In this document: positions 1 to 64,000 of the stretch, piece by piece
Layout of the letters: each line of letters begins with the position of its first letter
How positions within the stretch are numbered: the stretch's first letter is position 1
Source of the DNA: Escherichia coli
GTDB lineage: Bacteria; Pseudomonadota; Gammaproteobacteria; Enterobacterales; Enterobacteriaceae
NCBI RefSeq assembly: GCF_013315695.1
Contig: NZ_CP054354.1
DNA: 64,000 bases
Reading direction: 5' to 3' (one strand)
Position numbers and translations under genes: made by a program
Notes under the pieces: generated by a model
The model's input: only the letters and a program-made list of their open reading frames with translations
Told to the model about the DNA's origin: nothing
Databases searched by the model: none

Positions 1-36
1 CCCCGCCGGAGACGGGGCGGCAGCAAGGGAGATACC

Positions 37-474
37 GTGATGAAAACTGAACTGACCCTGAATGCCCTGCAGTCCATGAACGCACAGGAATATGAAGATA
101 TCCGTGCTGCGGGAAGCGATATGCGCCGTAATCTCACTCACGAGGTGATGCGTGAAGTGGACGCACCGGCTAACTGGGTGATGAACGGAGAGTATGGCAG
201 TGAGTTCGGGGGCTTTTTCCCCGTCCAGGTTCGTTTCACGCCAGCCCACGAACGTTTCCACCTGGCATTATGTTCGCCGGGAGACGTCTCTCAGCTCTGG
301 ATGCTGGTTCTGGTGAATGGTGGTGGACAGCCTTTCGCCGTCGTTCAGGTGCAACATATCTTCACGCCTGTCGCGATCAGTCACACGCTGGCGCTTGCCG
401 CGACACTGGATGCGCAGGGATACAGTGTTAACGACATCATCCATATCCTGATGGCAGAAGGAGGTCAGGCATGA
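37..474 (+). CDS. psiB: PsiB-like plasmid SOS-inhibition protein
   Basis: 145 aa; N-terminus MKTELTLN... matches PsiB as I recall it; GGAGG RBS; stop overlaps start of following 239-aa ORF (ATGA), the classic psiB-psiA arrangement; leading-region context. Confidence 0.6.
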
Positions 475-1190
475 GCGCACGTTCACGGGCACTGATCCCC
501 CTCAGCGCAGAACAACAGGCCGCCATGCAGGCGGTGGCTGTCACAGAACAACGTCGTCGTCAGGGACGCACACTTTCAGCATGGCCTTATGCCACCGCTT
601 TCTTTCGCTGCCTGAATGGCAGTCGCCGGATTTCGCTGACCGATCTCCGCTTTTTTGCCCCTGCGCTGACGAAGGAGGAATTTCATGGCAACCGTCTCCT
701 GTGGCTGGCTGCCGTGGATAAACTGATTGAAAGTTTTGGGGAAGTCTGTGTTCTTCCCCTGCCATCCGATGCGGGGCACCGTCTGTTCCCGTCCGTGCCT
801 TTTCGTGAAGGTGAGCGTCGTCGTCAGAAAACCACGCTGACAGAGCAGAAATACAGCCGCCAGCGGGAACGTGAGGCAGAACGACGGGAACTGGAATACC
901 AGACATGTTTTGCTCAGGCGCAGATTGACCTTGCGTTTCATACTCCCGCCACGGTCGGAAGCTGGTTGTCCCGCTGGTCTGGTGTTGTTGAGGAGCATGA
1001 TCTGGAAACGATTTTCTGGGGGTGGTGCGGGCGTTTTCCATCACTGTCATCATTTGACCGGTTTTTCTGGCAGGAGGAACCACTCTGGCGGCTGATTTTT
1101 GAAGCCGGTGAGGCCGGTCGTGGTGCACCGGTACAGGTACGTGCACTTGAGCAGTGGATGATCCCGAACAAGCTGGAGAACGTAATATGA
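471..1190 (+). CDS. psiA: PsiA-like protein
   Basis: 239 aa (same length as F PsiA); translationally coupled to psiB; GGAGG 6 nt upstream of ATG 471. Confidence 0.55.
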
Positions 1191-1783
1191 TGAAATCAGA
1201 CGAAAAATACCAGGTTCCCGCGTGGATGCGACCTCTGTTGCCGTTGCTCTGCAACACCGGGGGGAACGATCCGGAAGAACTGCTGAATGATACAGAAACC
1301 ACTGCCAGTGCGAATGTTGTCCGTTATGTACTGATAGTTGCTGTGCGGTCGCAGGTTGATCTGCTGCAGCTTCTGTACAGGAAAGGGCTGTTGCGCACAG
1401 AGATACCAGGTGGCTTTTCACCGGAAGAAGCGCAGGCACTCCTGGATAATCTGGTGCGCAGCCATATCAGCAAGGCGCTGTCGGGCGAGCGAATGGCAGC
1501 CCGTGACAGAAATGCCGATCTGGCCTGGATTGGACAGCAACTGGTCGATGCCGCCTGGTTTGTCCGTGCCACACTGGAAGCGCATGGGATGAGCGTCGGA
1601 AATGAGAGTCCCCCTGCTCCGCCGGAGACAATGCCGGACATACAGACACGGGAACTGGTGATGTTGATCAAGCGACTGGCATCATCGCTGAAAGCGGTGA
1701 AACCGGACAGTTGTGTGGTGCGTGAAGCGCAGGACTGGCTGCGCGACAGAAAACTTGTGGATATCACAGATATTCTCCGGTGA
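1187..1783 (+). CDS. hypothetical leading-region protein
   Basis: ORF 1154..1783; likely start ATG 1187 (MMKSDEKYQ) after GGAGA; no recognisable motif. Confidence 0.45.
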   Translation: MMKSDEKYQVPAWMRPLLPLLCNTGGNDPEELLNDTETTASANVVRYVLIVAVRSQVDLLQLLYRKGLLRTEIPGGFSPEEAQALLDNLVRSHISKALSGERMAARDRNADLAWIGQQLVDAAWFVRATLEAHGMSVGNESPPAPPETMPDIQTRELVMLIKRLASSLKAVKPDSCVVREAQDWLRDRKLVDITDILR

Positions 1784-2244
1784 ACCAGGCATGTATATTT
1801 TACGCAGGGACATGCCGGTCATGATCGTTTCGTTCCAGGGGTGGTCTGGAGATCATGCGGTGTGCTCCCTGCTCTCGCCGGAATAAGGACGTCGCCGCCG
1901 GCTCCGCTTTTACCCGGCCATGCGGGGCATGGCCTTGTGGGTTTTCAGTTATGTGGCCGCCGTGTCGTGTGCGGGCTGTGCCGTGCCTCCATCGTAGCCG
2001 GGCTTCTGCGGGCGGGATGCAAGGTAAGATGAACCGCTGCGGTCACCCGGTCCCTCCTTCCCGTCTGCCGTGATTTTCCGGTCGTTCACCCGCTCAGATT
2101 TCGCGGTCTCACCCTCCAACTCCCGCCAGCCGTGTGCGTCAGGCTGCGGCTTCCCTTGCGCCCTTGCATCCCTGCAGGCCCGGCAAAGATGGAGGCACGG
2201 CACCGCCCGGTGTCGCAGAACATGTGACTATGGAGGATTCGGGA

Positions 2245-2745
2245 ATGTCTGTTGTTGCACCTGCTGTATACGTTGGAACCTGGCACAAATACAACTGTGG
2301 AAGCATCGCTGGCCGCTGGTTTGACCTGACAACGTTTGATGATGAACGCGACTTTTTCGCCGCCTGCCGTGCCCTTCACCAGGATGAAACCGACCCGGAA
2401 CTGATGTTTCAGGATTATGAGGGATTCCCGGGGAATATGGCCTCTGAATGCCATATCAACTGGGCCTGGGTTGAAGGCTTCCGCCAGGCGCGGGATGAAG
2501 GCTGCGAAGAGGCTTATCGTCTCTGGGTGGATGATACCGGTGAGACGGATTTTGACAGCTTCCGCGATGCCTGGTGGGGCGAGGCTGACAGTGAGGAGGC
2601 TTTTGCGGTTGAGTTCGTCAGTGATACCGGCCTGCTGGCTGACGTGCCGGAGACGGTGGCGCTCTATTTTGACTATGAGGCGTATGCGCGGGATTTATTC
2701 CTGGACTCCTTCACCTTTATTGACGGTCATGTGTTCCGTCGGTGA
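2245..2745 (+). CDS. ardA: ArdA-family antirestriction protein
   Basis: MSVVAPAVYVGTWHKYNCGSIAGRWF... and C-terminal YFDYEAYARDLFLDSFTFI match ArdA hallmark motifs; acidic; start chosen at ATG 2245 after GGAGG (ORF track start 2134 is probably an N-terminal over-extension). Confidence 0.8.
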   Translation: MSVVAPAVYVGTWHKYNCGSIAGRWFDLTTFDDERDFFAACRALHQDETDPELMFQDYEGFPGNMASECHINWAWVEGFRQARDEGCEEAYRLWVDDTGETDFDSFRDAWWGEADSEEAFAVEFVSDTGLLADVPETVALYFDYEAYARDLFLDSFTFIDGHVFRR

Positions 2746-3112
2746 TTTACTCCCCGCTCCGGCGGGGGGATGGCCTGCCAGGCCCCCGGAAAACCCTGGC
2801 AGGCTTACGCCTGCCTGAAATACAGGAGGGCCGCGCCTGCGGCGCTACCCTTCCTGCCTGTCATAGTGTGAGGCATTTTTCTGTTTTGTCGTTTCTGTTG
2901 TTCTGACTCCCGGGGGCGGGGACACCCTTCGGCTCCCGGCTGCCTGGCGGCATCCGGTCGTCAGGCCCGACTCCGACAGGCAGCTGCTGGCGCACCCGCC
3001 AGTCTCCGCCGAACCCGCTGGCGCGGTTTCGGGCTGCCGCTACGGTCCGATGTCTGAAAAACCAGGCTTGCAGCGACCGTTCCGGTCGCGCCGCCTCTGT
3101 CGCGCCGTGACC

Positions 3113-3433
3113 TGCGCTCCCTGCACACCTGACGGTGTGTAAGGAAACTGCGCCTGATGGCGCAGTTGTCTGCCCTTCCGCCGCCCCCCCTGCGGCCTGT
3201 TTCCCCGCTGTGGACTTTCCGGGGGCTGAAGCGGCCACAACACGTTTCAGCCGTCCAGGGGAGAGATGTACCAGCCACAAAACTTTTTGCCGCAAGCGTC
3301 AAAAACTTTTGCGTCTGCCCCCGGACAACTGCCCCGTGCCGTGGCAGTCGCTGCCCCATCGGAAAGGTCCACTGCGGGGAGAAACCCCGAAGAAGTGGAC
3401 GGCAGAAGGGGCTTTCGCCCCTCCGGGGGAGCA
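3113..3433. repeat. copy A of ~320-bp GC-rich noncoding repeat (candidate ssDNA promoter or leader element)
   Basis: High nucleotide identity by eye to 6481..6795; similarity does not respect reading frame (ORFs drawn in the two copies diverge after a shared MYQPQNFLPQASKTFASAPGQLPR); lies directly upstream of a + strand gene. Confidence 0.7.
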
Positions 3434-3477
3434 ACCGGTCGGCCCGGCGACCTGATTCAGCAGAAGGAGACGTTTTC

Positions 3478-3912
3478 ATGACAGTCAGCAGCACGATTTC
3501 CGTTTTTTGCCGCGACGGGGTGTTCCGTACCGTTTACTGCCACCTGCACGGTGAGCCGACCTGGAACGGTCGCATCCTGCATACCCACTATGCCACCGGT
3601 CAGCAGGCCGAAGCCCTGGTTGAACACGGTGATATCCGTTGCCTCGGTCCCCGTTGCGACAAACCCGCCGGGCATACGCTTCAGAACCCGGTGGACGGTG
3701 TGACGGCTTATTACGGACGTGACAGTGGTTTCCGGATGGACAGTGAGGCGCGTGAGTACCGTTCTTTCAGGGAGGCCATCGCCACGGAAAGCACTGAAGA
3801 GGTGCGCTTCCATTATGTGTTCATCGACGGCTACTGGAAGGTGATGTACCGCACGCCGGAAGGCTGGAAGATGAAAGCGCTCGCGCTGGCACTGCGTCGC
3901 TGTCCGGAATGA
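3478..3912 (+). CDS. hypothetical protein, 144 aa, Cys/His-containing
   Basis: Internal ATG 3478 of ORF 3157..3912 (MTVSSTISVF...); upstream part of the track ORF lies in repeat A; followed by a hairpin. Confidence 0.5.
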   Translation: MTVSSTISVFCRDGVFRTVYCHLHGEPTWNGRILHTHYATGQQAEALVEHGDIRCLGPRCDKPAGHTLQNPVDGVTAYYGRDSGFRMDSEAREYRSFREAIATESTEEVRFHYVFIDGYWKVMYRTPEGWKMKALALALRRCPE

Positions 3913-3917
3913 AAAAA

Positions 3918-3945
3918 AGCAGGGCGATAAACCCTGCCTTTCTCC
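3918..3945 (+). terminator. putative hairpin terminator
   Basis: agcaggg-cgataaa-ccctgc stem-loop followed by a T-rich tract, just after the stop at 3910-3912. Confidence 0.35.
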
Positions 3946-4004
3946 GCTGGCGCTTCCCCGTACGGAAGTCCGGCATCTCATTCACTAACTATGGAGATTA
4001 TGCC

Positions 4005-4271
4005 ATGAGACCATCAATTATCTTCGCAACCGCCGAGTATGTAAAGCGTCTGCGAGAAGAGTGCCTGCGGGAGAACAAACCCCTGCACCGCCATACCCGC
4101 TTCAGACGCCAGGAACTGGCACCGGATGAGATTAACCCGGACGTCCTGGCGATGGGCGGTCATATCGCCAGACGCTGCAGTGAGCAGAAGCGGGTACGTA
4201 TCCCCGCCATGAAAGTCAGCGAATGGGGCCACCTGCTCCGCGCGCTTGAAATTGAACGGGTCTGTCACTGA
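4005..4271 (+). CDS. hypothetical protein, 88 aa
   Basis: ATG 4005 with GGAGA 7 nt upstream (MRPSIIFATAEY...); ORF 3909..4271. Confidence 0.4.
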   Translation: MRPSIIFATAEYVKRLREECLRENKPLHRHTRFRRQELAPDEINPDVLAMGGHIARRCSEQKRVRIPAMKVSEWGHLLRALEIERVCH

Positions 4272-4447
4272 TTAACCCCTGCCGTCTGCCTGTGCAGGTG
4301 GCAGGATGTGTTCAGGTACTTTACCAGGAGGAACCGTGAGCAAGATGAAAAACATCACGACGTCTGTGTTGCATGGTGTCTCCACAAAAAACAGAAAAGG
4401 GAAACAGATTCTCTTTCATTCAGGGCCCGGGAGGGCTGGAGATAACA

Positions 4448-4837
4448 ATGAAGTCTTGTTTTGATACTGACAAAGCTTTTCATATGTCTTTTGATGAAGT
4501 CACTTTCAACGCTGACAGAATTCGCTCAAAACTGGAACTATTATCCGAAGAACTAATGCCCCGTTGTGGTCTTGTTTATGAGCTATATCAGCGACGTTTG
4601 AGTGCTGCTATTGATAATTTTGTGGCCACATTGCCGACAGAACAACATCTACTGGTCCTGGAACTGGCCCGTGAGGAGTTTGATTACCTTTCCGCAGAAG
4701 AGATTGCTGAAGAAATACGCCGTGACTCAGAACGCGGCTATTGTTGTCATGGCTTTGAACGCAATTGCTGTCCTCTCGGTTGTGGGGATTTGGGCGATGA
4801 TTGCTGCGATGCTGCTGATTTGATGGAGGAACCGTGA
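4448..4837 (+). CDS. acidic protein with Cys-rich C-terminus, 129 aa
   Basis: ATG 4448 after GGAG (MKSCFDTDKAF...); many D/E; C-terminal CCHGFERNCCPLGCGDLGDDCCDAAD; stop TGA overlaps GTG start of rpn (GTGA). Confidence 0.5.
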   Translation: MKSCFDTDKAFHMSFDEVTFNADRIRSKLELLSEELMPRCGLVYELYQRRLSAAIDNFVATLPTEQHLLVLELAREEFDYLSAEEIAEEIRRDSERGYCCHGFERNCCPLGCGDLGDDCCDAADLMEEP

Positions 4838-5748
4838 GTAAGAAGAAAAACACCACAACGCCCACGCCGCATGATGCCGCGTTCCGGTCGTTCCTGGCGA
4901 ATCCCGACGTCGCCAGAGATTTTCTGGAACTGCATCTTCCTGCGGAGTACCGGCAGTTGTGCGACCTGTCCACGCTGAAGCTGGAACCCGCCACCTTTGT
5001 AGAGCCGGACCTGCATCAGTACGCCAGCGATATCCTCTGGAGCGTGAAAACCACCGGGGGTGAAGACGGCTATGTTTATACGCTCATCGAGCACCAGAGC
5101 ACAGAAAATCTGTACATGCCTTTTCGCATGTTACGCTACAGTGTGGCGGCGATGCAGAGACATCTGGAGCAGCACAAAACGTTGCCACTGGTGATTCCGG
5201 TGCTGTTCTATCACGGTGAGCGCAGCCCGTACCCGTACAGCATGAACTGGCTGGACTGTTTTGAGAATCCGGCACTTGCGGCTAAAATATACACAAAACC
5301 GTTTCCGCTGGTTGATATCACTGTCGTTGATGACAATGAAATCATGAATCATCGCCGGATGGCCGCACTGACGCTGCTGATGAAGCATATCCGCCATCGT
5401 GACATGATGGAGCTGCTGGACAAACTCCCGCAGGTCATGGTGGAAATTTCAGACGAGCAGGTGCGTGTTCTGATTCATTACATCGTTAACGCAGGGGACT
5501 CTGTATCACCGGAATTTATGCGGGCGCTGGCTGAGCGTCTGCCGCAGCATGAGGATAAACTGATGACTATCGCAGAACGTCTTGAGCAAAAAGGTCGCCA
5601 GGAAGGCAGGATGGAAGGACGCATGGAAGGAGCGCTTGAAAAAGCCCTGGCTATTGCGTGCCAGCTTCAGAAAATGGGGATGACGCCGGAGCAGATTAAG
5701 CAGGCTACCGGACTTTCCGATGACGAACTGAAGAAAATCACTCACTGA
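4834..5748 (+). CDS. rpn: Rpn-family recombination-promoting nuclease (YhgA-like, PD-(D/E)xK)
   Basis: 304 aa; N-terminal and core match the Rpn/YhgA-like family; C-terminal tail MTIAERLEQKGRQEGRMEGRMEG...; GTG start after GGAGG. Confidence 0.75.
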   Translation: MSKKKNTTTPTPHDAAFRSFLANPDVARDFLELHLPAEYRQLCDLSTLKLEPATFVEPDLHQYASDILWSVKTTGGEDGYVYTLIEHQSTENLYMPFRMLRYSVAAMQRHLEQHKTLPLVIPVLFYHGERSPYPYSMNWLDCFENPALAAKIYTKPFPLVDITVVDDNEIMNHRRMAALTLLMKHIRHRDMMELLDKLPQVMVEISDEQVRVLIHYIVNAGDSVSPEFMRALAERLPQHEDKLMTIAERLEQKGRQEGRMEGRMEGALEKALAIACQLQKMGMTPEQIKQATGLSDDELKKITH

Positions 5749-5761
5749 TGAGAACCGCAAA

Positions 5762-5786
5762 GCCCGGCAAAATCCCGGGCTTTTTT
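5762..5786 (+). terminator. rho-independent terminator after rpn
   Basis: gcccgg-caaaatc-ccgggc stem-loop followed by TTTTTT. Confidence 0.65.
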
Positions 5787-5810
5787 GCCTGCAGGAGCAG
5801 AGCAAACAGC

Positions 5811-5981
5811 ATGACGATTGCAGAACGTCTTATACAGAAAGGTTTTGAAAAAGGTGCTCTTGAAGTGGCGCGGGAAATAGCCTGCCGGCTGCGGGATATG
5901 GGCTGGACGCCGGAACGGATTCAGGAGGCGACCGGACTTTCCGGTGAAGAACTGAAAAAGCTGTTTCCTGATGAGCAGTAG
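5811..5981 (+). CDS. standalone Rpn C-terminal-tail-like small protein (RpnS-like)
   Basis: 56 aa from ATG 5811: MTIAERLIQKGFEKGALEVAREIACRLRDMGWTPERIQEATGLSGEELKKL closely parallels the last ~60 aa of the upstream Rpn. Confidence 0.55.
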   Translation: MTIAERLIQKGFEKGALEVAREIACRLRDMGWTPERIQEATGLSGEELKKLFPDEQ

Positions 5982-6011
5982 CCTGGCATTCTGCCAGGCT
6001 GTGAATCACGC

Positions 6012-6263
6012 TCACACATCCTCTGCCGTTTCCCCCAGTTCATTTTCCAGTCGCCTGATGATATCTGCCTTACGCATCCCCTGCATGTGAGGCAGCAGGT
6101 CACGGACTGAAAGTGCCTGGGTGGTCCTCCAGACGGTGACATCCACCTGCTCCGCATTTTCCCAGGCGTGCCATGTTCTCTGTGTCACGCCAAATTCTCT
6201 GGCCGCTTTTTCGCGTGACCAGAGCATGCTTTTTCGCCAGATTCGCAGTTCCCAGCCGGTCAT
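6012..6263 (-). CDS. XRE-like helix-turn-helix regulator
   Basis: 83 aa; ...REKAAREFGVTQRTWHAWEN... resembles an HTH DNA-binding motif; AT-rich promoter region with palindromes upstream. Confidence 0.55.
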   Translation of the reverse strand: MTGWELRIWRKSMLWSREKAAREFGVTQRTWHAWENAEQVDVTVWRTTQALSVRDLLPHMQGMRKADIIRRLENELGETAEDV

Positions 6264-6277
6264 AAAATACCTTTTAA

Positions 6278-6298
6278 AAAGTGAAAAAACTTCACTTT
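6278..6298. promoter_or_regulatory. palindromic operator-like site AAAGTGAA-N5-TTCACTTT
   Basis: Perfect 8-bp inverted arms with 5-nt spacer, just upstream of the minus-strand HTH gene start. Confidence 0.4.
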
Positions 6299-6344
6299 AT
6301 TTTATCACCATAATCACCAAATCAGCGCGAAAAATAAATGTGAA

Positions 6345-6365
6345 AAAGTGAAGAAATTTCACTTT
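6345..6365. promoter_or_regulatory. second palindromic operator-like site AAAGTGAA-N5-TTCACTTT
   Basis: Same arms as 6278..6298, 67 bp away. Confidence 0.4.
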
Positions 6366-6480
6366 TTTTAGTTGTAGATGTCGTGCTGTTTTCTCTGTTT
6401 TCACCTGTGCGGGAGTGGGTGTCAGTGACCACCACATGCCATTGTTGTGCCGTCGTTTTTCTTCAGTCGCGCCGGATGCA

Positions 6481-6795
6481 GCGCTCCCTGCACACCTTAC
6501 GGTGTGTAAGGCCACTGCGCCTGATGGCGCAGCTGTCTCTGCCTGTCTGCCGCCGCACTGCGGCCTGTTCTCCGCAGACGGACTTTCCGGGGAACATACA
6601 CGACCACATCCCGTTTCAGTTATCCAGGGGAGAGATGTACCAGCCACAAAACTTTTTGCCGCAGGCGTCAAAAACTTTTGCGTCTGCCCCCGGACAACTG
6701 CCCCGTGACGTGGTGAGCATCCCCCGTCGGAAAGGTCCACTGCGGGGAAATCCCCGAAGACCCGGACGGCAGAAGGAGCTTCGCTCCTCCGGGAA
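6481..6795. repeat. copy B of ~320-bp GC-rich noncoding repeat
   Basis: See copy A; lies directly upstream of the gene starting at 6841. Confidence 0.7.
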
Positions 6796-6840
6796 ATGAC
6801 CTGGCTGACCCGGCAGTCGTGACGATGAGGAGACAATGTG

Positions 6841-7689
6841 ATGAATCAGACTTTACCCACTGCTGACCTGAATACTGCCGGCACGACAGATGTTATTCCG
6901 TCTGTAGCTATCGACCGCATCATCGCGCAGCGTAACGAAGGTATTGCACTGTTCATGCAGGCGATGGAATGCCTGGCGACAGCGCGCAAGATTCTGCTCG
7001 ATGCGTCAGGTGATATTTTTCTTTACGGGTTTGAAGACTGCGTGACTGATTCCGTTCGTCGCATGGATAAGACGGAAGAAGCGAAAAGGAATATCACCCG
7101 TCTTGCCGACCGGAAAATCTGGGACCGCCTGATGACAGATACGGGCATGTACACCTTCATGAGTTCATGCCAGCGTGATGAGTGGAACAGCCAGCTGATG
7201 AGCGACACCTGTCCTGAAATCACCCTGGACAATGTACTGGCAACATTCCGCCATCTTAATGCCAGCAAGATGCAGACGTTTGAACAGGGGCTGATTGATG
7301 TCTACCGGAAATTGTCATGGGATTACAGAACCAATAATCCCTGCCGTCTGGGTAAGAAAATCATTATTGAAAACCTACTGTACCGCTGGAGTAACGGGCG
7401 TGTGACGCTGGACTGCAGCGGACGGGAGGCACTGGATGACCTGGTACGTCCGTTTTATCTGCTGGAGGGGCGCAACGTTCCTGACTTCAGGAACAGCATC
7501 GGGGCGCAGTATGGTGAATTTCTCGGGAACGGTGACAATGTCGGTAAGCTGTTAGAAGGGGAATATTTTACGGTGCGTGGCTACCAGAAAGGGACCGTAC
7601 ACATTGTCTTTAAGCGTTCTGACCTTGTTGAAAAACTGAATGATATTATTGCACGGCATTATCCTGGTGCATTGCCGCCACGAGTCTGA
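6841..7689 (+). CDS. hypothetical leading-region protein, ~282 aa
   Basis: ORF 6838..7689; ATG 6841 with GAGGAG 8 nt upstream; no recognisable motif. Confidence 0.55.
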   Translation: MNQTLPTADLNTAGTTDVIPSVAIDRIIAQRNEGIALFMQAMECLATARKILLDASGDIFLYGFEDCVTDSVRRMDKTEEAKRNITRLADRKIWDRLMTDTGMYTFMSSCQRDEWNSQLMSDTCPEITLDNVLATFRHLNASKMQTFEQGLIDVYRKLSWDYRTNNPCRLGKKIIIENLLYRWSNGRVTLDCSGREALDDLVRPFYLLEGRNVPDFRNSIGAQYGEFLGNGDNVGKLLEGEYFTVRGYQKGTVHIVFKRSDLVEKLNDIIARHYPGALPPRV

Positions 7690-7755
7690 TTAAACAGAAA
7701 AGCCCAGGTATTTATGCCGGGGCTTTTTTTTCTGTAATCATCATAATCTCAGAAC

Positions 7756-7774
7756 ACAATGTGACATTGTCACA
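7756..7774. promoter_or_regulatory. overlapping perfect palindromes ACAATGT-G-ACATTGT / TGTGACA-T-TGTCACA
   Basis: Read directly from sequence between two convergent genes. Confidence 0.3.
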
Positions 7775-8110
7775 TCAATTGTTGTTCATATCGATGCCAT
7801 CTTTCCTGCCTGAATCTGTCTTTTTAGGTGCTGTTTTAGAGGAAGAACGGCGGGATGGTTTTTTCGATTCTGCTTCCCGAATAATGTCACGAAGTGCTTT
7901 CTCTCCTACTTCATATCCTGCATTTTTGAGCGTGTCACGAACATCTGTCAGTGTATAACCCTTTGTCCTTACCAGGATAATGATGTCATCACGAATGGCA
8001 TCAAGAAAATCACGCAATGTTTTCCGTTGAGCGGTGAGGTCTGGCAATTCCGATAAAGCAGCTTTTGCCAGCTGGATGTCATCATCTGAGTAAAATTTTT
8101 TAGACGCCAT
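7775..8110 (-). CDS. hypothetical basic protein next to oriT, possibly DNA-binding
   Basis: ORF 7775..8116; ATG at 8110 with GGAGA upstream; Lys/Arg-rich C-terminus; divergent from nikA. Confidence 0.45.
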   Translation of the reverse strand: MASKKFYSDDDIQLAKAALSELPDLTAQRKTLRDFLDAIRDDIIILVRTKGYTLTDVRDTLKNAGYEVGEKALRDIIREAESKKPSRRSSSKTAPKKTDSGRKDGIDMNNN

Positions 8111-8116
8111 TGGCAC

Positions 8117-8342
8117 TTTCTCTCCGTTTAATGTTGAAGCCTGATTTTATCATCAAAAACTGCCTCCTGGCAGGGCTGCGCCCTGCCTCTGCCGTCTGCA
8201 TAAGACTATGATGCACAAAAATAACAGGCTATAATGGACTGAAAAACGGGACAGGATGTGTAATCGTATAACCGCGCACGCACGGCTATACGATTACCAC
8301 CTGGTCAGGGCTTAGCCCCGACACCCCGGTAAGGAGCAGACC
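8117..8342. other. candidate origin of transfer (oriT)
   Basis: Intergenic region upstream of nikA; perfect 11-bp inverted repeat GTAATCGTATA (8260..8270) / TATACGATTAC (8287..8297); on the minus strand the repeat is followed 2 nt later by ATCCTG (8252..8258), resembling the MobP nick motif ATCCTG|C; second inverted repeat CAGGGC-TGC-GCCCTG nearby. Confidence 0.55.
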
Positions 8343-8675
8343 ATGAGTGAGAAGAAAACCCGAAGTGGCAGTGAGAAACGGCAAAAGAATGTCCTCATTG
8401 CTGTTCGTTTTTCACCAGAAGAGGCTGAGATTGTTAAAGAAAAGGCAGAAAAAAACGGACTGACAGTTTCAACTCTGATAAGAAAAACTGTGCTGGGAAA
8501 ACAGATAAATGCCCGCATTGACGAAGATTTTTTGAAAGAGCTGATGCGTCTTGGTCGCCTGCAGAAGCATCTGTTTGTGGAAGGAAAACGCACGGGAGAT
8601 AAAGAGTATGCAGAGGTTCTCGTTGCTATTACAGAGCTTGCTAATACTCTGCGAAGAAATTTAATGGGACGCTGA
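8343..8675 (+). CDS. nikA: NikA-like relaxosome accessory protein (ribbon-helix-helix)
   Basis: 110 aa, same size as R64 NikA; AGGAG RBS; directly upstream of the relaxase. Confidence 0.65.
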   Translation: MSEKKTRSGSEKRQKNVLIAVRFSPEEAEIVKEKAEKNGLTVSTLIRKTVLGKQINARIDEDFLKELMRLGRLQKHLFVEGKRTGDKEYAEVLVAITELANTLRRNLMGR

Positions 8676-8686
8676 GATAATCGCTG

Positions 8687-11407
8687 ATGAATGCCATCAT
8701 TCCGAAAAAAAGACGTGACGGAAAGTCTTCTTTTGAAGACCTGATTGCGTACACCTCAGTGCGGGATGATGTGCCGGAAGATGAACTCAGGCCTGACACG
8801 GAAATGAAAGCTGAGATTCCGCACCGGAACCGCTTCAGACGTCTTGTTGATTATGCAACACGTCTGCGTAATGAAAAATTTGTTTCCCTGATTGATGTGA
8901 TGAAAGACGGCAGTCAGTGGGTGAATTTCTATGGTGTGACCTGCTTTCATAACTGTTTGTCTCTTGAATCTGCGGCTGAAGAAATGCAGAAAGCAGCAGA
9001 GCTTGCTCATTTTTCCAAAGATGATACAGACCCTGTTTTTCACTATATTCTCTCCTGGCCTGCGCACGAAAGTCCGCGTTCTGAGCAGCTTTTTGACTGT
9101 GTGCGTCACACCCTGAAATCCCTTGAGCTGTCAAAACATCAGTATGTGGCAGCCGTTCATACAGACACGGATAACCTGCATGTACATGTTGCAGTGAATC
9201 GTGTCCACCCTGAAACCGGCTATATCAATTGCCTTCCGTGGAGCCAGGAAAAACTCAGTCGTGCATGCCGTGAACTTGAACTTAAGCACGGATTCGCGCC
9301 GGATAATGGTTGCTTTGTACATGCACCGGGCAATCGTATTGTGCGCAAAACAGCGCTGGTACGTGAGCGCCGTAATGCCTGGCGACGCGGGAAAAAGCAG
9401 ACGTTCAGGGAATATATTGATCAGATGTCGATTGCCGGGCTGCGTGAAGAGCCAGCACAGGACTGGTTATCTTTGCATAAACGGCTGGCCAGTGATGGTC
9501 TGTATATCACGATGCAGGAAGGGGAACTGGTGGTGAAGGATGGCTGGGACAAAGCGCGGGAAGGTATTGCACTCAGTTCGTTCGGACCGTCATGGACAGC
9601 TGAAAAACTGGGGCGGAAACTGGGGGAATATCAGCCTGTACCGACAGATATTTTCAGTCAGGTGGGGACACCCGGTCGTTATGATCCGGAAGCCATAAAC
9701 GTTGATATCCGGCCGGAAAAAGTGGCAGAAACGGAGAGTCTGAAACAGTACGCCTGCCGTCATTTTGCCGAACGCTTACTGGCAATGGCGCGCAATGGTG
9801 AACTGAAAAGCTGCCTGGCTGTACACCGTACTCTGGCAGAGGCGGGATTATGGATGGGGATTCAACACGGGCATCTGGTACTGCATGATGGATTTGATAA
9901 ACAACAGACACCAGTACGTGCAGACAGTGTGTGGCCGTTAATGACGCTGGATTACATGCAGGATCTGGATGGTGGATGGCAGCCTGTACCGAAGGATATT
10001 TTTACTCAGGTCGTTCCCGGAGAACGATTCCGGGGACACAGTATTGGCTCTCAGCCTGTCAGTGATTACGAATGGTATCGCATGAGGATGGGCACAGGTC
10101 CGCAGGGGGCTATAAAGCGTGAACTGTTTTCTGATAAGGAAAGTCTGTGGGGATACGGCCTTATTCAGTGCAGGAGCCTGATTGAAGAGATGATAGCTGA
10201 CGGGGATTTCAGCTGGCAGGCATGTCATGAGATGTTTGCACGTAAAGGGCTTATGCTGCAGAAACAGCATCATGGTCTTGTGATTGTGGATGCGTTTAAT
10301 CATGAGCTGACACCGGTGAAGGCCAGCAGTATCCATCCTGATTTGACGTTATCCCGTGCCGAGCCTCAGGCCGGGCCATTTGAAATTGCGGCTGCAGATA
10401 TTTTCGAACGGGTGAAGCCTGAATGTCGTTACAATCCGGAACTTGCTGCCAGTGATGAAGTGGAACCCGGCTTCCGGCGCGATCCTGAGATTCGTCGTGA
10501 GCGCCGTGAAGCCCGTGCAGCTGCGCGGGAAGATTTGCGTGCGCGTTATCTTGCATGGAAGGAGCACTGGCGTAAACCCGACTTACGTTACGGAGAACGG
10601 TTACGGGAAATTCATGCTGCCTGCCGTCGGCGCAAGGCGTATATCCGTGTGCAGTTCCGGGATCCACAATTGCGTAAGCTGCATTACCATATTGCGGAAG
10701 TGCAGCGTATGCAGGCGCTGATCAGGCTGAAGGAGAGTGTGAAGGAAGAGCGGTTGTCACTGATTGCGGAGGGTAAGTGGTATCCTTTGTCCTACCGGCA
10801 GTGGGTGGAACAACAGGCGGCTCAGGGAGACAGGGCTGCAGTATCGCAGTTACGTGGCTGGGATTATCGTGATCGTCGCTCGCGTAATAAGGATAAAAGA
10901 CGCACAACTAATGTTGATCGTTGTGTCGTACTCTGCGAACCCGGAGGAACGCCACTTTTTAATAATGTTGCAAAACTTGAAGCTCGTCTTCAGAAAAATG
11001 GAAGTGTTCATTTCAGGGATACGCGGACAGGAAAAAATGTCTGTACGGATTACGGAGATCGGGTTGTTTTCTACCATCACACGGACCGAAATGAACTGGC
11101 AGAGAAGCTTGATTTAATTGCGCCAGTTCTGTTCAGCCGCAACGGAAAGCTTGGTTTTGAGCCGGAAGGTTCATACCAGCAGTTTAATGATGTGTTTGCA
11201 GAAATGGTGGCCTGGCACAATGCAGCGGGAATAACCGGAAACGGACACTTCACCATTACTCGTCCGGACGTGGATTTGCACCGTCAACGCAGTGAGCAGT
11301 ATTACCGGGAATATATCAGACAGCAGACCCGTTTATCGGAGAGCCATGATGATAATTATACGTTACGGCAGGAGAAAACATGGGAGCCACCATCACCTGG
11401 AATGTAA
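8687..11407 (+). CDS. nikB: NikB-like MobP-family relaxase
   Basis: 906 aa; HTDTDNLHVHVAVNRV fits the relaxase HxDxxxxHxHxxxN histidine motif; size close to R64 NikB. Confidence 0.75.
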   Translation: MNAIIPKKRRDGKSSFEDLIAYTSVRDDVPEDELRPDTEMKAEIPHRNRFRRLVDYATRLRNEKFVSLIDVMKDGSQWVNFYGVTCFHNCLSLESAAEEMQKAAELAHFSKDDTDPVFHYILSWPAHESPRSEQLFDCVRHTLKSLELSKHQYVAAVHTDTDNLHVHVAVNRVHPETGYINCLPWSQEKLSRACRELELKHGFAPDNGCFVHAPGNRIVRKTALVRERRNAWRRGKKQTFREYIDQMSIAGLREEPAQDWLSLHKRLASDGLYITMQEGELVVKDGWDKAREGIALSSFGPSWTAEKLGRKLGEYQPVPTDIFSQVGTPGRYDPEAINVDIRPEKVAETESLKQYACRHFAERLLAMARNGELKSCLAVHRTLAEAGLWMGIQHGHLVLHDGFDKQQTPVRADSVWPLMTLDYMQDLDGGWQPVPKDIFTQVVPGERFRGHSIGSQPVSDYEWYRMRMGTGPQGAIKRELFSDKESLWGYGLIQCRSLIEEMIADGDFSWQACHEMFARKGLMLQKQHHGLVIVDAFNHELTPVKASSIHPDLTLSRAEPQAGPFEIAAADIFERVKPECRYNPELAASDEVEPGFRRDPEIRRERREARAAAREDLRARYLAWKEHWRKPDLRYGERLREIHAACRRRKAYIRVQFRDPQLRKLHYHIAEVQRMQALIRLKESVKEERLSLIAEGKWYPLSYRQWVEQQAAQGDRAAVSQLRGWDYRDRRSRNKDKRRTTNVDRCVVLCEPGGTPLFNNVAKLEARLQKNGSVHFRDTRTGKNVCTDYGDRVVFYHHTDRNELAEKLDLIAPVLFSRNGKLGFEPEGSYQQFNDVFAEMVAWHNAAGITGNGHFTITRPDVDLHRQRSEQYYREYIRQQTRLSESHDDNYTLRQEKTWEPPSPGM

Positions 11408-11515
11408 GCCCGGATAAGTGATGGTGCAAAGATTCAGCCCAAAAACGGCAGGAATCTTCGTCAATAAGGGCGGGAGTAGTCACTGAATTGAGTTTATACC
11501 CGGTTAACTCTGAAT

Positions 11516-11539
11516 TAAGGGCCGTGTCTGCGGCCCTTA
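11516..11539. terminator. hairpin between convergent nikB and trbC
   Basis: Perfect 9-bp stem TAAGGGCCG / CGGCCCTTA with 6-nt loop. Confidence 0.5.
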
Positions 11540-11627
11540 TCCAGTGCGCCGTAAAACCCCGGACTTAGTGAACAGGGTTTTACAGTCTGATTGACAGATA
11601 TGGTCACCAGAAAATATTTGTATTCCT

Positions 11628-13928
11628 TCAGTATTTTTCGTCAGTTGTTGGTTGTGCTCCACATGATTTCTGGGGATGATCATTATTTATTGTCTTCGAT
11701 TTATTATTTTCAGCGACCGGTAACAGTATCTCCAGGGGGAGCAGGGTATTCAGAATCGCCTTCACTGAAGGTATATCTTCAGGACCGGAGTGTTCCTCTT
11801 CCGGACGATTCAGTGTGATATAACATACCCGGCGTTCTTCCCTGGTTGTGTTATTGATAGTGTGCACAGCCTTTTTCCACAGTTCGTTTGCCCGGGATTC
11901 GATATCTGTATCATATTGCGGAAGCAGATCCAGTGATGTCTGCGCTGTTGCCAACCGGCGCTGGAATGTATCAATGATACGGTAAGGCTCTGTACGGTTT
12001 TTACGACGTTTACGGGATGGTTTTGCTGTCAGTACACCGATGATGCTGCTGACATGCTCCGGTGTGGGGAGCCTGCGCTGCACTGTCCTGGGGACGAGAC
12101 GGCGGAGACGCTCCAGCCGGGGGGCTTCAACGGAAATATAGCGGTTGATGACCACCGGATCACTGTCGCAACTTTTCTCGCTGTCCGGAATATACACAGA
12201 GGCTGACGGCACCACATCCCCCTGGAAAACGGTAAAGAACTCACCGGCATTCAGTCTGATCAAATCCTGCACGTCGATTTTGCTTTCCATCTGGATGGTG
12301 ATCTGGTTACCGTCCACCCAGGACTCACCCATCACACCATCGTGGCGCTGCAGGCTGCCCATTCTGGCCCGTGCCTCTTCACCGGCGGCATTTTTCACCG
12401 TTCTTGCCGTTTTGTCGTCACTGACAATGCGTCCGGCGAATTTGGTGCCGGCGTTCTGCATCAGTGTGGCGGTGTTGGTGGCGGAGGTCTGCCCTTCAAT
12501 TCGCTCCTGATCCTGCGCCATCATTATCAGGGAAAACTCCAGTGAACGTACCTGGGTGGCCTCCACAGCAATGCGGTCTGTGTAGTAGGCACCGACTTCG
12601 TCAAGGATACAGATATAGGGGAAGCTGCCTTTGTATTTTTTGACTTCCAGGGTCTGTGCATCTGTGCCTTCCAGGCGGTAGCCCAGGTCACGGGCGAGGA
12701 GCATGCTCTGCTGGGTGACGAACATACGACCGAGTGCCGACGTGGTATGGGCCGATGTGTCCAGTGCAGGGATCATCACAATCAGAATGCGGTCGCTGTG
12801 AATACTGTCGCGAATATCGATATCGCCGGCATCTGCCGCAAAGACGTCCCCGAAGGTTTCGGCAAAGGTTGTGAACGTTTCCGAGAACTGACCGGAGAGA
12901 TAAGCATGCTGTTTACGGGGCTCCTCAGTCCAGGCTGACGGCGTTCTCACCAGTGACATATCGAATCCCGGGACATCCTGCAGGTAGTTTCGCAGTGGTG
13001 CGATAGCTTCTTCCGGCCACTGGTCATCAAGGCCACGGCAATAGAGTTTTGCCATCCCTTCCAGCGTCATATGTTCCCGTAACATCTGCAGGGACATGGT
13101 TTTACCTTCCCGGACGCACCAGAATTTTGTGCCAAAGACCAGGGCTTTGTTCATGGCTATCGCCCGTGACTGCCATTCACCGCCCTGAACGTTCTGGGGC
13201 AGCATGGACTGCATGGTTTCGGCGGTGAAGGCTTCGGTGCTGAATGCGAACGGGTTCCAGGTGTTTGACTGTGGGCGGGATTTATCGCCACTCTGAATGA
13301 CTTCACTGCGGGATTTTCCGCCGTTCATGAAGTTGATGACTTCGATATCATCCTCCCTGCCAAAACGTCGGGAGAGATACCAGATTGTCCTCGTGGTATC
13401 GTTCTGTGCCTTGCCGTCAACAAAGGTAAAGCCTCTTCCCCAGCAGAGCGGGTTGAGCAGCCAGGCAAAGGTGGTTTCTGTTTTACCGCCACCGGTGGTG
13501 GCAAAAAACATGACATGCCGGGTGAGGTCATCCATGCTCAGCCAGAGTTCGCGACCGATATCGTTGATACGGCGGTAACCGACATAAAAAATCCCCCGGG
13601 CGGGGAATGTTTCATCCGCTTCATACTGAAACAGGGTGGGCCAGAAGCTGAAGAGGCTTCTCCTGACCTTTCTGTCCTGGGAGGGGTCATCAAGGCTGAG
13701 TGTCATGGGCATACGCAGGGGGCATCGCCAGCGTTGCAGCATGAATATCACGGAGGTGACCAGGGTGAACAGCAGGCAGACAGGAAGGGCCAGTGGCCAT
13801 ATCAGCGCCGTAATGATACTGCCGGCCAGACACAGACCAGTGATGTTCAGGTTATGCAGTGCATTCCACAACGGGTTTCCCCAGGCCGTGCGGTGTATGA
13901 GGTCAGGATTAACGTGGTGCTGGCTCAT
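11628..13928 (-). CDS. trbC: TrbC-like type IV coupling protein (DotL/IcmO-like)
   Basis: 766 aa; N-terminal TM segments; Walker A FATTGGGKTE; size and position match R64 TrbC. Confidence 0.75.
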   Translation of the reverse strand: MSQHHVNPDLIHRTAWGNPLWNALHNLNITGLCLAGSIITALIWPLALPVCLLFTLVTSVIFMLQRWRCPLRMPMTLSLDDPSQDRKVRRSLFSFWPTLFQYEADETFPARGIFYVGYRRINDIGRELWLSMDDLTRHVMFFATTGGGKTETTFAWLLNPLCWGRGFTFVDGKAQNDTTRTIWYLSRRFGREDDIEVINFMNGGKSRSEVIQSGDKSRPQSNTWNPFAFSTEAFTAETMQSMLPQNVQGGEWQSRAIAMNKALVFGTKFWCVREGKTMSLQMLREHMTLEGMAKLYCRGLDDQWPEEAIAPLRNYLQDVPGFDMSLVRTPSAWTEEPRKQHAYLSGQFSETFTTFAETFGDVFAADAGDIDIRDSIHSDRILIVMIPALDTSAHTTSALGRMFVTQQSMLLARDLGYRLEGTDAQTLEVKKYKGSFPYICILDEVGAYYTDRIAVEATQVRSLEFSLIMMAQDQERIEGQTSATNTATLMQNAGTKFAGRIVSDDKTARTVKNAAGEEARARMGSLQRHDGVMGESWVDGNQITIQMESKIDVQDLIRLNAGEFFTVFQGDVVPSASVYIPDSEKSCDSDPVVINRYISVEAPRLERLRRLVPRTVQRRLPTPEHVSSIIGVLTAKPSRKRRKNRTEPYRIIDTFQRRLATAQTSLDLLPQYDTDIESRANELWKKAVHTINNTTREERRVCYITLNRPEEEHSGPEDIPSVKAILNTLLPLEILLPVAENNKSKTINNDHPQKSCGAQPTTDEKY

Positions 13929-15033
13929 TGTGATACTCCTCGCTATCTGTTGCTTTCAGGAAGAGGCGAACGGAAGTGGCGTCTTTCAGGATGCCGGACG
14001 GCAGGTGCCAGCCGGTATCTGATAACACCCAGGGGGTTCCGCCAAAACCGAACTGGCGGAAAGCCTGGTTATTGACATCGATGGCAGCACGTGCGGCGGT
14101 CAGACACTGTCCATCCTGTGCGGCCGGTGCATCGCCGGTGGGGGCCATACCACTGTCAGCGGAATACAGCTGATGCCATCCGGTCGCCCGTTTTTGTGAG
14201 TCCGGTTCACACAGCAGCGGAGCAGTCCGCTTTGTACTGGACTCCCCGCCAATCACGGAGACCGGATAAATCACCACGCTGAATTCCCGGGCCAGTTGCT
14301 TAAGCGCGGGTTCCAGCAGACGGCAGTTGATGCATGCGGGGTCAAGGAAGGCGTACAGCGTGCGTTCATGACCAGTGGACAGGTTAATGGTGAACATCCC
14401 CCGGTCTGCGTTGCGTTTAAGTACTGTGGCCAGATTACGGCGGGCCTCAGCGGCCTGAACGTGTTGTTCTTCCGTCACTGCCGTCGGGGCGGGGGCAGAA
14501 GAAGGTTCCTGCTGTGTGGGAGCCGGGCGGACCGGGATGCTGTTAACATGATGTTCCGTATGTGGGCGTGGTGTCTCTGTGTCGGTTACTGGTTCAGCTC
14601 TCCATTCCTGAGATGTAGGGTAAGCCAGCGTGGAAGGGGACTCTGCCTTCATCCAGTGGTAACCTGCAACTGTCGCCGGCAGAGCAATTCCGGCGATAAA
14701 GCCACACATCAGTGTCCGCCAGAAGCCATTTTTCCGGGAGGGATGTTTTCCTTTTCCGGCATATTCGGCATCCAGGCAGGCATCAATCGCTGAGAGCATT
14801 CTGCCGATGTGATGTCCGGGACGTTCTGCATCAACGGTATCAACAAGCACCGTTTCGGTTATTTCGCGAAAAGGGGAACTGAAGGACAGGTGCATCAGCC
14901 TGTTATTACGGTTAATCAGTGCGCCCAGTTCTGTGACTGGCAGGATGGCAATCACCTCCCGATTACCGTCAGGGTACAGGGCGGTCAGGGACAGGTGTTT
15001 ATTATTCAGTGTTGCAGTGTAGTGGATGGTCAT
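13909..15033 (-). CDS. trbB: TrbB-like thioredoxin-fold (DsbC-like) protein
   Basis: 374 aa; CxxC motif in FLDPACINC; start overlaps trbA stop (ATGA). Confidence 0.6.
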   Translation of the reverse strand: MTIHYTATLNNKHLSLTALYPDGNREVIAILPVTELGALINRNNRLMHLSFSSPFREITETVLVDTVDAERPGHHIGRMLSAIDACLDAEYAGKGKHPSRKNGFWRTLMCGFIAGIALPATVAGYHWMKAESPSTLAYPTSQEWRAEPVTDTETPRPHTEHHVNSIPVRPAPTQQEPSSAPAPTAVTEEQHVQAAEARRNLATVLKRNADRGMFTINLSTGHERTLYAFLDPACINCRLLEPALKQLAREFSVVIYPVSVIGGESSTKRTAPLLCEPDSQKRATGWHQLYSADSGMAPTGDAPAAQDGQCLTAARAAIDVNNQAFRQFGFGGTPWVLSDTGWHLPSGILKDATSVRLFLKATDSEEYHNEPAPR

Positions 15034-16373
15034 TGTTCTTTTTCCTTGTCGGCGGGATGCTGTTTTTCGGTGGTTTCGGTGGTTTCGGTGGTTTCGGTGG
15101 TTTCGGTGGTTTCGGTGGTTTCGGTGGTTTCGGTGGTTTCGGTGGTTTCGGTGGTTTCACCAGTGTCAGTGTCTTCGTCGTTATCATGGCGGCGGGGTAT
15201 CACGTCATCCGTGAGTGACCAGCGGGTTCTGATCTGACGTTTACGATCGCGATCTGGCTGAGGTTCGTCCCATATCAGGCCCAGCCCCAGCATGTCCCGT
15301 CGAAGCCCTTCAATGGCCTCTTCCACACAGGGTTCCGGGCAGGGGAGGCCGAGACGGCTGGCTTCATTTTCTGCCCGGGCAACGGCCACCACGCCGGCCC
15401 CTTCGATGAAGCCTTTTGTGGTGTTTGCCCGGTGAAGGGCATAGAAGAGCGTCCGGTCAACGCCCTTGAGCCACAGCCAGTTGGGGGGCGTCAGGCGCAA
15501 ATCATGTGCGTAAAGCCAGACCAGACCGCTGCGAACGTAACGGTGCTGCCTGAGCCACTGTTGTGCACCTTCTGTTTTTATGACCCGGATAAAGGCGTTT
15601 CTGGCCAGTGAATACACTGGCGTGCTGAAACGCCCCTGGTCCCGCTTGCTTTTGAGTCTGCAGGAGAGGTTGAGGTTATTCATCAGGGAAACAGCCGCTT
15701 TCCGGTCCCCGAGGAAGAACTGCAGGCCAAAGACGGCAAAGAGCGCTTTTTCATGTGGAGCCATGTCTTTCCAGGTGGTCAGAGGCTGGCCCAGCTGCGC
15801 CATAAAGCGCTGGCGCGTGGCCGCAACATCGAGCTGCATGTTGCGGATAAGGTTGTTCTGCGCCACAAAGACTTCCGGGGTTAGAGCGACACGGCGCTCG
15901 GGACGTTTTTGTCCGTGGAAGAGTCTGTTGCTGTCTCCGTCAGCCAGAACGGGGGCGATCGCCGGTGACAGTGATGAAAACAGATGTGGCAGCGTGTGGA
16001 TATTCAGTGGTCTGCGGGTGAAGCGGGGCTGGGCCGGATGCTGAAACCACATCCACAGAAAGCCGATCGTCATGGGAAGCAGAATCAGCCAGAGGATCCC
16101 CACGGTCTGTGACATGACATCCAGCCACTGGCTGAAAGTGATCGTTGCAGCGTTGTTGGCGGTGTTGGCCAGCAGGTTATAACGGGGGGCGGCAAAATGG
16201 TGAAAAGGCCCCCAGTCAGTCATCCCCCACATTGTGTGCAGGATCAGGCAGGTGGCAAAGACGATGTCGGGTAAAAAGAGCCAGATGAGAAGCGCAAAGA
16301 GCAGACATATGGTGCCAACGATATACCATATGTTCATCGGGTCTTCTGTTGTGGGGGAGTGTTGGTAAGACAC
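15030..16373 (-). CDS. trbA: TrbA-like protein (DotM/IcmP-like) with C-terminal (TTE)n repeat
   Basis: 447 aa; N-terminal TM segments; gene order trbA-trbB-trbC as in R64. Confidence 0.55.
   Translation of the reverse strand: MSYQHSPTTEDPMNIWYIVGTICLLFALLIWLFLPDIVFATCLILHTMWGMTDWGPFHHFAAPRYNLLANTANNAATITFSQWLDVMSQTVGILWLILLPMTIGFLWMWFQHPAQPRFTRRPLNIHTLPHLFSSLSPAIAPVLADGDSNRLFHGQKRPERRVALTPEVFVAQNNLIRNMQLDVAATRQRFMAQLGQPLTTWKDMAPHEKALFAVFGLQFFLGDRKAAVSLMNNLNLSCRLKSKRDQGRFSTPVYSLARNAFIRVIKTEGAQQWLRQHRYVRSGLVWLYAHDLRLTPPNWLWLKGVDRTLFYALHRANTTKGFIEGAGVVAVARAENEASRLGLPCPEPCVEEAIEGLRRDMLGLGLIWDEPQPDRDRKRQIRTRWSLTDDVIPRRHDNDEDTDTGETTETTETTETTETTETTETTETTETTETTEKQHPADKEKEQ
15063..15160. repeat. 9-bp tandem repeat (GGTTTCGGT unit, about 10 copies) inside the trbA 3' end
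   Basis: Direct tandem array in sequence; in-frame, encodes TETTETTE... on the minus strand. Confidence 0.9.
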
Positions 16374-16515
16374 GAGGATTCCTCCATCGATAAATAGATA
16401 AATTTCGGGATGAGGCTGAGTGGAATTAATGCGAACAATCGCCGGTAATGACCGGGCAGGGCTGAATTCAGCAGGGCATTTTCACAGGAACAACAGAAGG
16501 TGGTGAGAGACAGGC

Positions 16516-16547
16516 ACAAAAAAGCCGACTGGTGAGGCCGGCTTTTT
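16516..16547. terminator. bidirectional terminator-like hairpin flanked by A- and T-runs
   Basis: aaaaaagccgactggtgaggccggctttttt; near-identical copy at 17246..17277. Confidence 0.5.
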
Positions 16548-16909
16548 TGCGATCCCAGGGAGAGTGGGTGGCTCTGGCCCGGAGGAAGTCTCTTTTCAAC
16601 TAACGTTACCAGAATATCGTTATATTCACCTGATCGCAATCTGTTCGTTACAGTCTATTGTTCCGGGAGTAGCGATATCGCCTGAAACAAGTATAATCAG
16701 CAAGTTAGCCTTGTCTGGAGACTTACCTTCGCATCAATCCATCGGGACTATGGATCTGTGCTATTCAAAGACCTGGGCGGACAAACAGGTGGTGCTGCGT
16801 CTGGTGCTCTGGCCGGAGGAAGTCTCTTTTCAGCTAACAATGAAAGAGCTGTTGTGACAGGCAATGTAAGAGTAAACAACAGTGATTTCCTCCATTGATG
16901 GAGAAACGG

Positions 16910-17005
16910 ATGATTAACCTGTTAATCATCGTTCTCAGGGCGGTTGTTGCTGTGGCTAACGCAGTGATAGCTCTCCTGGAACTGATCCGGGAACTGGTTG
17001 ACTGA
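16910..17005 (+). CDS. small hydrophobic peptide, 31 aa; candidate type I toxin (DinQ/TisB-like)
   Basis: MINLLIIVLRAVVAVANAVIALLELIRELVD; GGAG RBS lies inside the palindrome CTCCAT-TG-ATGGAG; strong terminator follows; tandem duplicate at 17594..17689. Confidence 0.4.
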   Translation: MINLLIIVLRAVVAVANAVIALLELIRELVD

Positions 17006-17026
17006 TAATCCCGGAAACGTACTTAA

Positions 17027-17056
17027 GGGCAGAGGGTCACCGCCCTCTGCCCTTTA
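17027..17056 (+). terminator. rho-independent terminator
   Basis: Perfect 10-bp stem GGGCAGAGGG / CCCTCTGCCC, loop TCACCG, then TTT. Confidence 0.65.
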
Positions 17057-17245
17057 ATAATCTACGGACAGATTACTTTCTGTACTTCCAGAGCCTGTTT
17101 CTGTGAGTCAAACATGAGCTGGTTTTTACCGACTACACCCAAGTAAATATATTCGATATCTCCCATTTGCCGTATTTTCGTAAAATTCAACAGGAAATAT
17201 TCAACGGGAGTGAGAGAACTGCTGTCCGGGGAGGAGGTACAGACG

Positions 17246-17277
17246 CAAAAAAACCGACTGGTGAGGCCGGTTTTTTT
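17246..17277. terminator. bidirectional terminator-like hairpin (copy 2)
   Basis: aaaaaaaccgactggtgaggccggttttttt. Confidence 0.5.
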
Positions 17278-17593
17278 GCGATTCCGGATCGAAGTTGGTA
17301 GCCCTGACCGGAAGATAACTGCCTATAACTGACTATGAAATAATACGGCTGAAATAATATTTCTGCAAGCACAGTATAAGTATATACTCGGTGTGTCAGC
17401 TTTGAGGCACGTTCTTTCCGGCATATCGTTCACCGGGATGAACAGGTTGCAAGTCCTGGCCAAAACATCAGGTGGTGCTGGTTTTGGTGCTCTGGCCGGA
17501 GAAGAACTGTCTATAACTGACACTATAGAAAACGTGGCGACAGGCAATGTAAGGGCAAACCACGGTGTTCTTTCTCCATTGATGGAGAAGCGG

Positions 17594-17689
17594 ATGATTA
17601 ACCTGTTAATCATCGTTCTCAGGGCGGTTGTTGCTGTGGCTAACGCAGTGATAGCAATCCTGGAACTGATCCGGGAACTGGTTGACTGA
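17594..17689 (+). CDS. small hydrophobic peptide, 31 aa; candidate type I toxin (copy 2)
   Basis: MINLLIIVLRAVVAVANAVIAILELIRELVD; same RBS palindrome and terminator; the track ORF 17393..17689 is an in-frame upstream extension. Confidence 0.4.
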   Translation: MINLLIIVLRAVVAVANAVIAILELIRELVD

Positions 17690-17710
17690 TAATCCCGGAA
17701 ACGTACTTAA

Positions 17711-17740
17711 GGGCAGAGGGTCACCGCCTTCTGCCCTTTA
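17711..17740 (+). terminator. rho-independent terminator (copy 2)
   Basis: GGGCAGAGGG-TCACCG-CCTTCTGCCC then TTT. Confidence 0.6.
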
Positions 17741-18078
17741 ACAAAATATGCTCAGGTTAAAAATCGAAAACCTTCCTGCACTTCCTGTGCCTGTTCCCGT
17801 GAGTCAAACATGAGCCGGCTTTTACCCGGAACTCCCCAGGAAATATATTCTACATCCACCCACCATTTTCCGTATTCTTCATACGGTCCGGATATCACTT
17901 TAGTGACAAATGCATCAACCAGGTTCATTTTTACACCTTTCTGTTATTCTGCTTATTACGACCAGCAGACAGCAAATATTAAAAATAACGCGGCGGTAAA
18001 AATGGCAATTTTTTTCCATGCTGTATTTTTGCCATTTATTTTCTTTGAAATGGTTTTTTTCTTCATATCAGCAAATAA

Positions 18079-18546
18079 TTATTTCTTATTCTGTTTTCTC
18101 CAGGTCCATGGTGGTACCGGATTTTTATCTGCCCATAATCCCCGCTTCAGGGCGCGGGCATCACGCTGGAGCGGCGGGAGAGTATAGTCATTATTGTAGT
18201 CCGGGTACACCCAGGCAGCGCCGTTACGGACCTGCCAGCGATTTGCTTCTGTGCCGTCAGCGGTATAGACCCGGCCGAGAATACGGCCATACCTGTCTGT
18301 CTGCGCGTATTGCACGGTTACGGGCTTTCCGGCCACCAGGTCCTTCAGCTGAGTGGCTGACCAGCGTCCAAAGGGCTGTTTCTTTTCCGGTGCATCAATA
18401 TTAGCCAGACGGACCCTGACAGGCTTTTTGTCCTGTAATATTTCCAGCGTATCACCATCAAGAACGCGGATGACGTGCCCCTGAATCTGTGCAGCACAGA
18501 GAGAAGCGGAAAAAATAATGGTGAGTGAAAAGATATATTTTATCAT
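18079..18546 (-). CDS. nuc: secreted thermonuclease (staphylococcal nuclease-like)
   Basis: 155 aa; signal peptide MIKYIFSLTIIFSASLCAA; VIRVLDGDTLEI and RLANIDAPE motifs typical of SNase-fold nucleases. Confidence 0.7.
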   Translation of the reverse strand: MIKYIFSLTIIFSASLCAAQIQGHVIRVLDGDTLEILQDKKPVRVRLANIDAPEKKQPFGRWSATQLKDLVAGKPVTVQYAQTDRYGRILGRVYTADGTEANRWQVRNGAAWVYPDYNNDYTLPPLQRDARALKRGLWADKNPVPPWTWRKQNKK

Positions 18547-18648
18547 TTCATCGTCTCCTTTTTATTTATGAAAACAGGTGCAATTAATATTGCGAAATAA
18601 TAACGTTCAGGTGTGTTTTTTTTGGCAGTGTGATACTTCACGCAGGGC

Positions 18649-19329
18649 ATGAATTCCAGTACGCTGATATCCGTGATGATACGGCAACAGATATCCGGTG
18701 ACGGTATGCAGGAACATATTGATTATCAGATTGAGAAATATCAGTTCAGGGCCAGGAATGAGTCACCGCGACTGATGCGCCAGTGGGAAGATGTCATGCG
18801 TGAATGCCGTGATACCGGAGCAGGAGCCAGGGAGCGGCTGCGGATTGCCTTACTTAATGTTGATTATGTGACCAGTTTTGAACTGCCGTTTCGTCTGCTG
18901 TTAACCCGGACACCGCAGATGATTGACAGCGTGCGGCGGGAATGGCAGCTCAGCCAGAAAAAAGTTGTATTCAATGAGCGGCAGCGGGGATGTGTATACA
19001 GTCTGCAGAATGACTTATCCGGCGTGCCGGATAGCTTCAGTTACAGTCTTGCGACGCGAATACGGCGGGCGGACAGCTATGGCATGACGACGCGTTGTTT
19101 CACTGATATAGCCGGGCAGGTTAAAGCCCCGACAGCACGGCTGAAACTGGCGCTGGAAAGCGGGTTAATTGTCACCGCGCTGGATGGTCTGTTCTGGCTT
19201 GGTATTCAACGTATTGCCGCAGATGTGCAGCGGCTGCGTCAGTCCGGAATGACAATCATCACCCGGGATGTTGAGGTCTCAGACTCGCTGACCGGAACCA
19301 CACGGGTTGTTTCCGGGTACAGCCTTTGA
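18649..19329 (+). CDS. hypothetical protein, up to 226 aa
   Basis: ORF only; true start may be internal; no confident motif. Confidence 0.35.
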   Translation: MNSSTLISVMIRQQISGDGMQEHIDYQIEKYQFRARNESPRLMRQWEDVMRECRDTGAGARERLRIALLNVDYVTSFELPFRLLLTRTPQMIDSVRREWQLSQKKVVFNERQRGCVYSLQNDLSGVPDSFSYSLATRIRRADSYGMTTRCFTDIAGQVKAPTARLKLALESGLIVTALDGLFWLGIQRIAADVQRLRQSGMTIITRDVEVSDSLTGTTRVVSGYSL

Positions 19330-19530
19330 TTTATGCAACAAAGTATCGCAGCGTCGAATATGAGCTATGGCCAGATTTTTGTTAATCGTGGTTGTTGCAA
19401 CATGTAAGGCGAATGACCACACTATTCTGGCACGCTCGTAATCATGCTGAAATTCTGCTTCCTGTCCTGCCGTGATGAGTTCCGACCAGGACATACGGCG
19501 AAGTGTATGTCTGTCAGTAATATCCGTCAT
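19279..19530 (-). CDS. hypothetical small protein, 83 aa
   Basis: Last gene of four overlapping minus-strand ORFs (ATGA-type junctions). Confidence 0.35.
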   Translation of the reverse strand: MTDITDRHTLRRMSWSELITAGQEAEFQHDYERARIVWSFALHVATTTINKNLAIAHIRRCDTLLHKSKAVPGNNPCGSGQRV

Positions 19531-19742
19531 GAGCTCTCAGCCTCCTCCTTCGTATTTCCGTCAGAAACACAAACGCCCCGCAGAGAAAATTCGCCAACAT
19601 TCTCCTTTTTAATGGCGCGCAATGCATCGCGGCAGGCCCGTTCGGTATGAAAGGCCTGGCTGTGCACCGCCAGTGTGGGCTGACGGGCATCACCGGAAGA
19701 GACATTAAAGGGCGATGAAAGCCAGAAAATCAGTAGCCACAT
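19527..19742 (-). CDS. hypothetical small protein with hydrophobic N-terminus, 71 aa
   Basis: Overlapping-ORF operon member; MWLLIFWLSSPF... looks like a signal or TM segment. Confidence 0.35.
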   Translation of the reverse strand: MWLLIFWLSSPFNVSSGDARQPTLAVHSQAFHTERACRDALRAIKKENVGEFSLRGVCVSDGNTKEEAESS

Positions 19743-19745
19743 GCG

Positions 19746-20129
19746 TCACACCTCGTCCTTTTTATGCGGGTATCTGGACAGAATATTGAGCGCCTGTAAT
19801 GGCGCTTCATGCATTTCACGGATACAACGGGCATCGGTGATATTTTCCCGGTAATGTGTGGTTTCCAGCATCATATGATGCATATGGAGCATCCGGGCCA
19901 GGGCTGCGCGGAGTTCTTCAATATGTTGTTCATGGGAATGCTGGCGGGGCTGTATCCGGCAGAGAGGGATAACCTCCACATCATCCGGGTGCGCGCGAAG
20001 CCACGCGTCAGTGACTGCAATGTCGTCAGTGTAAAACCATGTGCCGGATGTCCCGTTGGCCAGAAAACGCATTTTCCAGGCTTCTGGGGTGGCGGTTGTG
20101 TTGTTATCTTTCATGGTGCCACCACTCAT
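19746..20129 (-). CDS. hypothetical protein, ~127 aa
   Basis: Overlapping-ORF operon member. Confidence 0.35.
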   Translation of the reverse strand: MSGGTMKDNNTTATPEAWKMRFLANGTSGTWFYTDDIAVTDAWLRAHPDDVEVIPLCRIQPRQHSHEQHIEELRAALARMLHMHHMMLETTHYRENITDARCIREMHEAPLQALNILSRYPHKKDEV

Positions 20130-20317
20130 TCAACAGGCTTAATGCTGTCCAGGCGCAGTCTGCTCAGACTGTCGTGGCTGCCACAGCGGCGTCCAGTGCT
20201 TTTGCTGTAGCACTCCTGCCCCCTGATACACCATGCCGTTGGCGTTTCGTAGAGGCTGACACGTCGGGTTTTATCTTTAATGATGAGAAGCCCGGTGTGA
20301 GTTTTTGTCTTTTTCAT
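20126..20317 (-). CDS. hypothetical small basic protein, 63 aa
   Basis: First gene of the overlapping-ORF operon. Confidence 0.3.
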   Translation of the reverse strand: MKKTKTHTGLLIIKDKTRRVSLYETPTAWCIRGQECYSKSTGRRCGSHDSLSRLRLDSIKPVE

Positions 20318-20413
20318 CGGTGGGGTACAAACGCAGAAATTTTGTTGTCATTACATCATCAGTTTTAGCCTGCAGAGACGCTGAAAAATCAGCGTTTTCA
20401 GACCCTGTTCAGG

Positions 20414-20734
20414 TTAGTGAATATTCTTGCCTGGCCTTTCGGCAATATCAATCCCCTGAAGTTGCATGGATATCCCATGCCCATTGAGCATCTGGCTGTC
20501 CATGGAATGGATACCGCATGTCATCATCAGGTTGTAACAAAGCGTACTCAGCATGGCGAGTGCCTCTTCTGAGGATTTACAATGTGTGTTCATAAGGGCC
20601 AGAAACTGCTCAACAACATCCGGGTTAATGCTGGTACTGTGTATTTCATCCTTCATGATGTGTCCTTGTTTTTTATTATTTTGCATTTCAGAAAATAACA
20701 CGATGCCTGCAGCCCGGAAAACAGATGTGTGCAC
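20414..20734 (-). CDS. hypothetical small protein
   Basis: ORF only; likely start at the internal MKDEIHS. Confidence 0.3.
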   Translation of the reverse strand: MHTSVFRAAGIVLFSEMQNNKKQGHIMKDEIHSTSINPDVVEQFLALMNTHCKSSEEALAMLSTLCYNLMMTCGIHSMDSQMLNGHGISMQLQGIDIAERPGKNIH

Positions 20735-20985
20735 ACGTAGTCACTTTCCGGCTTTATTTCTGTCCCTGACACAAAATACGTGGTGGCATGAAAAGGATTG
20801 TGGCGGACTGGAAAACGATTAGAATAGCGGCGGGCGCTTGAGGCTGTATGCCGAAAGCGTTTTGTGGACGGCATGTAGCAGAAAGCCCCAGGCGATTTTT
20901 TTATCAATCAACCCAGGGCCCACTGTAATGCCTCAACAACATTATAGTAGCCCGATGACGGCCGAAAGGCAATGGAGGGGCTGCG

Positions 20986-21138
20986 ATGCCACAACGAACG
21001 TTTTTAATGATGTTAATCGTCGTCTGTGTGACGATACTGTGTTTTGTCTGGATGGTGAGGGATTCGCTTTGCGGATTTCGTATCGAGCAGGGAAATACGG
21101 TGCTTGTGGCAACGTTAGCCTACGAAGTTAAACGTTAA
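20986..21138 (+). CDS. hok: Hok/Gef-family type I toxin (PndA/Hok-like), 50 aa
   Basis: Not in ORF track (<60 aa). MPQRTFLMMLIVVCVTILCFVWMVRDSLCGFRIEQGNTVLVATLAYEVKR matches the Hok/PndA pattern; overlapped in another frame by ORF 20838..21131 (mok-like). Confidence 0.7.
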   Translation: MPQRTFLMMLIVVCVTILCFVWMVRDSLCGFRIEQGNTVLVATLAYEVKR

Positions 21139-21275
21139 CGGGCAACACGGCGGTAGAGAATCTGCCGCCGGATTGTTGCGAAGGCTGACCTCAATGCGCC
21201 TTGTTTGTCTTTTTTACCGGACGACTGCTGGTTGCTGCTGTCCGGCAGCTATTATTTTTTCCGTCCTGTGCGTCA

Positions 21276-22862
21276 TCAATTATGACAGTCGCTCTCATTT
21301 AGTTGTCTCTGGTTAGATGTATTATTAGATATTTTCGGGGTAATTCGATAAAAGTTATCCACTTCAGCACCAGACTGAATGATATATGCAATAAGATCTA
21401 AACGATGAATCTCGTATCGTGTACGTAACTCCATCATTTCACGCCATGCTAAAATCCTTGATGTTTTCAGTTCAGCCTCTATAAGTTTCCATGTGTTTGT
21501 TGAGATGGCATGTTCTTCCAGCTGACGTAACGAGAACCTATCACTAATGACCAACCATCCCCATCCTCGAGTATGTGCCCATTTGCGACCTGCATTACTT
21601 TTTATTCTCGTGAGACTCAAGGTCATTCGGTCTGTTGGCTTCACTTCCATAAGTAGGCACCGACCATCAACTGTCGCAATGAGTAAATCTGGATAGTATT
21701 TTTTTGATTTGTTTTTAAAACAATATGGAATAGAAAATGGTTGTTCTTGATAGAAAAGAACCTGATCGCAACATTCTAATAGATTCATTATTTTAAACTC
21801 AAGCCCTGATTCGTACTGGACTGTACGACCTAATTTTTGAGAGTAAAAGAATCCAGATATGTCAGTATCATTAACCGCTCTCTGTGAACATAGCTGTTCT
21901 ACGGGGGGAGGAGGTGCGATATATTTTGGCCAATGTGTATTGTCTAGCCATTTACTGAATATGAACTCAACTCTTTCTTTCTTGATTCGGGCTCTTTCCT
22001 GAGCGCGAGCGTGTGCTAATTCTGCTCTTCGTTCACGTAACCTCTGCTTTTGTAATTGTGATATTAATGAGAGCGAACTTTTTATTTCATCTCGTCTTGC
22101 TTTAGGAATGCCTGCGGTAAAAATAATGAATTTGGCGGCTAAGTCAGAGGATGTAACGAAATCCCGATGAACAATACGATAAATCCATACTGCTATATCA
22201 TATGGTGAATTACCTATTGAGTTAATAAGGGCTTTAAGGCAAGCTCCAGGTGTCCCTTCATAGCGAGATTTAGCAGCTAGTAAGCCAAGGGCTCGTTCCT
22301 GAAGTTGTCTTACCCTTTCACGGGAAATTCCTAATTTGACGGCAATATCTGCCAGAGAATGAGGTGAATCATCTGTGCCGAGTCGCATTAGAAGAATATA
22401 TTGATGTCGTTTATTAGATAAACTTTCGATAGCAGAATGAATTAGCATAATGACATCATGTTCATCGGCTATATAATCTTTAAAATCTGTATTGGGTTGG
22501 CAGAGGGGGAGTGGGGTATTTTGTTTAAAACTATTCTTTTGTATTTCAACTTTATCATGAGCAATTGTTTTTGCAGTGCTCAATGATATTAAATTATTGA
22601 TGATACTATTGTGTTCTTGGCGAGGAATCTTGTTGAAGTAATTGCTGAGATCATTCACCGTGTTTATATCGTTGAACTCAAGAAACTCAGAAGGAAGCAG
22701 GCGTTTGATTGCTCCACGTATTCCCCCGGACGATCGTTGATGTGTTTGAGTAAGTTTTTTTAGCGAGACGCCCTCCGCTATGGATACGAGAAGACGCTGT
22801 AACTCTTCAGTATTCCATGGAGTACCATGTCGTGCTGGAAAATTGCTGCGGGATTCAGACAT
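21276..22862 (-). CDS. sigma-70 region-4-like HTH fused to PD-(D/E)xK (TnsA-like) nuclease motif; unknown function
   Basis: 528 aa; HQYILLMRLGTDDSPHSLADIAVKLGISRERVRQLQERALGLL fits sigma-70 region 4.2; C-terminal YYPDLLIATVDGRCLLMEVKP fits PD...EVK; lies in a visibly AT-rich segment. Confidence 0.55.
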   Translation of the reverse strand: MSESRSNFPARHGTPWNTEELQRLLVSIAEGVSLKKLTQTHQRSSGGIRGAIKRLLPSEFLEFNDINTVNDLSNYFNKIPRQEHNSIINNLISLSTAKTIAHDKVEIQKNSFKQNTPLPLCQPNTDFKDYIADEHDVIMLIHSAIESLSNKRHQYILLMRLGTDDSPHSLADIAVKLGISRERVRQLQERALGLLAAKSRYEGTPGACLKALINSIGNSPYDIAVWIYRIVHRDFVTSSDLAAKFIIFTAGIPKARRDEIKSSLSLISQLQKQRLRERRAELAHARAQERARIKKERVEFIFSKWLDNTHWPKYIAPPPPVEQLCSQRAVNDTDISGFFYSQKLGRTVQYESGLEFKIMNLLECCDQVLFYQEQPFSIPYCFKNKSKKYYPDLLIATVDGRCLLMEVKPTDRMTLSLTRIKSNAGRKWAHTRGWGWLVISDRFSLRQLEEHAISTNTWKLIEAELKTSRILAWREMMELRTRYEIHRLDLIAYIIQSGAEVDNFYRITPKISNNTSNQRQLNESDCHN

Positions 22863-23135
22863 GATTTTATCTTTATGTTTTCTAGGTACTGCCTTGAGTG
22901 TGTGGATATGATAATTATTTGTAATGATATTGTTATCTTTTATAGATAACTGATATGCAGAATTGTATTGATTTTGTCTACAGTGGGCAAGACAGTGCTA
23001 AGAATTTGTGGGGAAAACATAGAGACTCCATGCGGCGTCCTGAGATAGACGGCAGACAGGCATTCTGCCTGAAAAGAAAAAGCCGGTTCAGAGAAAACCG
23101 GCTGACGGATTATCGTCTAACAGTTGATAGCTACC

Positions 23136-23789
23136 TCAAAATACTTCTGCAACAGGAACACCGGCAACTTTTTCCCACTCTTTAACCCGATACCGGATCA
23201 TCTGTGGGAAACGTTCCTTGTACTCATATCCACGTGCAGCCATGGTGTGCATGGTGTTGGCCAGCGTCCTTGCTGAGATGCCGGAGATCTCAAGAGGAAT
23301 CATCGGCAGACTCACATAGGTGGTGTGGATTTCCAGCTTGCCGTCTTCAGCAACCGTGCGGGTAAAGTTGTGAATATCCAGACCAATCACATCCATCACA
23401 TTGTTTGGATAAATACGCACATACAGCATGGTGCCGTTTTTAATGTCGATCCCGAAATAACAACTCTTCGAGAATGACAGTTGCTCATAATCGCTGGTCG
23501 GCGCAAAGGGACTGCTTTCTTTTATCTGCTGAACAACCTGCTGGACTTTCTTTTTCTTCGCTCTGGTTTTCATATATAGCCAGAGTGATGGGAGTATTAA
23601 TAGGAGCCAACTGCCATAAGTATATAGATATGCTTGAATATCTGTTTCTATATATGGTTCTGTAAGCATCATACCGGTAAATCCTAGAGAACATAGTAAT
23701 AAAAAAGGAACACCAAATATAAAATAAGCAGTGCGGATAAGGTAATAATATGCCCACCAGGAAGGATATCTGCTTTTTGTTGTGTTCAT
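23136..23789 (-). CDS. excA: ExcA-like entry-exclusion inner-membrane protein
   Basis: 217 aa; N-terminal TM segments; immediately downstream of traY as in R64; AT-rich. Confidence 0.45.
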   Translation of the reverse strand: MNTTKSRYPSWWAYYYLIRTAYFIFGVPFLLLCSLGFTGMMLTEPYIETDIQAYLYTYGSWLLLILPSLWLYMKTRAKKKKVQQVVQQIKESSPFAPTSDYEQLSFSKSCYFGIDIKNGTMLYVRIYPNNVMDVIGLDIHNFTRTVAEDGKLEIHTTYVSLPMIPLEISGISARTLANTMHTMAARGYEYKERFPQMIRYRVKEWEKVAGVPVAEVF

Positions 23790-23800
23790 AATAAACCTCC

Positions 23801-23841
23801 ATATTCACCTGAATGTATTTTAATCTCTTCAGGTGAATATG
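23801..23841 (-). promoter_or_regulatory. perfect 13-bp inverted repeat between traY and excA
   Basis: ATATTCACCTGAA ... TTCAGGTGAATAT with 15-nt loop, just upstream of the excA RBS. Confidence 0.4.
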
Positions 23842-23876
23842 GCAATGGTGTTTTAGTGGTTTTTCGATATTTTCAT

Positions 23877-26042
23877 TTATTGTTTTATTCCGTCTTTATC
23901 ATCTCTATTAATATTTTTCAGTTTTTCTTCACGAACGCCAGGTGTTCTGCGCATATTGGTATTACCTCCGGCAATAATATCTTTGACTGAAGAAACCATA
24001 TTCCCCAGCATATTAACACCGTCACGTCCGCCCAGAAAATTAATTACATGGTCAGGCAGATAAGCCTGAAGCGCAAAAACGGCTGCAACCAGTGTGGTAC
24101 AGGCGCGGGCATAAATCATCAAAAATCCCGCCATGCTGAACACACCCGTCACAGAGTTTATCTGGACATTCATCAGTGCAGCAGCATACAGCGCATTCAG
24201 GATTGTGCCGCCGGCCACGATGGCGACTGATGCAAAAAAGAACCCGAACACCATCAGCAGCGGTCTGATCATGCTGTCTATCAGGTAGATGTAACCGTAA
24301 GCGGCTCGGCTTCCCCGGTCCTGACTTGTTCCCAGATGGGTGGCGGCCCACAGGGGGCCAGCAGCACATCCAATCAGTACGCTGACTATCCAGTTGCCGA
24401 TGCCGGTCATCCAGAAGATAAACGGGATAAACGGCAGGTAAATGGATAACGAAAAACCGGCACAAAACAGCAAAAACAGCAGGAAGTAGAGTGGTGGTGC
24501 GGATGCTTCCAGAAAAGCCTTTGCGGCGTCAGATAATCCGCTGACGGCATTGACCAGTCGACCAAAAACGGAGTTGCTGCCGGCCGTGGAAAGTACCCTG
24601 ACGGTGGTATAACCCGCCCAGATGGTTTCGGTCGTAACCATGGTGTAATCGCCAATGTTTTTCATTTTTATCAACGGATTTAGTTGATTAGTTGTGGTAC
24701 CTGTACCGCTCAGATAAGTGGCTGTCCAGTTAGTCATTCTTGTTAGGTTAAACCCAATCAATTTTAAGATTGCTGATTGAGGGTCTTGAGTTTTAGATGC
24801 GTGGTATTCACTGGCAGAGGTGGCGGTTCCCAGTGCAGGAGTATACGCTGAGTTCTGCAGCTGTGCCTGGTAAGCCCCCTTGACTTCCTTCAGGAATTCC
24901 GTATCCCCGGCTTCGCCCAGTGACGAGACGCCACTCACTGTAGGAGCACGGTCGGCCAGTTCAGCCAGTCGCTGGTTGGCGGTGGCAAAGGTCTGGTACC
25001 AGGCGCCCAGGGCAACCCAGCCGTAGGTGGTCAGGTAGGATTTCAGCTGCTCCCTGCGCTCAGTTTCTGCGTTATCTGCCGGCAACGCCTTCTGCACCGT
25101 TTCTTCATACCGGTTGGCTGCCTTCTGAATACGGCTTTCAATATCCGGCAGGTTGCCGTTACCCGTGTCGCGCCGGGTCCGGTATGCCGACACAAATTCC
25201 TGCGCCGCGCTGTCCAGGTCACGGAGCATGGTATCCATGGCGGAGCGCTGTGCCGTCAGAACCCCCTGATATTCCGTTTCAATGAAGGGATTGAAAAAAT
25301 GGGCCAGCGCGGACTGCTTGTTACTGCCGTTTCCTTTCACGGAGAGACTCACACTCCCGCAGGTGGCGCTGCCATTTGAGACGGTGACGGTATATCTGCC
25401 ATTCTCTGTCCGTGAGGATTCGCTCATGGGCGGCGTTGATGAACGTGCGGTACGGTTAAAGTCATCGAGGCCCGTATTCATGGCGTGTTTGCACAGTTCC
25501 ATCTCCAGAATTCCCCGTGCTGCCGTGCGGGTGGAGACATGTACTGGCTGTACGGTCATTGAATAGCCTTCAGCAATGTTTTCTGCCGCTGTCTGAACCA
25601 TGATATTGGCGGAACCGATGCCCATGATGGATGCGCCCCACAGCATGACCAGTTGCGCCAGACTCCAGCCGGAAGCGGTGGGCACAATCATCAAAAATCC
25701 ACTCACGACACTGAGTATGCCGACGACGTCCCGTCCGTTGTTAAAGACACTGCCCTGGTGTCCCGTGCGGACAGCATGACGGATACCAATAAACAGAAAC
25801 CAGACTATCCCCATCGTGGCGATAATTGCGTTAAACACCATGAACAGGTTGCCAATGATGGTGTTGCTGCTGGCTGTCAGGGGATTTGTGACCACATCAC
25901 CAAAAATGGTGACCAGTGCCTGGCGCGACAGGTCATCCGGATTGGTGGCGGCACTCACAATGTCCTGATAGGTGACGAAAGCCTGTGCAGGTACGGCAGC
26001 CAGCGCCAGACCTGCACTCAGTGCTCTGGGTATGATTTTCAC
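23877..26042 (-). CDS. traY: TraY-like integral membrane protein
   Basis: 721 aa; multiple TM segments; size and position as R64 TraY. Confidence 0.65.
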   Translation of the reverse strand: MKIIPRALSAGLALAAVPAQAFVTYQDIVSAATNPDDLSRQALVTIFGDVVTNPLTASSNTIIGNLFMVFNAIIATMGIVWFLFIGIRHAVRTGHQGSVFNNGRDVVGILSVVSGFLMIVPTASGWSLAQLVMLWGASIMGIGSANIMVQTAAENIAEGYSMTVQPVHVSTRTAARGILEMELCKHAMNTGLDDFNRTARSSTPPMSESSRTENGRYTVTVSNGSATCGSVSLSVKGNGSNKQSALAHFFNPFIETEYQGVLTAQRSAMDTMLRDLDSAAQEFVSAYRTRRDTGNGNLPDIESRIQKAANRYEETVQKALPADNAETERREQLKSYLTTYGWVALGAWYQTFATANQRLAELADRAPTVSGVSSLGEAGDTEFLKEVKGAYQAQLQNSAYTPALGTATSASEYHASKTQDPQSAILKLIGFNLTRMTNWTATYLSGTGTTTNQLNPLIKMKNIGDYTMVTTETIWAGYTTVRVLSTAGSNSVFGRLVNAVSGLSDAAKAFLEASAPPLYFLLFLLFCAGFSLSIYLPFIPFIFWMTGIGNWIVSVLIGCAAGPLWAATHLGTSQDRGSRAAYGYIYLIDSMIRPLLMVFGFFFASVAIVAGGTILNALYAAALMNVQINSVTGVFSMAGFLMIYARACTTLVAAVFALQAYLPDHVINFLGGRDGVNMLGNMVSSVKDIIAGGNTNMRRTPGVREEKLKNINRDDKDGIKQ

Positions 26043-26116
26043 GGTAACTCCGGAACCGAAGGGGATGCCCGGGCATCAGCCCCCGGAATGAGGAAAAGAA
26101 ATTGCAGACCGGACAG

Positions 26117-26686
26117 TCAGTACTGCCGGTGGGTAATGGCCAGCCATGTGGCCTGTTTCCAGCCGTGCCGGGCCTGCAGGTAATCGGGGAATGTGCCCTG
26201 TTCGTCCTCGCTGACCCGACGTTCATTCAGCTGCCAGAGGCGGTATGACGCAATCAGGGCTTTTGAGGCACACAGTGCTGCAATGGTGCTCATCAGTAAC
26301 AGGCAGACCAGGATACGTATCAGGGTGATGACCGGCAGTGCGGTGGCCGCAAGGGCCATACCACACAGCAGAAGTACCGGTATCATCATCAGCCAGAATC
26401 CTGTCCGCCAGAACATCCTGCGACGTCGCAGACGCCGGTCCAGTTCGTCGACCGTCAGTCCGCTGGCCCTGACCGCTTCCTCCCAGGTCATACAGACCGG
26501 ACTCTCCGGTTGCCGGTCGGGCATGAGGCGCTTCAGGCGCGTTTTATGCTGGTCCAGCATATGGCGGCAGCTGCGCAGCATCCAGCGGGTTTCGGCCAGT
26601 GGTGCGAACAGATTTATCCCTATATCACCGATGCGGCGGAGACGGGGGGCCGGTTTTTTTTCGTCGATGCTGTTGTCGTCTTTCAT
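26117..26686 (-). CDS. traX: TraX-like membrane protein
   Basis: 189 aa; TM segments; position in operon. Confidence 0.5.
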   Translation of the reverse strand: MKDDNSIDEKKPAPRLRRIGDIGINLFAPLAETRWMLRSCRHMLDQHKTRLKRLMPDRQPESPVCMTWEEAVRASGLTVDELDRRLRRRRMFWRTGFWLMMIPVLLLCGMALAATALPVITLIRILVCLLLMSTIAALCASKALIASYRLWQLNERRVSEDEQGTFPDYLQARHGWKQATWLAITHRQY

Positions 26687-27888
26687 CTTACGCTCCCCTG
26701 GCTCATGGCCTGTGACAGTTCGCCAAGGCGCTGTCCGTAATACTGCCGTGCGGCCAGCGCAAGTTGCTGCCCGGCGATAACGTTACCCTGACGAATCTGC
26801 TCTTTCAGATCGTTCATCTGCCAGTTCAGCAGGGCGGTGGTGCGCAGCAGCTCACGGAGAAGGTTATCGCCTTCCATGCCCTGCAGATCCTGCTGCCAGT
26901 CGGTGTTGGCATACCGTCTGCCGGCTTCAAAGGCCTCAAACTCCCGCTGGCTCATGTGGCCACGGGTGCGGGCTTCTGATGATGCGGTCCGGTCAAAATA
27001 TGCCGCAGCTGACGGTGACTGCAGGGCTTCAGTCAGTGCCCCACGGGTGGCTTCATTAGGGGTACTGTCAGCAATCAGTGACAGCTGCGGATGAGAGGCG
27101 GCATCGATGATGCCGTTGTATTCATTCTGCAGGCCCACATACGTGCGCCCGGTCTGTGTGCCCACTTCTCCTTTCCCCGGGGCACGACCCGCTGACGGTC
27201 TGGCGGTGTTTTTCATATAAGCCGTCGCGGCATCAATCTGTTTCTGATCCCAGGTGAGAGCGGCCGGGGTATCTGCTGTGCCTGCGCCCTGATAGAGCGA
27301 TCGTACCTGGCTGTCTCCGCCCGGCAGATCGCCCACGGCAGGGCAGACATCAGTTCCGCCAAAGCGGGCATACTCCGCTTCCGTGCAGTAACCGGCGTGG
27401 ATGCCGGCACTGTCATACGCCTCGCGGACCGGGGAGTCCGCAGCCCGGGAGAGACGTTCCCGGATGGGTTTACTGCTGACCCCTCCCCCCTGACTCAGAC
27501 GTGCCGCTGCAGACGCTGCTGCCCGGCGGCTTTCTGCTGCAATGCCGGACGCGGATTCACTGCAGATGGAGTCCGGCACGCTGAAGCTTTTCCTGGCCTC
27601 CTCGAGGCGGTGTGTTTCATTACTGAATATCATCTGCTGACGGGTGGCCTGCCCGTCCTGGGCAATGACGGTGGCCAGTTTTTCTGAGTTCTGGGTGATG
27701 GCTGTGCCGGTGGCCGTCTGCATACGGACCATTTCCTCCATGATGCCCTGTATGGTGGCCAGCTCCGGCATGATCTGTCGGGTGACGGGCTGACTGGACA
27801 CAACATTCACAGAGTAGGCATGGGTGGCAGGGATAACCGCACAGCCTACAAGGAGTGCAAGCAGTGTGGTTGCAGATTGTCTTTGCAT
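26683..27888 (-). CDS. traW: TraW-like lipoprotein
   Basis: Start moved to internal ATG 27888 giving MQRQSATTLLALLVGC (lipobox); ~401 aa; ORF track 26683..27993. Confidence 0.55.
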   Translation of the reverse strand: MQRQSATTLLALLVGCAVIPATHAYSVNVVSSQPVTRQIMPELATIQGIMEEMVRMQTATGTAITQNSEKLATVIAQDGQATRQQMIFSNETHRLEEARKSFSVPDSICSESASGIAAESRRAAASAAARLSQGGGVSSKPIRERLSRAADSPVREAYDSAGIHAGYCTEAEYARFGGTDVCPAVGDLPGGDSQVRSLYQGAGTADTPAALTWDQKQIDAATAYMKNTARPSAGRAPGKGEVGTQTGRTYVGLQNEYNGIIDAASHPQLSLIADSTPNEATRGALTEALQSPSAAAYFDRTASSEARTRGHMSQREFEAFEAGRRYANTDWQQDLQGMEGDNLLRELLRTTALLNWQMNDLKEQIRQGNVIAGQQLALAARQYYGQRLGELSQAMSQGSVR

Positions 27889-28466
27889 TCTTTTTTCTCC
27901 GTTTTCGGGGGATACAGGATGTCTGGTACGCGATGACTGAGTGATTCCGGCAGCGGAGCCAGCGGGAAACACTGGAAGCGGCGCGTGATCCATCCCTGAC
28001 GGTTACGGTTATCGATGAGCGTGAAGGTACGACGCTTCACGCGTTTCAGTGTCGGGGTGTCGCTTTCCATGACCGGCCAGTCTCCGGCTGTGAGTGCCGG
28101 TGTGCCGGGGACATCCGGCCACAGCCAGGTGTTGTCAGACATCAGCGCAGTGAGTGGTGCGGGCAGAAGCCAGTGAATGACATGCTGTATATCAAAAGGC
28201 GGTCGCTCCGGCACGTTAACCTGCCAGGTGGCCGTTGTTATCAGCGTGCCTGTCTCTCCGGGCAGGGCCAGGCGAATACCACTCATCTCCCCGTCAGCCC
28301 GTCTGTCACTGGCAAAAATGACCCGGGGATTAGGGGACGGTCGCAGTGTGAAGCAGGCGGACGGCAGGGTGAAGCTGAAACTGTCACCGTCCACGCGCAG
28401 TGTTTTCAGGAAGACCTGTCCCCGGGCAGGACGCCGGCAGCGGGGGGTGATATGAATGCTGTACAT
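27846..28466 (-). CDS. traV: TraV-like protein
   Basis: 206 aa; position in operon. Confidence 0.45.
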   Translation of the reverse strand: MYSIHITPRCRRPARGQVFLKTLRVDGDSFSFTLPSACFTLRPSPNPRVIFASDRRADGEMSGIRLALPGETGTLITTATWQVNVPERPPFDIQHVIHWLLPAPLTALMSDNTWLWPDVPGTPALTAGDWPVMESDTPTLKRVKRRTFTLIDNRNRQGWITRRFQCFPLAPLPESLSHRVPDILYPPKTEKKECKDNLQPHCLHSL

Positions 28467-31400
28467 CAGAGGTTATATCCCTGCTTACGGATGAGTTCTG
28501 CTGCCAGCTCATGGATGACGTTTTCACTGTCATGTGTACGGGCGCGGTGTTCTATCAGTGAGGTGGCTGAACCCCGGGGAAAGTGTTCGGCCAGGATCTG
28601 GCGTGCCCGCAGTGACCCCACCTCCTGCGTCAGCGCACGTCGCAGGGCGCTGTCTTTAGGAGAGGAGTTCAGTGCCCACAGCTCCAGTGGACCGAGGGTG
28701 AATTTCAGGATCCGGGCCAGCGTGCCGTTTTTTACACGGAACACAGCCAGTACCGGGACACCACTGCCGTCCGGTGCGGCCCCTTCCGGCATTTTCAGGA
28801 AGCGCCGCAGTGTGACTTCCGGGACGCCAAAGTTATCCCGCAGGAACGGAATTTCGTCAGGGCGGTAACGCAGCAGCCACAGGGTGTTGGCGGATTTGAG
28901 CACGGCCGGAGGATAATGCTGCAGCAGCTGGGTGCTCAGCACCGTGCGTATCCCGAACTTACGCTGCTCCAGCTCCTGGGTGTCCAGGGCTTCCCAGATG
29001 AAGTTGATCCCTTTTGCATTGTGCAGTTCGTCATAGACTTTGGTCTTGACCTCCTGATCAAGCTGTTCAATGCGGCGGAAAATCACCTCATGGTAGCGTG
29101 GGTCGAGATTTTTCCGTATTTCCTCCTGATACTGCGGCAGGACAAAATCCCCGCCGGCGATCTGCCCGGCCAGCAGATACATGATACCGGTGCGCAGACG
29201 TCCGGCAGGTGTCTTGTCCCCGGCCACATTGTTCAGATCAACGGCGACCACGCGGGTGTCGGGGCTGAGCATAAACCGGGTACAGCCGGACATCATCGGG
29301 TAGTCACTGTGTCCCTGATCGAGGGCACGGCGGATGTAGTCCAGCAACCGCTCTTCCGAGTTATCACGCTGAACGGTGCCGAACACATCCCGGATGGACG
29401 GCTGTCCCAGCAGGGCGGACATTTCAGCCAGCAGGGGCATGGCCTGGTAGTGTGCCCGCTGGGCGGCGGGGATATTCCCTGCAATATGCAGCATGTCCCT
29501 GATTTCAAACCAGGTGGCGGCATTCCACCATCCGGCATCATGTTGTTCAGCGATGCCGCTCTCTTCCAGGGCGAGATCCACCAGGGGTTCCGTACCTGCG
29601 CGGTAAAGTCTGGGGTTATTCTCGCCATATTCCCGGAAGGCCAGGTCCACCAGGCTGCTGATGATTTGCCGGGTGTCGCCGGGATTACAGGGCTGACCGG
29701 TGCCGGTATCCACACACAATGCACAGAGGACGGAGACCATGAAGTTCTTTTCCGGTGTGACGGGTTTTCTGGCCCCGTACATCACATCAAACAGGTTGCG
29801 GGTGTGGTCCGGGTCATTACTCAGAATGATCCCCACGGCTTCGTCCTTTCTCTGCTCAGGCAGGCTGTCACGGATAAGCTGTACCAGTCCCTGTGCACTG
29901 AATCCCTTGTCGATATAGGCAATGAAAGGGAGATTCTTCTGGGCTGAGGCTATCTGGATCTCCGACAGTGCGTTGATGAGTACCGATTTGCCCAGACCGG
30001 GTGCGCCGGGTGTCAGCTCCGTGTGCTTGTTCTGTTGTGATGACGCCAGCGCCACCTCCCATGCAGAGCCGTCTTCGGTGTGCATCATCAGATTTCCCTG
30101 TCCCCGCCAGACAGAGCCTGCCCTGTTCAGGGGAAACAGGGAAAGGGCGTGTGAAAGGGGCGGGTAAAGGGGGATCGGGCCGGAGCTGTGGGAGGCTGCC
30201 AGAACCGTGTTCACCCAGGCACGTCTCGGATCACCGAAGGTTGTGGTGGTGCCGCATACCCCCCAGCCTTCCAGCGCAGATTTCAGGAGAGCCTGGTTAC
30301 GGGTACAGACTTCCCGGCTGTTTCCCCATGTGGTGGCAACAATGGTCATGATACAGACCGGATCATGCTTGTTGATGTCATTCAGCATCATTACCGAGTC
30401 ATACATGGGCCGGAGAGGAGGAATAAAGCTGCTGTAGGTCAGCAGGGTTTTCTTGACCCCCAGCGCCTTCATGCCGTCGGGCATCAGATCCATCCGGATA
30501 CGCCAGGGGATTGCACGGGGCACATCCCTGACCAGCTGGTTGAATGTCCGCAGATTCTGAGGGGGCAGGGTAATGGCGACCATACCGTGCCAGAGCTCAC
30601 CGGCCTGAATCAGGCTGCCGTGTGTTTCAGGCTGTGTGGTGAATAACTGCAGATTCAGCGACGGTGCGTGGAATACAGAGGTATCCCCGCCCTGTCGCCA
30701 GCCGGCAGGACGGGCATCTTCAGGCAGATGAGGCTGCCATACTGCCGGTGTACTGTTGCGCTCCAGCTGGCGGCGGATTTCCCGTCCCACTTCATGGATA
30801 TCCATCAGGCGAATCAGCAGGCCATCAGAATCATGTGTCAGGGCCTGCTCCAGCGTGTCCAGTAAGGCGTCATGCCGTATTTTGAGGGCGGAAAGTGTCC
30901 AGCGCCAGGGATCCTGCGCAAAACGGGCTGGCGGAGCGTGTTCAGCGAGTTTCCTGACACGGGTCTGATGGTCCTTGCGATCGGTCCGGCTCAGCAGTTC
31001 TTCAGAGCTCCAGACGGTCAGCCAGCAGCGCTCCCGGACAAGCCAGGGGGTGAGTGTGGTGACTTTTTCATCCAGGACGTCCTGAAGCAGGATCCCCGTG
31101 CGTGCGATGGATTTTCGCTGGGGTAAGAGCATGGCTTCGATTTCATCCCTTCCACGCTCCGGATCGCGTTCGAAAACAAAACTGATTTTGTGGCCGGAAT
31201 TTTTCCAGGCCGTGTTCATTCGCTCAGCCAGTGCTGCAATCAGTGACTCCAGTGTCCCGGGGGCCGTCTGGTCCGGGTTTTCATCCATTTCTTTCAGGGC
31301 ACCGCTGATTTCAAAGACGGAAAGGTAATACCCCTGTTTTGTGGTGGCAATGTAGGGGGCTTTCAGCCAGGGGCGGCGTTCGCGGTCCTGCTGGTCCAGA

Positions 31401-31522
31401 CCGATGACGGTGTGCAGATCACAGTAATCGGGGAAGAATGCGGAAACGGAATACCGTGACAGGGTACTGATACAGTCTTCAATGGCAAAAATAATGCGGT
31501 TGATATTCATGGCATGGGGCAC
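28466..31522 (-). CDS. traU: TraU-like ATPase (DotO/IcmB-like)
   Basis: 1018 aa (R64 TraU is of similar size); Walker A GAPGLGKS. Confidence 0.75.
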   Translation of the reverse strand: MPHAMNINRIIFAIEDCISTLSRYSVSAFFPDYCDLHTVIGLDQQDRERRPWLKAPYIATTKQGYYLSVFEISGALKEMDENPDQTAPGTLESLIAALAERMNTAWKNSGHKISFVFERDPERGRDEIEAMLLPQRKSIARTGILLQDVLDEKVTTLTPWLVRERCWLTVWSSEELLSRTDRKDHQTRVRKLAEHAPPARFAQDPWRWTLSALKIRHDALLDTLEQALTHDSDGLLIRLMDIHEVGREIRRQLERNSTPAVWQPHLPEDARPAGWRQGGDTSVFHAPSLNLQLFTTQPETHGSLIQAGELWHGMVAITLPPQNLRTFNQLVRDVPRAIPWRIRMDLMPDGMKALGVKKTLLTYSSFIPPLRPMYDSVMMLNDINKHDPVCIMTIVATTWGNSREVCTRNQALLKSALEGWGVCGTTTTFGDPRRAWVNTVLAASHSSGPIPLYPPLSHALSLFPLNRAGSVWRGQGNLMMHTEDGSAWEVALASSQQNKHTELTPGAPGLGKSVLINALSEIQIASAQKNLPFIAYIDKGFSAQGLVQLIRDSLPEQRKDEAVGIILSNDPDHTRNLFDVMYGARKPVTPEKNFMVSVLCALCVDTGTGQPCNPGDTRQIISSLVDLAFREYGENNPRLYRAGTEPLVDLALEESGIAEQHDAGWWNAATWFEIRDMLHIAGNIPAAQRAHYQAMPLLAEMSALLGQPSIRDVFGTVQRDNSEERLLDYIRRALDQGHSDYPMMSGCTRFMLSPDTRVVAVDLNNVAGDKTPAGRLRTGIMYLLAGQIAGGDFVLPQYQEEIRKNLDPRYHEVIFRRIEQLDQEVKTKVYDELHNAKGINFIWEALDTQELEQRKFGIRTVLSTQLLQHYPPAVLKSANTLWLLRYRPDEIPFLRDNFGVPEVTLRRFLKMPEGAAPDGSGVPVLAVFRVKNGTLARILKFTLGPLELWALNSSPKDSALRRALTQEVGSLRARQILAEHFPRGSATSLIEHRARTHDSENVIHELAAELIRKQGYNL

Positions 31523-31804
31523 TCCGGTAAGGATGAATCATCACGGTCTTATATTTTTTGATGCCACAGCAGGGGATGTGGCATGAAAAAACAGCAGAGA
31601 AGATAAATAATCTGTTGAGGGGCAGGGGCGTATTTCTGTGTGATTACACCCGGATAAATAAACTGCTGGCGGCGAATGAACCGGGCAATCTCTTTTTCAT
31701 CTCCGTCAGGCGGAATATCGTCAGTCAGCGACCGGATAATAAAGTGCCGGAATGCATCTGCGGAGAACTGATATCCGGCAGAACGTCACCGGCACCGGTG
31801 TGTG

Positions 31805-32623
31805 TCACATGACGTACTTTTTGTCAGGAAACGAATCCGGCAGCAGAATGAGCGCCACCCCGTCCATTTTCTCCCTCAACGTTTTACGCTGTGCCGGCGG
31901 CCAGCGGCGCAGGGCATCAGCAAAATCCGCCGGACGCCAGGTGCGGAATTTCTCCTCAACGGCCAGACGGTTCTGTACCAGGGCATTCAGGACTGCCCGT
32001 CCCTGCCTGACCCGCTGACGGTTATCGCTGAAAATCTCCTGCAGTGCCCGCGCATTGAGGGCAACCACCGAGGCCGGATGCAAATCGGGGAGCCAGACCA
32101 TCACTCCCTGTGCGGCAGCGTAGCCGTTCAGACAGTGCCAGGCGTGGCAGAAGGCACAGAGATGAAAGGGCGGGCCTTCCGGCTGCAGCAGGTCACTTTC
32201 ATTTTCGCTGAGTGCATCCGTTGTGACGATTTGCGACTTTTCCACATGACGCAGGGCCAGTCGCCTGGCCGACAGGCGGGCCTGTGCCAGGGACCGCTCC
32301 GCATCCTGCAGGGTTCGGGTGTGTTTCTTTTTTTCGTCAGCGTTTTCCGGTACCGGACGTTTTTTCAGGCGCATCACCCGGGTGAGGTTTTTTTCCAGCA
32401 GGACGATCGTATCCCGGCAGGTGTCAGCCATCTGCTGTAATGGCCATGAATCTTCCAGAATGAAGCGGTGAGTGACGGTTCTGCGACAGCAGGGGCAGCG
32501 TCCCTCTGTTGAGAGCACTGGCGGTGGTAACAGGGCTTCACCGCTGAATACCGTGTCCGGTTGCGGGAGCGGGAAAAGCCATCGTTCCCGGACCGGGGCG
32601 ATGAGTGGCGGGGTCTTTTTCAT
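31805..32623 (-). CDS. traT: TraT-like protein (DotN/IcmJ-like, Cys-rich)
   Basis: 272 aa; CPCC and CAFCHAWHC cysteine clusters; position in operon. Confidence 0.5.
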   Translation of the reverse strand: MKKTPPLIAPVRERWLFPLPQPDTVFSGEALLPPPVLSTEGRCPCCRRTVTHRFILEDSWPLQQMADTCRDTIVLLEKNLTRVMRLKKRPVPENADEKKKHTRTLQDAERSLAQARLSARRLALRHVEKSQIVTTDALSENESDLLQPEGPPFHLCAFCHAWHCLNGYAAAQGVMVWLPDLHPASVVALNARALQEIFSDNRQRVRQGRAVLNALVQNRLAVEEKFRTWRPADFADALRRWPPAQRKTLREKMDGVALILLPDSFPDKKYVM

Positions 32624-32822
32624 ACGCTTTTCTCTCTGTATACAGGGTGACGGCAGCCAGAATCAGTGCTGCTATAGCGGTGGAGTAACACTCTGCAAAC
32701 ACAAACTCCTGATTATCCCGGTTGTCGCGGGCAATCACGTTGCCGTGCTCTGTTCTGAGCAGGGTGAAAGGGGGTAGCTCACAGGACATGGTCTGGTCCT
32801 CCTCATTGTGTGAAGACGGCAC
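32538..32822 (-). CDS. possible TraS-position small ORF
   Basis: 94-aa ORF overlapping the traT 5' end by ~86 nt; may be spurious. Confidence 0.2.
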   Translation of the reverse strand: MPSSHNEEDQTMSCELPPFTLLRTEHGNVIARDNRDNQEFVFAECYSTAIAALILAAVTLYTERKAYEKDPATHRPGPGTMAFPAPATGHGIQR

Positions 32823-32845
32823 CGGTTTCCCGGTGCCTTTGCGGA

Positions 32846-33244
32846 TTAACTGATTGAAACCGGAGAAAGACCGAGCGTTTTCTGTCCGCTGCCCATCAGT
32901 TCCGGTACGACGGCAAGGCAGACGCCGACCAGAATTGACAGCAGGCAGGCCAGCCCTGCACCGGGTTTTTTACCGATTTGTTTGAGGCCAAGCAGTCCGC
33001 CGATAAAGAGCACCAGGCCAATAACCTGACCGATAGCCACAAACGAACTGCTGGAGCCTCTGGCACCATCGCCAACGGTTTTAATCATATCGAAGAGGGT
33101 ATTTGCCATTGCGGTGTGGGGCAGCAGCATCACGGGAAGCAGCAGTAACAGGCGTACCAGCCGGTCACGGCAGGCCATCAGGCATAACTGAACATAAACA
33201 GATGCAGCGCGCAGACGCGCCGCCATGGCACGAAGTCGTGACAT
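32846..33244 (-). CDS. traR: TraR-like small membrane protein
   Basis: ORF 32846..33397; start placed at internal MSRLRAMA to limit overlap with traQ; hydrophobic. Confidence 0.4.
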   Translation of the reverse strand: MSRLRAMAARLRAASVYVQLCLMACRDRLVRLLLLLPVMLLPHTAMANTLFDMIKTVGDGARGSSSSFVAIGQVIGLVLFIGGLLGLKQIGKKPGAGLACLLSILVGVCLAVVPELMGSGQKTLGLSPVSIS

Positions 33245-33290
33245 AGTGTCTCCTTTATTAACAGATTGATTTACTGAAAAAATACAGGGG

Positions 33291-33821
33291 TCAGAAGGCG
33301 ATACCGAGGCTTGCCAGAGTGGCATCGATAACCCGGTCGTTGAAAACCAGCAGAACGCCGGCCACAAACTTGACGTTCCCTTTACTGATGGATTCACTGG
33401 CGCTCAGGGCGGTGTGCCCGTCCAGCAGTGATTTGCGCCAGATGGATATGCCGTTCATGACAAAACCGACGCCGGCCAGTTTTGCCAGTGAGAGAATGGC
33501 ATTGACGGCACCGGCAGCGGCACCAAAGGAGCCCGGCTGCACGTATGCGATGGGGGCGAAAGAATCTGCCCTGAAGCCCATCTGGGTACCACCGGCATTG
33601 ATCATTGAGGGCAGACTGACCAGCATGCCGCAGATGAAGATACCGGCAATAAATTTTCCCGGTCCCATACTGTGACGTCCTTCTGCCCGGGCGCGCATCA
33701 GATGACCGATAAGGCCGATAATCCCCAGCAGCTCTCCCCAGGTAAAGAGAAACTCCATGCCTGCACTGAAAATACCGCTGGCAAAGTTCTCTATGGCTGT
33801 CAGGGCATCAATGCTCATCAT
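33291..33821 (-). CDS. traQ: TraQ-like membrane protein
   Basis: 176 aa; TM-rich; position in operon. Confidence 0.5.
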   Translation of the reverse strand: MMSIDALTAIENFASGIFSAGMEFLFTWGELLGIIGLIGHLMRARAEGRHSMGPGKFIAGIFICGMLVSLPSMINAGGTQMGFRADSFAPIAYVQPGSFGAAAGAVNAILSLAKLAGVGFVMNGISIWRKSLLDGHTALSASESISKGNVKFVAGVLLVFNDRVIDATLASLGIAF

Positions 33822-34531
33822 CGTAATGTACCGGCAGAGGTGATGACTGCCCGGCTGGACGGGTCAATCCGAGTGATGGTGATGTTTCCCAGACTGTCGC
33901 CTTCCCGTACTGCCCAGGCACTGCCCTGCCAGCGGATCCAGGCCATGCCTTTCTCCACCGACATGATTTTCATGCCCTGCAGAGGTGAAGGCAGGGTTTT
34001 CGCAGGCTGTCTGTTATTCCCGGTCGGGGCTGGCAGTGCTCCCTGCATCTGCAGGGTATGCACCTGCTTACGGGTCTCCTCAAGCAACTGACGGGTTTCC
34101 TGTGCCCAGGCCTCATCCTTCTGAATGGCGTTACTGAGGGTGGTGATACTGTCCTTCAGCATGGTCAGGGTGCGCCGGATTTCCTCATCCCGTCTGTCCA
34201 GCTCTGCTTTCAGATCACGGGCAAGTTGCTGCATGTCTGCCTGTGGGGTAACCGGCGGTGCGGGCATGTTGTTTCCGCTCCCGGACTCCGTCATGGTCAT
34301 GGGCTCTGCCCAGCTCTCAGCAGCGGGCGGTGTGACAGCAAAGCCTGCATCTGCAGGGGGCTCTGAGGGTGTCCGCAGAAACTTGTACCAGATGGCGACC
34401 AGGATGATGAGGGCACAGCCGGCCCAGACCGGCAGGCTGTATCCCATATACTGGCGTTTCAGGAAGGATTTGCCGGATGCCGGTGCCGTCGTTTCGCCAA
34501 AGCTGCCGGGATCTTCATGTTCGTTTTTCAT
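33818..34531 (-). CDS. traP: TraP-like protein (DotF/IcmG-like)
   Basis: 237 aa; single TM then coiled-coil-like region; position. Confidence 0.5.
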   Translation of the reverse strand: MKNEHEDPGSFGETTAPASGKSFLKRQYMGYSLPVWAGCALIILVAIWYKFLRTPSEPPADAGFAVTPPAAESWAEPMTMTESGSGNNMPAPPVTPQADMQQLARDLKAELDRRDEEIRRTLTMLKDSITTLSNAIQKDEAWAQETRQLLEETRKQVHTLQMQGALPAPTGNNRQPAKTLPSPLQGMKIMSVEKGMAWIRWQGSAWAVREGDSLGNITITRIDPSSRAVITSAGTLR

Positions 34532-35865
34532 GGATAACTTTCCTGTTGTATGCCGTAGCGTTGCTGCATTTCATTCTGTTTACGGAGGACCGCCGCCCGG
34601 ATCCTGTCAGAGGCCTGGTGCTCTGCCTCCGCCTGGGTGAGCGGACGTCCGGAGGAGGGGGACTCAGAAGGGGCAGTGCCGGAGGACGGCGTACTGATAT
34701 CGTTGCTCATGACCGGCTCAACAAACAGAATGGAGACGACCTCGCCCCGTGATACTGTCACCTGACGGTAAGGTTCGCTCTCTGCCTGGCGGGTCAGCAG
34801 CTGGCTGCCCCGTTCGGCCATGCCACCTGCAATGACGCCGGCCAGCGCCTCTCCATCAGGCATTCCCACCCTGCCGGTAATACTGCCGTAGTTTCCCTGA
34901 AGGATCTGTGTGTTGGCGTCTTTGTAAAGACTTCCGACATTGCCCACCCCGCCAAGTACGGACGGCAGAACGATGTGCTTAAACCAGCGGTGGTTCACGT
35001 CGCTGGCCACGGTTGACATTCCTGTTCGTTCATTCAGGGCATATGCATTCACCTTCAGAAACATGCCCCTCCACATCATCCGGTCAAAGTGGATATCCAT
35101 TCCCTGACCTGCGAGTCTGGCGTCCTGGCTGTAGAGGACGGCCCCGGCCCATGGGCCGGCAGGTACGGAGGCCACCACACGGGAGACCGCATTGTCAGAG
35201 TCCACTTCGGTATCAATGTAGGCCGGTACGCGGGTCAGTGCCGGTATCAGCTGGATCCCCGGACGTGCTGCCGGGGTTGCCAGACTCGTCTCCTGCAGAC
35301 GGGGATGTTGTGATGTAACGGTACCGGGCGGTGACGCATGTGGGGCTGTCCCGGGAGTGCCGGTGGTGCTCCACATGGCTGCTGCCACTACCGGTGGCCG
35401 GGCATCCTGATGCTGTGTATTGATACGGGCAAGCAGTTTCTGTAATGCCTCACGCCGTTTTTCCCGGGCAGTCTGATCTTCCTGAGGGGGGGATGCGTTT
35501 TGCCCGGAAGTGCCTGACTGATCATCGGGGGGATTATCCCTTTTCTGATCGTTTCCGGTATCGGTATCCAGTCCCCGGGGCAGACTGGCGATAAACGTCT
35601 CGTTATTACGTAACGCTTCTGCAGCACCACGTTCATTGTCAGCCCGCAGTAAATCCCGGTAGTGCTGTGTCTCCATCACGTTCCGTCCGCCGCCGGACGT
35701 TGTGCTGTTGATATTGACTGACGAGAGCGATGCAGCGTTTTCGGGGGACAGCCAGGTGAGCAGCAGGTATCCGCCCCCGATGATAATCACGCCCCCCATA
35801 ACCAGCAGGGCTGACAGCTTTTTGCCGGATTTTGCGGCTGTGTCCTGTTCTTGTTCTGCGCTCAT
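34528..35865 (-). CDS. traO: TraO-like protein (DotG/IcmE-like)
   Basis: 445 aa; N-terminal TM, Pro/Thr-rich linker; position. Confidence 0.6.
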   Translation of the reverse strand: MSAEQEQDTAAKSGKKLSALLVMGGVIIIGGGYLLLTWLSPENAASLSSVNINSTTSGGGRNVMETQHYRDLLRADNERGAAEALRNNETFIASLPRGLDTDTGNDQKRDNPPDDQSGTSGQNASPPQEDQTAREKRREALQKLLARINTQHQDARPPVVAAAMWSTTGTPGTAPHASPPGTVTSQHPRLQETSLATPAARPGIQLIPALTRVPAYIDTEVDSDNAVSRVVASVPAGPWAGAVLYSQDARLAGQGMDIHFDRMMWRGMFLKVNAYALNERTGMSTVASDVNHRWFKHIVLPSVLGGVGNVGSLYKDANTQILQGNYGSITGRVGMPDGEALAGVIAGGMAERGSQLLTRQAESEPYRQVTVSRGEVVSILFVEPVMSNDISTPSSGTAPSESPSSGRPLTQAEAEHQASDRIRAAVLRKQNEMQQRYGIQQESYP

Positions 35866-35868
35866 GAT

Positions 35869-36843
35869 TTACTCCAGTTCCGGGGTGACGTGAACGGACT
35901 GACCATTCACGGAGAAGGTGAGTAAGGGGGTCACCGGCAGTTTCCACAGCCGCGTACCATCAGCCGATGCCAGCGTCTGTTCAAATTCATCCCGCAGCAT
36001 GGCCCGTGAGCGCACGAGAAGATCATCGCCGTGTTGCCAGATGGTGGTGTCCGGGACGTTACCGGAGAATTTCAGGCGGCGGATGGCGGGATCATCCGGT
36101 GGCACACCGTCCAGAAAGGCCTGCAGAGTGGCGTCATGCAGGGCAATTTTTTCTGACGGTATGGACACCACCGGGCTGGCAGGTCCCTGCCGGGGAATGC
36201 GCAGATCCAGACGACTGTCGATTTCCTGACTCAGGGTAGTGGTGTCCGTTTCACCACTGGTGATATTCAGGATGACCGGTACAGACAATCCTTTGAGATA
36301 GACCGTCACATTCCCGGCAGCCCAGGCGCGCAGGGGGGTGACGGACACCATATTGCCGTTGAACTGCACGTCAAAGTGACCGGGCGCAGCGTTATAGGGC
36401 GGATCCGACTGTGGCCACGGACTGCCGTTGACGTCCGTGAAGGTCACCACGCTGACGTTATGCAGAGCGGTACGGACAAGGGGCAGGCTGGCCCCCGGAG
36501 ACAGATTCACCGTGAGGGAACTGATACGGGGCACCACACTGGTGAGCGGGGCACTGATGGCCCGTTCGTTATCGGCCATTATCCCACGGAGTTCACGAAT
36601 TTCACTGGCATTCAGGGGAGAATCCAGCGATGCGCCTTCCTGTACAAGAGCAGCGCCGGGAGGCGGCAGGTTTCCCGGGAGTTGTGCGGCTGGCGGGGGA
36701 CCGCCTGCCGGGGTGTTCCCGGTTGCCTGTGCGGTCTTTCCGCCGGTCTGCGGGCTTCGTGCATTTTTCCAGCCCGGGTTATCTGCAGCTGTGACAGTGC
36801 CGCACACAATAAGCAGTGCGCCAATAAGATGATGTATGTGCAT
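35869..36843 (-). CDS. traN: TraN-like secreted protein (DotH/IcmK-like)
   Basis: Start moved to ATG 36843 giving signal peptide MHIHHLIGALLIVCGTVTAA; ~325 aa. Confidence 0.55.
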   Translation of the reverse strand: MHIHHLIGALLIVCGTVTAADNPGWKNARSPQTGGKTAQATGNTPAGGPPPAAQLPGNLPPPGAALVQEGASLDSPLNASEIRELRGIMADNERAISAPLTSVVPRISSLTVNLSPGASLPLVRTALHNVSVVTFTDVNGSPWPQSDPPYNAAPGHFDVQFNGNMVSVTPLRAWAAGNVTVYLKGLSVPVILNITSGETDTTTLSQEIDSRLDLRIPRQGPASPVVSIPSEKIALHDATLQAFLDGVPPDDPAIRRLKFSGNVPDTTIWQHGDDLLVRSRAMLRDEFEQTLASADGTRLWKLPVTPLLTFSVNGQSVHVTPELE

Positions 36844-36853
36844 GATATGAGTC

Positions 36854-37549
36854 TCAGATTCCTGCTGCGGCGTTACGGGAAACCATCTGGCTGATTTCCA
36901 TGCCGCCGGGTTTGATGCGGGGGTCAACGCGCCGGACAGTGATTTCAAAGGTGAAGGCCTGTTCGGGGCGGGTGCTGGTCTGACCGACCAGGCGCATCCT
37001 GACCGGATACTGGAATTTCCAGAACCAGACGCCGTTCTCCATCTGTCCCTGGTTGACCAGGGTACCTGCCCCGATAGTGGTTGTGAGGTTAAATTTCTCC
37101 TTTTTAATAGTGTCGAGAATGTTCGAGGCCTGAAGGGCATTCACATAGCCGGCAAAGCCGGCTTCGGAAAAGCGGGGGGCCTGTGTCGTGATTTGTTTTC
37201 GGTAGTGGACAAAATCGAGATTGAAGGCTTCGCTCAGCGTCATGCTGCCAAAGTTCATGACGTCGCTCTGACTCCAGGCCGGCTGGCTGGTTGGTGCCAG
37301 ACGGACCAGTCGGCCATTGTCAGTGGCAAAGTATTCGCGCGTCACGCCGGTGGCATGCCAGTACTGTATGCCATTAGCCACCAGGCTGATGCAGAGTGCT
37401 GCGCCGCTGTACAGCAACGCCCTGACCAGACCGGGTACCAGCGCGGCCCGTTGTTCTGACTGTGCGATGGTTCTGAGCACGGGGTTATAAATATCTCCGC
37501 TGTTATCCGCTTCCGGTGAGACAGGGGAGGTGGGTTGTGCTTCGCTCAT
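36854..37549 (-). CDS. traM: TraM-like protein (DotI/IcmL-like)
   Basis: 231 aa; one TM segment; position. Confidence 0.55.
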   Translation of the reverse strand: MSEAQPTSPVSPEADNSGDIYNPVLRTIAQSEQRAALVPGLVRALLYSGAALCISLVANGIQYWHATGVTREYFATDNGRLVRLAPTSQPAWSQSDVMNFGSMTLSEAFNLDFVHYRKQITTQAPRFSEAGFAGYVNALQASNILDTIKKEKFNLTTTIGAGTLVNQGQMENGVWFWKFQYPVRMRLVGQTSTRPEQAFTFEITVRRVDPRIKPGGMEISQMVSRNAAAGI

Positions 37550-37560
37550 GGTGCTCCTGT

Positions 37561-37911
37561 TCAGAGGTTGTAGTCTTTCCAGGGGTCGATATTCCCCGGA
37601 AGATGGTCATTCACCCGATCCACGACGGCATCACAGACCTGGTTTTCCAGGTCGCGGAGGAGCTTGTCCAGGCTGGGGAACTGCGGAAGAGTGATACTGA
37701 TGTCCTTGATGCGGGACAGGCAGGACTGCAGGGAGGAGGCGACGTCATTCTCCCGCTGTGACCATGCCTGGCTGGCTGTGCGCGCCCGCTCCCAGGCGGC
37801 TCTGCTGCCGGCTTCGGCAGCGGCCCCCGCCCGGCAGGTGGCGGCACCTGCCACCGGTGATGCCAGGGTGATGCCGGTCAGTATGACCAGCAGCGTTTTT
37901 TTCATGTTCAT
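37561..37911 (-). CDS. traL: TraL-like small secreted protein
   Basis: Start moved to internal MNMKKTLLVILTGITLASPVAGA (signal peptide); ORF track 37561..38082. Confidence 0.45.
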   Translation of the reverse strand: MNMKKTLLVILTGITLASPVAGAATCRAGAAAEAGSRAAWERARTASQAWSQRENDVASSLQSCLSRIKDISITLPQFPSLDKLLRDLENQVCDAVVDRVNDHLPGNIDPWKDYNL

Positions 37912-37927
37912 GGTCGTCCTTACCGGC

Positions 37928-47464: not shown

Positions 47465-48850
47465 CTAGCTGGCTTTAACAATGTAGTTGAATGCAATGTT
47501 TTTGGGACGCATTTCTGTGGTACTCCCCTGTGCCCAGTATGGCATACCACTATGATGCCCTTTCAGCCATCCGCCACGTTCGTGATAGACGCCTGATTGA
47601 TCGGCCTGATAACTCAGGAGCTGTCTGTTCCGATCACCATCAAGTCCCTTCCCGTTATCCCAGCCACGGATAAAAACACCGCGCAGATCGGGTAACTTAC
47701 AGCTAGGATAAGCACGGGCAAGCTGAGGATACCGGGAACAGGAAAACGACTGGCCGTTCATCAACAGATAGCCTTGTGGAGGAGTGGCAGATGGCCACGG
47801 GATAGGGCTTCCCACAGGGTAGGATTCAAAGCCAACCCACACACCGGATTGGCACGAAAGTATTGCCCCTTTGCTGTCGCGGCCTACAAGTCCATCTGGT
47901 GAACACTTTGTATTTGCTACGGCTGTTTTATCCAGCTGTAAATACTCACCTGTGGAAAGGCGACCGTCAGACCGGACTGTCCCCCCACTGACTTTTCCTC
48001 CTTTGATTTCCCCTGTGGTTATAATTCCTTTACCACCGACTGCGCGTATCCACTGGCTGTCTGTCATCGTAAAACCGCCACCATAGGTGATGTTCTTCCA
48101 GCCTTTATCATTTTTGGTGATTAACCAGCCGTTTTCGCTTGTAACATCACCTTTCAGTGTTGCACTTTGTCCATTGACGTTTCCTGCATTGTTCAGGTTG
48201 TTCCCTCCCATATTGATGGCCGTGTTCATCTGGTTCAGCTCCGGTCGTCCCGGTACCTGAAAGCGATACAGGCGATCGCTTTCCTGCAGGTCATCCCCCA
48301 TCATTACGATGGCGATGTGCCCGCCATTGCAGCTGAGTCCATAGTCGCCGGGTTTATCTGTCCATCCACCAAAAACACCGGTTGCTGTGCCATTTTTTCC
48401 TATAAATCCGCCCAGACCGGGGAGCAGGCTGGCGATACTGCGCAGGGCATCGTCTTTGATATTCTCCCCTCCGGTGGAGCAGGTCAGGGCCTCCAGACGA
48501 CCGGTACTCGTGTTACGACGGATGCCGGTGGTATAACTCTGCCCAAAGGGCGAGCGGTTAAGACCCTTCAGATATCCTTTCCGGATTAACTCATCCGCCG
48601 TGAAGGTGGCAGGAAGCGTTCCGCTATGCAGGCGGGCATTGTTATCGGCGATGTAGGTCCTGGCTGCAGTATTGTAGGCATCTGCATGAAATGCGGCGCT
48701 CTGGTTGCGCATTTCATTCAGGTAGTCTTCAATGTAAGACCAGAACAGCGGCATGAGCAGGCTGATGACAACCAGTCCTCCCAGAATTTCAAGAAGTGCA
48801 AAACCTTTATCGTTGTCTTTTTGCATAGTCGTTCCCTCCGGTATTACCAA
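47465..48850 (-). CDS. pilV: PilV-like minor pilin / tip adhesin
   Basis: 461 aa; prepilin-like KG|FALLEILGG with Glu at +5; Gly-rich; C-terminal region resembles a phage tail-collar/fibre-type domain. Confidence 0.7.
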   Translation of the reverse strand: MVIPEGTTMQKDNDKGFALLEILGGLVVISLLMPLFWSYIEDYLNEMRNQSAAFHADAYNTAARTYIADNNARLHSGTLPATFTADELIRKGYLKGLNRSPFGQSYTTGIRRNTSTGRLEALTCSTGGENIKDDALRSIASLLPGLGGFIGKNGTATGVFGGWTDKPGDYGLSCNGGHIAIVMMGDDLQESDRLYRFQVPGRPELNQMNTAINMGGNNLNNAGNVNGQSATLKGDVTSENGWLITKNDKGWKNITYGGGFTMTDSQWIRAVGGKGIITTGEIKGGKVSGGTVRSDGRLSTGEYLQLDKTAVANTKCSPDGLVGRDSKGAILSCQSGVWVGFESYPVGSPIPWPSATPPQGYLLMNGQSFSCSRYPQLARAYPSCKLPDLRGVFIRGWDNGKGLDGDRNRQLLSYQADQSGVYHERGGWLKGHHSGMPYWAQGSTTEMRPKNIAFNYIVKAS

Positions 48851-49470
48851 AGGCCACCGGGATAAAAAGTAAATGCGTACTGTGACGCGCAGAGAAACGG
48901 CCCAAAGGGAAGTTCTCTGGTAATGCGTCGTTGTCTGTTACACCACAGATAAAGTAAGGCTCCGCCTGCTGCCGTTGCGACAATCCAGGGGATGTCTCCC
49001 GGCGGGGACCAGATGGCAATACCGGCAATCAGAAAAACATCGCCCAGGCCTATGGTTTCTGTTTTCCTGCGGTAAGAGGTGTATTGCCTGAACAGAAGCA
49101 ACAGCAGGAACCAGAACCCTGCACTGCACAGGCCTGTCAGCCAGTCTCCCTGCCAGAGACGAAATGCGCTGCCGCTTATCAGATACATGATGGTGAAGGG
49201 CCGGGGAAGACGGCAGGATGCAGCATCCGTCAGGGTCATCAGTGTCATACATCCGGTCATTATCGTCATAAACAGCACCCCGACAGCGCTGTCATTCTGA
49301 TAAAGACGCAGGATAATGGCGGCAGCTGCAAGCATCCCGCTCATCAGCGCCAGCCCATGGTGAGGGGGGCGGGCATTCATCCGGGAGAGTCGATAGCGAC
49401 TCATCTGAACGGCCAGACACTGTATTACCACGGTTATGGCGACCAGCAGTGCCGGGATTATCTGGAGCAT
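48844..49470 (-). CDS. pilU: PilU-like prepilin peptidase
   Basis: 208 aa; polytopic membrane protein; position after pilT. Confidence 0.7.
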   Translation of the reverse strand: MLQIIPALLVAITVVIQCLAVQMSRYRLSRMNARPPHHGLALMSGMLAAAAIILRLYQNDSAVGVLFMTIMTGCMTLMTLTDAASCRLPRPFTIMYLISGSAFRLWQGDWLTGLCSAGFWFLLLLLFRQYTSYRRKTETIGLGDVFLIAGIAIWSPPGDIPWIVATAAGGALLYLWCNRQRRITRELPFGPFLCASQYAFTFYPGGLW

Positions 49471-49485
49471 GGCAGTTCTCCCGGA

Positions 49486-49971
49486 CTAACGTCCCTGCAT
49501 GTAAGCGCTGTAAATCTGCCGGGCGTATTTCATCCGGCGGTGAGTGTTACTTTTACTGAAGCCGGCGTTATAACTGCCGAGGCATTCCCAGTTTACGCCG
49601 CATCGCTGAAAATGCCGGGCGAGGATCCATGCTCCGGTCTGAATATTCAGGCAGACATTATTCAACAGATCTTTCTCACTCCGGATAATGCCCATTTTTT
49701 TCAGCCCGGGAATATGTGTGGAGTTAATCTGCATTATCCCGTAATCGGTACTGATAATTTTCCCACTGTCATTCCTGTTATGATTAATGGCCCGGGGATT
49801 CAGACTGCTTTCCCTGCGGGCAATAATTTTGAGTAATCCTGGATCAATGGAATAACGTTTTCCGGCGGTAATAAAACAACGATCATATTGTTTGTCCTGT
49901 GGGGATGCCTGTGCGGAAGGAAGTGAGCATAACAGTGAAAAAATCACTGTCAGGATAAATAACCTGTTCAT
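49486..49971 (-). CDS. pilT: PilT-like lytic transglycosylase
   Basis: 161 aa; signal peptide; SLT-like ...ARRESSLNPRAIN... and GIMQIN. Confidence 0.75.
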   Translation of the reverse strand: MNRLFILTVIFSLLCSLPSAQASPQDKQYDRCFITAGKRYSIDPGLLKIIARRESSLNPRAINHNRNDSGKIISTDYGIMQINSTHIPGLKKMGIIRSEKDLLNNVCLNIQTGAWILARHFQRCGVNWECLGSYNAGFSKSNTHRRMKYARQIYSAYMQGR

Positions 49972-50015
49972 ACAGTGACCTTAAATAAAGCGCCCGGGCG
50001 GGCGCTGATGAATGA

Positions 50016-50552
50016 TTAACTGTTGGTTTCCAGTTTGATAGTAGTTTTATCTGCGTTACATACTGTAGACGGGTCAACTTTATTCGTCACATTGCCGTTG
50101 ATTTTTGTAAACATGGATGAACTGCGCAGGCTGGTGACCAGATCAATACAGTTTTTCTTCGGCACATTGCTGGATTCAATAACGTAGGAGTATTTATCTG
50201 AACTGACTTTGATGGTTACCGCACCACCCCAGGCATTTTTCGCCTTATTACCACCGGCGATCATATCGGCAGGCAGGCCACCACTTTCGGTCAGGATTTT
50301 GACGTAGTCAGTACCTGTATACTGCCCCTGGAATTTTTGGGCTTTCATTTTGGTGGCGATTGTCTGCAGGTTTTTGAGTTCCTTCTGGTTGTCTGAAGAG
50401 GACAGGGTATCGGACATCAGTCCCATCACGGCACCAATAACAATGGCAGCGACGACCAGAACACCGAGAACTTCCAGCAGGGTCATGCCTTTATCATCGT
50501 TCTGAAGGTGACGAATATTATGTTCTGAATACGAAGAGGTTATGACGCTCAT
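50016..50552 (-). CDS. pilS: PilS-like type IVb major prepilin
   Basis: 178 aa; long leader then G|MTLLEVLGVLVV with Glu at +5. Confidence 0.8.
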   Translation of the reverse strand: MSVITSSYSEHNIRHLQNDDKGMTLLEVLGVLVVAAIVIGAVMGLMSDTLSSSDNQKELKNLQTIATKMKAQKFQGQYTGTDYVKILTESGGLPADMIAGGNKAKNAWGGAVTIKVSSDKYSYVIESSNVPKKNCIDLVTSLRSSSMFTKINGNVTNKVDPSTVCNADKTTIKLETNS

Positions 50553-50613
50553 ATTAGCTCCTGAGATTGGTAAAACAGAATTTGGATCGAGGGGAATATA
50601 AAGGATGCTGTGT

Positions 50614-51708
50614 TTACTGCTTCAGCATGTCACTGATGCCGTAAATGGCACTGACCATATTGATGATGAAGAGAAATACCAGCAGACCTGATATAGCAGT
50701 AATAATAATGCCGCTTTTTCTGACATTCTTTTTTGCTTCTTCCAGCCAGCGGTCTGCATAAAGCGCCATACTGGCAACACTGTCCTCCCTTTCTGAATTT
50801 AAAAGAAGATTATTCACACAGGATTTTGACGGAAAGTCATAACCACAGTTTTTCATGGCCAGTGCCAGTGACTGACCGGATAAGACATTTTTTCTGATAG
50901 CACTTATTCGTGATTTTAACCATCGGTTATGTTCTGCATGTTTTTCTATTCTGGTAAGGGCATGAGATAAAGGAATATTTATCTGCAGCATGGATGAAAT
51001 ATTAAAAAGGTAATTCACGCCATGGAAAGTCTGATACAGGGACCATGGCGGGATGCGATCAAGATACCGTCGTCGGGGACCGGTATACAGACTGAATGAC
51101 ATCCTGATGAGAATTGCCAGCAGCAGCAGTCCTGCCAGCAGCCACAAACCATAACCGATAACCAGTCCGGAGGATTTGGCCAGAATGACCATCTGTACTG
51201 ACCAGCGTTCTTCCGGTGCAAAGGCGCTGATCATCGGAATAACCCGGGTATGAACGTTATACATATTCACCACACAGAGTGTCAGCAGGATGAGCGGATA
51301 GAGGCAGACACTCACCAGACTGCTAATCATCTCCTGTCGTCCTTTTGCCGTTTTGACGACCTGAAACATGGCTTCAGCGATATCACCTCGTTCTTCACCG
51401 TTACGGATCAGGGCAATTTCATCTTTGGGTACCCAGTCCTTCAGGGCCGGAGAGAGCTGACCACTGCTGCGTATGCTGGCGATACAGTCTGTCGCCAGAA
51501 AATACAGGCCGGACTGCCCTTTCTTTTTACCAAAATCCGTTTCCACATCGCAGATGAACTCCAGTGCCCGCATAACCGGTGTGCCGTCCCGGATCATGCC
51601 TGCAAGGGACTCGTAAAACGTAGTCCGCCTGAACGTCTTTTTGCCCAGCCAGCGGTTAAGGCCGGACAGTTCCAGTTCCGTATTGTTGAGTCTTTCCAGA
51701 ATTTTCAT
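50614..51708 (-). CDS. pilR: PilR-like inner-membrane platform protein (GspF/PilC family)
   Basis: 364 aa; polytopic; follows the ATPase gene. Confidence 0.75.
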   Translation of the reverse strand: MKILERLNNTELELSGLNRWLGKKTFRRTTFYESLAGMIRDGTPVMRALEFICDVETDFGKKKGQSGLYFLATDCIASIRSSGQLSPALKDWVPKDEIALIRNGEERGDIAEAMFQVVKTAKGRQEMISSLVSVCLYPLILLTLCVVNMYNVHTRVIPMISAFAPEERWSVQMVILAKSSGLVIGYGLWLLAGLLLLAILIRMSFSLYTGPRRRYLDRIPPWSLYQTFHGVNYLFNISSMLQINIPLSHALTRIEKHAEHNRWLKSRISAIRKNVLSGQSLALAMKNCGYDFPSKSCVNNLLLNSEREDSVASMALYADRWLEEAKKNVRKSGIIITAISGLLVFLFIINMVSAIYGISDMLKQ

Positions 51709-51709
51709 A

Positions 51710-53218
51710 TCAGTGCAGCAGCGTATAGCTGTCCTCGTCTACAGGGGATATGTAATGCGCAGCCAGCGGATCGACCTGACCACTGTTGATTTTGCCCAGC
51801 AGGTGCTGATTTCGTGTCATACCGCCGAGCTCCCGGTGCCAGTAGGTTTTTGCCTCAATCCGGCCTTTTTCCCGGTAAATCTGGAAAAACTTCGCATCCG
51901 GGGAAATCACTTCTGCAATGACGGTCCGGCCGTTCACTCCACGCCAGCAGTGTGGGCAGCCGTTATGGTTACGAAGATACACGGCATCGGGCTGGCAGAA
52001 GTTTTCCACCAGGCGTCGTTCTTCATCCGTCCGGGAGCTCTCCACCTCATGCCAGGGGAGGCGGCAGTGGGGACATATCACCTGAACCAGACGCTGGCTG
52101 AGCAGGCCGATAAATAACTGCGGATCTGCAATCATCCTTGCCTGAACGCCCTCCATTTCCAGACGCTCAAGAATATTTATCGGGTCGTTAGCATGAAGGG
52201 TGGTCAGCATCAGGTGACCGGTCATGGCGGCTTTTATCGCCGTGATGGCGGAGGCATGGTCACGTATCTCCCCGTTCAGGATAGCGTCAGGATCAAGGCG
52301 CAGGGCGGACTTAACAGAATCGACCCAGCCCTGAGCGGTATCCATAACGGCCGTCTGAATTGCACCGGGGATACGCCCCTCTGGTGGTGATTCTATTGTG
52401 AACAGACGTCGCCGGGGGAGCAGGATCCCTCCGGTATCGTTGAAGCCATACTGTTCCAGATAGGCGGCAGAAGCCGTCCTCAGCGTGGTGGATTTTCCGG
52501 AACCGGTGGGGCCAGAGAGGATCACGATGCCCTCCGGTCGCTGCAGCATCCTTCGGACAGCGCGCTCCTGCTCAGGGTGATACCCCAGCATACTGAATGT
52601 CGGTATATGCTGACTGTCATCCTTGATCAGACGCAGTACGGCATAGAGTCCGCCCACACACGGATAGTGGGAGTAGCGCGCACCAAACAGTCCGGCCAGT
52701 TTCAGGAATCTTTCAGCCAGACGGGCATCCTGGGGGACACCGGGATCAAACTGTGTTCCCTTTATGACGTCAGTCATTCCGGAATAGGTGGCCCCCAGTA
52801 ATTCCAGCCCCTCATCTTTTCTGACGATATCGAGCAGCTCCAGCTCTCCGTGGACACGGGCCTCCAGATACGTGAAATCCGTACTGTCACGCCCCGGCGT
52901 GATGTGAAGATCTGAGGCGCTGAGGGTGGCCGCATGGCTGATATACCCGAGCATTTTTTGCTGTACGGGGTTAATTCCGTTTTCCACCCCGGAAATGACC
53001 GTCTCCTGCCTGAGTCGGGCGATCACATCAAGTGTGGTGAACTCAAACGGGGATACTTTACCCGGATAACGGGAGCACAGGCGGGTCAGATAATCCTGGA
53101 CGGCACGAAGGTGTTTTTTTCCTTCCACCACTCTGACATGAATTTGTCCTGTTTTATCTGTATCAACAACCACGTATTCCAGAATGTCATCAGGTGGCTG
53201 GTCTGCAGGTGCCAGCAT
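51710..53218 (-). CDS. pilQ: PilQ-like pilus assembly ATPase (GspE family)
   Basis: 502 aa; Walker A SGPTGSGKST; tetracysteine CPHC...CPHC. Confidence 0.85.
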   Translation of the reverse strand: MLAPADQPPDDILEYVVVDTDKTGQIHVRVVEGKKHLRAVQDYLTRLCSRYPGKVSPFEFTTLDVIARLRQETVISGVENGINPVQQKMLGYISHAATLSASDLHITPGRDSTDFTYLEARVHGELELLDIVRKDEGLELLGATYSGMTDVIKGTQFDPGVPQDARLAERFLKLAGLFGARYSHYPCVGGLYAVLRLIKDDSQHIPTFSMLGYHPEQERAVRRMLQRPEGIVILSGPTGSGKSTTLRTASAAYLEQYGFNDTGGILLPRRRLFTIESPPEGRIPGAIQTAVMDTAQGWVDSVKSALRLDPDAILNGEIRDHASAITAIKAAMTGHLMLTTLHANDPINILERLEMEGVQARMIADPQLFIGLLSQRLVQVICPHCRLPWHEVESSRTDEERRLVENFCQPDAVYLRNHNGCPHCWRGVNGRTVIAEVISPDAKFFQIYREKGRIEAKTYWHRELGGMTRNQHLLGKINSGQVDPLAAHYISPVDEDSYTLLH

Positions 53219-53320
53219 AAAATCTCCTTACGGGCAGCGGTACCCGGAAACGTTTTTTTTGTGATTAAGGGCCGGGGGAATAATCTGTTCCGACAGCCGG
53301 CTGTAAATGGCGGCACTGAG

Positions 53321-53779
53321 TCAGGGTTGTAGTGTTGTTCTGATACCATTTTGTTCAAGGACAACACTGTCAGTGGTGATCTTTTCCACGCGGAATGTGG
53401 TGCCGGGAATGTGTTGCCCTTCTTTTACATCAGCAGTTTGTCCGCCCGGCAGTTGTATCCTGGCGGTTATCTGGGGGTGAACTCCGGATATCTCTGTCAG
53501 CCGGGGAATACCGGTAATGGGGGCAGGGGTATCTGTCGTGACGGCTGAACTGCTTTCCTGTGAATGCACAGGCTCAGCTGGTTCTCCCTGCTCCAGGGTT
53601 CTGAGTTCATGTCGCACCTTTTCTCTTGCCAGCATGGCTTCATACAGTGCAGTTTCTTCCTGAATCTGTTCCACCTGGAGTTGCCGGTTATTCTGTTGCA
53701 TGTTGCTGATGGTGCTGGCCGCGACCGTTGTCGGCAGGATCAGGACGGAAAGCAGAAGAGCTTTTGTTTTACTGGACAT
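53321..53779 (-). CDS. pilP: PilP-like protein
   Basis: 152 aa; signal peptide; position. Confidence 0.55.
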   Translation of the reverse strand: MSSKTKALLLSVLILPTTVAASTISNMQQNNRQLQVEQIQEETALYEAMLAREKVRHELRTLEQGEPAEPVHSQESSSAVTTDTPAPITGIPRLTEISGVHPQITARIQLPGGQTADVKEGQHIPGTTFRVEKITTDSVVLEQNGIRTTLQP

Positions 53780-55064
53780 AATATTTACCTGTGAATTGAT
53801 AACGGAAACGACCCTCTTCCAGTTGCCTTGTTACGGAGATAAAACGGACGGAGGGTTCACTGAAATGCTCTGCCACCTGGTGCGCCGGAAGTGTCGTCAG
53901 TATCTGCAGGTCATACTCCTTCCAGGGGGGCTGGATGGTATTTCCGTCTTCATCGGTGAAGCTGTTGCTGACTTCCTGCCAGTCCATTTTCAGCTGCATC
54001 GACCGGGCGAGTGTGGTCAGCCGTTCCTGCAGGAGGGTGTTTTCCGGTAATGCCTCAACGGCAACGGGAGTTTCAGGCATACTGAAGGTGACCGGCAGGG
54101 CAAAACCACCGCTATTCCCGTCCGGCATAACCATAAACGGCCGGATGCTGAAAATTTCCCTGACCCGCTGGCTGAATGCGGTCACTGTCGTCCCGGCGAT
54201 GTTTGTATATGATGCACGCAGATTGCCGCTGTTCCCGGTGGCAGCACACTCGGCGAGTGAATATCGCCAGCCGGCGACCGACACCGGCAGGCGTGACCAT
54301 ACGTCACTGCATCCCCGGATAAAATCTCCGGTTTCCGGCATACTCAGCCACGGTGGTGTGATCCGTTCCTCTGCGGCTTTTTGTGCCGCTTCAGCAAGTG
54401 CTGCTTTTTCTGCCTTCAGGCGTTCATAGTACTGCCAGCCATACCATGCAGTACCCAGAAGGGTGAGTATGAGTAATACCGGAATAAGCTGTGGCCCACG
54501 GGATACGGGGTGAAGGCGTGCTTCTGCCGGATATTTCCCTGCACCTGTCAGGGTTTCCAGTGGCAGGGGACCTCTGCCGTCAGGCCCGTTAAACGAGGGC
54601 GGTTCATAACATGTCCAGCCGTGTTCAGGCGCGCTGTTAATGGTGAGGAATATTTCCCGGGCCTCCCTGATTTCCTCCCGGGTTCCCACCAGGTCACTGA
54701 CCAGGATGCCGTCAACAGCAGAAACAAAACCATAAAGTTCTGTATCGTTTGCCTGTGACAGTTCAACGATAGCGTATCCTCCTGGCTCGAGCAGAGGCAG
54801 GATAAGCATGGCGAGAGAGAAATACCTGCGGCTGCCTTTGGGGAGTGTATTCTGGCTGACGGCTGCAACCATGATGTGACGATCGGTATCTTCCGTACTG
54901 AGATACTCACAGGAAATATAGCGTACTGCCCCCAGACTGCGGGCAAACGTCCGGGGGTTTTTATGGCTTGCGGGCAGTGTTTTCCAGTCCATTCCGGCAA
55001 GAAATACATTCCGTCCTGCCGTCAGCGGAAACACCTGTCGCTCTGTCGGTGAAATATCTGTCAC
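53769..55064 (-). CDS. pilO: PilO-like protein
   Basis: 431 aa; position between secretin gene and pilP. Confidence 0.6.
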   Translation of the reverse strand: MTDISPTERQVFPLTAGRNVFLAGMDWKTLPASHKNPRTFARSLGAVRYISCEYLSTEDTDRHIMVAAVSQNTLPKGSRRYFSLAMLILPLLEPGGYAIVELSQANDTELYGFVSAVDGILVSDLVGTREEIREAREIFLTINSAPEHGWTCYEPPSFNGPDGRGPLPLETLTGAGKYPAEARLHPVSRGPQLIPVLLILTLLGTAWYGWQYYERLKAEKAALAEAAQKAAEERITPPWLSMPETGDFIRGCSDVWSRLPVSVAGWRYSLAECAATGNSGNLRASYTNIAGTTVTAFSQRVREIFSIRPFMVMPDGNSGGFALPVTFSMPETPVAVEALPENTLLQERLTTLARSMQLKMDWQEVSNSFTDEDGNTIQPPWKEYDLQILTTLPAHQVAEHFSEPSVRFISVTRQLEEGRFRYQFTGKYYVQ

Positions 55065-55084
55065 GATAGTCCTCCTTCTGCAAA

Positions 55085-56704
55085 TCAGATGATATTGGGC
55101 GTGATCAGCACCACGAGAATGGTGTCGTCGTTTTCACTGTTGATCCCACCGCCAAGACCGAAGAATCCCGGTGTGCCGACACCCTGTTTTCCACTGCGAC
55201 GCCCTGACTGCTGGAAGCCACTGATAATGACTGTCTGCCCGGATTTCAGGTCCACTGTCTGGTTGATGGTTTTCAGATCCACATTCGGCAGCTGGGCTTT
55301 GCTTCCACCACTCTCGTAATTCTCAATAACCGGTTTGTCGGAGAGACTCATGGAATAGAGCAGCTGCAGTGTCTGTGAGTCCGGGAGAATGAACGGCAGA
55401 AGGGTCATATTAAAACCGGTGGTGATGGTGGCCGCATTCAGGGAGGTGGATGAGCCGACATTGGCGGTGGTATCCGTCGTCACACTCTCAATGTAGCTCT
55501 GCTGATTGGCAATCTGCATCGGTACCGGGGTCAGGTTTTTGGTCACGGCGGAATTCCGGGTTACCACACTGACATCTCCCTGGGAAGAGAGTGCTTTCAG
55601 GAAGGCTTTTGAACCGGTGAGTTTCCCGTTCACAATGGAAACACCACCAGTGACGGTATCGCTGGCTGCACTGGTGAATGTGCTGCCGAGGCTCAGTCCC
55701 AGCGTTCTGTCGCTGAAGACTGCGTTCCAGTCGATACCTGCCTGCTCATTACGGGTTTTCCGGATACTCAGAATTTCCACATTCAGCACCACCTGGCGCT
55801 TCATTTCTTCATTGCGTTTTTCAATGAACGTCCGGACCGTTTCCAGTACCTGTGGGGTGTCCGTGACGGTGATAAAGCCCGTCGACATGAACATGCGACC
55901 AATACCCGGCGTCAGCATTGATGAGACAGCATTTTTCACATCCTGATACAGCGCAGATTTCATATCCACGGTGGTGGTCTGGGTATTACTGGCATCACCG
56001 GAAATGGCATCCGATGCTGTTCCACCTGATGAGCCATTTGATGACATGGTACCGCTGACCACGGTGGCATTATAGGCAACCTGGCTGTCCATATAGGTCA
56101 CCGGGAAGGTCCGGGTATCAAGATAATAGAACGTGATATGTGAACCATCATAACGCCAGGAAATCCCGAGACGGGAAGCGACCGCATTCAGCAGTGATGT
56201 CAGTCCTGAAGCCTTCAGTTCAGGAAGTGACGCCGTATTTCCCTGCAGGCGGGGAAGTGTCGTGTCAGAACTGCCTATGGCGGCCAGTGGAACCATACCG
56301 CCGGTATCCGGCGGTGGTACTGTGCCCTGGATTTGCTGCGTACTGCCGGAGGTGGTCACGCTCAGATACGCCTGTACATCAGGGGTGATCCTTACAGGAA
56401 TATGACAGTTTTGCGAGATCCGCTGGGCCACCTGCTGAAGGGTGATGCTCTGCCGGGTGTTAATGATAATCGGACAGCCGGGCACCGCATTACCGGGGTT
56501 TTTATCCGTGACCGGACGGGGATTGATCCACTGACGTGGGGATTCCTTTACAACCGGTGTCCGGTTTCGCAGCTCAGCGATCATTTCCCGGGCCCGTTGT
56601 TGTTCAGCAACGGCGTCTTTTCTGGTGTTCTCTGCCTGTCGGAAACTGGTACAGCCCTGCAGCAGAGTGGCTGCAATCATAATAGCAAGAAGTTTTTTGT
56701 TCAT
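55085..56704 (-). CDS. pilN: PilN-like secretin lipoprotein
   Basis: 539 aa; lipobox LLQGC; C-terminal secretin-like domain. Confidence 0.75.
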   Translation of the reverse strand: MNKKLLAIMIAATLLQGCTSFRQAENTRKDAVAEQQRAREMIAELRNRTPVVKESPRQWINPRPVTDKNPGNAVPGCPIIINTRQSITLQQVAQRISQNCHIPVRITPDVQAYLSVTTSGSTQQIQGTVPPPDTGGMVPLAAIGSSDTTLPRLQGNTASLPELKASGLTSLLNAVASRLGISWRYDGSHITFYYLDTRTFPVTYMDSQVAYNATVVSGTMSSNGSSGGTASDAISGDASNTQTTTVDMKSALYQDVKNAVSSMLTPGIGRMFMSTGFITVTDTPQVLETVRTFIEKRNEEMKRQVVLNVEILSIRKTRNEQAGIDWNAVFSDRTLGLSLGSTFTSAASDTVTGGVSIVNGKLTGSKAFLKALSSQGDVSVVTRNSAVTKNLTPVPMQIANQQSYIESVTTDTTANVGSSTSLNAATITTGFNMTLLPFILPDSQTLQLLYSMSLSDKPVIENYESGGSKAQLPNVDLKTINQTVDLKSGQTVIISGFQQSGRRSGKQGVGTPGFFGLGGGINSENDDTILVVLITPNII

Positions 56705-56735
56705 AGATAAATCCGTGAGTTATTCAGAGTCCGGC

Positions 56736-57173
56736 CTAATTCATCCAGATGATGACCTGATCGGGGATCACAGCAGGGAGCGTGATGGAAATACGCCGCC
56801 CACGGGTGTCCAGGAGGCGACCGTTTTCCACTCTGGCAAGCAGGGCCGAATCACCACTTTGTTCCAGGAGGGCACCCATAAGGCCGGGTTTTTCTTTTGC
56901 CCAGACAAAAACGCGCTGCTGACTGATGAGGTGGCTGACGTTTTTCGTGGCGGGCAGACCGAGCTGTGCTGACGTGAGCTGACCACCGGCAGCACGTCGT
57001 TCAGGGTGCTGATACAGGTAATCGTTGATGGCATTCATATAACGAATAAAGTCTGCAGCCTGCTGTGTGATTTCAGCGGTCTGCTGATGGTGCACAGTAC
57101 GGCTGAGGTGACTGTGGAACCAGAAATTACCAATGGCCATAATGACCATAATGAAACCCGTAACCCATCCCAT
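56736..57173 (-). CDS. pilM: PilM-like inner-membrane protein
   Basis: 145 aa; single N-terminal TM segment. Confidence 0.55.
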   Translation of the reverse strand: MGWVTGFIMVIMAIGNFWFHSHLSRTVHHQQTAEITQQAADFIRYMNAINDYLYQHPERRAAGGQLTSAQLGLPATKNVSHLISQQRVFVWAKEKPGLMGALLEQSGDSALLARVENGRLLDTRGRRISITLPAVIPDQVIIWMN

Positions 57174-57176
57174 AGG

Positions 57177-58247
57177 TTATTCCTGCGGGCGGTCTGTCAC
57201 ACGGAGCAGGCATTGTGCAGTGCTGGTCCGGGCATACAGCGGTTTTTCAGCCGGGGTATAGAGTGCAAAGAGCTGCTCCAGCGCCTGGCGGAAACTGCCG
57301 GTGAAAACCAGAGGGGCATCGATGCTGTAGTTGACAGGTGTTTCCCAGCGCAGTGTCCATGTGCCGTGCGGGCATTTTTCGGATGATGTCCAGCGGGCCA
57401 GTCCGTCTTTCAGGGTGGTCCCCTTTTCCATTTTCCACTGCCGTGGCGGTATGACCTTCTGCTGTGGTGGCACTACCGGTTTCGTGGCCACCGGGGCTGG
57501 CGTGGTTGTTCTGCTCTCTGGAGTTCCGGATCTCCCGGTGGTGGTCTGAGCCCGGGAAACGCTGACGGCAGGTGTCACTGGTGTCGGGCCTGCCGGCGTT
57601 GCGGCGCTGCCCCTGAACGGATTACGCGGTGTATCAGCAGCTTTCTGTGAACCCTGCGGTGCCGTGACGTCGACCGGCGGTGTTGCAGAGGTCGTGACAG
57701 TCAGTATTTTCCTGTTCCAGTCCATATGTCCGTAAAGCTGCTGGCCGGCCAGCAGCGCATTCAGTGCCCGGTGCCACTGGTCATTAACGGACCAGACGGG
57801 GAGGCGTTTGTTCAGTGCCGGTATGGCAGCGTTCTGTTGCCGGAACTGCCAGCCGGGTGGTAGCAACTGGCGTATCCAGTCACTGACGGAGCGCTGATGT
57901 GCCTCACGTAAATAAACGACGGATGACTGACCGGGTTTACCGGTCATAACCAGTGCGGGCAGCTGTGTGGCCTGAAGGAGCGGACGGGGAGGCAGTGCGG
58001 TACTCTGGCTGCTGACTGCGGTTGTGGGCGTCGCTGTTGTTGTCGGGCGGGGCGGCGTCACAGGGCGGGTCACCGGTGGCGGAAGCAGACGTTTTTGCGT
58101 ATGGGCGATAATGGCAGCGCTTTCGCGAATTTGTCCGTCGACGAACACCAGAGCCGGAGGCGTGGTGTCAGGAACAGGCGTGGCATTAAATGCCGTACAG
58201 CCGCTGAGTAATGACGGCAGAAGGAGTGTAAGTGATTTCTTTTTCAT
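57177..58247 (-). CDS. pilL: PilL-like lipoprotein (TcpQ-like C-terminal domain)
   Basis: 356 aa; lipobox LLSGC; Pro/Thr-rich linker; first gene of pil operon. Confidence 0.7.
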   Translation of the reverse strand: MKKKSLTLLLPSLLSGCTAFNATPVPDTTPPALVFVDGQIRESAAIIAHTQKRLLPPPVTRPVTPPRPTTTATPTTAVSSQSTALPPRPLLQATQLPALVMTGKPGQSSVVYLREAHQRSVSDWIRQLLPPGWQFRQQNAAIPALNKRLPVWSVNDQWHRALNALLAGQQLYGHMDWNRKILTVTTSATPPVDVTAPQGSQKAADTPRNPFRGSAATPAGPTPVTPAVSVSRAQTTTGRSGTPESRTTTPAPVATKPVVPPQQKVIPPRQWKMEKGTTLKDGLARWTSSEKCPHGTWTLRWETPVNYSIDAPLVFTGSFRQALEQLFALYTPAEKPLYARTSTAQCLLRVTDRPQE

Positions 58248-58473
58248 AGAATAAATCCGGTATGTATCGGGTTACGGTATAAGACAGGTGGCTGGTAACA
58301 GGTCTTCAGATAAATATAATTTCATCAGGATATTGATGATGAACATTCATGTTCGGGGTGATTATGAAAACTAAAATATTCCGGTTCCGGAAATATAAAA
58401 AGAAAAACGTCCTGCTGCAAATGATAGTTTCCAGAAAACAAGTGATATTGTTTTTCAGAACTGGAACATTATT

Positions 58474-58809
58474 TTATTTCTTGCCTGTTATTGAAACATG
58501 TCCGGTTATGATCTCCGAATGGCAGGTATCAATAAAATCACTTTTCCCCGATTGTGTGTCAAAGTCAACGTGGGTGAATCTGTGTACATCCTGCCATATG
58601 GTGAAACAGACAGGACAGGTAACAGGTAGTTTACCTTCAGCTATTTTTTCGCAGCTTTCAACCAGTTGCTGCGCCTTGTTGTATCTGACGTTATAGCCAT
58701 TTGTGCAAAGCGTTTCATACCCATGAGCTCCTGTAACTATATGTGTGGCGATTCTTTCGTGGACTCTCCCATTAATTAATAATTGTTCACGTGTTGTGAT
58801 TGTTCTCAT
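58474..58809 (-). CDS. hypothetical protein with CxxC motif, 111 aa
   Basis: ORF in AT-rich stretch; ...CPVCFTIW... Confidence 0.35.
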   Translation of the reverse strand: MRTITTREQLLINGRVHERIATHIVTGAHGYETLCTNGYNVRYNKAQQLVESCEKIAEGKLPVTCPVCFTIWQDVHRFTHVDFDTQSGKSDFIDTCHSEIITGHVSITGKK

Positions 58810-58924
58810 GCCTGTTTCTCAATTGGTCATAACAGAAAATAATCTGCATTCCTGAAAAATATCGCGGTTGTGAAATATTTAATTTTTACCCCCTTTTATG
58901 GGGGATGAAAAGCAGGCTGTCAGG

Positions 58925-59167
58925 CTATAACTGAACGCGGTTTCTGGATTTTGGTGCTAATGTCACATCTTTCCATTCACAGCTGCTTCCGGGAATACGC
59001 TCTTTGCGTCGTATTATACGGGAGTTCTGACACACAATAATTAAGCCATTGTCTGCCGTCTGAAATGGCATTATAGCGATGTTTATATCTTCTGTTGCAG
59101 GAATATAACTGACTTTCTTTTCACATGTATTGGTGTATATGACAACTCTGAATTTTTCTGCGGACAT
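58925..59167 (-). CDS. hypothetical small protein
   Basis: Internal start MSAEKFRVVIY... of ORF 58925..59242; AT-rich stretch. Confidence 0.3.
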   Translation of the reverse strand: MSAEKFRVVIYTNTCEKKVSYIPATEDINIAIMPFQTADNGLIIVCQNSRIIRRKERIPGSSCEWKDVTLAPKSRNRVQL

Positions 59168-59247
59168 TTTCAATCCTCTTTTAAACCAGAATATCCCGTG
59201 AGGGCATTCTTTGTGAAAAAGATGCCGGAAAAATTCCGGCACGGGGA

Positions 59248-60942
59248 TTAAACCTGTTGTGGTTCTGAGTTATCCGGAGCGGTTACCGGTTCGCTGACAT
59301 CCGGAACCTTTTCCGGGGCAGGCATGACCAGTGGACGTGTCAGGGCTGTAAGTCCTTCACCGGATAAACCCACCTCTTTCAGCAGGGAGTCGATGAGCGG
59401 AGCCTGTGTACGGTAAGCCAGAGCGGCGGTTACTGCCTGTTCAGCGAGATTTCCGCCACTTATGTCGGTTGTTGCTGTTTTACCGCGGGTAACACCGCCA
59501 TTCAGACCATCCACCTGAATGATTTTAATACCGTCAATGGATTTCATTGGTTCTGTGGACTTCTCTATGACGGCAGGTAATGCATCCAGCAGGGCAAGAC
59601 GGAAGCGGAGGCTGGTCTGCTCATCCGAAAGCACGTTAATGGCATCGTTCAGTGCGCGCTGTGCTTCTGCTTCTGCCAGACCTTTCTGACGGGTGGCCTC
59701 CGCCAGTTCAATAATTGCTGCTGCCTGGAGTTCGGCTGCTTCTTTTTCAGCCTGTGCGCGAACCGTCAGTTCAACCGCTTTCGTTTCAGCTTCCTGAGCA
59801 GCAGCAATCAGGGCAACCTGTTTGGTACGGTCGGCCTCCGCAGTCTGGCGGGTGGTTTCCACATCCTGCTGGGCCTGTACGGCCTCAGCCAGTGCTTTAC
59901 TTGCCCGGGCTTCTGCCTGTGACTGCTCTTCCGATTTTGCCGCCACGGCAATGGCTCTGGCCTGGCTGGCGATTTCGGTTGCCTGCTGTTGCTCAATTTC
60001 CCGTATGGCCACTTCCCGTTCGGCTTCGACCTGGCGGGTACGCACTATCTGCTGTCGTTCGATTTCGGCTTCCTCTATCTTACGTTCAGCCAGAATTCGC
60101 GCGGATTCTGCTTCACGACGTCGTTCAGCTTCAATAGCAGCAATACTGGCACTCTGCTCTGCCGTACGGGTTTTTACCCGTTGTTGTTGCTCCAGAGTCA
60201 TGAAGGCTTCCTGCTGTTCAATCTCCAGACGTCGGGAGAGTGCATCCCGGTTTTTTTCCCTGATGGCCACTTCAACATCCTGCTCAACTTCGTTGCGTTC
60301 GCGACGACGACGTTCTGTTTCCTGGGTCAGAAGGGTCAGGCCTTCAGCATCAAAGGCATTGTCAGGATTAAAATGTACCCGTGCAGTCTGGTTGAAACTT
60401 GTCAGCGACACACTTTCAAGCTCCAGACCGTTTTTGGATAAGTCTTCCGCAACGGTGTTCTGCACACCCTGAACAAAGTTCTCGCGGGCATCCTGTAAAT
60501 CCTGCATGCTCATTCTGGCCGCCGTGGCCCGTAGGGCATCAACAAATTTATCCTCGACCAGACTACGCAGATCTTCAGGTGTGAGCGTGCGTTGTCCCAG
60601 CGTCTGGGCTGCAGTGGATATTCCTTCGGCTGATGGTTTTACCCGAAGAAAAAAGGCAACGGCAACATCAACACGCATGCGGTCGCGGGTTATGAGACTT
60701 TCAGCCGCTGCACGACTGACTTCCAGCTTCAGGGTGTTCATGTTGACGGGAATTGTTTCGTGAAAAATGGGCATAACAATTGCACCGCCACTCATTACCA
60801 CTTTTTGGCCTCCCAGACCTGTGCGGACAAAGGCCTGCTCTGCCGATGCCCGGCGGTACAGGCGGGCAAATATCAGCCCGATAACGAACAGGGTGAGGAC
60901 CAGCGCTATAACGGTAAACAACCATCCCGGAAGATTAAACAT
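59248..60942 (-). CDS. yqiK: flotillin-like SPFH-domain protein (YqiK-like)
   Basis: 564 aa; N-terminal TM, SPFH region, long Ala/Glu/Gln/Arg coiled coil. Confidence 0.7.
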   Translation of the reverse strand: MFNLPGWLFTVIALVLTLFVIGLIFARLYRRASAEQAFVRTGLGGQKVVMSGGAIVMPIFHETIPVNMNTLKLEVSRAAAESLITRDRMRVDVAVAFFLRVKPSAEGISTAAQTLGQRTLTPEDLRSLVEDKFVDALRATAARMSMQDLQDARENFVQGVQNTVAEDLSKNGLELESVSLTSFNQTARVHFNPDNAFDAEGLTLLTQETERRRRERNEVEQDVEVAIREKNRDALSRRLEIEQQEAFMTLEQQQRVKTRTAEQSASIAAIEAERRREAESARILAERKIEEAEIERQQIVRTRQVEAEREVAIREIEQQQATEIASQARAIAVAAKSEEQSQAEARASKALAEAVQAQQDVETTRQTAEADRTKQVALIAAAQEAETKAVELTVRAQAEKEAAELQAAAIIELAEATRQKGLAEAEAQRALNDAINVLSDEQTSLRFRLALLDALPAVIEKSTEPMKSIDGIKIIQVDGLNGGVTRGKTATTDISGGNLAEQAVTAALAYRTQAPLIDSLLKEVGLSGEGLTALTRPLVMPAPEKVPDVSEPVTAPDNSEPQQV

Positions 60943-60968
60943 AGTGAGAACCTCTGTATATGTCGGGA

Positions 60969-61589
60969 TTAAAGAACATCCGGCCAGGGATTCAGTTCGC
61001 CCAGCCAGCGGGAACCGGAAAGACGGCAGACAATAATCACTTTGTCTCCTCGTCTGAATTCTTTCCCGGCCTCCGGCTCCAGCAACAGGTAATGAACCTG
61101 CCCGAAGCGGTCTGTGAAGCGACCTTCACAGGGGGAACCCGCCACTGCGTGATAACCAGTGATGGTGGCCATACAGCCGATGAATGCCTCCTCGGTGAGC
61201 GCCGTTGTTTCATCACGGGGTAACCAGGGGGCAATCAGTCTGCCGGTGCGGTGTACGAGAGGACATGTCAGCAGCAGGCAAAGTGGTGCAAGGAGAATGT
61301 TCGGAGCAGGAGCCTGCAGCAGATGAATAATAAGACCCTGCAGGAGAATGCCGGATATACCAAAAAAACCTGCCAGCATACAGAGGACGATCAGCAGGGG
61401 GATCCGTCCGATGTTCAGCCAGTCCAGCGCCTCTCCTGTCAGACCCTCCGGTAAATCAGGTGTATCCATAGCTGAAGAGAGGGAGTGTCCGCAGAGCAGG
61501 GCGATAAGTTCAGCGATACCAGTAAGCAGAACAAAAGTCAGGGCTGCCAGATAGGGTGCGTTATACGCGGTAAGTAACGTCAGTGTCAT
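60969..61589 (-). CDS. yqiJ: NfeD-like membrane protein (YqiJ-like)
   Basis: 206 aa; multiple TM segments; immediately upstream of the flotillin gene, the conserved NfeD-SPFH pairing. Confidence 0.6.
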   Translation of the reverse strand: MTLTLLTAYNAPYLAALTFVLLTGIAELIALLCGHSLSSAMDTPDLPEGLTGEALDWLNIGRIPLLIVLCMLAGFFGISGILLQGLIIHLLQAPAPNILLAPLCLLLTCPLVHRTGRLIAPWLPRDETTALTEEAFIGCMATITGYHAVAGSPCEGRFTDRFGQVHYLLLEPEAGKEFRRGDKVIIVCRLSGSRWLGELNPWPDVL

Positions 61590-61855
61590 TTTTCCTCCTG
61601 TGGCAGGTCAGTCAAACAACATTATGGCGTGAAGCTTCCGCTTCTTTAATTGTCAGAAGAAGCATATCGTCAGTCATCAGAAGACAAGGGGATGTCTGCA
61701 GGAGGGGATGATAACAACAGAAGCCTCACGCCGGAATGCGCTTTATGACAACCGGAGAGGACGGATAATCAAAAATGGGACATCCACATCAGCAAACCGC
61801 GATTTGCGAAAAAAAGTCAGCGGAGAGTGGCTGCCGTTGTGGCTGTCCCGGTATT

Positions 61856-62518
61856 TCAGTGTAAAAGCAGACTGTTGTCCATGCCCCATTCCTCTTCCGC
61901 TAAACCTGAATGGCCCACATGAAGAATGCGTGACAGCATATTTCTGCCGCTGCCGTTCAGACTGCATTCGCGCCCGTGTGCGAGCATAAAACCTTCATCC
62001 CGGAATATCTCTTCAACCTCAGACGTGTTGATGGTGGCCGGATGGATTAATGAAAATGCCACCGGTCTGATCATTCTGCCCGTGGTGGAAAAGGTGTCCC
62101 CGGTGCTGTTCAGCTGCAGGATATGACGTTTCCCGGTCTGTGCGCGGGAAAGTGTCTCACTCAGTAACTGGTCATTCCATGCGCACGTGCCAATCTGCCA
62201 TCCCAGACTCCTGCACGTGGCAAGAGCCGAGCGGAAGCGGTACAGGTCGTATAATGCTGCGTTATTGCCACTTTCCAGCAGTGATTTCAGGGTGTTTGCT
62301 ACCGGTATGTCTGAATTGGTGGCCAGCAGTTTTCGCAGGGTAGTGAACTCTTCAGCCATTCCTCTGAACTCGCGCATCTGACGGGCAGTGTCAAGCCAGT
62401 TCAGCAGGTAACGCCGGCGACGCCGTTCGTTGTTTATGTTGTCCGGGGCGGTGGAGAGTGCTTCGAGCATATTCTCCAGTAACAGAATGACAGGGTTTTC
62501 CTGGGATAGAATGGTCAT
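61856..62518 (-). CDS. hypothetical protein, 220 aa
   Basis: ORF only. Confidence 0.4.
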   Translation of the reverse strand: MTILSQENPVILLLENMLEALSTAPDNINNERRRRRYLLNWLDTARQMREFRGMAEEFTTLRKLLATNSDIPVANTLKSLLESGNNAALYDLYRFRSALATCRSLGWQIGTCAWNDQLLSETLSRAQTGKRHILQLNSTGDTFSTTGRMIRPVAFSLIHPATINTSEVEEIFRDEGFMLAHGRECSLNGSGRNMLSRILHVGHSGLAEEEWGMDNSLLLH

Positions 62519-62658
62519 AAAGGCGTCCTGAAAAAATGCCCGACAGCCGCTCTCCGTACACCCTCAGGTGTCACCGGTGCCGGGCATTGTGGAAACAGAA
62601 GGGAAAAAAATCCCGGCCATAAAGGCCGGGAAAAGTCGTCAAATTAAGACAGCAATTT

Positions 62659-63300
62659 TCATGTCAACGCTCCGTCATCAGATACCAGGTGCAGGAGCAG
62701 GGCGATCCTCGACTCCGGCAGAGGCTGTGCATCAAGCCGGAGGAGGTACTGGTAACGCGCTTTTGTCAGCCAGAGGGTGGAGGCAGCATCCAGCTCCTCC
62801 CTGGCTGCCGGATTGAGCGCAGGATCCGGGTACACTTTCATCAAAGACTGAACGATATCCTCCCTGACGGTTTTGATTTCACCGGCCATTTTCACGAAGT
62901 CCAGAAAGGCACTGTGACGGCGAAGGTGAGTGAAGCTGTGGCTTTCGGGGTCTGCTTTCAGGAAAAAGTAACCGGGAAACACGGCGTGTATATGTCGACG
63001 GTAACCACAGACTTTATCCGTGCGGCGGACCTTTTTCAGTATCAGGGGTGTCCAGGGAAGGACGTGTTGTTCGGAAAGCCAGGAAAAGAGATGTTCGCGG
63101 TTTTTGCCGGCAGGGATGTACTGTGCCAGATACCAGTTGCGTTGATGTAATTCACTGATATTCAAAATCCGGAACGCTCCGCGAAAATCGATCCCCGCAG
63201 GGGGGCTTCGATGTTGTTGTGAACGGCGAATACATAAAGCATGTGTCGGAAACAGCGGCTGACCCACGTTCAGCCTGGCCTGCAGTTCTGACAGGCACAT
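62659..63300 (-). CDS. NusG/RfaH-family (NGN-domain) protein, ActX-like candidate
   Basis: 213 aa; WYLAQYIPAGKNREHLFSWLSEQ...HAVFPGYFFLKADPE resembles the NGN domain; lies at the head of the long minus-strand transfer block. Confidence 0.45.
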   Translation of the reverse strand: MCLSELQARLNVGQPLFPTHALCIRRSQQHRSPPAGIDFRGAFRILNISELHQRNWYLAQYIPAGKNREHLFSWLSEQHVLPWTPLILKKVRRTDKVCGYRRHIHAVFPGYFFLKADPESHSFTHLRRHSAFLDFVKMAGEIKTVREDIVQSLMKVYPDPALNPAAREELDAASTLWLTKARYQYLLRLDAQPLPESRIALLLHLVSDDGALT

Positions 63301-63437
63301 GATTTACGCACTCTTGTAAGCCTTGTGGACGGTTTCGAGGCGGGCGAAAACCGACAACTCCTGCAAACAGGATTAATGGCTGGAAAATATATCACATAAG
63401 GATGTATCTGTGGCAAGAGCGAAGATAAGCAGTTGAA

Positions 63438-63700
63438 TAGATCGTTATATTTGATAAGACAGAATATTATTCTGTATTTGATGTTGTGTGCGGGATATTA
63501 GATCGTTTAAAAAAATTCGGCGATCTCTTCTACTGGAAAAGAAGAAAAAAGCAGCATAAAAGATCGTTTGTGAAATTGTTCATTTTTTTGACAGAGTTCA
63601 AAAAAACGACGCTTTTTAGGGGGTTAAAGAGGGCAACTGTAACTCTGAGAAATCGTGTCGGCTTTTCAAAGCGGTGGAAAAGGGGTATATTGCGGATCGT
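63438..63700. promoter_or_regulatory. four (A/G)GATCGTT motifs, the first three spaced 60-61 bp apart
   Basis: GATC at 63440, 63501, 63561 and 63695 each followed by GTT; AT-rich region upstream of the NusG-like gene. Confidence 0.3.
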
Positions 63701-64000
63701 TATTCAGTGGCTTTTGGGATCCTCGCGGTCCGGAAAGCCAGAAAACGGCAGAATGCGCCATAAGGCATTCAGGACGTATGGCAGAAACGACGGCAGTTTG
63801 CCGGTGCCGGAAGGCTGAAAAAAGTTTCAGAAGACCATAAAGGAAAACCCCCACTATTTTTCCTCGAACTTGGCGGAACGCAGAAAAATAATGGGGGCCT
63901 CACAGAATACGGGATAAGTATATATGAAACCGTACCAGAGATTCAACCCTGTGCAGTGTATAAATACACGGCACAATCGCTCCGCCATAAGCGACAGCTT

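Follow-up and report, generated by a model that had tools for sequence, protein, structure and literature searches.

Gene content of the leading region

Within the 64,000-nucleotide stretch of Escherichia coli DNA analysed here (the window), sequence comparison assigned positions 1 to ∼8400 to a conjugative resistance plasmid of the IncI1 group, as its leading region. Identity was 99.6% with NZ_CP146671.1 and 97% with pESBL-EA11 (pESBL), with which the region is collinear. The assignment agrees with an earlier sequence-only reading that had recognized a conjugative-plasmid leading region. The genes named in that reading were confirmed by NCBIfam, Pfam and PHROG: psiB, encoding the conjugation SOS inhibitor (37..474, + strand; NF010255, E 6e-80; PF06290 for the psiB of identical loci), psiA, whose start shares 4 nt with the end of psiB (471..1190, + strand; NF010258, E 5e-113), and ardA, encoding an anti-restriction DNA mimic with a pI of 4.08 and a net charge of -25 (2245..2745, + strand; PF07275; PHROG 2059, E 6e-30). 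Five open reading frames (ORFs) that it had left unnamed were all present on the + strand, and RefSeq CDS calls on the 99.6% identical plasmid agree with their coordinates. They are ygaA (1187..1783; 198 aa, Hp15 in pESBL), ygcA (3478..3912; 144 aa, Hp16), ygdA (4005..4271; 88 aa, Hp17), a ccgAII homologue (4448..4837; 129 aa, Hp18), and ygfB, also named ydiA (6841..7689; 282 aa), which encodes a stand-alone DUF4942 protein. The ccgAII gene lies in an accessory cassette and overlaps by 4 nt the start of rpn (ygdB; 4834..5748, + strand; Hp19 in pESBL), whose product is an Rpn-family PD-(D/E)XK recombination-promoting nuclease (TIGR01784, E 2e-53; PF04754 and HTH_Rpn_C).

The five ORFs point towards oriT, as had been proposed. 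The oriT core (8245..8325, - strand) contains an 18-nt inverted repeat at 8260-8297, followed by CACATCCTGTCCCG on the - strand, and this repeat lies just upstream of the nikA start at 8343. The nick position was assigned from that of the R64 oriT. The strand transferred to the recipient from oriT is the - strand, with its 5' end leading. All five ORFs are templated by the transferred strand. On the opposite strand are yggA (7775..8110, - strand; 111 aa), frequently mis-annotated as 'MobC', and ygeA (6012..6263, - strand), annotated by RefSeq as an XRE-type HTH regulator (PHROG 6962 and 2328), for which the transferred strand is not the template. ygeA corresponds to family 22 of Samuel et al., related by those authors to aca6 (PMC11541004). 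Next to it, an AT-rich region (6264..6369) with the repeated palindrome AAAAAGTGAA...TTCACTTT (direct repeat D6, inverted repeat I2) is a candidate operator or promoter for ygeA.

ORF length by itself was not counted as evidence for genes, since the other frames of this 57% GC DNA are rich in overlapping spurious ORFs of 100-250 aa. Such long spurious frames, and the finding that TnSeq gave no laboratory phenotype (PMC4288162), are what could be said for the view that the five are chance or decaying frames without function, a view that is extremely improbable and already contradicted by conservation data. Other types of plasmid, and phages too, have homologue families at 35-60% identity in which length is maintained. 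Compared with the IncI-gamma/K plasmid pCH42, dN/dS was 0.06 for ygcA, 0.08 for ygdA and 0.26 for ygfB, next to 0.04 for psiB and 0.13 for ardA as reference genes, all from small substitution counts, and the three ORFs measured are under purifying selection. All five also carry a Shine-Dalgarno sequence (GGAG or AGGAG) 7-9 nt before the start codon, and AF2 modelling was confident for two of the proteins. The five ORFs are real, conserved genes.

Hairpins and operons on the transferred strand

The ygcA-ygdA-ccgAII-rpn operon is headed by a class-1 (Frpo/ssi-type) ssDNA-promoter hairpin (3060..3477, - strand; core repeat 3096-3427) with a DNA fold of -129 kcal/mol (z = -8.6). This hairpin shares 84% identity with a copy at 6463-6793 and 86% with one upstream of ssb, and it resembles two F plasmid regions, one upstream of ssb and one upstream of the small ORF after hok/flmA. 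The copy at 6463-6793 is the core repeat of the class-1 hairpin heading ygfB (6425..6840, - strand; -105 kcal/mol, z = -6.2), which is homologous to the other copies. Upstream of ardA lies a class-2 ssDNA-promoter hairpin (1885..2237, - strand), in which arms at 1972-2003 pair with 2178-2209 as a 32-nt inverted repeat that is 91% complementary (DNA fold z = -4.5). It shares 96% identity with the copy that lies upstream of klcA in L001 and 90% with the F plasmid sequence preceding the klcA-like gene there, and fits the 'class 2' promoters described previously (PMC12672017). The three class-1 and two class-2 copies are located exactly upstream of ssb, ygcA, ygfB, klcA and ardA, and 15 stem pairs are preserved by double changes across five class-1 copies from IncI1 and F. 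No sigma-70-like site was found on the + strand upstream of the hairpin-headed genes.

For four of the ORFs (ygcA, ygdA, ccgAII and ygfB), the operon has a large, conserved hairpin of the transferred strand at its head. The remaining one, ygaA, starts within a 4-nt overlap with the psiA stop, a join of the same kind as that between ccgAII and rpn, and thus closes the ssb-...-psiB-psiA operon; the hairpin heading this operon, upstream of ssb, was found only in the 99.6% identical record. The suggestion that the ORFs are orientated for transcription off the transferred strand is supported by this arrangement, and their association with ssDNA-promoter hairpins is new in this analysis, as is the translational coupling of ygaA to psiA. 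Hairpins of this type rebuild duplex promoters on single-stranded DNA, with transcription dropping after complementary strand synthesis (PMC12672017), and host RNA polymerase should therefore transcribe the operons within minutes of entry. In the 97% identical pESBL, six ssDNA-promoter operons, with start sites mapped by 5' RACE, were induced up to ∼500-fold at 15 min after transfer, a figure that applies to operons (PMC12672017).

The entry-induced Frpo/ssi genes of IncI1 plasmids (ColIb-P9, R64, pESBL) and F (ssb, psiB, ardA, klcA, M.EcoGIX) share with the five ORFs the plasmid family, the transferred-strand orientation, the two upstream hairpin classes and the operons of psiBA and ardA. However, ssb, psiB, ardA and klcA have assigned activities, unlike the five ORFs, and none of the five is present in the F leading region.

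Relatives of the five proteins

YgaA and YgdA carry these names in UniRef. Residues 73-151 of YgaA form a module common to the Ea22 proteins of lambdoid phages (the Ea22 of phage PhiR5_1 matches with 56% identity, E 6e-26), and its C-terminus matches PHROG 660/924; no match was obtained in Pfam, NCBIfam or PDB. YgcA, for which 'PndC' is a frequent mis-annotation, belongs to PHROG 1987 (E 5e-21), with the conserved motifs YCHWDGYP, YYGRD and Y-x-F-x-DG-x-W-x-V. It has homologues in jumbo and T4-like phages, with tblastn matches in 62 phage records that include GAP32, KVP40 and cyanophage S-BM3, and neither a Pfam nor a PDB match. YgdA is small and very basic, with the C-terminal motif VRIPAM...WG..LR.LE, and its family (66 representative homologues) has a median pI of 10.8 and a net charge of +10. 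YgdA likewise matched neither Pfam nor PDB, and its comparison with HU by hhalign gave a probability of 0.1.

The 129-aa CcgAII homologue is acidic, as the sequence-only reading had stated (pI 4.38, net charge -16). That reading had also seen in it the composition of a DNA mimic. The structure model, however, does not have an ArdA/Ocr-like fold: it places four helices in a bundle, after which come a conserved Cys/His cluster (C99, H101, C107, C108, C112) and a tail that is acidic and rich in Cys. Delver and Belogurov reportedly described, in 1997, CUP-controlled genes (ccg) in the IncN plasmid pKM101/R46, within its leading region. The CcgAII protein of pKM101/R46 shares a ∼100-residue core, including the Cys/His cluster, with the 129-aa protein, whereas the latter has the extra tail of ∼17 residues, and its gene is in a Frpo/ssi-type hairpin operon instead of behind a CUP repeat, on a cassette that was inserted ahead of rpn. 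At 4327..4378 (+ strand), the ribosome-binding site and initial codons of rpn are present in a second, diverged version (79% identical to 4825-4876, repeat D5), which is the left scar of this insertion. In pCH42, rpn directly follows ygdA without ccgAII between them, and ccgAII is missing in ∼80% of related plasmids with ygcA-ygdA-rpn; it is therefore not essential for establishment. Following rpn is an ORF of 77 aa that resembles the Rpn C-terminal domain (5748..5981, + strand; D2 and D9 are direct repeats that it shares with the 3' end of rpn; PHROG 3300 positions 246-310; a faint PF27070 match), possibly a free-standing antitoxin of the Rpn_S type, in line with the Rpn_L/Rpn_S concept (bioRxiv 10.1101/2023.05.02.539157).

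In phages, the DUF4942 module occurs in N6-adenine methyltransferases, of which it makes up the N-terminal half. The N-terminal 270-280 residues of such fusions (Pseudomonas phage phiPSA1 gp22, Marinomonas phage P12026 gp32) align with the whole of YgfB at ∼27% identity, but YgfB stops before the catalytic domain begins, which in phiPSA1 gp22 carries NPPY and motif I. YgfB is therefore ruled out as a methyltransferase. M.EcoGIX, which the plasmid itself encodes, is not related to the catalytic domain of the phage proteins.

Proposed roles in establishment and counter-defence

All five families are already on the published list of leading-region candidates (Samuel et al. 2024, Nature 635:186, Supplementary Table; PMC11541004), where they are reported as T-strand genes with enrichment in leading regions. 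Their families 1 (YdaB/YdfB/YgdA), 23 ('PndC'), 24 (DUF4942, YdiA/YgfB), 65 (CcgAII) and 835 (Eaa/YgaA) appear to be the five ORFs, as matched by name and position rather than by sequence clusters, and the median positions from oriT (DUF4942 1, CcgAII 5, YgdA 6, 'PndC' 7) are the same here. The anti-defence idea for these families has already been published.

Homology searches assigned none of the five to a housekeeping or maintenance family; such an assignment would have spoken against the anti-defence role proposed for them in the sequence-only reading. That role is also favored by the leading-region location, orientation and hairpin operons, and is weakened by the absence of sequence or fold similarity between the five and any characterized anti-defence protein; DUF4942 gave the only match in PDB, NCBIfam or Pfam. 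Diverged homologues of the ORFs recur beside KlcA/ArdB, PsiB/PsiA and methyltransferase genes. In permissive laboratory mating, transfer and maintenance require none of the five ORFs, and pESBL Hp15-Hp19 are dispensable, as are ArdA and PsiB (PMC4288162). Counter-defence by the five is plausible but unproven. We consider it moderately probable that the early genes behind entering-strand hairpins of the IncI1 leading region encode establishment factors, some of them for counter-defence.

Early leading-region genes are not all anti-defence, since the ParB-like HerB (YfjB), whose gene lies immediately upstream of psiB, is zygotically induced and reprograms host transcription rather than acting on defence (PMC13370423). 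This raises the alternative that the ORFs act early on host physiology or plasmid DNA transactions and not on immune systems, possibly in transcription reprogramming, ssDNA protection or processing, recombination, or relief of acquisition cost. The extreme basicity of YgdA, which suits nucleic-acid binding, the Rpn nuclease in one operon with ygcA, ygdA and ccgAII, and the Ea22 module of YgaA are all consistent with it. However, homologues of YgdA, CcgAII and YgfB recur beside KlcA/ArdB, ArdA-type genes and methyltransferases, and YgcA is common to virulent jumbo and T4-like phages, which need no plasmid-type establishment functions, leaving this alternative rather doubtful.

The narrower idea that CcgAII blocks type I restriction enzymes as a DNA mimic of the ArdA/Ocr kind draws on its being, like these, an acidic, early leading-region protein (22% Asp+Glu), on the acidity of the entire family (median pI 4.4), and on the label 'Uncharacterized; Anti-restriction CcgAII' given by Samuel et al. 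(PMC11541004). We regard it as unlikely: ArdA and Ocr array carboxylates, whereas the invariant residues of CcgAII are the Cys/His cluster and a buried-looking ELYQRRLS helix, there is no sequence or fold similarity and no ArdA Pfam match, and Lys+Arg content is higher than in ArdA. Very unlikely, in our estimation, is an arrangement in which ygcA, ygdA and ccgAII serve an Rpn nuclease toxin-antitoxin or defence module as accessory parts or regulators, together forming a plasmid-borne defence or addiction cassette that lies in the leading region by chance. The shared operon, the ccgAII-rpn overlap, as for an upstream antitoxin, and the free-standing Rpn C-terminal-like ORF fit such a module, as Rpn proteins, which are toxic nucleases acting against phages, are under the control of small Rpn_S proteins (bioRxiv 10.1101/2023.05.02.539157). 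Against it, most ygcA-ygdA-rpn plasmids lack ccgAII, CcgAII homologues of F-type plasmids do not adjoin rpn, and one YgdA homologue adjoins N6_Mtase and KlcA/ArdB genes without rpn.

As establishment factors, the products of the five ORFs would act in the first minutes in a new host, and at least some of them may neutralize host defences. Among the most likely activities, YgdA may be a small basic nucleic-acid binder, and CcgAII, as an acidic helical protein that binds metal, may attach to a host protein and block it. YgcA and YgaA would contribute modules common to phages, and YgfB, as a non-catalytic partner module of phage methyltransferases, may, without methylating, target either DNA or restriction-modification proteins.

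Leading-region genes beside oriT

When positions 1-8400 were compared with plasmid records by megablast, more than 5000 records were matched, at least 1708 of them with 80% or more of the query covered, and the best match, NZ_CP146671.1 (replicon IncI1/B/O, relaxase MOBP, mating-pair type MPF_I), was 99.6% identical over the full length. The sequence-only reading had placed five uncharacterised ORFs in a leading region beside oriT and pointing towards it, and this arrangement held, with the same five ORFs present at identical coordinates in the RefSeq annotation of NZ_CP146671.1. R64-style names for these genes are borne by the IncI-gamma/K plasmid pCH42, and we use them here. The + strand carries psiB (37-474), psiA (471-1190), ygaA (1187-1783), ardA (2245-2745), ygcA (3478-3912), ygdA (4005-4271), the ccgAII homologue (4448-4837), ygdB, hereafter rpn (4834-5748), an ORF of 77 codons (5748-5981) and ygfB (6841-7689), and the - strand carries ygeA (6012-6263) and yggA (7775-8110). 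The five ORFs (ygaA, ygcA, ygdA, ccgAII and ygfB) are separated by 0.5-7 kb from the core of oriT (8245-8325). The core is located just before nikA (8343 onwards), and nikA and nikB are on the other side of oriT. All five are oriented towards oriT, and their coding strand is complementary to the transferred strand, which we take to be the - strand from the orientation of oriT in R64 and the F map.

ORF length is weak evidence of coding in this region, because DNA of 57% GC has many spurious ORFs of 100-250 codons in other frames. However, GGAG or AGGAG was found 7-9 nt 5' of the start codon in all five ORFs, and 4-nt overlaps join the psiA stop to ygaA and ccgAII to the rpn start. Length was also kept among diverged homologues, at 50-75% identity for CcgAII, ∼50% for YgfB (514 proteins), down to 35% for YgdA (66 cluster representatives) and ∼28-38% for YgcA (62 phage records). 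The dN/dS values against pCH42, calculated from small substitution counts, were 0.06 for ygcA, 0.08 for ygdA and 0.26 for ygfB, compared to 0.04 for psiB and 0.13 for ardA. On this evidence, the five ORFs are confirmed as genuine genes, as had been proposed.

The E. coli O104:H4 plasmid pESBL-EA11 is collinear with positions 1-8337, at 97% identity for the DNA and 97-100% for the six protein counterparts, so that experiments performed with pESBL-EA11 apply almost directly to the plasmid studied here. None of the six proteins is present in the F leading region.

The leading-region genes of pCH42 and the window are a few percent apart. In nikA (8343-8675, compared with 9372-9704 of the pCH42 record), there are ∼62 synonymous and 58 non-synonymous changes, with a dN of 0.27. 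The divergence of nikA beside a near-identical leading region therefore places a recombination boundary at oriT, between shared leading-region genes and divergent relaxosome genes.

Single-strand promoter hairpins and probable early operons

A repeat of ∼330 nt is present at 3096-3427 and 6463-6793, with 84% identity between the copies and a third copy 5' of ssb in NZ_CP146671.1, and it resembles two regions of F, one 5' of ssb and the other 5' of a small ORF that follows hok/flmA. A distinct 350-nt element precedes ardA (1885-2237), and is 96% identical to the sequence 5' of klcA and 90% identical to the F region 5' of a klcA-like gene. DNA folding gave each element a long hairpin on the - strand, with a stability far above that of shuffled sequences (z = -8.6, -6.2, and -4.5), and when the three IncI1 copies were aligned with the two from F, 15 of the 98 predicted pairs were retained through two-sided changes. 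Scanning the + strand 5' of the five ORFs for sigma-70 promoters revealed no conventional promoter. Homology, folds and compensatory pairs thus place a hairpin of the Frpo/ssi type, as a putative promoter active on single-stranded DNA, before the operons; inspection of the hairpin arms by eye gave no confident -35 or -10 boxes.

These elements can be compared with the promoters of pESBL-EA11, where Wen et al. (2025; PMC12672017) described three class-1 promoters (ssi1-3, Frpo-like), two class-2 promoters (ardA and klcA) and one class-3 promoter (M.EcoGIX), with start sites verified by 5' RACE and a transient rise in expression in new transconjugants, given per operon, of up to ∼500-fold at 15 min. 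The layout of the elements here matches this promoter set. By position, the operons would be ssb-...-psiB-psiA-ygaA, ardA alone, ygcA-ygdA-ccgAII-rpn followed by the 77-aa ORF, and ygfB alone.

All five Frpo/ssi copies share a conserved unpaired bulge in the main hairpin, on its 3' arm (about 3258-3269 and 6625-6636 on the - strand; columns 159-168 of alignment A5). The bulge reads GGTACATCT in the window and TGTTCATTT and TGTGCATTT in F, and is a candidate for the promoter's open -10 region.

Between two of the early operons and on the opposite strand lies ygeA, encoding an XRE-type helix-turn-helix protein (6012-6369 with its flank), whose family was related by Samuel et al. (2024; PMC11541004) to the anti-CRISPR-associated Aca6. 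The palindrome AAAAAGTGAA...TTCACTTT occurs twice in the adjoining AT-rich stretch and resembles an operator for ygeA.

Families of the five proteins

Neither the single sequences of the five ORFs nor family profiles gave a significant match in the PDB, and searches of all ORFs against NCBIfam, PADLOC and PHROG returned only PHROGs of unknown function, apart from a methyltransferase PHROG for YgfB and a weak PADLOC match for CcgAII.

CcgAII (129 aa, pI 4.38, net charge -16) belongs to an acidic family with a median pI of 4.4, in which C99, H101, C107, C108, C112 and an ELYQRRLS helix are invariant or nearly so. The AF2 model (mean pLDDT 81) folds residues 22-95 into a four-helix bundle, followed by the Cys/His segment, and the protein looks like a small metal-binding protein. 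It had been suggested from composition that CcgAII is a DNA mimic. The strong negative charge stands, but neither a sequence nor a fold relationship to ArdA (PF07275) or Ocr was found, so the idea is not backed beyond charge. The public annotation as a CbiX cobaltochelatase was rejected, as there is no CbiX domain and searches of Pfam and NCBIfam gave no match. A different lead came from the PADLOC model PRTase_III-A, the effector of retron type III-A. Of 12 family members tested, five (the 4448-4837 product and homologues P0012, P0043, P0044, and P0053) matched it weakly with the helical domain, always at profile positions of about 4-68 of 290 and with E from 6e-5 to 0.03. These matches reflect either a genuine shared module or helical-composition noise. 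Given this resemblance of the helical domain to the first 65 residues of the effector, seen in weak matches of consistent register, CcgAII could be a metal-dependent decoy that disarms the retron type III-A phosphoribosyltransferase effector, or a related one.

The ccgAII gene is an accessory cassette (about 4379-4824) inserted between ygdA and rpn, and its flanks (4327-4378 and 4825-4876) are a diverged duplication (79%) of the rpn ribosome-binding site and first codons. The cassette is present in about 500 of the 2565 plasmids carrying the segment; in pCH42, rpn directly follows ygdA. That CcgAII is an obligate partner of Rpn was rejected, since most plasmids with rpn are without ccgAII and the F-type homologues do not adjoin rpn. 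In F-type plasmids, a CcgAII homologue shares its orientation with DUF932-SLT-traM, two genes away.

YgfB (282 aa; AF2 mean pLDDT 86) is a stand-alone DUF4942 protein. In phages, the DUF4942 module forms the N-terminal 270-280 residues of proteins of 520-545 aa whose C-terminal part matches methyltransferase Pfam families, and YgfB aligns solely with the N-terminal part of these fusions. Both motif I (LEPSAGMGG) and NPPY (residue 475) of phiPSA1 gp22 are past the YgfB-aligned part, and reading the YgfB sequence by eye revealed neither an AdoMet motif I nor (D/N)PP(Y/F). One PHROG labelled 'DNA methyltransferase' matches YgfB, reflecting the phage fusions. Since YgfB has no counterpart of the phage catalytic domain, the 'methyltransferase' label on many of its database entries appears to be wrong. 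YgfB and a plasmid methyltransferase might together represent a split phage fusion; this was rejected, as neither M.EcoGIX nor the methyltransferase adjoining a YgdA homologue has significant similarity to the phage catalytic domain. YgfB could be the partner module of a methyltransferase, minus the enzyme, that sequesters restriction-modification subunits or marks incoming single-stranded DNA. A YgfB homologue on a Pantoea plasmid is located between KlcA-DUF1380 and DUF905-ParB-PsiB-PsiA.

In YgaA (198 aa), the module at residues 73-151 has 56% identity to one found in the Ea22 proteins of lambdoid phages, and the C-terminal end of YgaA hits two PHROGs with no assigned function, 660 and 924; no match was found in Pfam, NCBIfam or the PDB. 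YgcA (144 aa) matches PHROG 1987, with no match in Pfam or the PDB, and is related to proteins of jumbo phages (GAP32, Serratia BF, and Erwinia phages), T4-like vibriophages (KVP40) and cyanophages, sharing the motifs YCHWDGYP, YYGRD and Y-x-F-x-DG-x-W-x-V. Its public name, 'PndC', implies a post-segregation killing protein from a hok/sok-type locus that also has a small toxin and an antisense RNA, and this reading was rejected, with no NCBIfam match and no family of any kind in an Rfam scan of positions 1-12000 (E ≤ 0.1). The homologues are soluble phage proteins of 130-240 aa, and 'PndC' is a widespread mis-annotation. YgdA (88 aa) represents a basic family (median pI 10.8, net charge +10) with the C-terminal motif VRIPAM...WG..LR.LE, for which Pfam gave nothing beyond weak HU-CCDC81 matches in 2 of 34 members. 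Assignment as an HU/IHF-like DNA-binding protein was rejected when hhalign against E. coli HupA gave a probability of 0.1. A YgdA homologue adjoins N6_Mtase and KlcA/ArdB genes.

Evidence for and against a role in counter-defence

IncI1 plasmids are important vehicles for extended-spectrum beta-lactamase genes, and the success of transfer is decided in the first minutes after entry. The five genes are found in thousands of sequenced plasmids, and the pESBL-EA11 operons that hold them show some of the strongest induction seen after transfer. Targets for the five proteins, if assigned, would partly explain how strain barriers are crossed and could give new inhibitors of bacterial immunity.

The five ORFs had been put forward as anti-defence candidates, and this is partly supported: regulatory and contextual evidence favors it, but evidence from homology or fold does not, and the interpretation is reasonable but generic. 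The recurring neighborhoods of the CcgAII, YgdA and YgfB homologues (F-type, N6_Mtase/KlcA/ArdB, and Pantoea) support a role linked to plasmid entry. Samuel et al. (2024; PMC11541004) reported that leading regions are enriched for anti-defence genes, encoded on the transferred strand behind Frpo-type promoters, and their Supplementary Table includes family 1 (YdaB/YdfB/YgdA, median position 6), family 23 ('PndC', position 7), family 24 (DUF4942, YdiA/YgfB, position 1), family 65 ('Uncharacterized; Anti-restriction CcgAII', position 5) and family 835 (Eaa/YgaA). The anti-defence idea is therefore already published for the five families, as candidates without functional tests, and what the present analysis offers is a gene-by-gene dissection with corrected annotations, not a discovery. 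TnSeq of pESBL-EA11 found Hp15-Hp19 (YgaA, YgcA, YgdA, CcgAII and Rpn) to be non-essential and dispensable for transfer in laboratory mating, as were ArdA and PsiB (PMC4288162). Such dispensability is expected for counter-defence genes and is equally compatible with other roles. Early expression need not mean anti-defence either, because the neighboring ParB-like early protein HerB reprograms host transcription (2026 preprint; PMC13370423). We consider it rather unlikely that the five proteins include a counter-defence factor of a new kind, whether as the CcgAII decoy or as the YgfB partner module. The interest that remains lies in five abundant genes of no known function that are probably strongly induced on entry.

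Misleading public annotations were found at 3478-3912, 4448-4837, 6841-7689 and 7775-8110, where none of the features of the named families was detected; the labels concerned are 'PndC', 'cobalamin biosynthesis protein CbiX', 'methyltransferase' and 'molybdopterin-guanine dinucleotide biosynthesis protein MobC'.

Positions 4834-5981 encode an Rpn-family nuclease and then, separately, the 77-aa ORF, whose product is similar to the C-terminal domain of Rpn. Members of the Rpn family are reported to be toxic anti-phage nucleases restrained by small C-terminal Rpn_S proteins (bioRxiv 10.1101/2023.05.02.539157), so the 77-aa ORF may be a free-standing antitoxin. An early-expressed nuclease within a leading region is odd in itself.

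Follow-up and report, generated by a model that had tools for sequence, protein, structure and literature searches.

Two noncoding repeats in the leading region of an I-complex plasmid as probable class 1 single-strand DNA promoters

The stretch of Escherichia coli DNA analyzed (hereafter the window, 64,000 nt) was found to cover the leading region of an I-complex plasmid, with the IncK2/Z plasmid p86 as best match. The gene order (psiB, psiA, ardA, 144-aa ORF, Rpn, HTH, DUF4942, MobC, nikA, nikB) is that of pESBL and p86. The Rpn-family nuclease/putative transposase gene sits between the two repeats considered here, copies A and B. A nick motif, ACATCCTG/T (slash, nick), was identified on the minus strand at about 8251/8252, adjoined by an inverted repeat (8260–8297) and by the nikA and relaxase genes. 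By comparison with the oriT sites of RP4 and R64, YATCCTG/Y is presumed to be the MOBP nick motif; its distance from the inverted repeat, 8 nt, is that seen in R64. As the motif lies on the minus strand, this is the transferred strand (T-strand) and the template for plus strand genes, and positions below 8251 form the leading region, which bears out the minus-strand transfer inferred in the first-pass annotation. Copies A and B are 4.8 and 1.5 kb from the nick, respectively.

Comparison of the window with itself (BLASTN) paired positions 3096–3440 with 6463–6793 at 84.2% identity over 336 columns (E 7.5e-96), and a repeat search recovered this pairing in the form of collinear blocks (D1, D3, D5, D10, and D11). 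The ~320-bp repeat pair of the first-pass annotation is therefore real, its coordinates having been off by ~17 nt on the left and 2–6 nt on the right. Alignment of the copies with MAFFT gave six indels (2, 1, 1, 1, 1, and 1 nt), none of them a multiple of three, and the ORFs overlying the copies share 34–46% amino-acid identity compared with 84% at the nucleotide level, the shared part being the conserved DNA core only. The frame-breaking indels and the low amino-acid relative to nucleotide identity indicate that the similarity ignores reading frame, as had been claimed. Searching the 64 kb with an nhmmer profile of the family returned copies A and B as the sole members; in p86, a near-identical plasmid, a third copy (ssi3) precedes ssb, just beyond the window edge.

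Each copy stops ~50 nt ahead of a plus strand gene, which confirms the placement described earlier, and is followed by a strong Shine-Dalgarno sequence (AGAAGGAGA, then ATG at 3478, behind copy A; GAGGAG, then ATG at 6841, behind copy B). The gene behind copy A heads a plus strand gene run reaching about 5981, and its 144-aa product is annotated as a CDS in p86 and pESBL and matches PHROG 1987 (E 5e-21). Of the leading-region genes, the DUF4942 gene behind copy B is the first to reach the recipient, and its product is weakly similar to a DNA methyltransferase PHROG. In public records the elements themselves are left unannotated or are overlaid by spurious “hypothetical protein” or DUF1472 CDSs. 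No sigma-70-like duplex promoter was found on the plus strand within 2746–3477 and 6264–6840 at strict thresholds, which a weak promoter could escape. The coordinates of all features are listed in Table 1.

Table 1. Features of the leading region and oriT discussed in the text (window coordinates).
Feature	Position	Strand	Description	Basis
Predicted class 2 ssDNA promoter hairpin	1973..2209	-	upstream of ardA (2245-2745)	32-nt inverted repeat I1, fold
Pre-hairpin module	2927..3096	.	run of short GC-rich hairpins	conservation in p86, F
Copy A	3097..3425	-	very probable class 1 single-strand DNA promoter, ssi2 locus	homology, mosaic pattern, fold
Main imperfect hairpin, copy A	3197..3395	- (T-strand)	76 pairs, tip loop 3292-3297	minimum-free-energy structure
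10-nt bulge GTACATCTCT	3262..3271	-	3' (non-template) arm only, copy A; candidate pre-melted -10 region	inference
Candidate -35 hexamer TTGTGG	3275..3280	-	non-template arm, copy A	inference
144-aa protein gene	3478..3912	+	conserved protein of unknown function, first gene after copy A	ORF list
Copy B	6464..6791	-	very probable class 1 single-strand DNA promoter, ColIb-P9 ssi1 orthologue	homology, fold
Main imperfect hairpin, copy B	6579..6739	- (T-strand)	62 pairs, tip loop 6661-6666	minimum-free-energy structure
Corresponding 10-nt bulge	6631..6640	-	copy B
Candidate -35 hexamer TTGTGG	6644..6649	-	copy B	inference
DUF4942 protein gene	6841..7689	+	after copy B	ORF list; p86/pESBL comparison
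oriT nick region	8251..8297	-	minus strand 5'-GTAATCGTATA...TATACGATTAC ACATCCTG/TCCCG-3'	read from sequence
nikA/mobA and relaxase	8343-11407

Alignment to known Frpo/ssi sequences and folding of both strands had been proposed as checks on the suggestion that the repeats are promoters of the Frpo/ssi type, and both lent it support. Five reference sequences were used for the alignment (Samuel et al., 2024, supplementary file 4; BLASTN). Copy B was 97.9% identical over the full 329 nt (E 1e-161) to ssi1 of ColIb-P9 (AJ238399:1459-1787), which is the “Frpo1” of Samuel et al. (2024). In pESBL, the element preceding the DUF4942 gene is nearly identical to copy B. Copy A matched ColIb-P9 ssi2 at 86.7% over 331 nt (E 5e-110), with full-length identities of 85.5% to ssi1 and 83.9% to ssi3, while its core matched F ssiD/Frpo at 75% over 136 nt (E 2e-15). 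In 40-column identity windows copy A was a mosaic: its flanks were of the ssi2 type, its core was of the ssi1 type, and its 3' end (T-strand) was of the ssi3 type. This chimeric composition suggests that promoter cores may have been moved between dispersed copies by gene conversion.

When folded as minus-strand ssDNA, copies A and B reached -110.3 kcal/mol (z -10.0) and -95.2 kcal/mol (z -7.0), with 0 of 100 dinucleotide shuffles folding as well in either case, and both formed long imperfect hairpins. In both copies the minus strand was more stable than the plus strand, by 14–17 kcal/mol with DNA parameters and 25–29 kcal/mol with RNA parameters, and its fold contained 6–10 G.T pairs compared with 2–4. 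The plus strand also folded better than its shuffles (z -7.3 and -4.8), as any long inverted repeat must. Compensatory changes, in which both sides differ and pairing is kept, were found at 12 of the 27 lower-stem pairs among homologues from F, I-type plasmids, Serratia, an insect metagenome, and Salmonella. On the basis of (i) homology, (ii) position, (iii) strand, (iv) fold, (v) strand bias, and (vi) covariation, all observed for this plasmid, the repeats are assigned to class 1. They are very probably single-strand DNA promoters (ssi1 and a copy at the ssi2 locus) homologous to F Frpo. Promoter activity, start sites, and shut-off would, by analogy, be those described for ColIb-P9, F, and pESBL.

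The hairpins had also been expected to present -35/-10 elements, an expectation only weakly borne out, since conserved candidates were found without a strong consensus. No strong TTGACA-17-TATAAT match was present on the T-strand of copies A and B, where the best sums were 7–8/12. The bulge of copy A includes the family-conserved CAT.T motif. The candidate -35 hexamer of this copy is preceded by an A/T-rich tract, AAAAAGTTTT (3279–3288), and TTG at this position is kept in F, I-type, Serratia, and Salmonella homologues. Another conserved candidate is TGGAC with G.T mismatches, 17 nt from TTGTGG; the hexamer 17 nt downstream of TTGTGG is TGGACG (3252–3257) in copy A and TGGATA (6621–6626) in copy B. 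The conserved features are compatible with two different box assignments, and the exact -35/-10 positions are given as candidates.

Two large noncoding stretches, 1790–2240 and 2750–3110, had been put forward as further promoters; the proposal stands for the former by class 2 homology and fails for the latter, which has no strand-biased fold. Judged by sequence, 1790–2240 contains a predicted ssDNA promoter of class 2, distinct from the class 1 type. The element shares 90% identity with the sequence preceding the antirestriction gene of F and 79% with Samuel's Frpo' 4 candidate, and a 95% identical paralogue precedes a klcA/ardB-like antirestriction gene in p86. Class 2 ssDNA promoters, also called ssp2 or, in F, “Frpo3”, were defined upstream of ardA and klcA (PMC12672017). 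They work on the principle of class 1, with a long hairpin of the T-strand within the leading region, here placed before an anti-restriction gene, but 1973–2209 has no sequence similarity to copies A and B (BLASTN), and its candidate boxes are clearer than theirs: -35 TTGCAT at 2017–2022 and -10 TACGAT at 1991–1996, the latter with two mismatches against ATCTTT at 2185–2190. The F homologue has been reported as a replication roadblock too. Along the window the order is class 2, class 1, class 1, and oriT, which is the full known set.

The stretch 2750–3110 was rejected as an ssDNA promoter, having neither a gene of its own nor a strand-biased fold. It forms several short hairpins (-102.2 and -96.8 kcal/mol on the two strands, z -4.6/-4.9), is followed by the class 1 hairpin and not by a gene, and does not correspond to any of the six ssDNA promoters that have been mapped in pESBL, a syntenic plasmid (PMC12672017). 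It is an operon-end region together with a conserved pre-hairpin module, which includes a 17-nt palindrome, GCGACCGTTCCGGTCGC, at 3073–3089. The module (2927–3096) shares 96.7% identity with the sequence preceding ssi3 in p86, and its last ~70 nt, which include the palindrome, are 94–96% identical upstream of F Frpo1 and Frpo2, so that between F and the I-complex the module end is more conserved than the promoter hairpins themselves (70–77%). In p86, F, and pESBL alike, the palindrome is present at exactly two places. The module was absent upstream of copy B and was found only where a co-directional operon abuts the promoter. We consider it unlikely, though worth raising, that the module has a so far overlooked function alongside class 1 ssDNA promoters. 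It might act as a terminator/insulator that protects the promoter hairpin against being melted by polymerase arriving out of the preceding operon; alternatively it might be a protein- or hairpin-recognition site.

The closest known systems are ssi1, ssi2, and ssi3 of ColIb-P9, proposed as ssDNA promoters in 1999 (Bates et al., 1999), and the class 1 ssi1–3 of the syntenic IncI1 plasmid pESBL, which were studied by RNA-seq and 5' RACE, the latter mapping their start sites in 2025, and which are induced up to ~500-fold (PMC12672017). Loci, gene order, orientation to oriT, and a hairpin with a 10-nt bulge are shared with copies A and B, whereas the host plasmid is IncK2/Z-like here and, unlike ColIb-P9 ssi2, copy A has an ssi1-type core and ssi3-type end within an ssi2-type frame. 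Homology to F Frpo1 (ssiD) and Frpo2 (Masai and Arai, 1997; Couturier et al., 2023) covers the central ~140 nt (70–77%). Common to F Frpo and both copies are an A/T-rich upper stem, TTG(Y)GG, an asymmetric loop with CAT.T, CCCCTGGAC paired to GTCCGGGGG, the leading-region position, and T-strand polarity, and copy A also shares the conserved ~70-nt upstream segment. However, F has a longer hairpin, with a stem of about 320 nt whose lower part shows no sequence relationship to the I-type lower stem, and different genes lie downstream. The Frpo stem-loop is recognised by RNA polymerase, and transconjugants lose early expression when Frpo1 or Frpo2 is deleted (PMC9849209). In the RNA-polymerase-dependent sso of rolling-circle plasmids a folded single strand likewise offers a promoter-like duplex to the host RNA polymerase, a comparison drawn in a review (PMC7690428); an sso yields only the lagging-strand primer and drives no protein-coding genes.

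By this model, transfer of the minus strand would begin at the nick near 8251, with its 5' end leading the way into the recipient, and each ~330-nt element on this strand would fold back into a long imperfect hairpin, the stem of which would offer duplex DNA to sigma-70 RNA polymerase. The asymmetric 10-nt bulge and the G.T mismatches on the non-template (3') arm could provide a pre-opened region. The 5' arm would then be the template, and polymerase would exit through the hairpin base. Plus sense mRNA for the genes starting at 3478 and 6841 would thereby be made before a complementary strand exists. Synthesis of that strand would abolish the hairpin and switch the promoter off, giving a transient “zygotic” burst.

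Sequence homology fits equally well a role mainly in priming, in which the elements would be single-strand initiation sites, with a short RNA made on the hairpin by RNA polymerase serving as primer for complementary-strand synthesis, and gene expression would be secondary. Members of this family were originally discovered as ssi signals (F ssiD), and Frpo transcripts prime DNA synthesis in vitro, with an in vivo contribution reported in a 2026 preprint. A promoter role remains compatible with priming, however, and the position of each copy ~50 nt before a gene, on the correct strand and with a strong ribosome-binding site, together with the strongest induction in pESBL coming from class 1 elements (PMC12672017), makes priming as the main function very unlikely.

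A structured 5' mRNA leader, acting as a regulatory hairpin at the RNA level and read from an upstream conventional duplex promoter, is in our view extremely unlikely. Folding of the plus strand beyond its shuffles agrees with such a leader, but the minus-strand fold is stronger with both parameter sets, its G.T wobble pairs turn into A.C mismatches in plus sense RNA, the strict-threshold scan of the upstream plus strand gave no sigma-70-like promoter, and Rfam returned no match even at E <= 1. That the repeats are what is left of a mobile element (MITE or IS end), a duplicated piece of coding sequence, or a translated leader is hardly credible. Such readings would suit the dispersed copies, the putative transposase gene between them, and the CDSs sometimes annotated over such elements, and one paper has speculated that DNA enclosed by such repeats might move (PMC3817090). 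Against this, direct reading of the copy ends revealed no terminal inverted repeats or target-site duplications, the copies keep their syntenic positions across ColIb-P9, pESBL, and p86, all six indels are frame-shifting with amino-acid identity far below nucleotide identity, and the hairpin is preserved through compensatory changes.

Read as class 1 single-strand DNA promoters, copies A and B are a feature that is already known and ordinary for this plasmid family. Nothing here is of a new kind, the elements being orthologues of promoters that have been published and mapped by experiment, and the practical value of the finding lies in annotation. When a plasmid arrives in a new host, its initial burst of gene expression, including that of anti-restriction, SOS-inhibition, and other establishment genes, is driven by hairpin promoters of this sort, and the spread of resistance plasmids is thereby affected.

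Comparison with five reference Frpo/ssi sequences taken from the supplementary material of Samuel et al. 2024 (PMC11541004) supports the identification of the two repeats, copy A (3097–3425) and copy B (6464–6791), as ssi2 and ssi1, respectively, which are already known as class 1 single-strand promoters in I-complex plasmids. Copy B (minus strand) was 97.9% identical to the ColIb-P9 element 'Frpo1' (ssi1, AJ238399:1459-1787) over all 329 nt, and copy A (minus strand) shared 86.7, 85.5, and 83.9% identity with ssi2, ssi1, and ssi3, respectively, each at full length. The cores of both copies were 75–77% identical to ssiD/Frpo of the F plasmid, while F ssiE had no match anywhere in the window in the same comparison. 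Copies B and A lie ~1.5 and ~4.8 kb from the nick, distances consistent with those seen for ssi1 and ssi2, respectively, in the record of ColIb-P9. A third copy, 98.5% identical to ssi3, is found upstream of ssb in plasmid p86, just beyond the window. The first-pass annotation had proposed single-strand promoters of the Frpo/ssi type, an interpretation supported by homology, strand, and single-stranded fold. The element was present in at least 5000 records of the plasmid collection, mostly conjugative Escherichia and Salmonella plasmids among the matches listed, where it is usually unannotated or lies under a 'hypothetical protein' or DUF1472 CDS. In many records such CDSs overlie both class 1 hairpins and the pre-hairpin module upstream of copy A; these calls are probably spurious, because the variation breaks the frame.

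The window belongs to a conjugative plasmid of the I complex. Copy A shows 100% identity to the E. coli plasmid p86 (typed as IncK2/Z, MOBP, MPF_I), and the gene order is shared with p86 and the IncI1 plasmid pESBL-EA11. It runs from psiB (37–474), psiA, a 197-aa ORF, ardA (2245–2745), and a 144-aa ORF (3478–3912), through an Rpn-family gene, an HTH gene, a DUF4942 gene (6841–7689), and MobC, to nikA/mobA (8343–8675) and the relaxase gene (8687–11407). On the minus strand ACATCCTG/T (slash, nick) is separated by 8 nt from an inverted repeat of 11 nt, GTAATCGTATA and TATACGATTAC. The motif YATCCTG/Y marks the nick region of MOBP relaxases (RP4, R64), and in R64 the nick is 8 nt from an inverted repeat; the minus-strand sequence is presumably the MOBP nick site of this plasmid. 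The location of this motif on the minus strand indicates that the minus strand is transferred, as had been supposed from the sequence, with its 5′ end at ~8251, and coordinates below ~8251 enter the recipient first. The leading genes on the plus strand therefore have the transferred strand as template.

Features of the leading region and the repZ pseudoknot, with coordinates in the window unless another sequence (L001, L002) is named
Feature	Coordinates	Strand	Remarks
Class 2 hairpin	1973–2209		Upstream of ardA; fold
Pre-hairpin module	2927–3096; L001 5487–5670; L002 10175–10242, 15562–15631		
Palindrome GCGACCGTTCCGGTCGC	3073–3089		In last ~70 nt of pre-hairpin module
Main hairpin, copy A	3197–3395	minus	
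TTG(Y)GG, copy A	3275–3280	minus	3′ arm
Main hairpin, copy B	6579–6739	minus	
TTG(Y)GG, copy B	6644–6649	minus	3′ arm
oriT nick region	8251–8297	minus	5′-GTAATCGTATA...TATACGATTAC ACATCCTG/TCCCG-3′ (slash, nick); between MobC and nikA
repZ regulatory pseudoknot	63840–63988		Rfam, 188.9 bits

Rfam also identified an AgrB antisense RNA (17245–17332, minus strand, 47.7 bits) and a sok antitoxin RNA (20832–20988, 124.7 bits); it returned no family for the repeat region, either at gathering thresholds or at E ≤ 1. The Rpn-family nuclease/putative transposase gene (4834–5748, in the segment 4825–5748) is accompanied by partial duplicates (4327–4378, 5811–5981). Its ribosome-binding site and first codons are repeated at 4327–4378 (79%), and its C-terminal ~110 nt at 5851–5959, within a small ORF which still matches the Rpn family profile. 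Immediately upstream of the minus-strand HTH regulator gene (6012–6263) is an AT-rich stretch (6264–6369) that is probably its promoter/operator; this stretch contains a direct repeat of 39 nt as well as an inverted repeat of 23 nt (AAAAAGTGAA...TTCACTTT).

The repeat pair was recovered when the window was compared with itself by BLAST (3096–3440 with 6463–6793, 84.2% identity over 336 columns, E 7.5e-96) and, as collinear blocks, by a repeat search. A family profile found no copies other than these two in the 64 kb of the window; a weak BLAST match at 58056–58097 (42 nt, E 0.005) was missed by the profile and was taken as chance. Pairwise alignment of the copies required six indels of 1–2 nt, none a multiple of three, and the overlying ORFs share just 34–46% amino-acid identity, all of it within the conserved core of the DNA. 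The copies thus resemble each other as nucleotide sequences regardless of reading frame, as the first-pass annotation had stated, and a coding origin for the repeats was rejected. Origin as remnants of a mobile element was likewise rejected, the ends having neither terminal inverted repeats nor target duplications and the positions being syntenic. Each copy was confirmed to lie directly upstream of a plus-strand gene, stopping ~50 nt short of ATG 3478 or ATG 6841, both preceded by a strong ribosome-binding site.

A further reading, a structured mRNA leader, was judged by the strand on which the repeats fold. As single-stranded DNA, the minus strand gave −110.3 kcal/mol (z −10.0) for copy A and −95.2 kcal/mol (z −7.0) for copy B, values matched by none of 100 shuffles, compared with −93.8 and −77.6 kcal/mol for the respective plus strands. 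The minus strand is thus more stable by 14–17 kcal/mol in both copies, with 6–10 G·T pairs vs. 2–4 on the plus strand; RNA parameters gave the same bias. Such asymmetry is expected if the transferred strand has been selected to fold and argues against the mRNA-leader reading, which was rejected. The long imperfect hairpin expected of a single-strand promoter has an A/T-rich upper stem of ~21 bp with a 4-nt tip loop, a 10-nt bulge (GTACATCTCT) on the 3′ arm only, and a lower stem starting with CCCCTGGA paired with TGTCCGGGGG. In a core alignment of 11 homologues (the window copies, p86 ssi3, ColIb ssi2, both Frpo1 and Frpo2 of F, and the candidates that Samuel et al. list from Serratia, an insect metagenome, and Salmonella), compensatory changes kept pairing in 12 of the 27 lower-stem pairs of the consensus structure.

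In published Frpo/ssi elements the hairpin reconstitutes −35 and −10 boxes (PMC9849209, PMC12672017). In the window elements the 3′ arm, read from tip to base, would form the non-template strand, and the 5′ arm, leading out to the gene, the template. Across the family the 3′ arm has a conserved order of A/T-rich tract, TTG(Y)GG, asymmetric bulge (with an invariant CAT.T), and CCCCTGGAC. Two placements of candidate boxes fit this arrangement: a −35 of TTGTGG with a −10 of TGGACG/TGGATA 17 nt downstream, the latter having G·T mismatches on its flanks and an AAA/GGG internal loop after it, or a −10 within the pre-melted bulge (TACATC) with a −35 near the tip. Both are poor, weak matches to the sigma-70 consensus, and the best TTGACA-N15–19-TATAAT pair on the transferred strand of copy A, copy B, F Frpo1, and F Frpo2 scored at most 8 of 12. 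No sigma-70-like duplex promoter was found on the plus strand upstream of either gene (3478, 6841).

Compared with the three ssi elements of ColIb-P9, copy A is a mosaic. On the transferred strand, the first ~75 columns are 100% ssi2-type, the core (both upper-stem arms and the bulge) is 97% ssi1-type, and the remainder is again ssi2-type (93–95%) before an ssi3-type 3′ end. This pattern suggests gene conversion among dispersed promoter copies. Repeats of this kind have been described to recombine in I-complex plasmids (PMC3817090). The copy A variant (≥99% identity) occurs in at least 175 plasmid records.

Two further noncoding stretches had been put forward as single-strand promoters, of which one was retained. 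From its homology and predicted fold, 1790–2240 is a class 2 promoter, with a 32-nt inverted repeat (1972–2003 and 2178–2209), a 95% identical paralogue upstream of a klcA/ardB-like antirestriction gene in p86, 90% identity to the region upstream of an antirestriction gene in F, and 79% identity to candidate Frpo' 4 of Samuel et al. Its candidate boxes are clearer than those of class 1 (TTGCAT, 2017–2022; TACGAT, 1991–1996), and the −10 candidate TACGAT has two mismatches against the opposite arm. The F homologue, later named ssp2 or Frpo3, is reported to stall complementary-strand synthesis too.

The other stretch, 2750–3110, was rejected: it folds into several short hairpins without strand bias, has no gene of its own, and is absent from the set of six promoters mapped in pESBL (PMC12672017). 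The initial portion is similar to the region that follows the last gene of another operon (81% in p86, 70% in F) and is probably an operon end, given the T-rich run with which it finishes. The remainder, 2927–3110, shares 96.7% identity with the sequence preceding ssi3 and occurs at 91–97% identity in at least 5000 plasmid records. The last ~70 nt of the pre-hairpin module are 94–96% identical upstream of F Frpo1 and Frpo2, so that their conservation between F and I-complex plasmids exceeds that of the hairpins themselves, and are missing upstream of copy B/ssi1; p86, F, and pESBL each have exactly two occurrences of the palindrome, none of them before ssi1. One idea, which fits the locations of the module in the few cases available, is that it may act as a terminator/insulator for the preceding co-directional operon. 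In the insect-metagenome homologue, two module hairpins, judged by eye, keep their structure despite a different sequence.

The stem-loop of F Frpo is recognised in vitro by RNA polymerase, its transcripts can prime DNA synthesis, and the promoters are turned off by conversion to double-stranded DNA (PMC9849209). In pESBL, RNA-seq with donor depletion revealed six induced leading operons, to each of which one single-stranded DNA promoter was assigned by homology-independent hairpin mining and 5′ RACE: class 1 (ssi1–3 plus the Frpo elements), class 2 (hairpins before ardA and klcA), and class 3 (the hairpin before M.EcoGIX) (PMC12672017). The window and pESBL have a common gene order. As the pESBL and F homologues have been characterised, copy B being nearly identical to pESBL ssi1 and copy A having flanks in common with pESBL ssi2, the window elements would, by orthology, function as promoters.

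What the first reader, a model, noticed from the sequence alone, without database searches (positions are those of the whole stretch)
4326..5981. Rpn nuclease module with a coupled acidic Cys-rich upstream gene and a standalone Rpn-tail gene
An Rpn/YhgA-like nuclease gene (4834..5748) sits in the leading region. Three things are unusual. (i) A separate small gene (5811..5981) encodes a protein strongly similar to the Rpn C-terminal tail; in E. coli, tail-derived small proteins (RpnS) made from inside rpn genes have been reported to act as antitoxins to the full-length nuclease, so this looks like an extragenic copy. (ii) The upstream 129-aa acidic protein ends in CCHGFERNCCPLGCGDLGDDCC and its stop overlaps the rpn GTG start (GTGA), implying co-translation. 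(iii) About 35 bp of the rpn RBS and start region is duplicated at 4326..4362 ahead of that upstream gene, suggesting a past recombination event.
Basis: partly seen in the sequence, partly recalled or inferred. Interest (0 to 1): 0.7.

Follow-up and report, generated by a model that had tools for sequence, protein, structure and literature searches.

The report
IncI1 plasmid Rpn nuclease locus
This is the Rpn toxin-antitoxin and phage-defence nuclease locus of IncI1 plasmids, already studied as RpnP2, with its known spare "tail" gene downstream and an unrelated leading-region gene (ccgAII) inserted in front of it in about a quarter of plasmids.

Summary
All three observations are real.

- **Host.** The window is an IncI1 plasmid, 100% identical to NZ_CP146671.1. 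The region lies in its leading region, about 2.5 kb from oriT.
- **The nuclease.** The rpn gene (R64 name ygdB) is an allele of RpnP2, which Zhong et al. 2023 (PNAS) characterised experimentally. Its catalytic residues are intact. It carries its own internal start for the antitoxin RpnS at 5563.
- **The 56-aa gene.** It belongs to the published "RpnSs" class of stand-alone downstream tail genes. It is a separate, conserved tail lineage, 58% identical to the neighbour's tail. Its 4-aa repeat number varies independently of the nuclease's. In sister plasmids it occurs in tandem with a second tail gene, or fused onto the nuclease.
- **The acidic Cys-rich gene.** It is a CcgAII-family leading-region gene. 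About 507 of about 2,080 plasmids with this locus carry it. CcgAII relatives elsewhere have no Rpn neighbour.
- **The overlap and the duplication.** The GTGA overlap and the 52-nt duplicate are scars of the ccgAII insertion. The "empty site" exists, including in the ECOR13 plasmid used by Zhong et al.

This is a new member of a known kind, of modest interest.

The parts
3096..3449 (-). ssi/Frpo-type single-stranded-DNA promoter repeat upstream of the operon that contains rpn. The element folds in the transferred (-) strand.
   Evidence: Three dispersed copies in the plasmid, upstream of ssb, ygcA and ygfB. The - strand of 3080-3440 folds at -115.6 kcal/mol, z = -9.3. Frpo-like repeats R1-R3 are described for IncI leading regions in PMC3817090, and ssi1-3 are active early in an IncI1 plasmid in PMC12672017.
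3478..3912 (+). ygcA, 144 aa, first gene of the operon, function unknown
   Evidence: ORF list. R64-style name from LC567099. Matches PHROG 1987, of unknown function.
4005..4271 (+). ygdA, 88 aa, function unknown. In plasmids without the insert it lies directly upstream of rpn.
   Evidence: The upstream 300 nt of the RpnP2 gBlock AO591 equal window 4036-4335 at 93.3%.
4327..4378 (+). Decayed duplicate of the rpn ribosome-binding site, GTG start (4336) and first 14 codons. It opens a 42-aa out-of-frame ORF (4336..4464) that ends 14 nt past the ccgAII ATG.
   Evidence: In the IncK2/Z plasmid L031 the remnant is 14 nt longer, about 72 nt homologous to the rpn 5' end, and in frame with ccgAII as a 171-aa ORF (P0005).
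4448..4837 (+). ccgAII-family gene, 129 aa, acidic, with a C-x-H-x6-C-x3-C motif. It is the cargo of an insertion polymorphism.
4834..5748 (+). rpn (R64 name ygdB), full-length RpnL, a PD-(D/E)xK nuclease toxin of 304 aa with a GTG start
   Evidence: PF04754, E 2.2e-78. TIGR01784, 181.9 bits against a cut-off of 52.1. The 5' 108 nt are identical to the RpnP2 gBlock, and 4834-5231 is 96.5% identical to AO730, which carries 7 engineered changes. The residues mutated in the RpnP2 active-site mutant (D14, D66, E86, Q88) are all present.
5551..5748 (+). Intragenic rpnS: GAGGA (5551-5555), 7 nt, then ATG at 5563. It encodes a 61-aa tail protein, the presumed cognate antitoxin.
   Evidence: The position is homologous to the internal start and ribosome-binding site that were mutated to make RpnP2L* (AO714). 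Sequence.
5596..5631 (+). Hypervariable dodecamer (4-aa) repeats RQEG-RMEG-RMEG in the tail
   Evidence: Tandem Repeats Finder reports period 12. Sister plasmids carry 0 to 5 copies.
5757..5788 (+). GC-rich hairpin followed by a T-run, an intrinsic terminator between rpn and the small gene
   Evidence: -19.6 kcal/mol. Conserved with compensatory changes in L015 and L018, and in the ECOR13 plasmid (primer AO740).
5811..5981 (+). rpnSs: stand-alone Rpn-tail gene, 56 aa, 'I-type' tail with one FEKG repeat
   Evidence: Precomputed Pfam family PF27070 HTH_Rpn_C. dN/dS is about 0.1-0.25 among plasmids. In the model the best PDB match is 7th0, RpnA-S.
5979..6001 (.). Hairpin between the convergent genes rpnSs and ygeA
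   Evidence: -17.9 kcal/mol, z = -3.2.

Best explanation
This is the IncI1 leading-region rpn locus (R64 name ygdB), a variant of the characterised RpnP2 system.

- RpnL is a PD-(D/E)xK nuclease that is toxic on its own. RpnS, translated from an internal start at 5563 in the same gene, holds it in check through the shared C-terminal three-helix domain. The number of 4-aa repeats in that domain sets partner specificity.
- After a terminator lies rpnSs, a paralogous tail gene of a separate lineage (I-type). It is kept under purifying selection. It recombines with the nuclease gene at the shared MTIAERL box, so it acts as a spare tail cassette and perhaps as an additional small inhibitor.
- In about a quarter of plasmids, including this one, a ccgAII gene was placed between a duplicated rpn 5' end and the intact rpn. 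This produced the 52-nt repeat and the GTGA stop/start overlap.
- The operon sits behind an ssi/Frpo single-strand promoter and points towards oriT, so it is probably transcribed in a burst when the plasmid enters a new cell.

Shown here: homology, gene anatomy, the insertion polymorphism, cassette diversity and selection on rpnSs. Taken from the literature on the sister allele: toxicity, antitoxin action and phage defence. Inferred: early expression, and the role of rpnSs.
For: - Identity with an IncI1 plasmid and its leading-region gene order.
- Rpn family membership.
- The RpnP2 gBlock and primers match the window. They also show the empty site, the internal start, the terminator and the start of the downstream small gene in the ECOR13 plasmid.
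- Zhong et al. 2023 report that RpnL is toxic and RpnS is its antitoxin, that repeat number sets specificity, that RpnSs genes lie downstream of rpn on chromosomes and plasmids, and that RpnP2 defends against T-even phages.
- 2,081 plasmid records carry the locus and about 507 carry ccgAII. The rest match from window 4825 onwards.
- CcgAII homologues in other plasmids have no Rpn neighbour.
- Tail types and repeat counts were tabulated in about 50 loci. L022 and L023 carry two tandem stand-alone tails. In L033 the I-type tail is fused to RpnL and no downstream gene remains.
- dN/dS for rpnSs is about 0.1-0.25.
- ssi repeats and their fold, and the early induction of ssi-driven operons in an IncI1 plasmid.
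- Rpn, a small 'RpnE'-named family and CcgAII are listed at ORF positions 4, 3 and 5 from oriT among prevalent leading-region families.
Against: - No experiment exists on this particular allele (E-type tail, three repeats) or on any IncI rpnSs.
- The C-terminal third of this Rpn differs from RpnP2, so toxicity and defence are extrapolated.
- The terminator and the weak ribosome-binding-site spacing (AGGAG 13 nt from the ATG) leave rpnSs expression uncertain.
- The paper on early transcription does not name the genes of the induced operons in the text I could read.
- Which of the two states, with or without ccgAII, is ancestral is not resolved.
Confidence: 0.85

Rival explanations
1. One reading: a three-gene module. 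The stand-alone tail protein is the antitoxin of the adjacent nuclease, and the co-translated acidic Cys-rich protein is a dedicated partner or regulator of Rpn.
For: The tail similarity is 58% with a shared MTIAERL start. The GTGA overlap is real. Both small genes lie on the same strand in the same operon. In the IncFIB plasmid L018 the downstream tail is nearly identical to its nuclease's tail.
Against: ccgAII is absent from about 75% of plasmids with the locus and from the functional RpnP2 construct. The CcgAII family is widespread without Rpn. The I-type tail lies downstream of E-, Q- and mosaic-type nucleases with unmatched repeat numbers, and a one-repeat difference abolished antitoxin action in the published test. 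The intragenic RpnS alone sufficed for RpnP2.
Confidence: 0.1
2. The stand-alone I-type tail protein acts in trans on other nucleases. It would be an orphan antitoxin or decoy made early after transfer, neutralising Rpn nucleases with I-type tails that are encoded by resident or competing plasmids or by the recipient. That would make it an anti-defence or plasmid-competition factor.
For: It sits at position 3 from oriT, on the strand that serves as template, behind an ssi promoter. It is conserved under purifying selection while the neighbouring tail type changes. Nucleases with I-type tails exist in nature (L033). Orphan antitoxins are noted as enriched in leading regions.
Against: There is no direct evidence. 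A terminator precedes the gene. Its repeat number is itself highly variable, which would narrow any target range. I did not find I-type tails on chromosomal Rpn proteins: the top 120 relatives are all small proteins.
Confidence: 0.1
3. The small gene and the 5' duplicate are inert debris from recombination at a hyper-recombinogenic locus and have no function.
For: The 5' remnant is clearly decaying: 79% identity and a 14-nt deletion that breaks the frame. Cassettes are gained, lost and fused. Changes in units of 12 nt preserve the reading frame automatically.
Against: dS is 0.11-0.25 against dN of 0-0.04 across most pairs, with several pairs showing only silent changes. The ORF is intact in every locus examined, including the distant IncFIB one. 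The published homologue YpaA/RpnESs is expressed.
Confidence: 0.08

Closest known systems
RpnP2 (RpnP2L/RpnP2S) of the E. coli ECOR13 plasmid, Zhong et al. 2023 PNAS (PMC10400941)
   Same: Same plasmid locus, between ygdA and ygeA. It has the same GTG start and ribosome-binding site, and an N-terminal nuclease domain that is nearly identical at the DNA level (108/108 and 96.5%). It shares the same catalytic residues, the same internal start position, the same terminator, and the downstream small gene.
   Different: The C-terminal third differs: E-type tail MTIAERLEQKG(RQEG/RMEG)3 here, against Q-type MTLAERLKQEG(IQQG)n in RpnP2. The window also has the ccgAII insertion and the duplicated 5' end, which ECOR13 lacks.
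RpnSs genes: ypaA (rpnESs) downstream of rpnE, and rpnCSs downstream of rpnC, in E. coli
   Same: A small gene immediately downstream of rpn on the same strand. It encodes only the tail domain, starts at the residue equivalent to the internal start, and has variable 4-aa repeats. It can be lost by deletion or by fusion to the nuclease.
   Different: The published RpnCSs and RpnESs cluster with the tail of their own upstream gene. The IncI1 small gene is a separate lineage (58% identity) kept downstream of at least three different nuclease tail types. Some plasmids carry two such genes in tandem.
CcgAII of IncN plasmids pKM101/R46 ('CUP-controlled' leading-region genes)
   Same: 52-75% identity over about 100 aa, the conserved C-x-H-x6-C-x3-C end motif, and a leading-region position pointing towards oriT.
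   Different: The IncI1 copy is longer at both ends. Its last 13 residues (DDCCDAADLMEEP) are read from the rpn ribosome-binding-site region. The function of the family is unproven: 'antirestriction' appears in annotations and in PMC3817090 without a test that I could find.
Frpo / ssi single-stranded-DNA promoters of F and ColIb-P9
   Same: About 320-nt dispersed repeats upstream of leading-region operons. They fold into a long hairpin in the transferred strand.
   Different: The activity of the copy at 3096-3449 was not tested here. That it drives rpn is inferred from its position.

Membership tests
Rpn (YhgA-like) recombination-promoting nucleases | N-terminal PD-(D/E)xK 'Transposase_31' domain | tested here: met
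   PF04754, E 2.2e-78, residues 11-207. TIGR01784, 181.9 bits against a cut-off of 52.1.
Rpn (YhgA-like) recombination-promoting nucleases | Catalytic acidic residues intact | tested here: met
   D14, D66, E86 and Q88 are the residues changed in the RpnP2 active-site mutant gBlock AO730. All four are present in the window protein.
Rpn (YhgA-like) recombination-promoting nucleases | Orthology to a named chromosomal Rpn (RpnA etc.) | tested here: not met
   The RpnA equivalog model scores 322.5 bits and PRK09956 scores 331.6 bits, both against cut-offs of 583. This is a plasmid lineage.
RpnL/RpnS gene-within-gene toxin-antitoxin | Internal ribosome-binding site and start codon in front of the tail domain | tested here: met
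   GAGGA, 7 nt, then ATG at 5563. This is homologous to the site mutated in RpnP2L*. Use of the start was not measured.
RpnL/RpnS gene-within-gene toxin-antitoxin | Tail with variable 4-aa repeats in the first helix | tested here: met
   RQEG-RMEG-RMEG in the window. Sister plasmids carry 0-5 copies.
RpnL/RpnS gene-within-gene toxin-antitoxin | RpnL is toxic and RpnS neutralises it | not testable with these tools
   Shown for the RpnP2 allele only.
RpnSs (stand-alone downstream tail genes; PF27070 HTH_Rpn_C) | Homology to the Rpn tail, beginning at the residue equivalent to the internal start | tested here: met
   BLASTP E 2e-17. TIGR01784 positions 225-273. Precomputed PF27070. The best structural match is 7th0, RpnA-S: 44% identity, probability 0.90, but E 0.45.
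RpnSs (stand-alone downstream tail genes; PF27070 HTH_Rpn_C) | Immediately downstream of rpn on the same strand, with its own repeat polymorphism | tested here: met
   62 nt after the rpn stop codon. It carries 0-6 repeats across loci.
RpnSs (stand-alone downstream tail genes; PF27070 HTH_Rpn_C) | Derived from, and clustering with, the tail of its own upstream rpn, as reported for RpnCSs and RpnESs | tested here: not met
   The I-type tail is distinct from the E, Q and mosaic tails of the adjacent nucleases. The feature is met only in the IncFIB locus L018.
CcgAII family | Sequence homology including the conserved Cys/His end motif | tested here: met
   E down to 1e-45 against proteins named CcgAII. 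C99, H101, C108 and C112 are invariant in 68 sequences.
CcgAII family | Antirestriction activity | not testable with these tools
   Asserted in PMC3817090 and in the annotation of a supplementary table. No structural similarity to known anti-restriction proteins was found.
   ccgAII is present in about 507 of 2,081 loci. CcgAII occurs elsewhere without Rpn.
Frpo/ssi ssDNA promoters | Dispersed repeat that forms a long hairpin in the transferred strand upstream of leading-region operons | tested here: met
   Three copies. Fold z = -9.3. Promoter activity was not testable.

The most novel reading that the evidence does not exclude
The conserved I-type stand-alone tail gene is not the antitoxin of its neighbour. 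It would be a separately selected element with one of two roles. It could be a trans-acting decoy, made early after transfer, against Rpn nucleases with I-type tails in resident plasmids or recipients. Or it could be a silent cassette that lets the plasmid switch the nuclease's tail specificity by recombination at the MTIAERL box. Under the second role the locus would be a small cassette-switching system, comparable in logic to shufflons or pilin cassettes.
Probability: 0.15. Interest if true: 0.55.

Novelty: new member of a known kind. Interest (0 to 1): 0.3.

Why it matters
The locus is among the first genes to enter a new host on more than 2,000 sequenced IncI-complex resistance plasmids, and it encodes a potentially lethal nuclease. 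Three points follow from this work.

- Results on RpnP2 can be transferred to the window gene, because it is the same locus.
- Natural variants already exist (one, two or no stand-alone tails; four tail types; 0 to 6 repeats). They give a ready-made panel for testing how tail type and repeat number set toxin-antitoxin specificity.
- The "coupled" acidic gene is an independent leading-region gene of unknown function, and should be studied as such.

None of this overturns current understanding.

Tried and rejected
- **Rpn in other libraries.** Rpn is not in PADLOC v2. The full-length protein has no PDB sequence match.
- **RNA families.** Rfam found nothing in 2500-8600.
- **Terminator scan.** The consensus scan missed the hairpin after rpn. 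Direct folding showed it.
- **Split-gene idea, rejected.** I considered that the 5' remnant and the 3' small gene were the two ends of one ancestral rpn split by an insertion. The small gene is present in all plasmids without the insert, and the remnant always travels with ccgAII.
- **Deletion idea, rejected.** I considered that the empty site arose by deletion between the two 52-nt repeats of a window-like ancestor. The flank just upstream of the ribosome-binding site also differs between the two haplotypes, by 7 of 30 nt.
- **Recent literature.** Searches for work on Rpn after 2023 found nothing relevant.
Full report
**What the window is.** The region 3900-6300 is 100% identical to the E. 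coli plasmid NZ_CP146671.1 (IncI1/B/O, MOBP, MPF_I). It matches about 2,080 PLSDB plasmids, mostly from Escherichia, Salmonella and Shigella. In that record the gene order is ssb, parB-like, psiB, psiA, ardA, ygcA, ygdA, the 129-aa gene, rpn, the small gene, an HTH gene on the opposite strand, a DUF4942 gene, then nikA and the relaxase. All + strand genes point towards oriT, which is the usual leading-region orientation. R64-style names from LC567099 are ygcA, ygdA, ygdB (the rpn gene), ygeA (the HTH gene) and ygfB (the DUF4942 gene). The small gene has no name there.

**Checking the three observations.**
- The 56-aa product of 5811..5981 aligns with Rpn residues 244-302 at 58% identity, E 2e-17. 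The single 8-aa gap equals two 4-aa repeats.
- The 129-aa ORF is acidic (pI 4.38, 9 Cys). Its TGA stop overlaps the rpn GTG start.
- The duplicated segment is 52 nt long (4327-4378 vs 4825-4876, 79% identity). It starts with an exact 14-mer that occurs only at these two places in the window, where 0.05 matches are expected by chance.

All three observations are confirmed.

**The nuclease is an allele of a characterised gene.**
- The protein is a clear Rpn/YhgA-like family member. PF04754 matches at E 2.2e-78, and TIGR01784 scores above its cut-off.
- Zhong et al. 2023 showed that Rpn genes are toxin-antitoxin systems. The full-length nuclease RpnL is toxic. A small protein, RpnS, is translated from an internal start in the same gene and blocks it. 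The number of 4-aa repeats in the shared tail sets specificity. The plasmid-encoded RpnP2 protects against T-even phages.
- Their Dataset S2 gives the synthetic DNA for RpnP2 from the ECOR13 plasmid. Its first 108 nt from the ribosome-binding site are identical to window 4825-4932. A 398-nt block is 96.5% identical, including seven engineered changes. Its 300 upstream nt equal window 4036-4335 at 93.3%.
- The residues they mutated to inactivate RpnP2 (D14, D66, E86, Q88) are all present here.
- The site they mutated to abolish RpnP2S corresponds to GAGGA, 7 nt, then ATG at window 5563.
- The last third of the protein differs. The window has an "E-type" tail, MTIAERLEQKG(RQEG/RMEG)3ALEKA. RpnP2 has a "Q-type" tail, MTLAERLKQEG(IQQG)nALQKA.

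**The stand-alone tail gene.**
- Zhong et al. already described tail genes encoded separately downstream of rpn, on chromosomes and on plasmids. They called them RpnSs. Examples are ypaA (rpnESs) and rpnCSs. They noted the repeat variation in these genes and their loss by deletion or by fusion to the nuclease. The kind is therefore known.
- Their RpnP2 construct ended 101 nt after the stop codon, inside the downstream small gene. The reverse complement of primer AO619 matches window 5829-5850. RpnP2LS was nevertheless non-toxic, while RpnP2L* was toxic. The intragenic RpnS is sufficient for that allele.
- I compared about 50 related loci.
  - The nuclease carries at least three tail types (E, Q, and an E/Q mosaic), with 0 to 5 repeats.
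  - The downstream gene is always a third lineage, "I-type": MTIAERLIQKG(FEKG/FDEG/FKEG)nALEVAREIACRLRDMGW, with 0 to 6 repeats.
  - The two repeat numbers match in only one of the combinations seen.
  - Two loci (L022, L023) have a Q-type nuclease followed by a stand-alone E-type tail and then the I-type tail.
  - One plasmid (L033) has the I-type tail fused onto the nuclease, with no downstream gene.
  - The cassettes are therefore shuffled by recombination at the conserved 5' box, which is 82% identical over 33 nt in the window (D8).
- Outside the repeats, the I-type gene shows dS of 0.11-0.25 against dN of 0-0.04 in most pairs. Several pairs differ only by silent changes. It is a maintained coding gene, not debris.
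- A hairpin followed by a T-run lies between rpn and the small gene. It is conserved with compensatory changes. The 21-codon extension in NCBI's 77-aa annotation crosses that hairpin and is not conserved. I therefore take 5811 as the start.
- An AlphaFold model (pLDDT 84) has E. coli RpnA-S (7th0) as its best PDB match: 44% identity, probability 0.90. The E-value of 0.45 is not significant for so small a domain.

**The acidic Cys-rich gene.**
- Its homologues are named CcgAII, after a leading-region gene of IncN plasmids. The family has no Pfam model. A library clustered at 50% identity holds 385 representatives.
- Typical members are about 102 aa and end at GCGDLDD. The invariant residues are C99, H101, C108 and C112.
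- The IncI1 copy reads 13 codons further (DDCCDAADLMEEP), through the rpn ribosome-binding site, and stops at the TGA that overlaps the GTG. This is the origin of the overlap.
- CcgAII homologues in IncF plasmids (near traM), IncN-like plasmids (near ardA), IncI2 and other plasmids have no Rpn neighbour.
- Of 2,081 plasmid records with the rpn locus, about 507 contain the insert, most at 99% identity or more. The rest align only from window 4825 onwards.
- An alignment of the junctions shows the empty site. The ygdA intergenic region runs straight into GGAGGAACCGTGAGTAAG, exactly as in the ECOR13 gBlock.
- The haplotype with the insert also differs in the 30 nt upstream of the left repeat. In the IncK2/Z plasmid L031 the left rpn remnant is 14 nt longer, about 72 nt homologous to the rpn 5' end, and in frame with ccgAII. 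The block looks like an older rearrangement that moved between plasmid lineages, not a recent duplication.
- The remnant keeps the strong ribosome-binding site and the GTG. Its 42-codon ORF ends 14 nt after the ccgAII ATG. Serial translational coupling (remnant ORF to ccgAII to rpn) is possible, but it would be a by-product of the insertion.
- The model of CcgAII is a four-helix bundle with a C-terminal Cys/His knuckle (pLDDT 85.8). It has no informative structural neighbour. Its function remains unknown.
- The ccgAII gene next to a "transposase" in IncI leading regions was already noted in 2013 (PMC3817090).

**Expression context.**
- A repeat of about 320 nt occurs three times in the plasmid, upstream of ssb, ygcA and ygfB. 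The copy at 3096-3449 folds in the transferred strand at -115.6 kcal/mol, z = -9.3.
- Such ssi/Frpo elements drive strong early transcription in an IncI1 plasmid. I infer, but have not shown, that the ygcA-ygdA-ccgAII-rpn operon is induced on entry into a recipient.
- The survey by Samuel et al. 2024 lists three relevant leading-region families: "RpnB" (2,601 members, median position 4 from oriT), "RpnE" (2,372 members, half annotated as hypothetical, position 3), and "CcgAII" (715 members, position 5). These positions match the order seen here. All three genes were therefore already catalogued as prevalent leading-region families.

**Verdict.** The observations hold. The locus is a variant of a published system and not a new module. 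Three details have not been described, as far as I could find:
- the separate I-type lineage of the stand-alone tail;
- its independence from the neighbouring tail in both type and repeat number;
- the natural series of two, one or no stand-alone cassettes.

These details leave open a modest novel reading, in which the tail gene is a trans-acting decoy or a switching cassette. I rate that reading at about 15%.

Noticed in passing
window 6264-6369: An AT-rich region upstream of the HTH gene ygeA (6012-6263, - strand) holds two copies of a 39-nt repeat. Each contains the palindrome AAAGTGAA-N5/6-TTCACTTT, which looks like operator sites for the HTH protein.
   Followed up: partly
window 1972-2209: A 32-nt inverted repeat (91% complementary, arms 174 nt apart) lies just upstream of ardA. 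The surrounding 300 nt are 97% identical to a segment upstream of the other antirestriction gene in the plasmid (L001 3076-3375 vs 10026-10325). This fits the 'class 2' single-strand promoters reported upstream of ardA and klcA in PMC12672017.
   Followed up: partly
window 6463-6813: A second ssi/Frpo-type repeat lies directly upstream of the DUF4942 gene ygfB (6838-7689), the + strand gene nearest to oriT.
   Followed up: partly
L022 and L023, 1981-2395: Some IncI plasmids carry two stand-alone Rpn-tail genes in tandem. An E-type gene of 53 aa is followed by an I-type gene of 64 aa, downstream of a Q-type nuclease.
   Followed up: yes
L033 (NZ_MZ152086.1), 1363-2286: In this plasmid the I-type tail is fused in frame to the nuclease and the stand-alone gene is gone. 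It is a natural tail swap.
   Followed up: yes
L043, 1990-2431: In this contig the nuclease gene is truncated: only 137 in-frame codons precede the tail, and a DUF1281 gene lies upstream. Both tail reading frames remain.
   Followed up: no
window 3478-3912 and 4448-4837: Public annotations are misleading. ygcA is called 'post-segregation killing protein PndC' and ccgAII is called 'cobalamin biosynthesis protein CbiX' in several GenBank records. No family search supports either name.
   Followed up: partly
L036, L037, L041 and L042, 1-956: In several plasmids an IS21-family element (Mu-type transposase plus IstB) lies directly upstream of rpn and cuts into or replaces the ygcA-ygdA-ccgAII segment.
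   Followed up: no

Follow-up and report, generated by a model that had tools for sequence, protein, structure and literature searches.

The locus described here raises the question of whether a small helix-turn-helix (HTH) gene, oriented against nearly all of its neighbours in the leading region of a conjugative plasmid, regulates itself through two palindromes that lie upstream of it, and whether its control extends to other genes. The analysed DNA, a stretch of 64,000 nucleotides referred to as the window, belongs to the IncI-complex plasmid R16; positions 5900-6900 are 100% identical to the R16 record NZ_MK758104.1. R16 carries a MOB-P relaxase and is typed as MPF-I and IncI-gamma/K1. Approximately 2,000 IncI-complex plasmids show 92-98% identity to window positions 5900-6900.

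The gene order, which runs from psiB (37-474), psiA (471-1190) and ardA (approximately 2134-2745) through an Rpn-family gene (YhgA-like, PD-(D/E)XK; 4834-5748) to nikA (8343-8675; the homologue is annotated mobA in R16) and nikB (8687-11407), identifies the window as the oriT-proximal end of the leading region. The HTH gene maps to 6012-6263 on the minus strand, according to the list of open reading frames, the R16 annotation and Pfam. Divergent from it, on the plus strand, is a leading gene encoding a DUF4942 protein (6838-7689; Pfam DUF4942, E=5e-51), followed by an oriT-proximal, YggA-like ORF on the minus strand (7775-8116). Upstream of the DUF4942 gene, an ssi/Frpo-like element of the class 1 single-stranded DNA (ssDNA) promoter type (6463-6713, plus strand) shares direct repeats with 3096-3344. 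This element is outside the operator module and is mentioned as context only. A search for Rfam families in positions 1-12000 of the window returned nothing relevant.

A preliminary description of this DNA had singled out the HTH gene and the oriT-proximal ORF at 7775-8116 as the only minus-strand genes of the leading region. The R16 annotation agrees, in that the CDSs between record position 35543 and the nikA homologue (annotated mobA) are otherwise all on the plus strand. The HTH gene is monocistronic and convergent with the preceding genes, both in the window and in its relatives; in the window, it has no co-oriented neighbour. In some database records, the gene is named ygeA, following R64 nomenclature. 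The ygeA of the F plasmid is a different gene, and no such HTH gene is present in the F leading region; the shared name is therefore coincidental. Our search of the literature on the ygeA-type HTH gene found no paper characterising it.

Homologues were collected from PLSDB, a protein collection and GTDB genomes, yielding about 35 distinct loci, all from Enterobacterales, the products of which are 30-57% identical to the window protein. The source plasmids include those of Enterobacter, Salmonella, Citrobacter, Buttiauxella, Erwinia, Yersinia, Rahnella, Serratia and Hafnia. The order NikB, NikA, oriT, YggA, leading genes, HTH and PsiA/PsiB is conserved in at least 17 loci with recognisable neighbours, and in these at least 17 loci the HTH gene and YggA face one way and all other genes face the opposite way. 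Leading genes are encoded so that the transferred strand serves as the template (PMC11541004). Since ardA, psiB and the rest of the leading genes are on the opposite strand from the HTH gene, the transferred strand is no template for the latter, and its transcription can occur only after synthesis of the complementary strand. A precedent is ygfA, an anti-oriented leading gene of the F plasmid that is produced only after single-strand to double-strand conversion (PMC9849209); ygfA of F is a transglycosylase. By the same reasoning, the HTH protein would be made only after this conversion, and would then limit its own synthesis.

Direct reading and a pattern search both revealed that AAAGTGAA-N5-TTCACTTT occurs exactly at 6278-6298 and at 6345-6365, upstream of the HTH gene. 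The two palindromes share the same 8-nt half-sites and differ in their 5-nt centres (AAAAC versus GAAAT). The proximal candidate operator, O1 (6278-6298), is AAAGTGAA-AAAAC-TTCACTTT, i.e., AAAGTGAAAAAACTTCACTTT, and is centred 25 bp upstream of the ATG. The distal candidate operator, O2 (6345-6365), is AAAGTGAA-GAAAT-TTCACTTT, i.e., AAAGTGAAGAAATTTCACTTT, and is located 67 bp from O1, measured centre to centre. In 100 dinucleotide-preserving shuffles of the 64 kb, the mean number of palindrome matches with up to two mismatches was 0.00. Thus the two palindromes with identical halves, which had been noticed in the preliminary description, match the sequence exactly and are absent from all 100 shuffles; a chance origin is excluded. 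The looser core AAGTG-N9-CACTT, with up to one mismatch, is found in just these two places in 64 kb. One further match with up to two mismatches to the full palindrome, AAAGGGAAACAGATTCTCTTT, occurs at 4396-4416. It was rejected as a third operator: its left flank (4327-4378) is a duplicated 5' fragment of rpn, and it is probably not a site because the GTG/CAC core, invariant in all relatives, is broken there.

Candidate expression signals are present next to O1. A Shine-Dalgarno-like AAGG, read from the sequence, is found on the minus strand at 6270-6273, 6 nt upstream of the ATG, and AGG/GGA-type motifs occupy the same place in relatives. The hexamer TAAAAT (6304-6299, minus strand), recognised as -10-like from the sequence and from the consensus of relatives, adjoins O1. 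It is preceded by TGn (6307-6305, minus strand), and the whole, TGATAAAAT at 6307-6299, has the form of an extended -10. In nearly all loci, a TAAAAT-like hexamer is found at -6 to -1 before the proximal operator, with consensus counts of T18 A19 A19 A23 A22 T17 in 28 distinct loci. TAAAAT at 6304-6299 is therefore the putative -10 of the promoter from which the HTH gene is transcribed, and transcription would be expected to start within O1. A consensus scan for sigma-70-like promoters around the palindromes predicted none in either direction. The poor -35 is the reason why the scan misses the putative HTH gene promoter, and the promoter assignment consequently depends on the conserved -10 alone. 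If TAAAAT is the promoter, a bound dimer would cover approximately -6 to +15, the classic position of a repressor, and O2 would lie near -63, compared to near -52 for the distal site in relatives.

The same arrangement recurs in most homologous loci. Of about 35 loci, 26 carry AAGTG-N9-CACTT with its centre 22-26 bp ahead of the ATG, and in four more this distance is 34-56 bp; the palindrome is missing from the 220 bp upstream of the gene in six distant homologues. Two or three copies of the palindrome are present in 15 loci, with three in Buttiauxella loci. The centre-to-centre spacing is 55-57 bp in most cases, 64 bp in L039 and 67 bp in I-complex plasmids. Allowing up to one mismatch, the motif was matched 46 times in 7,920 bp of 220-bp promoter regions versus 11 times in 359,164 bp of flanking DNA, an approximately 190-fold enrichment in the promoters of the homologues. 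Moreover, about half of the 11 flank matches, including the exact ones, are operators that have been displaced by a toxin-antitoxin cassette or lie on a duplicated promoter.

The outer AAGTG/CACTT bases of the motif are fixed, and the inner bases vary by lineage, being GAA/TTC in the I-complex, GCA/TGC in most loci, and GAC/GTC or GGC in a third group. Fixed outer and lineage-specific inner bases are expected for a protein and an operator that co-evolve, and not for a universal host factor. CRP binds a consensus of the type TGTGA-N6-TCACA, and the I-complex variant AGTGA-N7-TCACT superficially resembles such a site. It is nevertheless very improbable that the palindromes are recognised by CRP or another host factor rather than by the adjacent HTH protein: the spacing exceeds that of the CRP consensus by one base, most relatives feature GTGCA/TGCAC, which is not CRP-like, and the variants track the lineage of the adjacent HTH gene, the site being confined to the vicinity of that gene.

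Within the I-complex, comparison of seq­uences, seven in all, tells the half-sites apart from their surroundings. None of the 32 half-site positions varies, versus 23 of 125 other intergenic positions (Fisher one-sided p=0.003), and both central spacers and the flanks do vary. Judging from these alignments, the half-sites are under purifying selection within the I-complex. Taken with the conserved position of the palindrome relative to the -10 and the ATG, and with its conserved multiplicity, comparative genomics strongly supports autoregulation through the two candidate operators, as had been suggested at the outset.

The palindromes might also work as hairpins, instead of or besides duplex operators, either in the transferred ssDNA or as a protein-bound 5' UTR of the mRNA. 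Each palindrome could form an ssDNA hairpin of 8-10 bp (-5.8 to -8.1 kcal/mol, with z-scores of -1.9 to -4.4), and the anti-CRISPR-associated autorepressor Aca2 binds hairpins in its own 5' UTR (bioRxiv 10.64898/2026.07.27.740549). However, what is conserved is the sequence AAGTG/CACTT and not merely its pairing, and several natural sites contain unpaired substitutions, e.g., TGCCCTT in L007 and GGCACTT in L039. The stems are A/T-rich and weak compared to ssi hairpins, and an RNA started 6-8 nt after the conserved -10 would be devoid of the left arm. We hold this explanation to be quite improbable, and operators in duplex DNA are the preferred reading.

Two regularities of the operators were sought. 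A simple code linking the residues of helix 3 to the inner bases did not emerge, as L005 and L006 share His32 with the window protein and yet have GCA operators; a Leu28 variant of the I-complex has mixed GAA/GTA half-sites. Helical phasing is doubtful: one turn separates the spacings of 56 and 67 bp, and the 64 bp of L039 do not fit. Since 56, 64 and 67 bp are not strict multiples of the helical repeat, cooperative looping is uncertain. Between the two operators of I-complex plasmids, an imperfect 9-bp tandem repeat, TGGTGATTA/TGGTGATAA, is present at 6305-6322 (minus strand). This repeat may explain most of the 10-11 bp by which the operators of the I-complex are farther apart than those of other plasmids (67 versus 56 bp).

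Some relatives carry rearrangements at the operators. A HigB/HigA-like toxin-antitoxin cassette of approximately 800 bp is inserted exactly between the distal and the proximal operators in L018 (5157-5988), and also in L021, L037 and L038. The loci bearing the cassette are from Yersinia, Rahnella and Enterobacter, and their distal operator is intact, approximately 845 bp (L018, L021 and L037) or 1,120 bp (L038) upstream of the HTH gene. In L022, positions 10478-11052 hold a 618-bp duplicate (90.6% identity) of the ssi element, the -10 and the operator, without the HTH gene. The duplicate points antisense into the neighbouring leading operon and carries the sole operator found away from the gene. 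In L014 (601-833), from the Escherichia fergusonii plasmid p150_40A, the HTH gene is frameshifted and both operators are intact.

The HTH gene encodes a protein of 83 residues that starts at an ATG, begins with MTGWELRIWRK and is recorded in R16 as WP_000148285.1, a 'helix-turn-helix transcriptional regulator'. In Pfam searches, the window protein matched HTH_31 (E=7e-5, 23.5 bits, under the gathering score of 27) and HTH_3 (E=0.007). At the level of the family, HTH_31 was found in 27 of 30 members (best E=1.2e-7) and HTH_3 in 25 of 30. Profile matches thus place the family in the XRE / Cro-C1 superfamily, the window sequence alone being below threshold. An AF2 model, built on 30 relatives (pLDDT 90.6), features five helices (3-12, 17-24, 28-35, 42-60 and 65-75) and no strands. 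The predicted fold is the five-helix bundle with a helix 2-turn-helix 3 arrangement that defines XRE proteins, in line with the family profiles, and the XRE-like character originally assigned to the protein is borne out by both.

The family is narrow. An exhaustive HMMER search of 1.84 billion proteins retrieved 79 representatives at E<=1e-3. A few phages of Klebsiella, Yersinia and Erwinia encode distant homologues (34-47% identity), and the HTH protein matches PHROG 6962, a group of unknown function, with E=1.8e-13. Among structures, the top Foldseek matches are all XRE-type HTH proteins (Aca2, HipB, SinR and C.AhdI), with E-values >0.1, as is usual for so small a domain. Aca2 ranks first (TM 0.61, 28% identity), the E-value not being significant for a domain of this size. 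When the family profile was compared to all PDB sequences, the best match was again Aca2 (7EZY, E=7.6e-6, residues 1-57), with HipB antitoxins next. Aligned by hhalign with the N-terminus of Aca2, the family scored a probability of 96.5%, with 40% identity over 45 columns. The nearly invariant Arg29 of the family aligns opposite R30 of Aca2, a residue that was proposed to contact DNA by homology modelling on MqsA (Aca2 paper).

We searched for targets beyond the HTH gene in two complete plasmids. In the whole of R16 (107 kb, i.e., the window plus record positions 1-45000), a search that tolerated up to two mismatches in the 7+7 core gave no other site except the doubtful match at 4396. The whole of pLAP2_050004 (107 kb), which has a GCA-type operator, holds no site beyond the two in its promoter. 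Since neither plasmid has a further copy, the sole detectable plasmid target is the promoter of the HTH gene itself. A regulator that acts on nothing but its own gene would serve no evident purpose, and targets off the plasmid, or a role other than in transcription, may have escaped detection.

The preliminary description had also raised the possibility that the HTH protein controls the divergent unit leading into the downstream repeat (the ssi element) and the gene at 6841, and this part found no support. No promoter faces that unit, O2 is approximately 100 bp outside the ssi repeat, and the divergent genes vary among relatives (DUF4942, DUF5983/DUF932 and others). Early expression of leading genes in IncI1 plasmids is credited to ssDNA promoters in the literature (PMC12672017). 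Specifically, neither the consensus scan nor inspection by eye detected a divergent sigma-70 promoter at O2. In most plasmid-borne relatives, ssi-like repeats end 100-230 bp upstream of the ATG of the HTH gene; they are farther off in some, at approximately -420 in L006 and -930 where the toxin-antitoxin cassette is inserted.

Several observations would nonetheless suit a protein that also, or mainly, controls the divergent ssi and DUF4942 operon from O2, shutting off establishment genes in the manner of ArdK, Reg576 or Aca. The HTH gene is always back-to-back with one ssi-driven operon, the distal operator of L018-type loci stayed on the ssi side when the cassette was inserted, an operator copy is present on the duplicated ssi unit of L022, and the HTH resembles that of Aca2, a repressor of anti-defence operons. 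Against these weigh the lack of a promoter-like site facing the divergent gene in the consensus scan, the distance of O2 from the DUF4942 start (approximately 470 bp, in addition to the gap of about 100 bp to the ssi repeat), the absence of the operator from the other ssi copies of R16 and the poor conservation of divergent gene content. Furthermore, leading operons are driven by ssDNA promoters and are switched off on conversion to double-stranded DNA; the published shut-off consists of the loss of the ssDNA promoter structure at this step (PMC12672017, PMC9849209). Control of the divergent operon thus appears unlikely.

We therefore favour, with a probability of about 0.78, the view that the HTH protein is a dimeric XRE-type autorepressor and that the two palindromes in its promoter are its cognate operators. 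This view starts from sequence features, from their conservation and exclusivity and from the gene orientation, all of which are observed directly; from them we infer that the protein binds, that it does so as a dimer and represses, and where and when transcription of the HTH gene starts. A dimer of the 83-residue protein would bind the two 21-bp palindromes O1 and O2. Because O1 abuts the -10 and covers the expected start, its occupation would block RNA polymerase, resulting in negative autoregulation. O2, 67 bp upstream, would be auxiliary, and would most likely strengthen or sharpen repression by cooperative binding. The HTH gene would be switched on once the incoming plasmid is double-stranded, and its expression would then settle at a low, self-limited level.

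Such a mechanism, in which an XRE-type repressor regulates itself through palindromic operators, is ordinary. The novelty lies in the conserved, self-contained and anti-oriented regulatory module in the leading regions of MOB-P plasmids, together with the kinship of its HTH to that of Aca2.

Aca2 (Aca2_YdiL / DUF1870; PDB 7EZY, 7VJO-Q and 7B5J) is the best match in sequence and fold among solved structures. The two share the N-terminal HTH signature MT-x-ELxxxRK...AA-x-E-x-G-VS-x-R-(S/T)-W-x-x-WE and a location in an anti-defence-rich, early-entering part of a mobile element; both are small regulators, and the promoter region of either gene holds two inverted repeats (PMC6765145). However, Aca2 proteins are approximately 116-125 residues long, whereas the HTH protein has 83 residues, is all-helical in the model and is devoid of the C-terminal alpha/beta dimerisation domain (PMC8434428); the profile alignment to Aca2 stops at residue 57. 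The Aca2_YdiL model (PF08965, DUF1870) did not match the window protein at E<=1, and matched one of 30 relatives with E=0.045. In contrast to aca2, the HTH gene is monocistronic and anti-oriented, and is not located downstream of an acr or anti-defence gene in an operon. The operators also differ, being AAGTGAA-N5-TTCACTT in the HTH gene and TTCG-N6/8-CGAA for Aca2. For want of a profile match, a C-terminal domain, an acr operon and a common operator, the HTH protein was not assigned to the Aca2 family.

Like the XRE/Cro-C1 autorepressors HipB, MqsA, SinR and C proteins, the HTH protein features a five-helix HTH and an operator that overlaps its own promoter, and presumably binds the palindrome as a dimer. 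It differs from them in belonging to a distinct, narrow family and in a transcription unit that holds no toxin, restriction-modification or other cargo gene. A type II antitoxin of the HipB, HigA or MqsA kind was rejected, as no toxin gene is found as a co-oriented neighbour; the HigBA-like cassette of L018 was inserted independently and encodes an HTH antitoxin of its own. A restriction-modification controller (C) protein was likewise discarded, as no restriction endonuclease or methyltransferase is present in the unit; only the homologue of a pOXA-48-like plasmid is followed by a gene annotated 'restriction endonuclease', and the palindrome there is a different one. This homologue (L002, 3454-4249), which is 31% identical to the window protein, lies in a co-oriented operon, just upstream of the endonuclease gene, and a single palindrome, AATGTTCAAATATGAACATT, precedes this operon. 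The surroundings of the gene in L002 thus differ from those in the window, and may resemble those of a C protein.

ArdK of IncW/IncN plasmids is one example of a repressor that allows zygotic induction of establishment genes. Reg576 of p576 and the Aca proteins are others, and the HTH protein would likewise be a plasmid-encoded leading-region repressor, missing from the recipient when the plasmid enters and accumulating later (PMC8708921). Repressors of the Reg576/ArdK type have operators at several establishment operons; in the two complete plasmids, the sites of the HTH protein are found only at its own promoter, and the neighbouring operons use ssDNA promoters. A multi-operon establishment repressor was consequently rejected, the duplicated promoter in L022 being the sole exception.

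The YggA-like ORF at 7775-8116, annotated 'MobC' in RefSeq, is a homologue of Orf35 of pCTX-M3; at least 17 loci show it in synteny with the HTH gene. Orf35 represses the nikA-tra operon; its deletion in pCTX-M3 derepresses nikA, nikB and traH 23-80-fold (PMC6112013). YggA/Orf35 has the same orientation and the same conserved synteny by oriT as the HTH gene, but is an unrelated protein with no known DNA-binding motif, and has no operator motif in common with it. Orf35 corresponds to YggA, and was therefore rejected as the counterpart of the HTH gene.

A bolder and rather doubtful reading is that the YgeA family is the plasmid counterpart of Aca2, a 'late' regulator dependent on double-stranded DNA that marks the completion of the complementary strand, acts beyond its own promoter and closes the burst of anti-defence expression. 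The family is conserved with YggA in MOB-P leading regions. The protein might then act, for example, as an RNA-binding HTH on leading-region transcripts, on genes of the host or of competing elements that carry the motif, or as a roadblock beside an ssDNA promoter.

Leading regions of conjugative plasmids are now viewed as anti-defence islands with single-stranded promoters, and events that follow conversion to double-stranded DNA are much less clear. Approximately 2,000 IncI-complex resistance plasmids that have been sequenced carry the module described here, as do many other MOB-P plasmids of enterobacteria, and only one gene family besides the HTH family is likewise oriented the 'wrong' way in the leading region. 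A defined candidate operator (a 19-21 bp motif, two sites and a predicted promoter) offers a handle on a possible dedicated post-conversion regulator, and could be used in reporters of single-strand to double-strand conversion. If the HTH protein regulates only itself, the result is a routine improvement of annotation.

Further features are found in the DNA downstream of the HTH gene. Between the HTH gene and the convergent ORF at 5748-5981, an 8-bp G+C-rich stem-loop, GCCTGGCA-ttc-TGCCAGGC, maps to 5981-5999, with no T-run after it on either strand. The ORF at 5748-5981, which follows rpn and encodes 77 residues, repeats the C-terminal tail of Rpn (NCBIfam Rpn tail, E=2e-7); at the nucleotide level, 5627-5735 and 5851-5959 are 75% identical. 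A duplicate of the 5' end of rpn (79%) is likewise found, at 4327-4378.

Follow-up and report, generated by a model that had tools for sequence, protein, structure and literature searches.

The transfer origins of R64-type plasmids have been dissected experimentally since 1991, the year in which Furuya and Komano reportedly placed the R64 nick at G|T, 8 bp from a 17-bp repeat. The primary papers on R64 by these authors (1991, 1997, 2000 and 2003) are said to give limits of 44 bp and 92 bp for its oriT. The core of this origin consists of the nick region and of repeat A, the NikA-binding site (PMC4743918), and it was found that initiation of transfer needs the inner arm of the repeat while termination needs the whole repeat (PMC5863519). 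In IncZ and IncB plasmids, the minimal oriT lies next to nikA and is composed of a 17-bp and an 8-bp pair of repeats, of which the 8-bp pair is the same as in R64 whereas the long pair is not, 'as may be expected' from the difference in NikA (PMC3817090). Plasmids that carry such origins can be mobilised in trans: pEC156 is mobilised by R64 via an R64-type oriT (PMC4743918) and the oriT-only plasmid pBuzz by the B/O plasmid p838B-R (PMC9282650; PMC11389934). The type of oriT discussed here is already known, the R64-type family and its B/O and Z variant being in print.

The IncP plasmid RP4/RK2 (TraJ-TraI) has an origin with the core ATCCTG, which is cut behind its G, and with an inverted repeat that lies a few bases to the 5' side on the nicked strand and whose proximal arm is bound by an accessory protein (PMC3772185). 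The locus analysed here has the same architecture. In RP4 the nick is followed by C (TATCCTG|C), as opposed to T at this locus, the repeats and the accessory protein of RP4 are not known to be related in sequence to those found here, and the relaxases fall in different MOBP subclades.

A probable oriT of the B/O type upstream of nikA

The locus belongs to a 64-kb stretch of Escherichia coli DNA, the whole of which is referred to as the window. The region upstream of nikA had been proposed to contain an oriT in a sequence-only reading of this DNA, and a base-for-base alignment with the nick region and inverted repeats of R64 (NC_005014, region upstream of nikA) bears this out. We consider it highly probable (roughly 94%) that a segment at about 8243-8334 is the conjugative oriT of an IncB/O-type plasmid of the I-complex and works like the oriT of R64 (IncI1), and nothing that was observed speaks against it. 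What settles the case for an oriT is homology and conservation, not the hexamer ATCCTG or the repeat alone. The interval originally singled out, 8117..8342, is indeed the intergenic interval upstream of nikA, bounded by a minus-strand gene (7775-8110) on one side and nikA (8343-8675) on the other, but the oriT itself probably occupies only its right part, the left half more likely being made up of promoters.

With R64 and ColIb-P9 (IncI1, NikA-NikB, MOBP), the window shares the nick block, the 8-nt spacing of the repeat from the predicted nick on the same strand, the short repeat and the layout of the leading region, as well as its place immediately before nikA-nikB and a divergent yggA-like gene. 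It has every trait that defines the R64-type oriT family at the sequence level, in a B/O variant. The repeat A specific to IncI1 (GCAATTGTAATACCGTC) is not the one found, the window having GTAATCGTATAACCG in its place together with a different N-terminal strand in NikA, and the site is thus filed as a B/O-type variant of the I-complex family rather than as an IncI1 oriT. The known B/O- and Z-type oriTs (p3521, pO26-CRL125, pO111-CRL115 and p838B-R) answer to the same description and show no real difference from the site, p3521 and p838B-R being compared by description only.

The oriT is directly upstream of nikA-nikB, and trbC, trbB and trbA come next on the opposite strand. NikA (8343..8675, plus strand, 110 aa) is a ribbon-helix-helix relaxosome accessory protein (NCBIfam MobA equivalog, 111 bits) that is 67% identical to R64 NikA and matches the solved NikA N-terminal domain 2BA3. 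NikB (8687..11407, plus strand, 906 aa) is a MOBP relaxase (NCBIfam TraI/MobA(P), 409.7 bits against a cut-off of 250) whose full length aligns with R64 NikB at 72% identity, with Tyr22 and the His-rich motif HTDTDNLHVHV both conserved between the window and R64. These findings bear on the idea that the site is an inactive relic, conserved in sequence while it is no longer used or while transfer proceeds from another site. Some of the records that carry the region are typed mobilizable or non-mobilizable, which would fit such an idea, but nikA and nikB are intact and full length, trbA, trbB and trbC are next to them, closely matching records are typed conjugative, all the positions that are invariant in the family are kept and the 12-mer nick block described below occurs just once in 64 kb. 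We therefore hold a relic to be very improbable.

The nick region

The nick region of the window (8247..8259) reads 5'-ACATCCTG|TCCCG-3' on the minus strand and is identical to that of R64. Conservation was assessed in an alignment of 15 oriTs that included the window, R64, the I-gamma/K1, K2/Z and B/O types, an IncL/M-like MPF_I plasmid and six small plasmids without a relaxase gene (1.5-7.6 kb). The nick block of the family, the plus-strand 12-mer GGACAGGATGTG (8249-8260), has a single occurrence in the 64-kb window, is identical in R64 and is kept in 14 of these 15 oriTs, the IncL/M-like member showing one substitution. A 14-mer, CGGGACAGGATGTG, is likewise the same in the window and R64 in this alignment.

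On the minus strand, 8250-8257 reads CATCCTGT, in line with the form (C/T)ATCCTG(C/T) that characterises the nick region of R64-type oriTs. The hexamer ATCCTG itself occupies 8252-8257 and is separated from the long repeat by two bases (8258-8259). It had been described as ending at 8258, which is off by one, while the hexamer, its strand and its spacing from the repeat were all as described. The hexamer is followed on its 3' side by a T, the base opposite A8251, which gives the motif CATCCTG|T. A MobP core ATCCTG|C had been invoked, and the site does fit the MOBP consensus, albeit with this T instead of C after the nick. Nic is predicted between 8252 and 8251 on the minus strand, with the G that faces C8252 on one side and the T that faces A8251 on the other; the prediction follows from homology with the mapped nick of R64 and from the data reported for that plasmid. 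Eight bases (8259-8252) would thus lie between the long repeat and the nick, with the repeat on the 5' side of the nick on the minus strand. The MOBP nick consensus, (C/T)ATCCTG(C/T), has been compiled from sources among which is the paper on the R64 nick site (PMC3772185).

By itself the hexamer carries no information. The window has 77 copies of ATCCTG, about twice the 37 predicted by dinucleotide shuffles, and 24 copies of the 8-mer YATCCTGY. The excess is likely caused by the codon pair ATC-CTG, which is common in coding DNA, and by its complement. Such a number of copies is a warning against any prediction of a nick site from the hexamer alone.

The long inverted repeat

The perfect 11-bp inverted repeat that had been claimed within 8260..8297 is present, as GTAATCGTATA (8260-8270) and TATACGATTAC (8287-8297), both on reading the sequence and in the output of a repeat finder. 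When it is lengthened, the arms become 8260-8274 and 8283-8297, i.e. 15 bp with one mismatch, the repeat finder itself giving 18 nt at 89%. The nick-proximal arm, GTAATCGTATAACCG (8260..8274), is the counterpart of 'repeat A' of R64, the NikA-binding arm, and the distal arm is CGGCTATACGATTAC (8283..8297). At their single mismatch, A faces C on the plus strand whereas the minus strand has a G.T wobble.

A search for perfect inverted repeats with arms of 11 bp or more and loops of up to 40 gave five places in the 64-kb window, compared with a shuffle mean of 0.49. The long repeat taken by itself is thus unusual, not unique, and is suggestive rather than decisive. The other four, all with short loops, are at 16517-16549, 17025-17054, 17244-17280 and 23799-23842; the third of them overlaps an Rfam match to AgrB antisense RNA (17245-17332), beside dqlB toxin genes. 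An intrinsic terminator was considered for the repeat next to the nick region and rejected, as neither strand has a T-run after the repeat and a terminator scan was empty there.

The R64 repeat, GCAATTGTAATACCGTC / GACGCTATTACAATTGC, has 17 bp with one mismatch, whereas the repeat of the window has 15 bp with one mismatch at the same position, and the two differ by compensated substitutions and by a 1-nt indel in each arm. The block CTGGTCAGGGCTT.GCCCCGACACCCC to its right, which holds the short repeat, is almost unchanged from R64 (two differences in 40 columns). Across the 15 aligned oriTs, the nick block and the short-repeat block are nearly invariant while the long repeat is variable. Its variation is constrained: six of the nine outer pairs have changed on both sides in a compensatory fashion, and pairing is preserved in 93% of the cells in the long repeat and in 89% over the whole structure. 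The latter value falls to 30-44% when the partner is slid by one to three columns, and the covariation score was reached by none of 500 shuffles.

These results decide against the notion that a repeat and a hexamer have come to be adjacent by chance and are without function. In favour of this notion are the 77 copies of ATCCTG and 24 of YATCCTGY, as well as the approximately 0.5 perfect 11-bp inverted repeats expected per window. However, more than 4000 plasmid records have kept the entire 90-bp arrangement, its place in the window is exactly in front of the relaxase operon, and the repeat has undergone compensatory changes. Chance adjacency, to which we would give the lowest probability of all the alternatives weighed here, is already refuted by homology with R64, conservation and covariation.

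A pattern of this kind is the signature of a protein-binding arm that must also pair with its partner arm, and the N-terminus of NikA varies with it. The N-terminal β-strand reads VLIAVRF in the window, VVRTLRF in R64, ILRAVRF in I-gamma and VKFTARF in K2/Z; each type of N-terminal segment goes with its own repeat arm, while the C-terminal half of NikA is conserved. NikA specificity appears to be set by the long repeat. Given a repeat of 15 rather than 17 bp and a different DNA-reading segment in NikA (VLIAVRF in the window, VVRTLRF in R64), cross-recognition with R64 proteins is not assured. The K2/Z-type repeat in the sample, GGGAATGTCGGACCG, is a variant other than that of the window. In two small plasmids, pSCU-488-4 (1591 bp) and p2017.06.05CC_5 (7559 bp), the proximal arm is exactly of the window type and the distal arm shows three and one differences, respectively.

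The short inverted repeat and the extent of the origin

A second inverted repeat of 8 bp sits between the long repeat and nikA, as it does in R64-type oriTs. It consists of GTCAGGGC-TTA-GCCCCGAC (8304..8322; arms 8304-8311 and 8315-8322, eight pairs), forms a hairpin in the minus-strand fold and is part of the conserved block CTGGTCAGGGC...CCCCGACACCC, which is nearly invariant in the 15 oriTs, including those of the small relaxase-less plasmids. In all 15 sequences, one of the eight pairs is an A.C mismatch when read on the plus strand and a G.T wobble when read on the minus. In the published description, the 8-bp pair of repeats is inside the minimal R64-type oriT that adjoins nikA, from which we infer that the repeat at 8304-8322 is the same element (PMC3817090). 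A different 8-bp repeat at 8169-8187 was also considered for this role and dropped, because both sets of repeats have been placed within about 85 bp next to nikA (PMC3817090); moreover, it is outside the core of the small oriT-only plasmids and is broken in R64.

Small plasmids without a relaxase gene have only 8243-8328 in common with the window. It follows that the working oriT would span about 8243-8334, with minus-strand nicking, and not the whole intergenic region; its extent as given here takes in the nick region and both inverted repeats. Orphan R64-type oriTs (pEC156, pBuzz and the nikA-only pCERC7/NTP16 group) share the same core of 82-86 bp. These orphan copies lack a relaxase and are mobilised in trans, in contrast to the site in the window, which is the parental origin with its own nikAB.

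Transferred strand and leading region

Along the minus strand, the elements come in the order short repeat, long repeat, 8 nt and nick. Such an order is canonical where a relaxase, on closing the transferred strand, recognises a hairpin to the 5' side of the site that it cleaves. Folding of the minus strand yields both hairpins at -26.2 kcal/mol (z -6.5), compared with -22.6 kcal/mol (z -4.0) for the plus strand, and the mismatches of both repeats are G.T wobbles on the minus strand only.

A minus-strand nick at 8252/8251 would leave its 5' end at 8251, so that the lower coordinates would leave first and nikAB last. The sequence-only reading had argued that psiB and ardA would enter the recipient first and nikAB last, and the layout agrees with it. 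Three leading-region genes are found at low coordinates, all on the plus strand: psiB (40-474; NCBIfam PsiB, 266 bits), psiA (471-1190; NCBIfam PsiA, 376 bits) and ardA (2245-2745; 96% identical to R64 ArdA). The incoming minus strand would therefore be their template. Along the transferred strand, this leading region is 3' of the nick and the relaxase genes come last. The annotation of the near-identical record NZ_CP146671.1 agrees with these leading-region genes. A leading-region layout of this logic, with the relaxosome genes on the lagging side of oriT, has been described (PMC11541004).

The leading region also contains two direct repeats of about 250 bp (3096-3344 and 6463-6713), 87-93% alike, which are upstream of the plus-strand genes 3478-3912 and 6841-7689, respectively. 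On the minus strand, each of them has a long hairpin with TTGACG and a z of about -6. They look like single-strand promoters of the Frpo/ssi type on the transferred strand.

By homology with R64, the following sequence of events can be proposed. NikA would bind the nick-proximal arm (8260-8274) in double-stranded DNA and help the relaxase to load. NikB would then cut the minus strand at CATCCTG|T (8252/8251, 8 nt from the repeat) and stay covalently bound to the 5' end. The minus strand would be unwound and exported 5' to 3', beginning with the yggA-like gene and continuing with the Frpo-like elements, ardA, psiA and psiB, with nikAB at the very end. After one round, the transferred strand would have both inverted repeats immediately before the nick on its 5' side, folded as hairpins, by which NikB would recognise the restored site and reseal the strand. 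In this scheme, the long repeat would provide the NikA specificity, having co-diverged with the N-terminal β-strand of NikA, while the nick block and the short repeat would be family-wide elements.

Promoters and control of nikAB

The left half of the intergenic interval has features of another kind. A perfect -10 element, TATAAT, with a weak -35 is found on the plus strand at 8230..8235, within a stretch (8181-8235) that is identical to R64. It is a candidate for the nikAB promoter, on weak evidence, and its transcript would cross oriT. A scan for consensus promoters called no plus-strand nikAB promoter, the element at 8230-8235 being missed owing to its weak -35. On the minus strand there is a promoter-like site, CTGCCA-18-TAAAAT with TG (8144..8173), which overlaps the perfect 8-bp inverted repeat GGCAGGGC/GCCCTGCC detected by the repeat finder (8169-8176/8180-8187). 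This is the repeat that is broken in R64, by a 1-nt deletion, and absent from the small oriT-only plasmids. The segment 8144-8187 is possibly a promoter/operator of the yggA-like gene and not a part of oriT proper.

That divergent gene (7775..8110, minus strand) encodes a protein of 111 aa that shares 96% identity with its positional counterpart in R64 and for which profile searches returned no significant Pfam domain and no NCBIfam family. In some public records it is named 'molybdopterin-guanine dinucleotide biosynthesis protein MobC', apparently by mis-annotation. In pCTX-M3, Orf35 is a homologue of R64 YggA, and deletion of orf35 led to a 40-fold and a 23-fold rise in nikA and nikB transcripts, respectively, and to an increase of more than 200-fold in mobilisation (PMC6112013). 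If the gene at 7775-8110 is taken to be this YggA, it is possibly a repressor of nikAB.

A quite different role can be envisaged for the long inverted repeat, namely that it is mainly a transcriptional operator through which NikA represses its own nikAB operon, and not a recognition element of oriT. This would be consistent with the position of TATAAT (8230-8235) just upstream, as the nikAB transcript would begin near the nick region and cross the repeat, and with the ribbon-helix-helix fold of NikA, which is common in repressors (weak matches include the RelB antitoxin and a TraJ regulator). Repression of nikAB is also known from pCTX-M3, though by Orf35/YggA (PMC6112013). Against it, small plasmids devoid of nikA, nikB or any such promoter keep the long repeat along with the other two elements, the nick block and the short repeat, which makes sense only if the repeat is a cis-acting transfer site, and copies of R64-type oriTs render plasmids mobilisable (PMC4743918). 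We regard this operator-only role as very improbable, a little less so than a relic. An operator role could exist beside the oriT role, not in its place, and recognition of the repeat as part of oriT is the reading that we retain.

Distribution among plasmids

The 226-bp intergenic interval has matches in 2163 plasmid records, nearly all of which come from Escherichia, Salmonella and Shigella and are typed MOBP / MPF_I. Of these, 25 reach an identity of 99% or more, 204 fall at 95-99% and 1849 at 90-95%. Among 5426 complete E. coli genomes, 1409 have plasmids with a match. A more sensitive search with the 96-bp core retrieved 4091 plasmid records, of which about 1700 are typed mobilizable, many of them small; the core is 100% identical in NZ_CP023387.1. 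The mobilizable typing of small plasmids with this core, like the mobilisation of pBuzz by a B/O plasmid and of pEC156 by R64, lends indirect support to nicking and mobilisation at the predicted origin. The nearest whole record is NZ_CP146671.1, an 86-kb conjugative plasmid typed IncI1/B/O whose identity to the first 25 kb of the window amounts to 99.3%. This identity, together with an Rfam match to the repZ pseudoknot of I-complex replicons (63840-63988), identifies the window as an I-complex plasmid of the B/O type. Rfam also reports a sok antitoxin RNA (20832-20988) beside a Hok/Gef gene, sok and repZ being expected features of a plasmid backbone.

The discovery value of the site is small, since R64-type oriTs are well dissected and near-identical copies are found in thousands of deposited plasmids. 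There is nevertheless some use for annotation. Rfam has no match in the oriT region. The public plasmid and genome records that match the region have no oriT annotation at the site, a gap that would be filled by exact positions of the nick block and of the two repeats and by knowledge of the strand that is transferred. These data would also help to predict which small relaxase-less plasmids can be mobilised by a B/O-type plasmid, given the apparent role of the long repeat in NikA specificity.

The window is about 95-98% identical to R64 over 800-8260, save for a few indels, and identity drops to about 60-75% over 8261-16400, from the start of the long repeat through nikA, nikB and trbCBA; the switch can be placed only to within the invariant nick block. 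It is tempting to see the oriT as a recombination joint at which an I1-like leading region was brought together with a B/O-type transfer module by relaxase-catalysed exchange from oriT to oriT between different I-complex plasmids, but we consider this a tentative idea and, on balance, an unlikely one. Ordinary homologous recombination in conserved DNA would explain the step in identity at oriT, and so would unequal evolutionary rates of the two modules.

An arrangement of oriTs with mixed arms was seen in CP093083.1, a 2117-bp Salmonella plasmid without a relaxase gene, in which two copies of oriT (985-1066 and 1201-1286) are in inverse orientation, as in pBuzz. One copy has an R64-type repeat. 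The other combines an I-gamma-like nick-proximal arm, GCAATTGTATAACCG, with a distal arm like that of the window, CGGCTATACGATTAC, leaving two mismatches between the arms, and this mixed-arm oriT may be a related footprint of exchange between origins.
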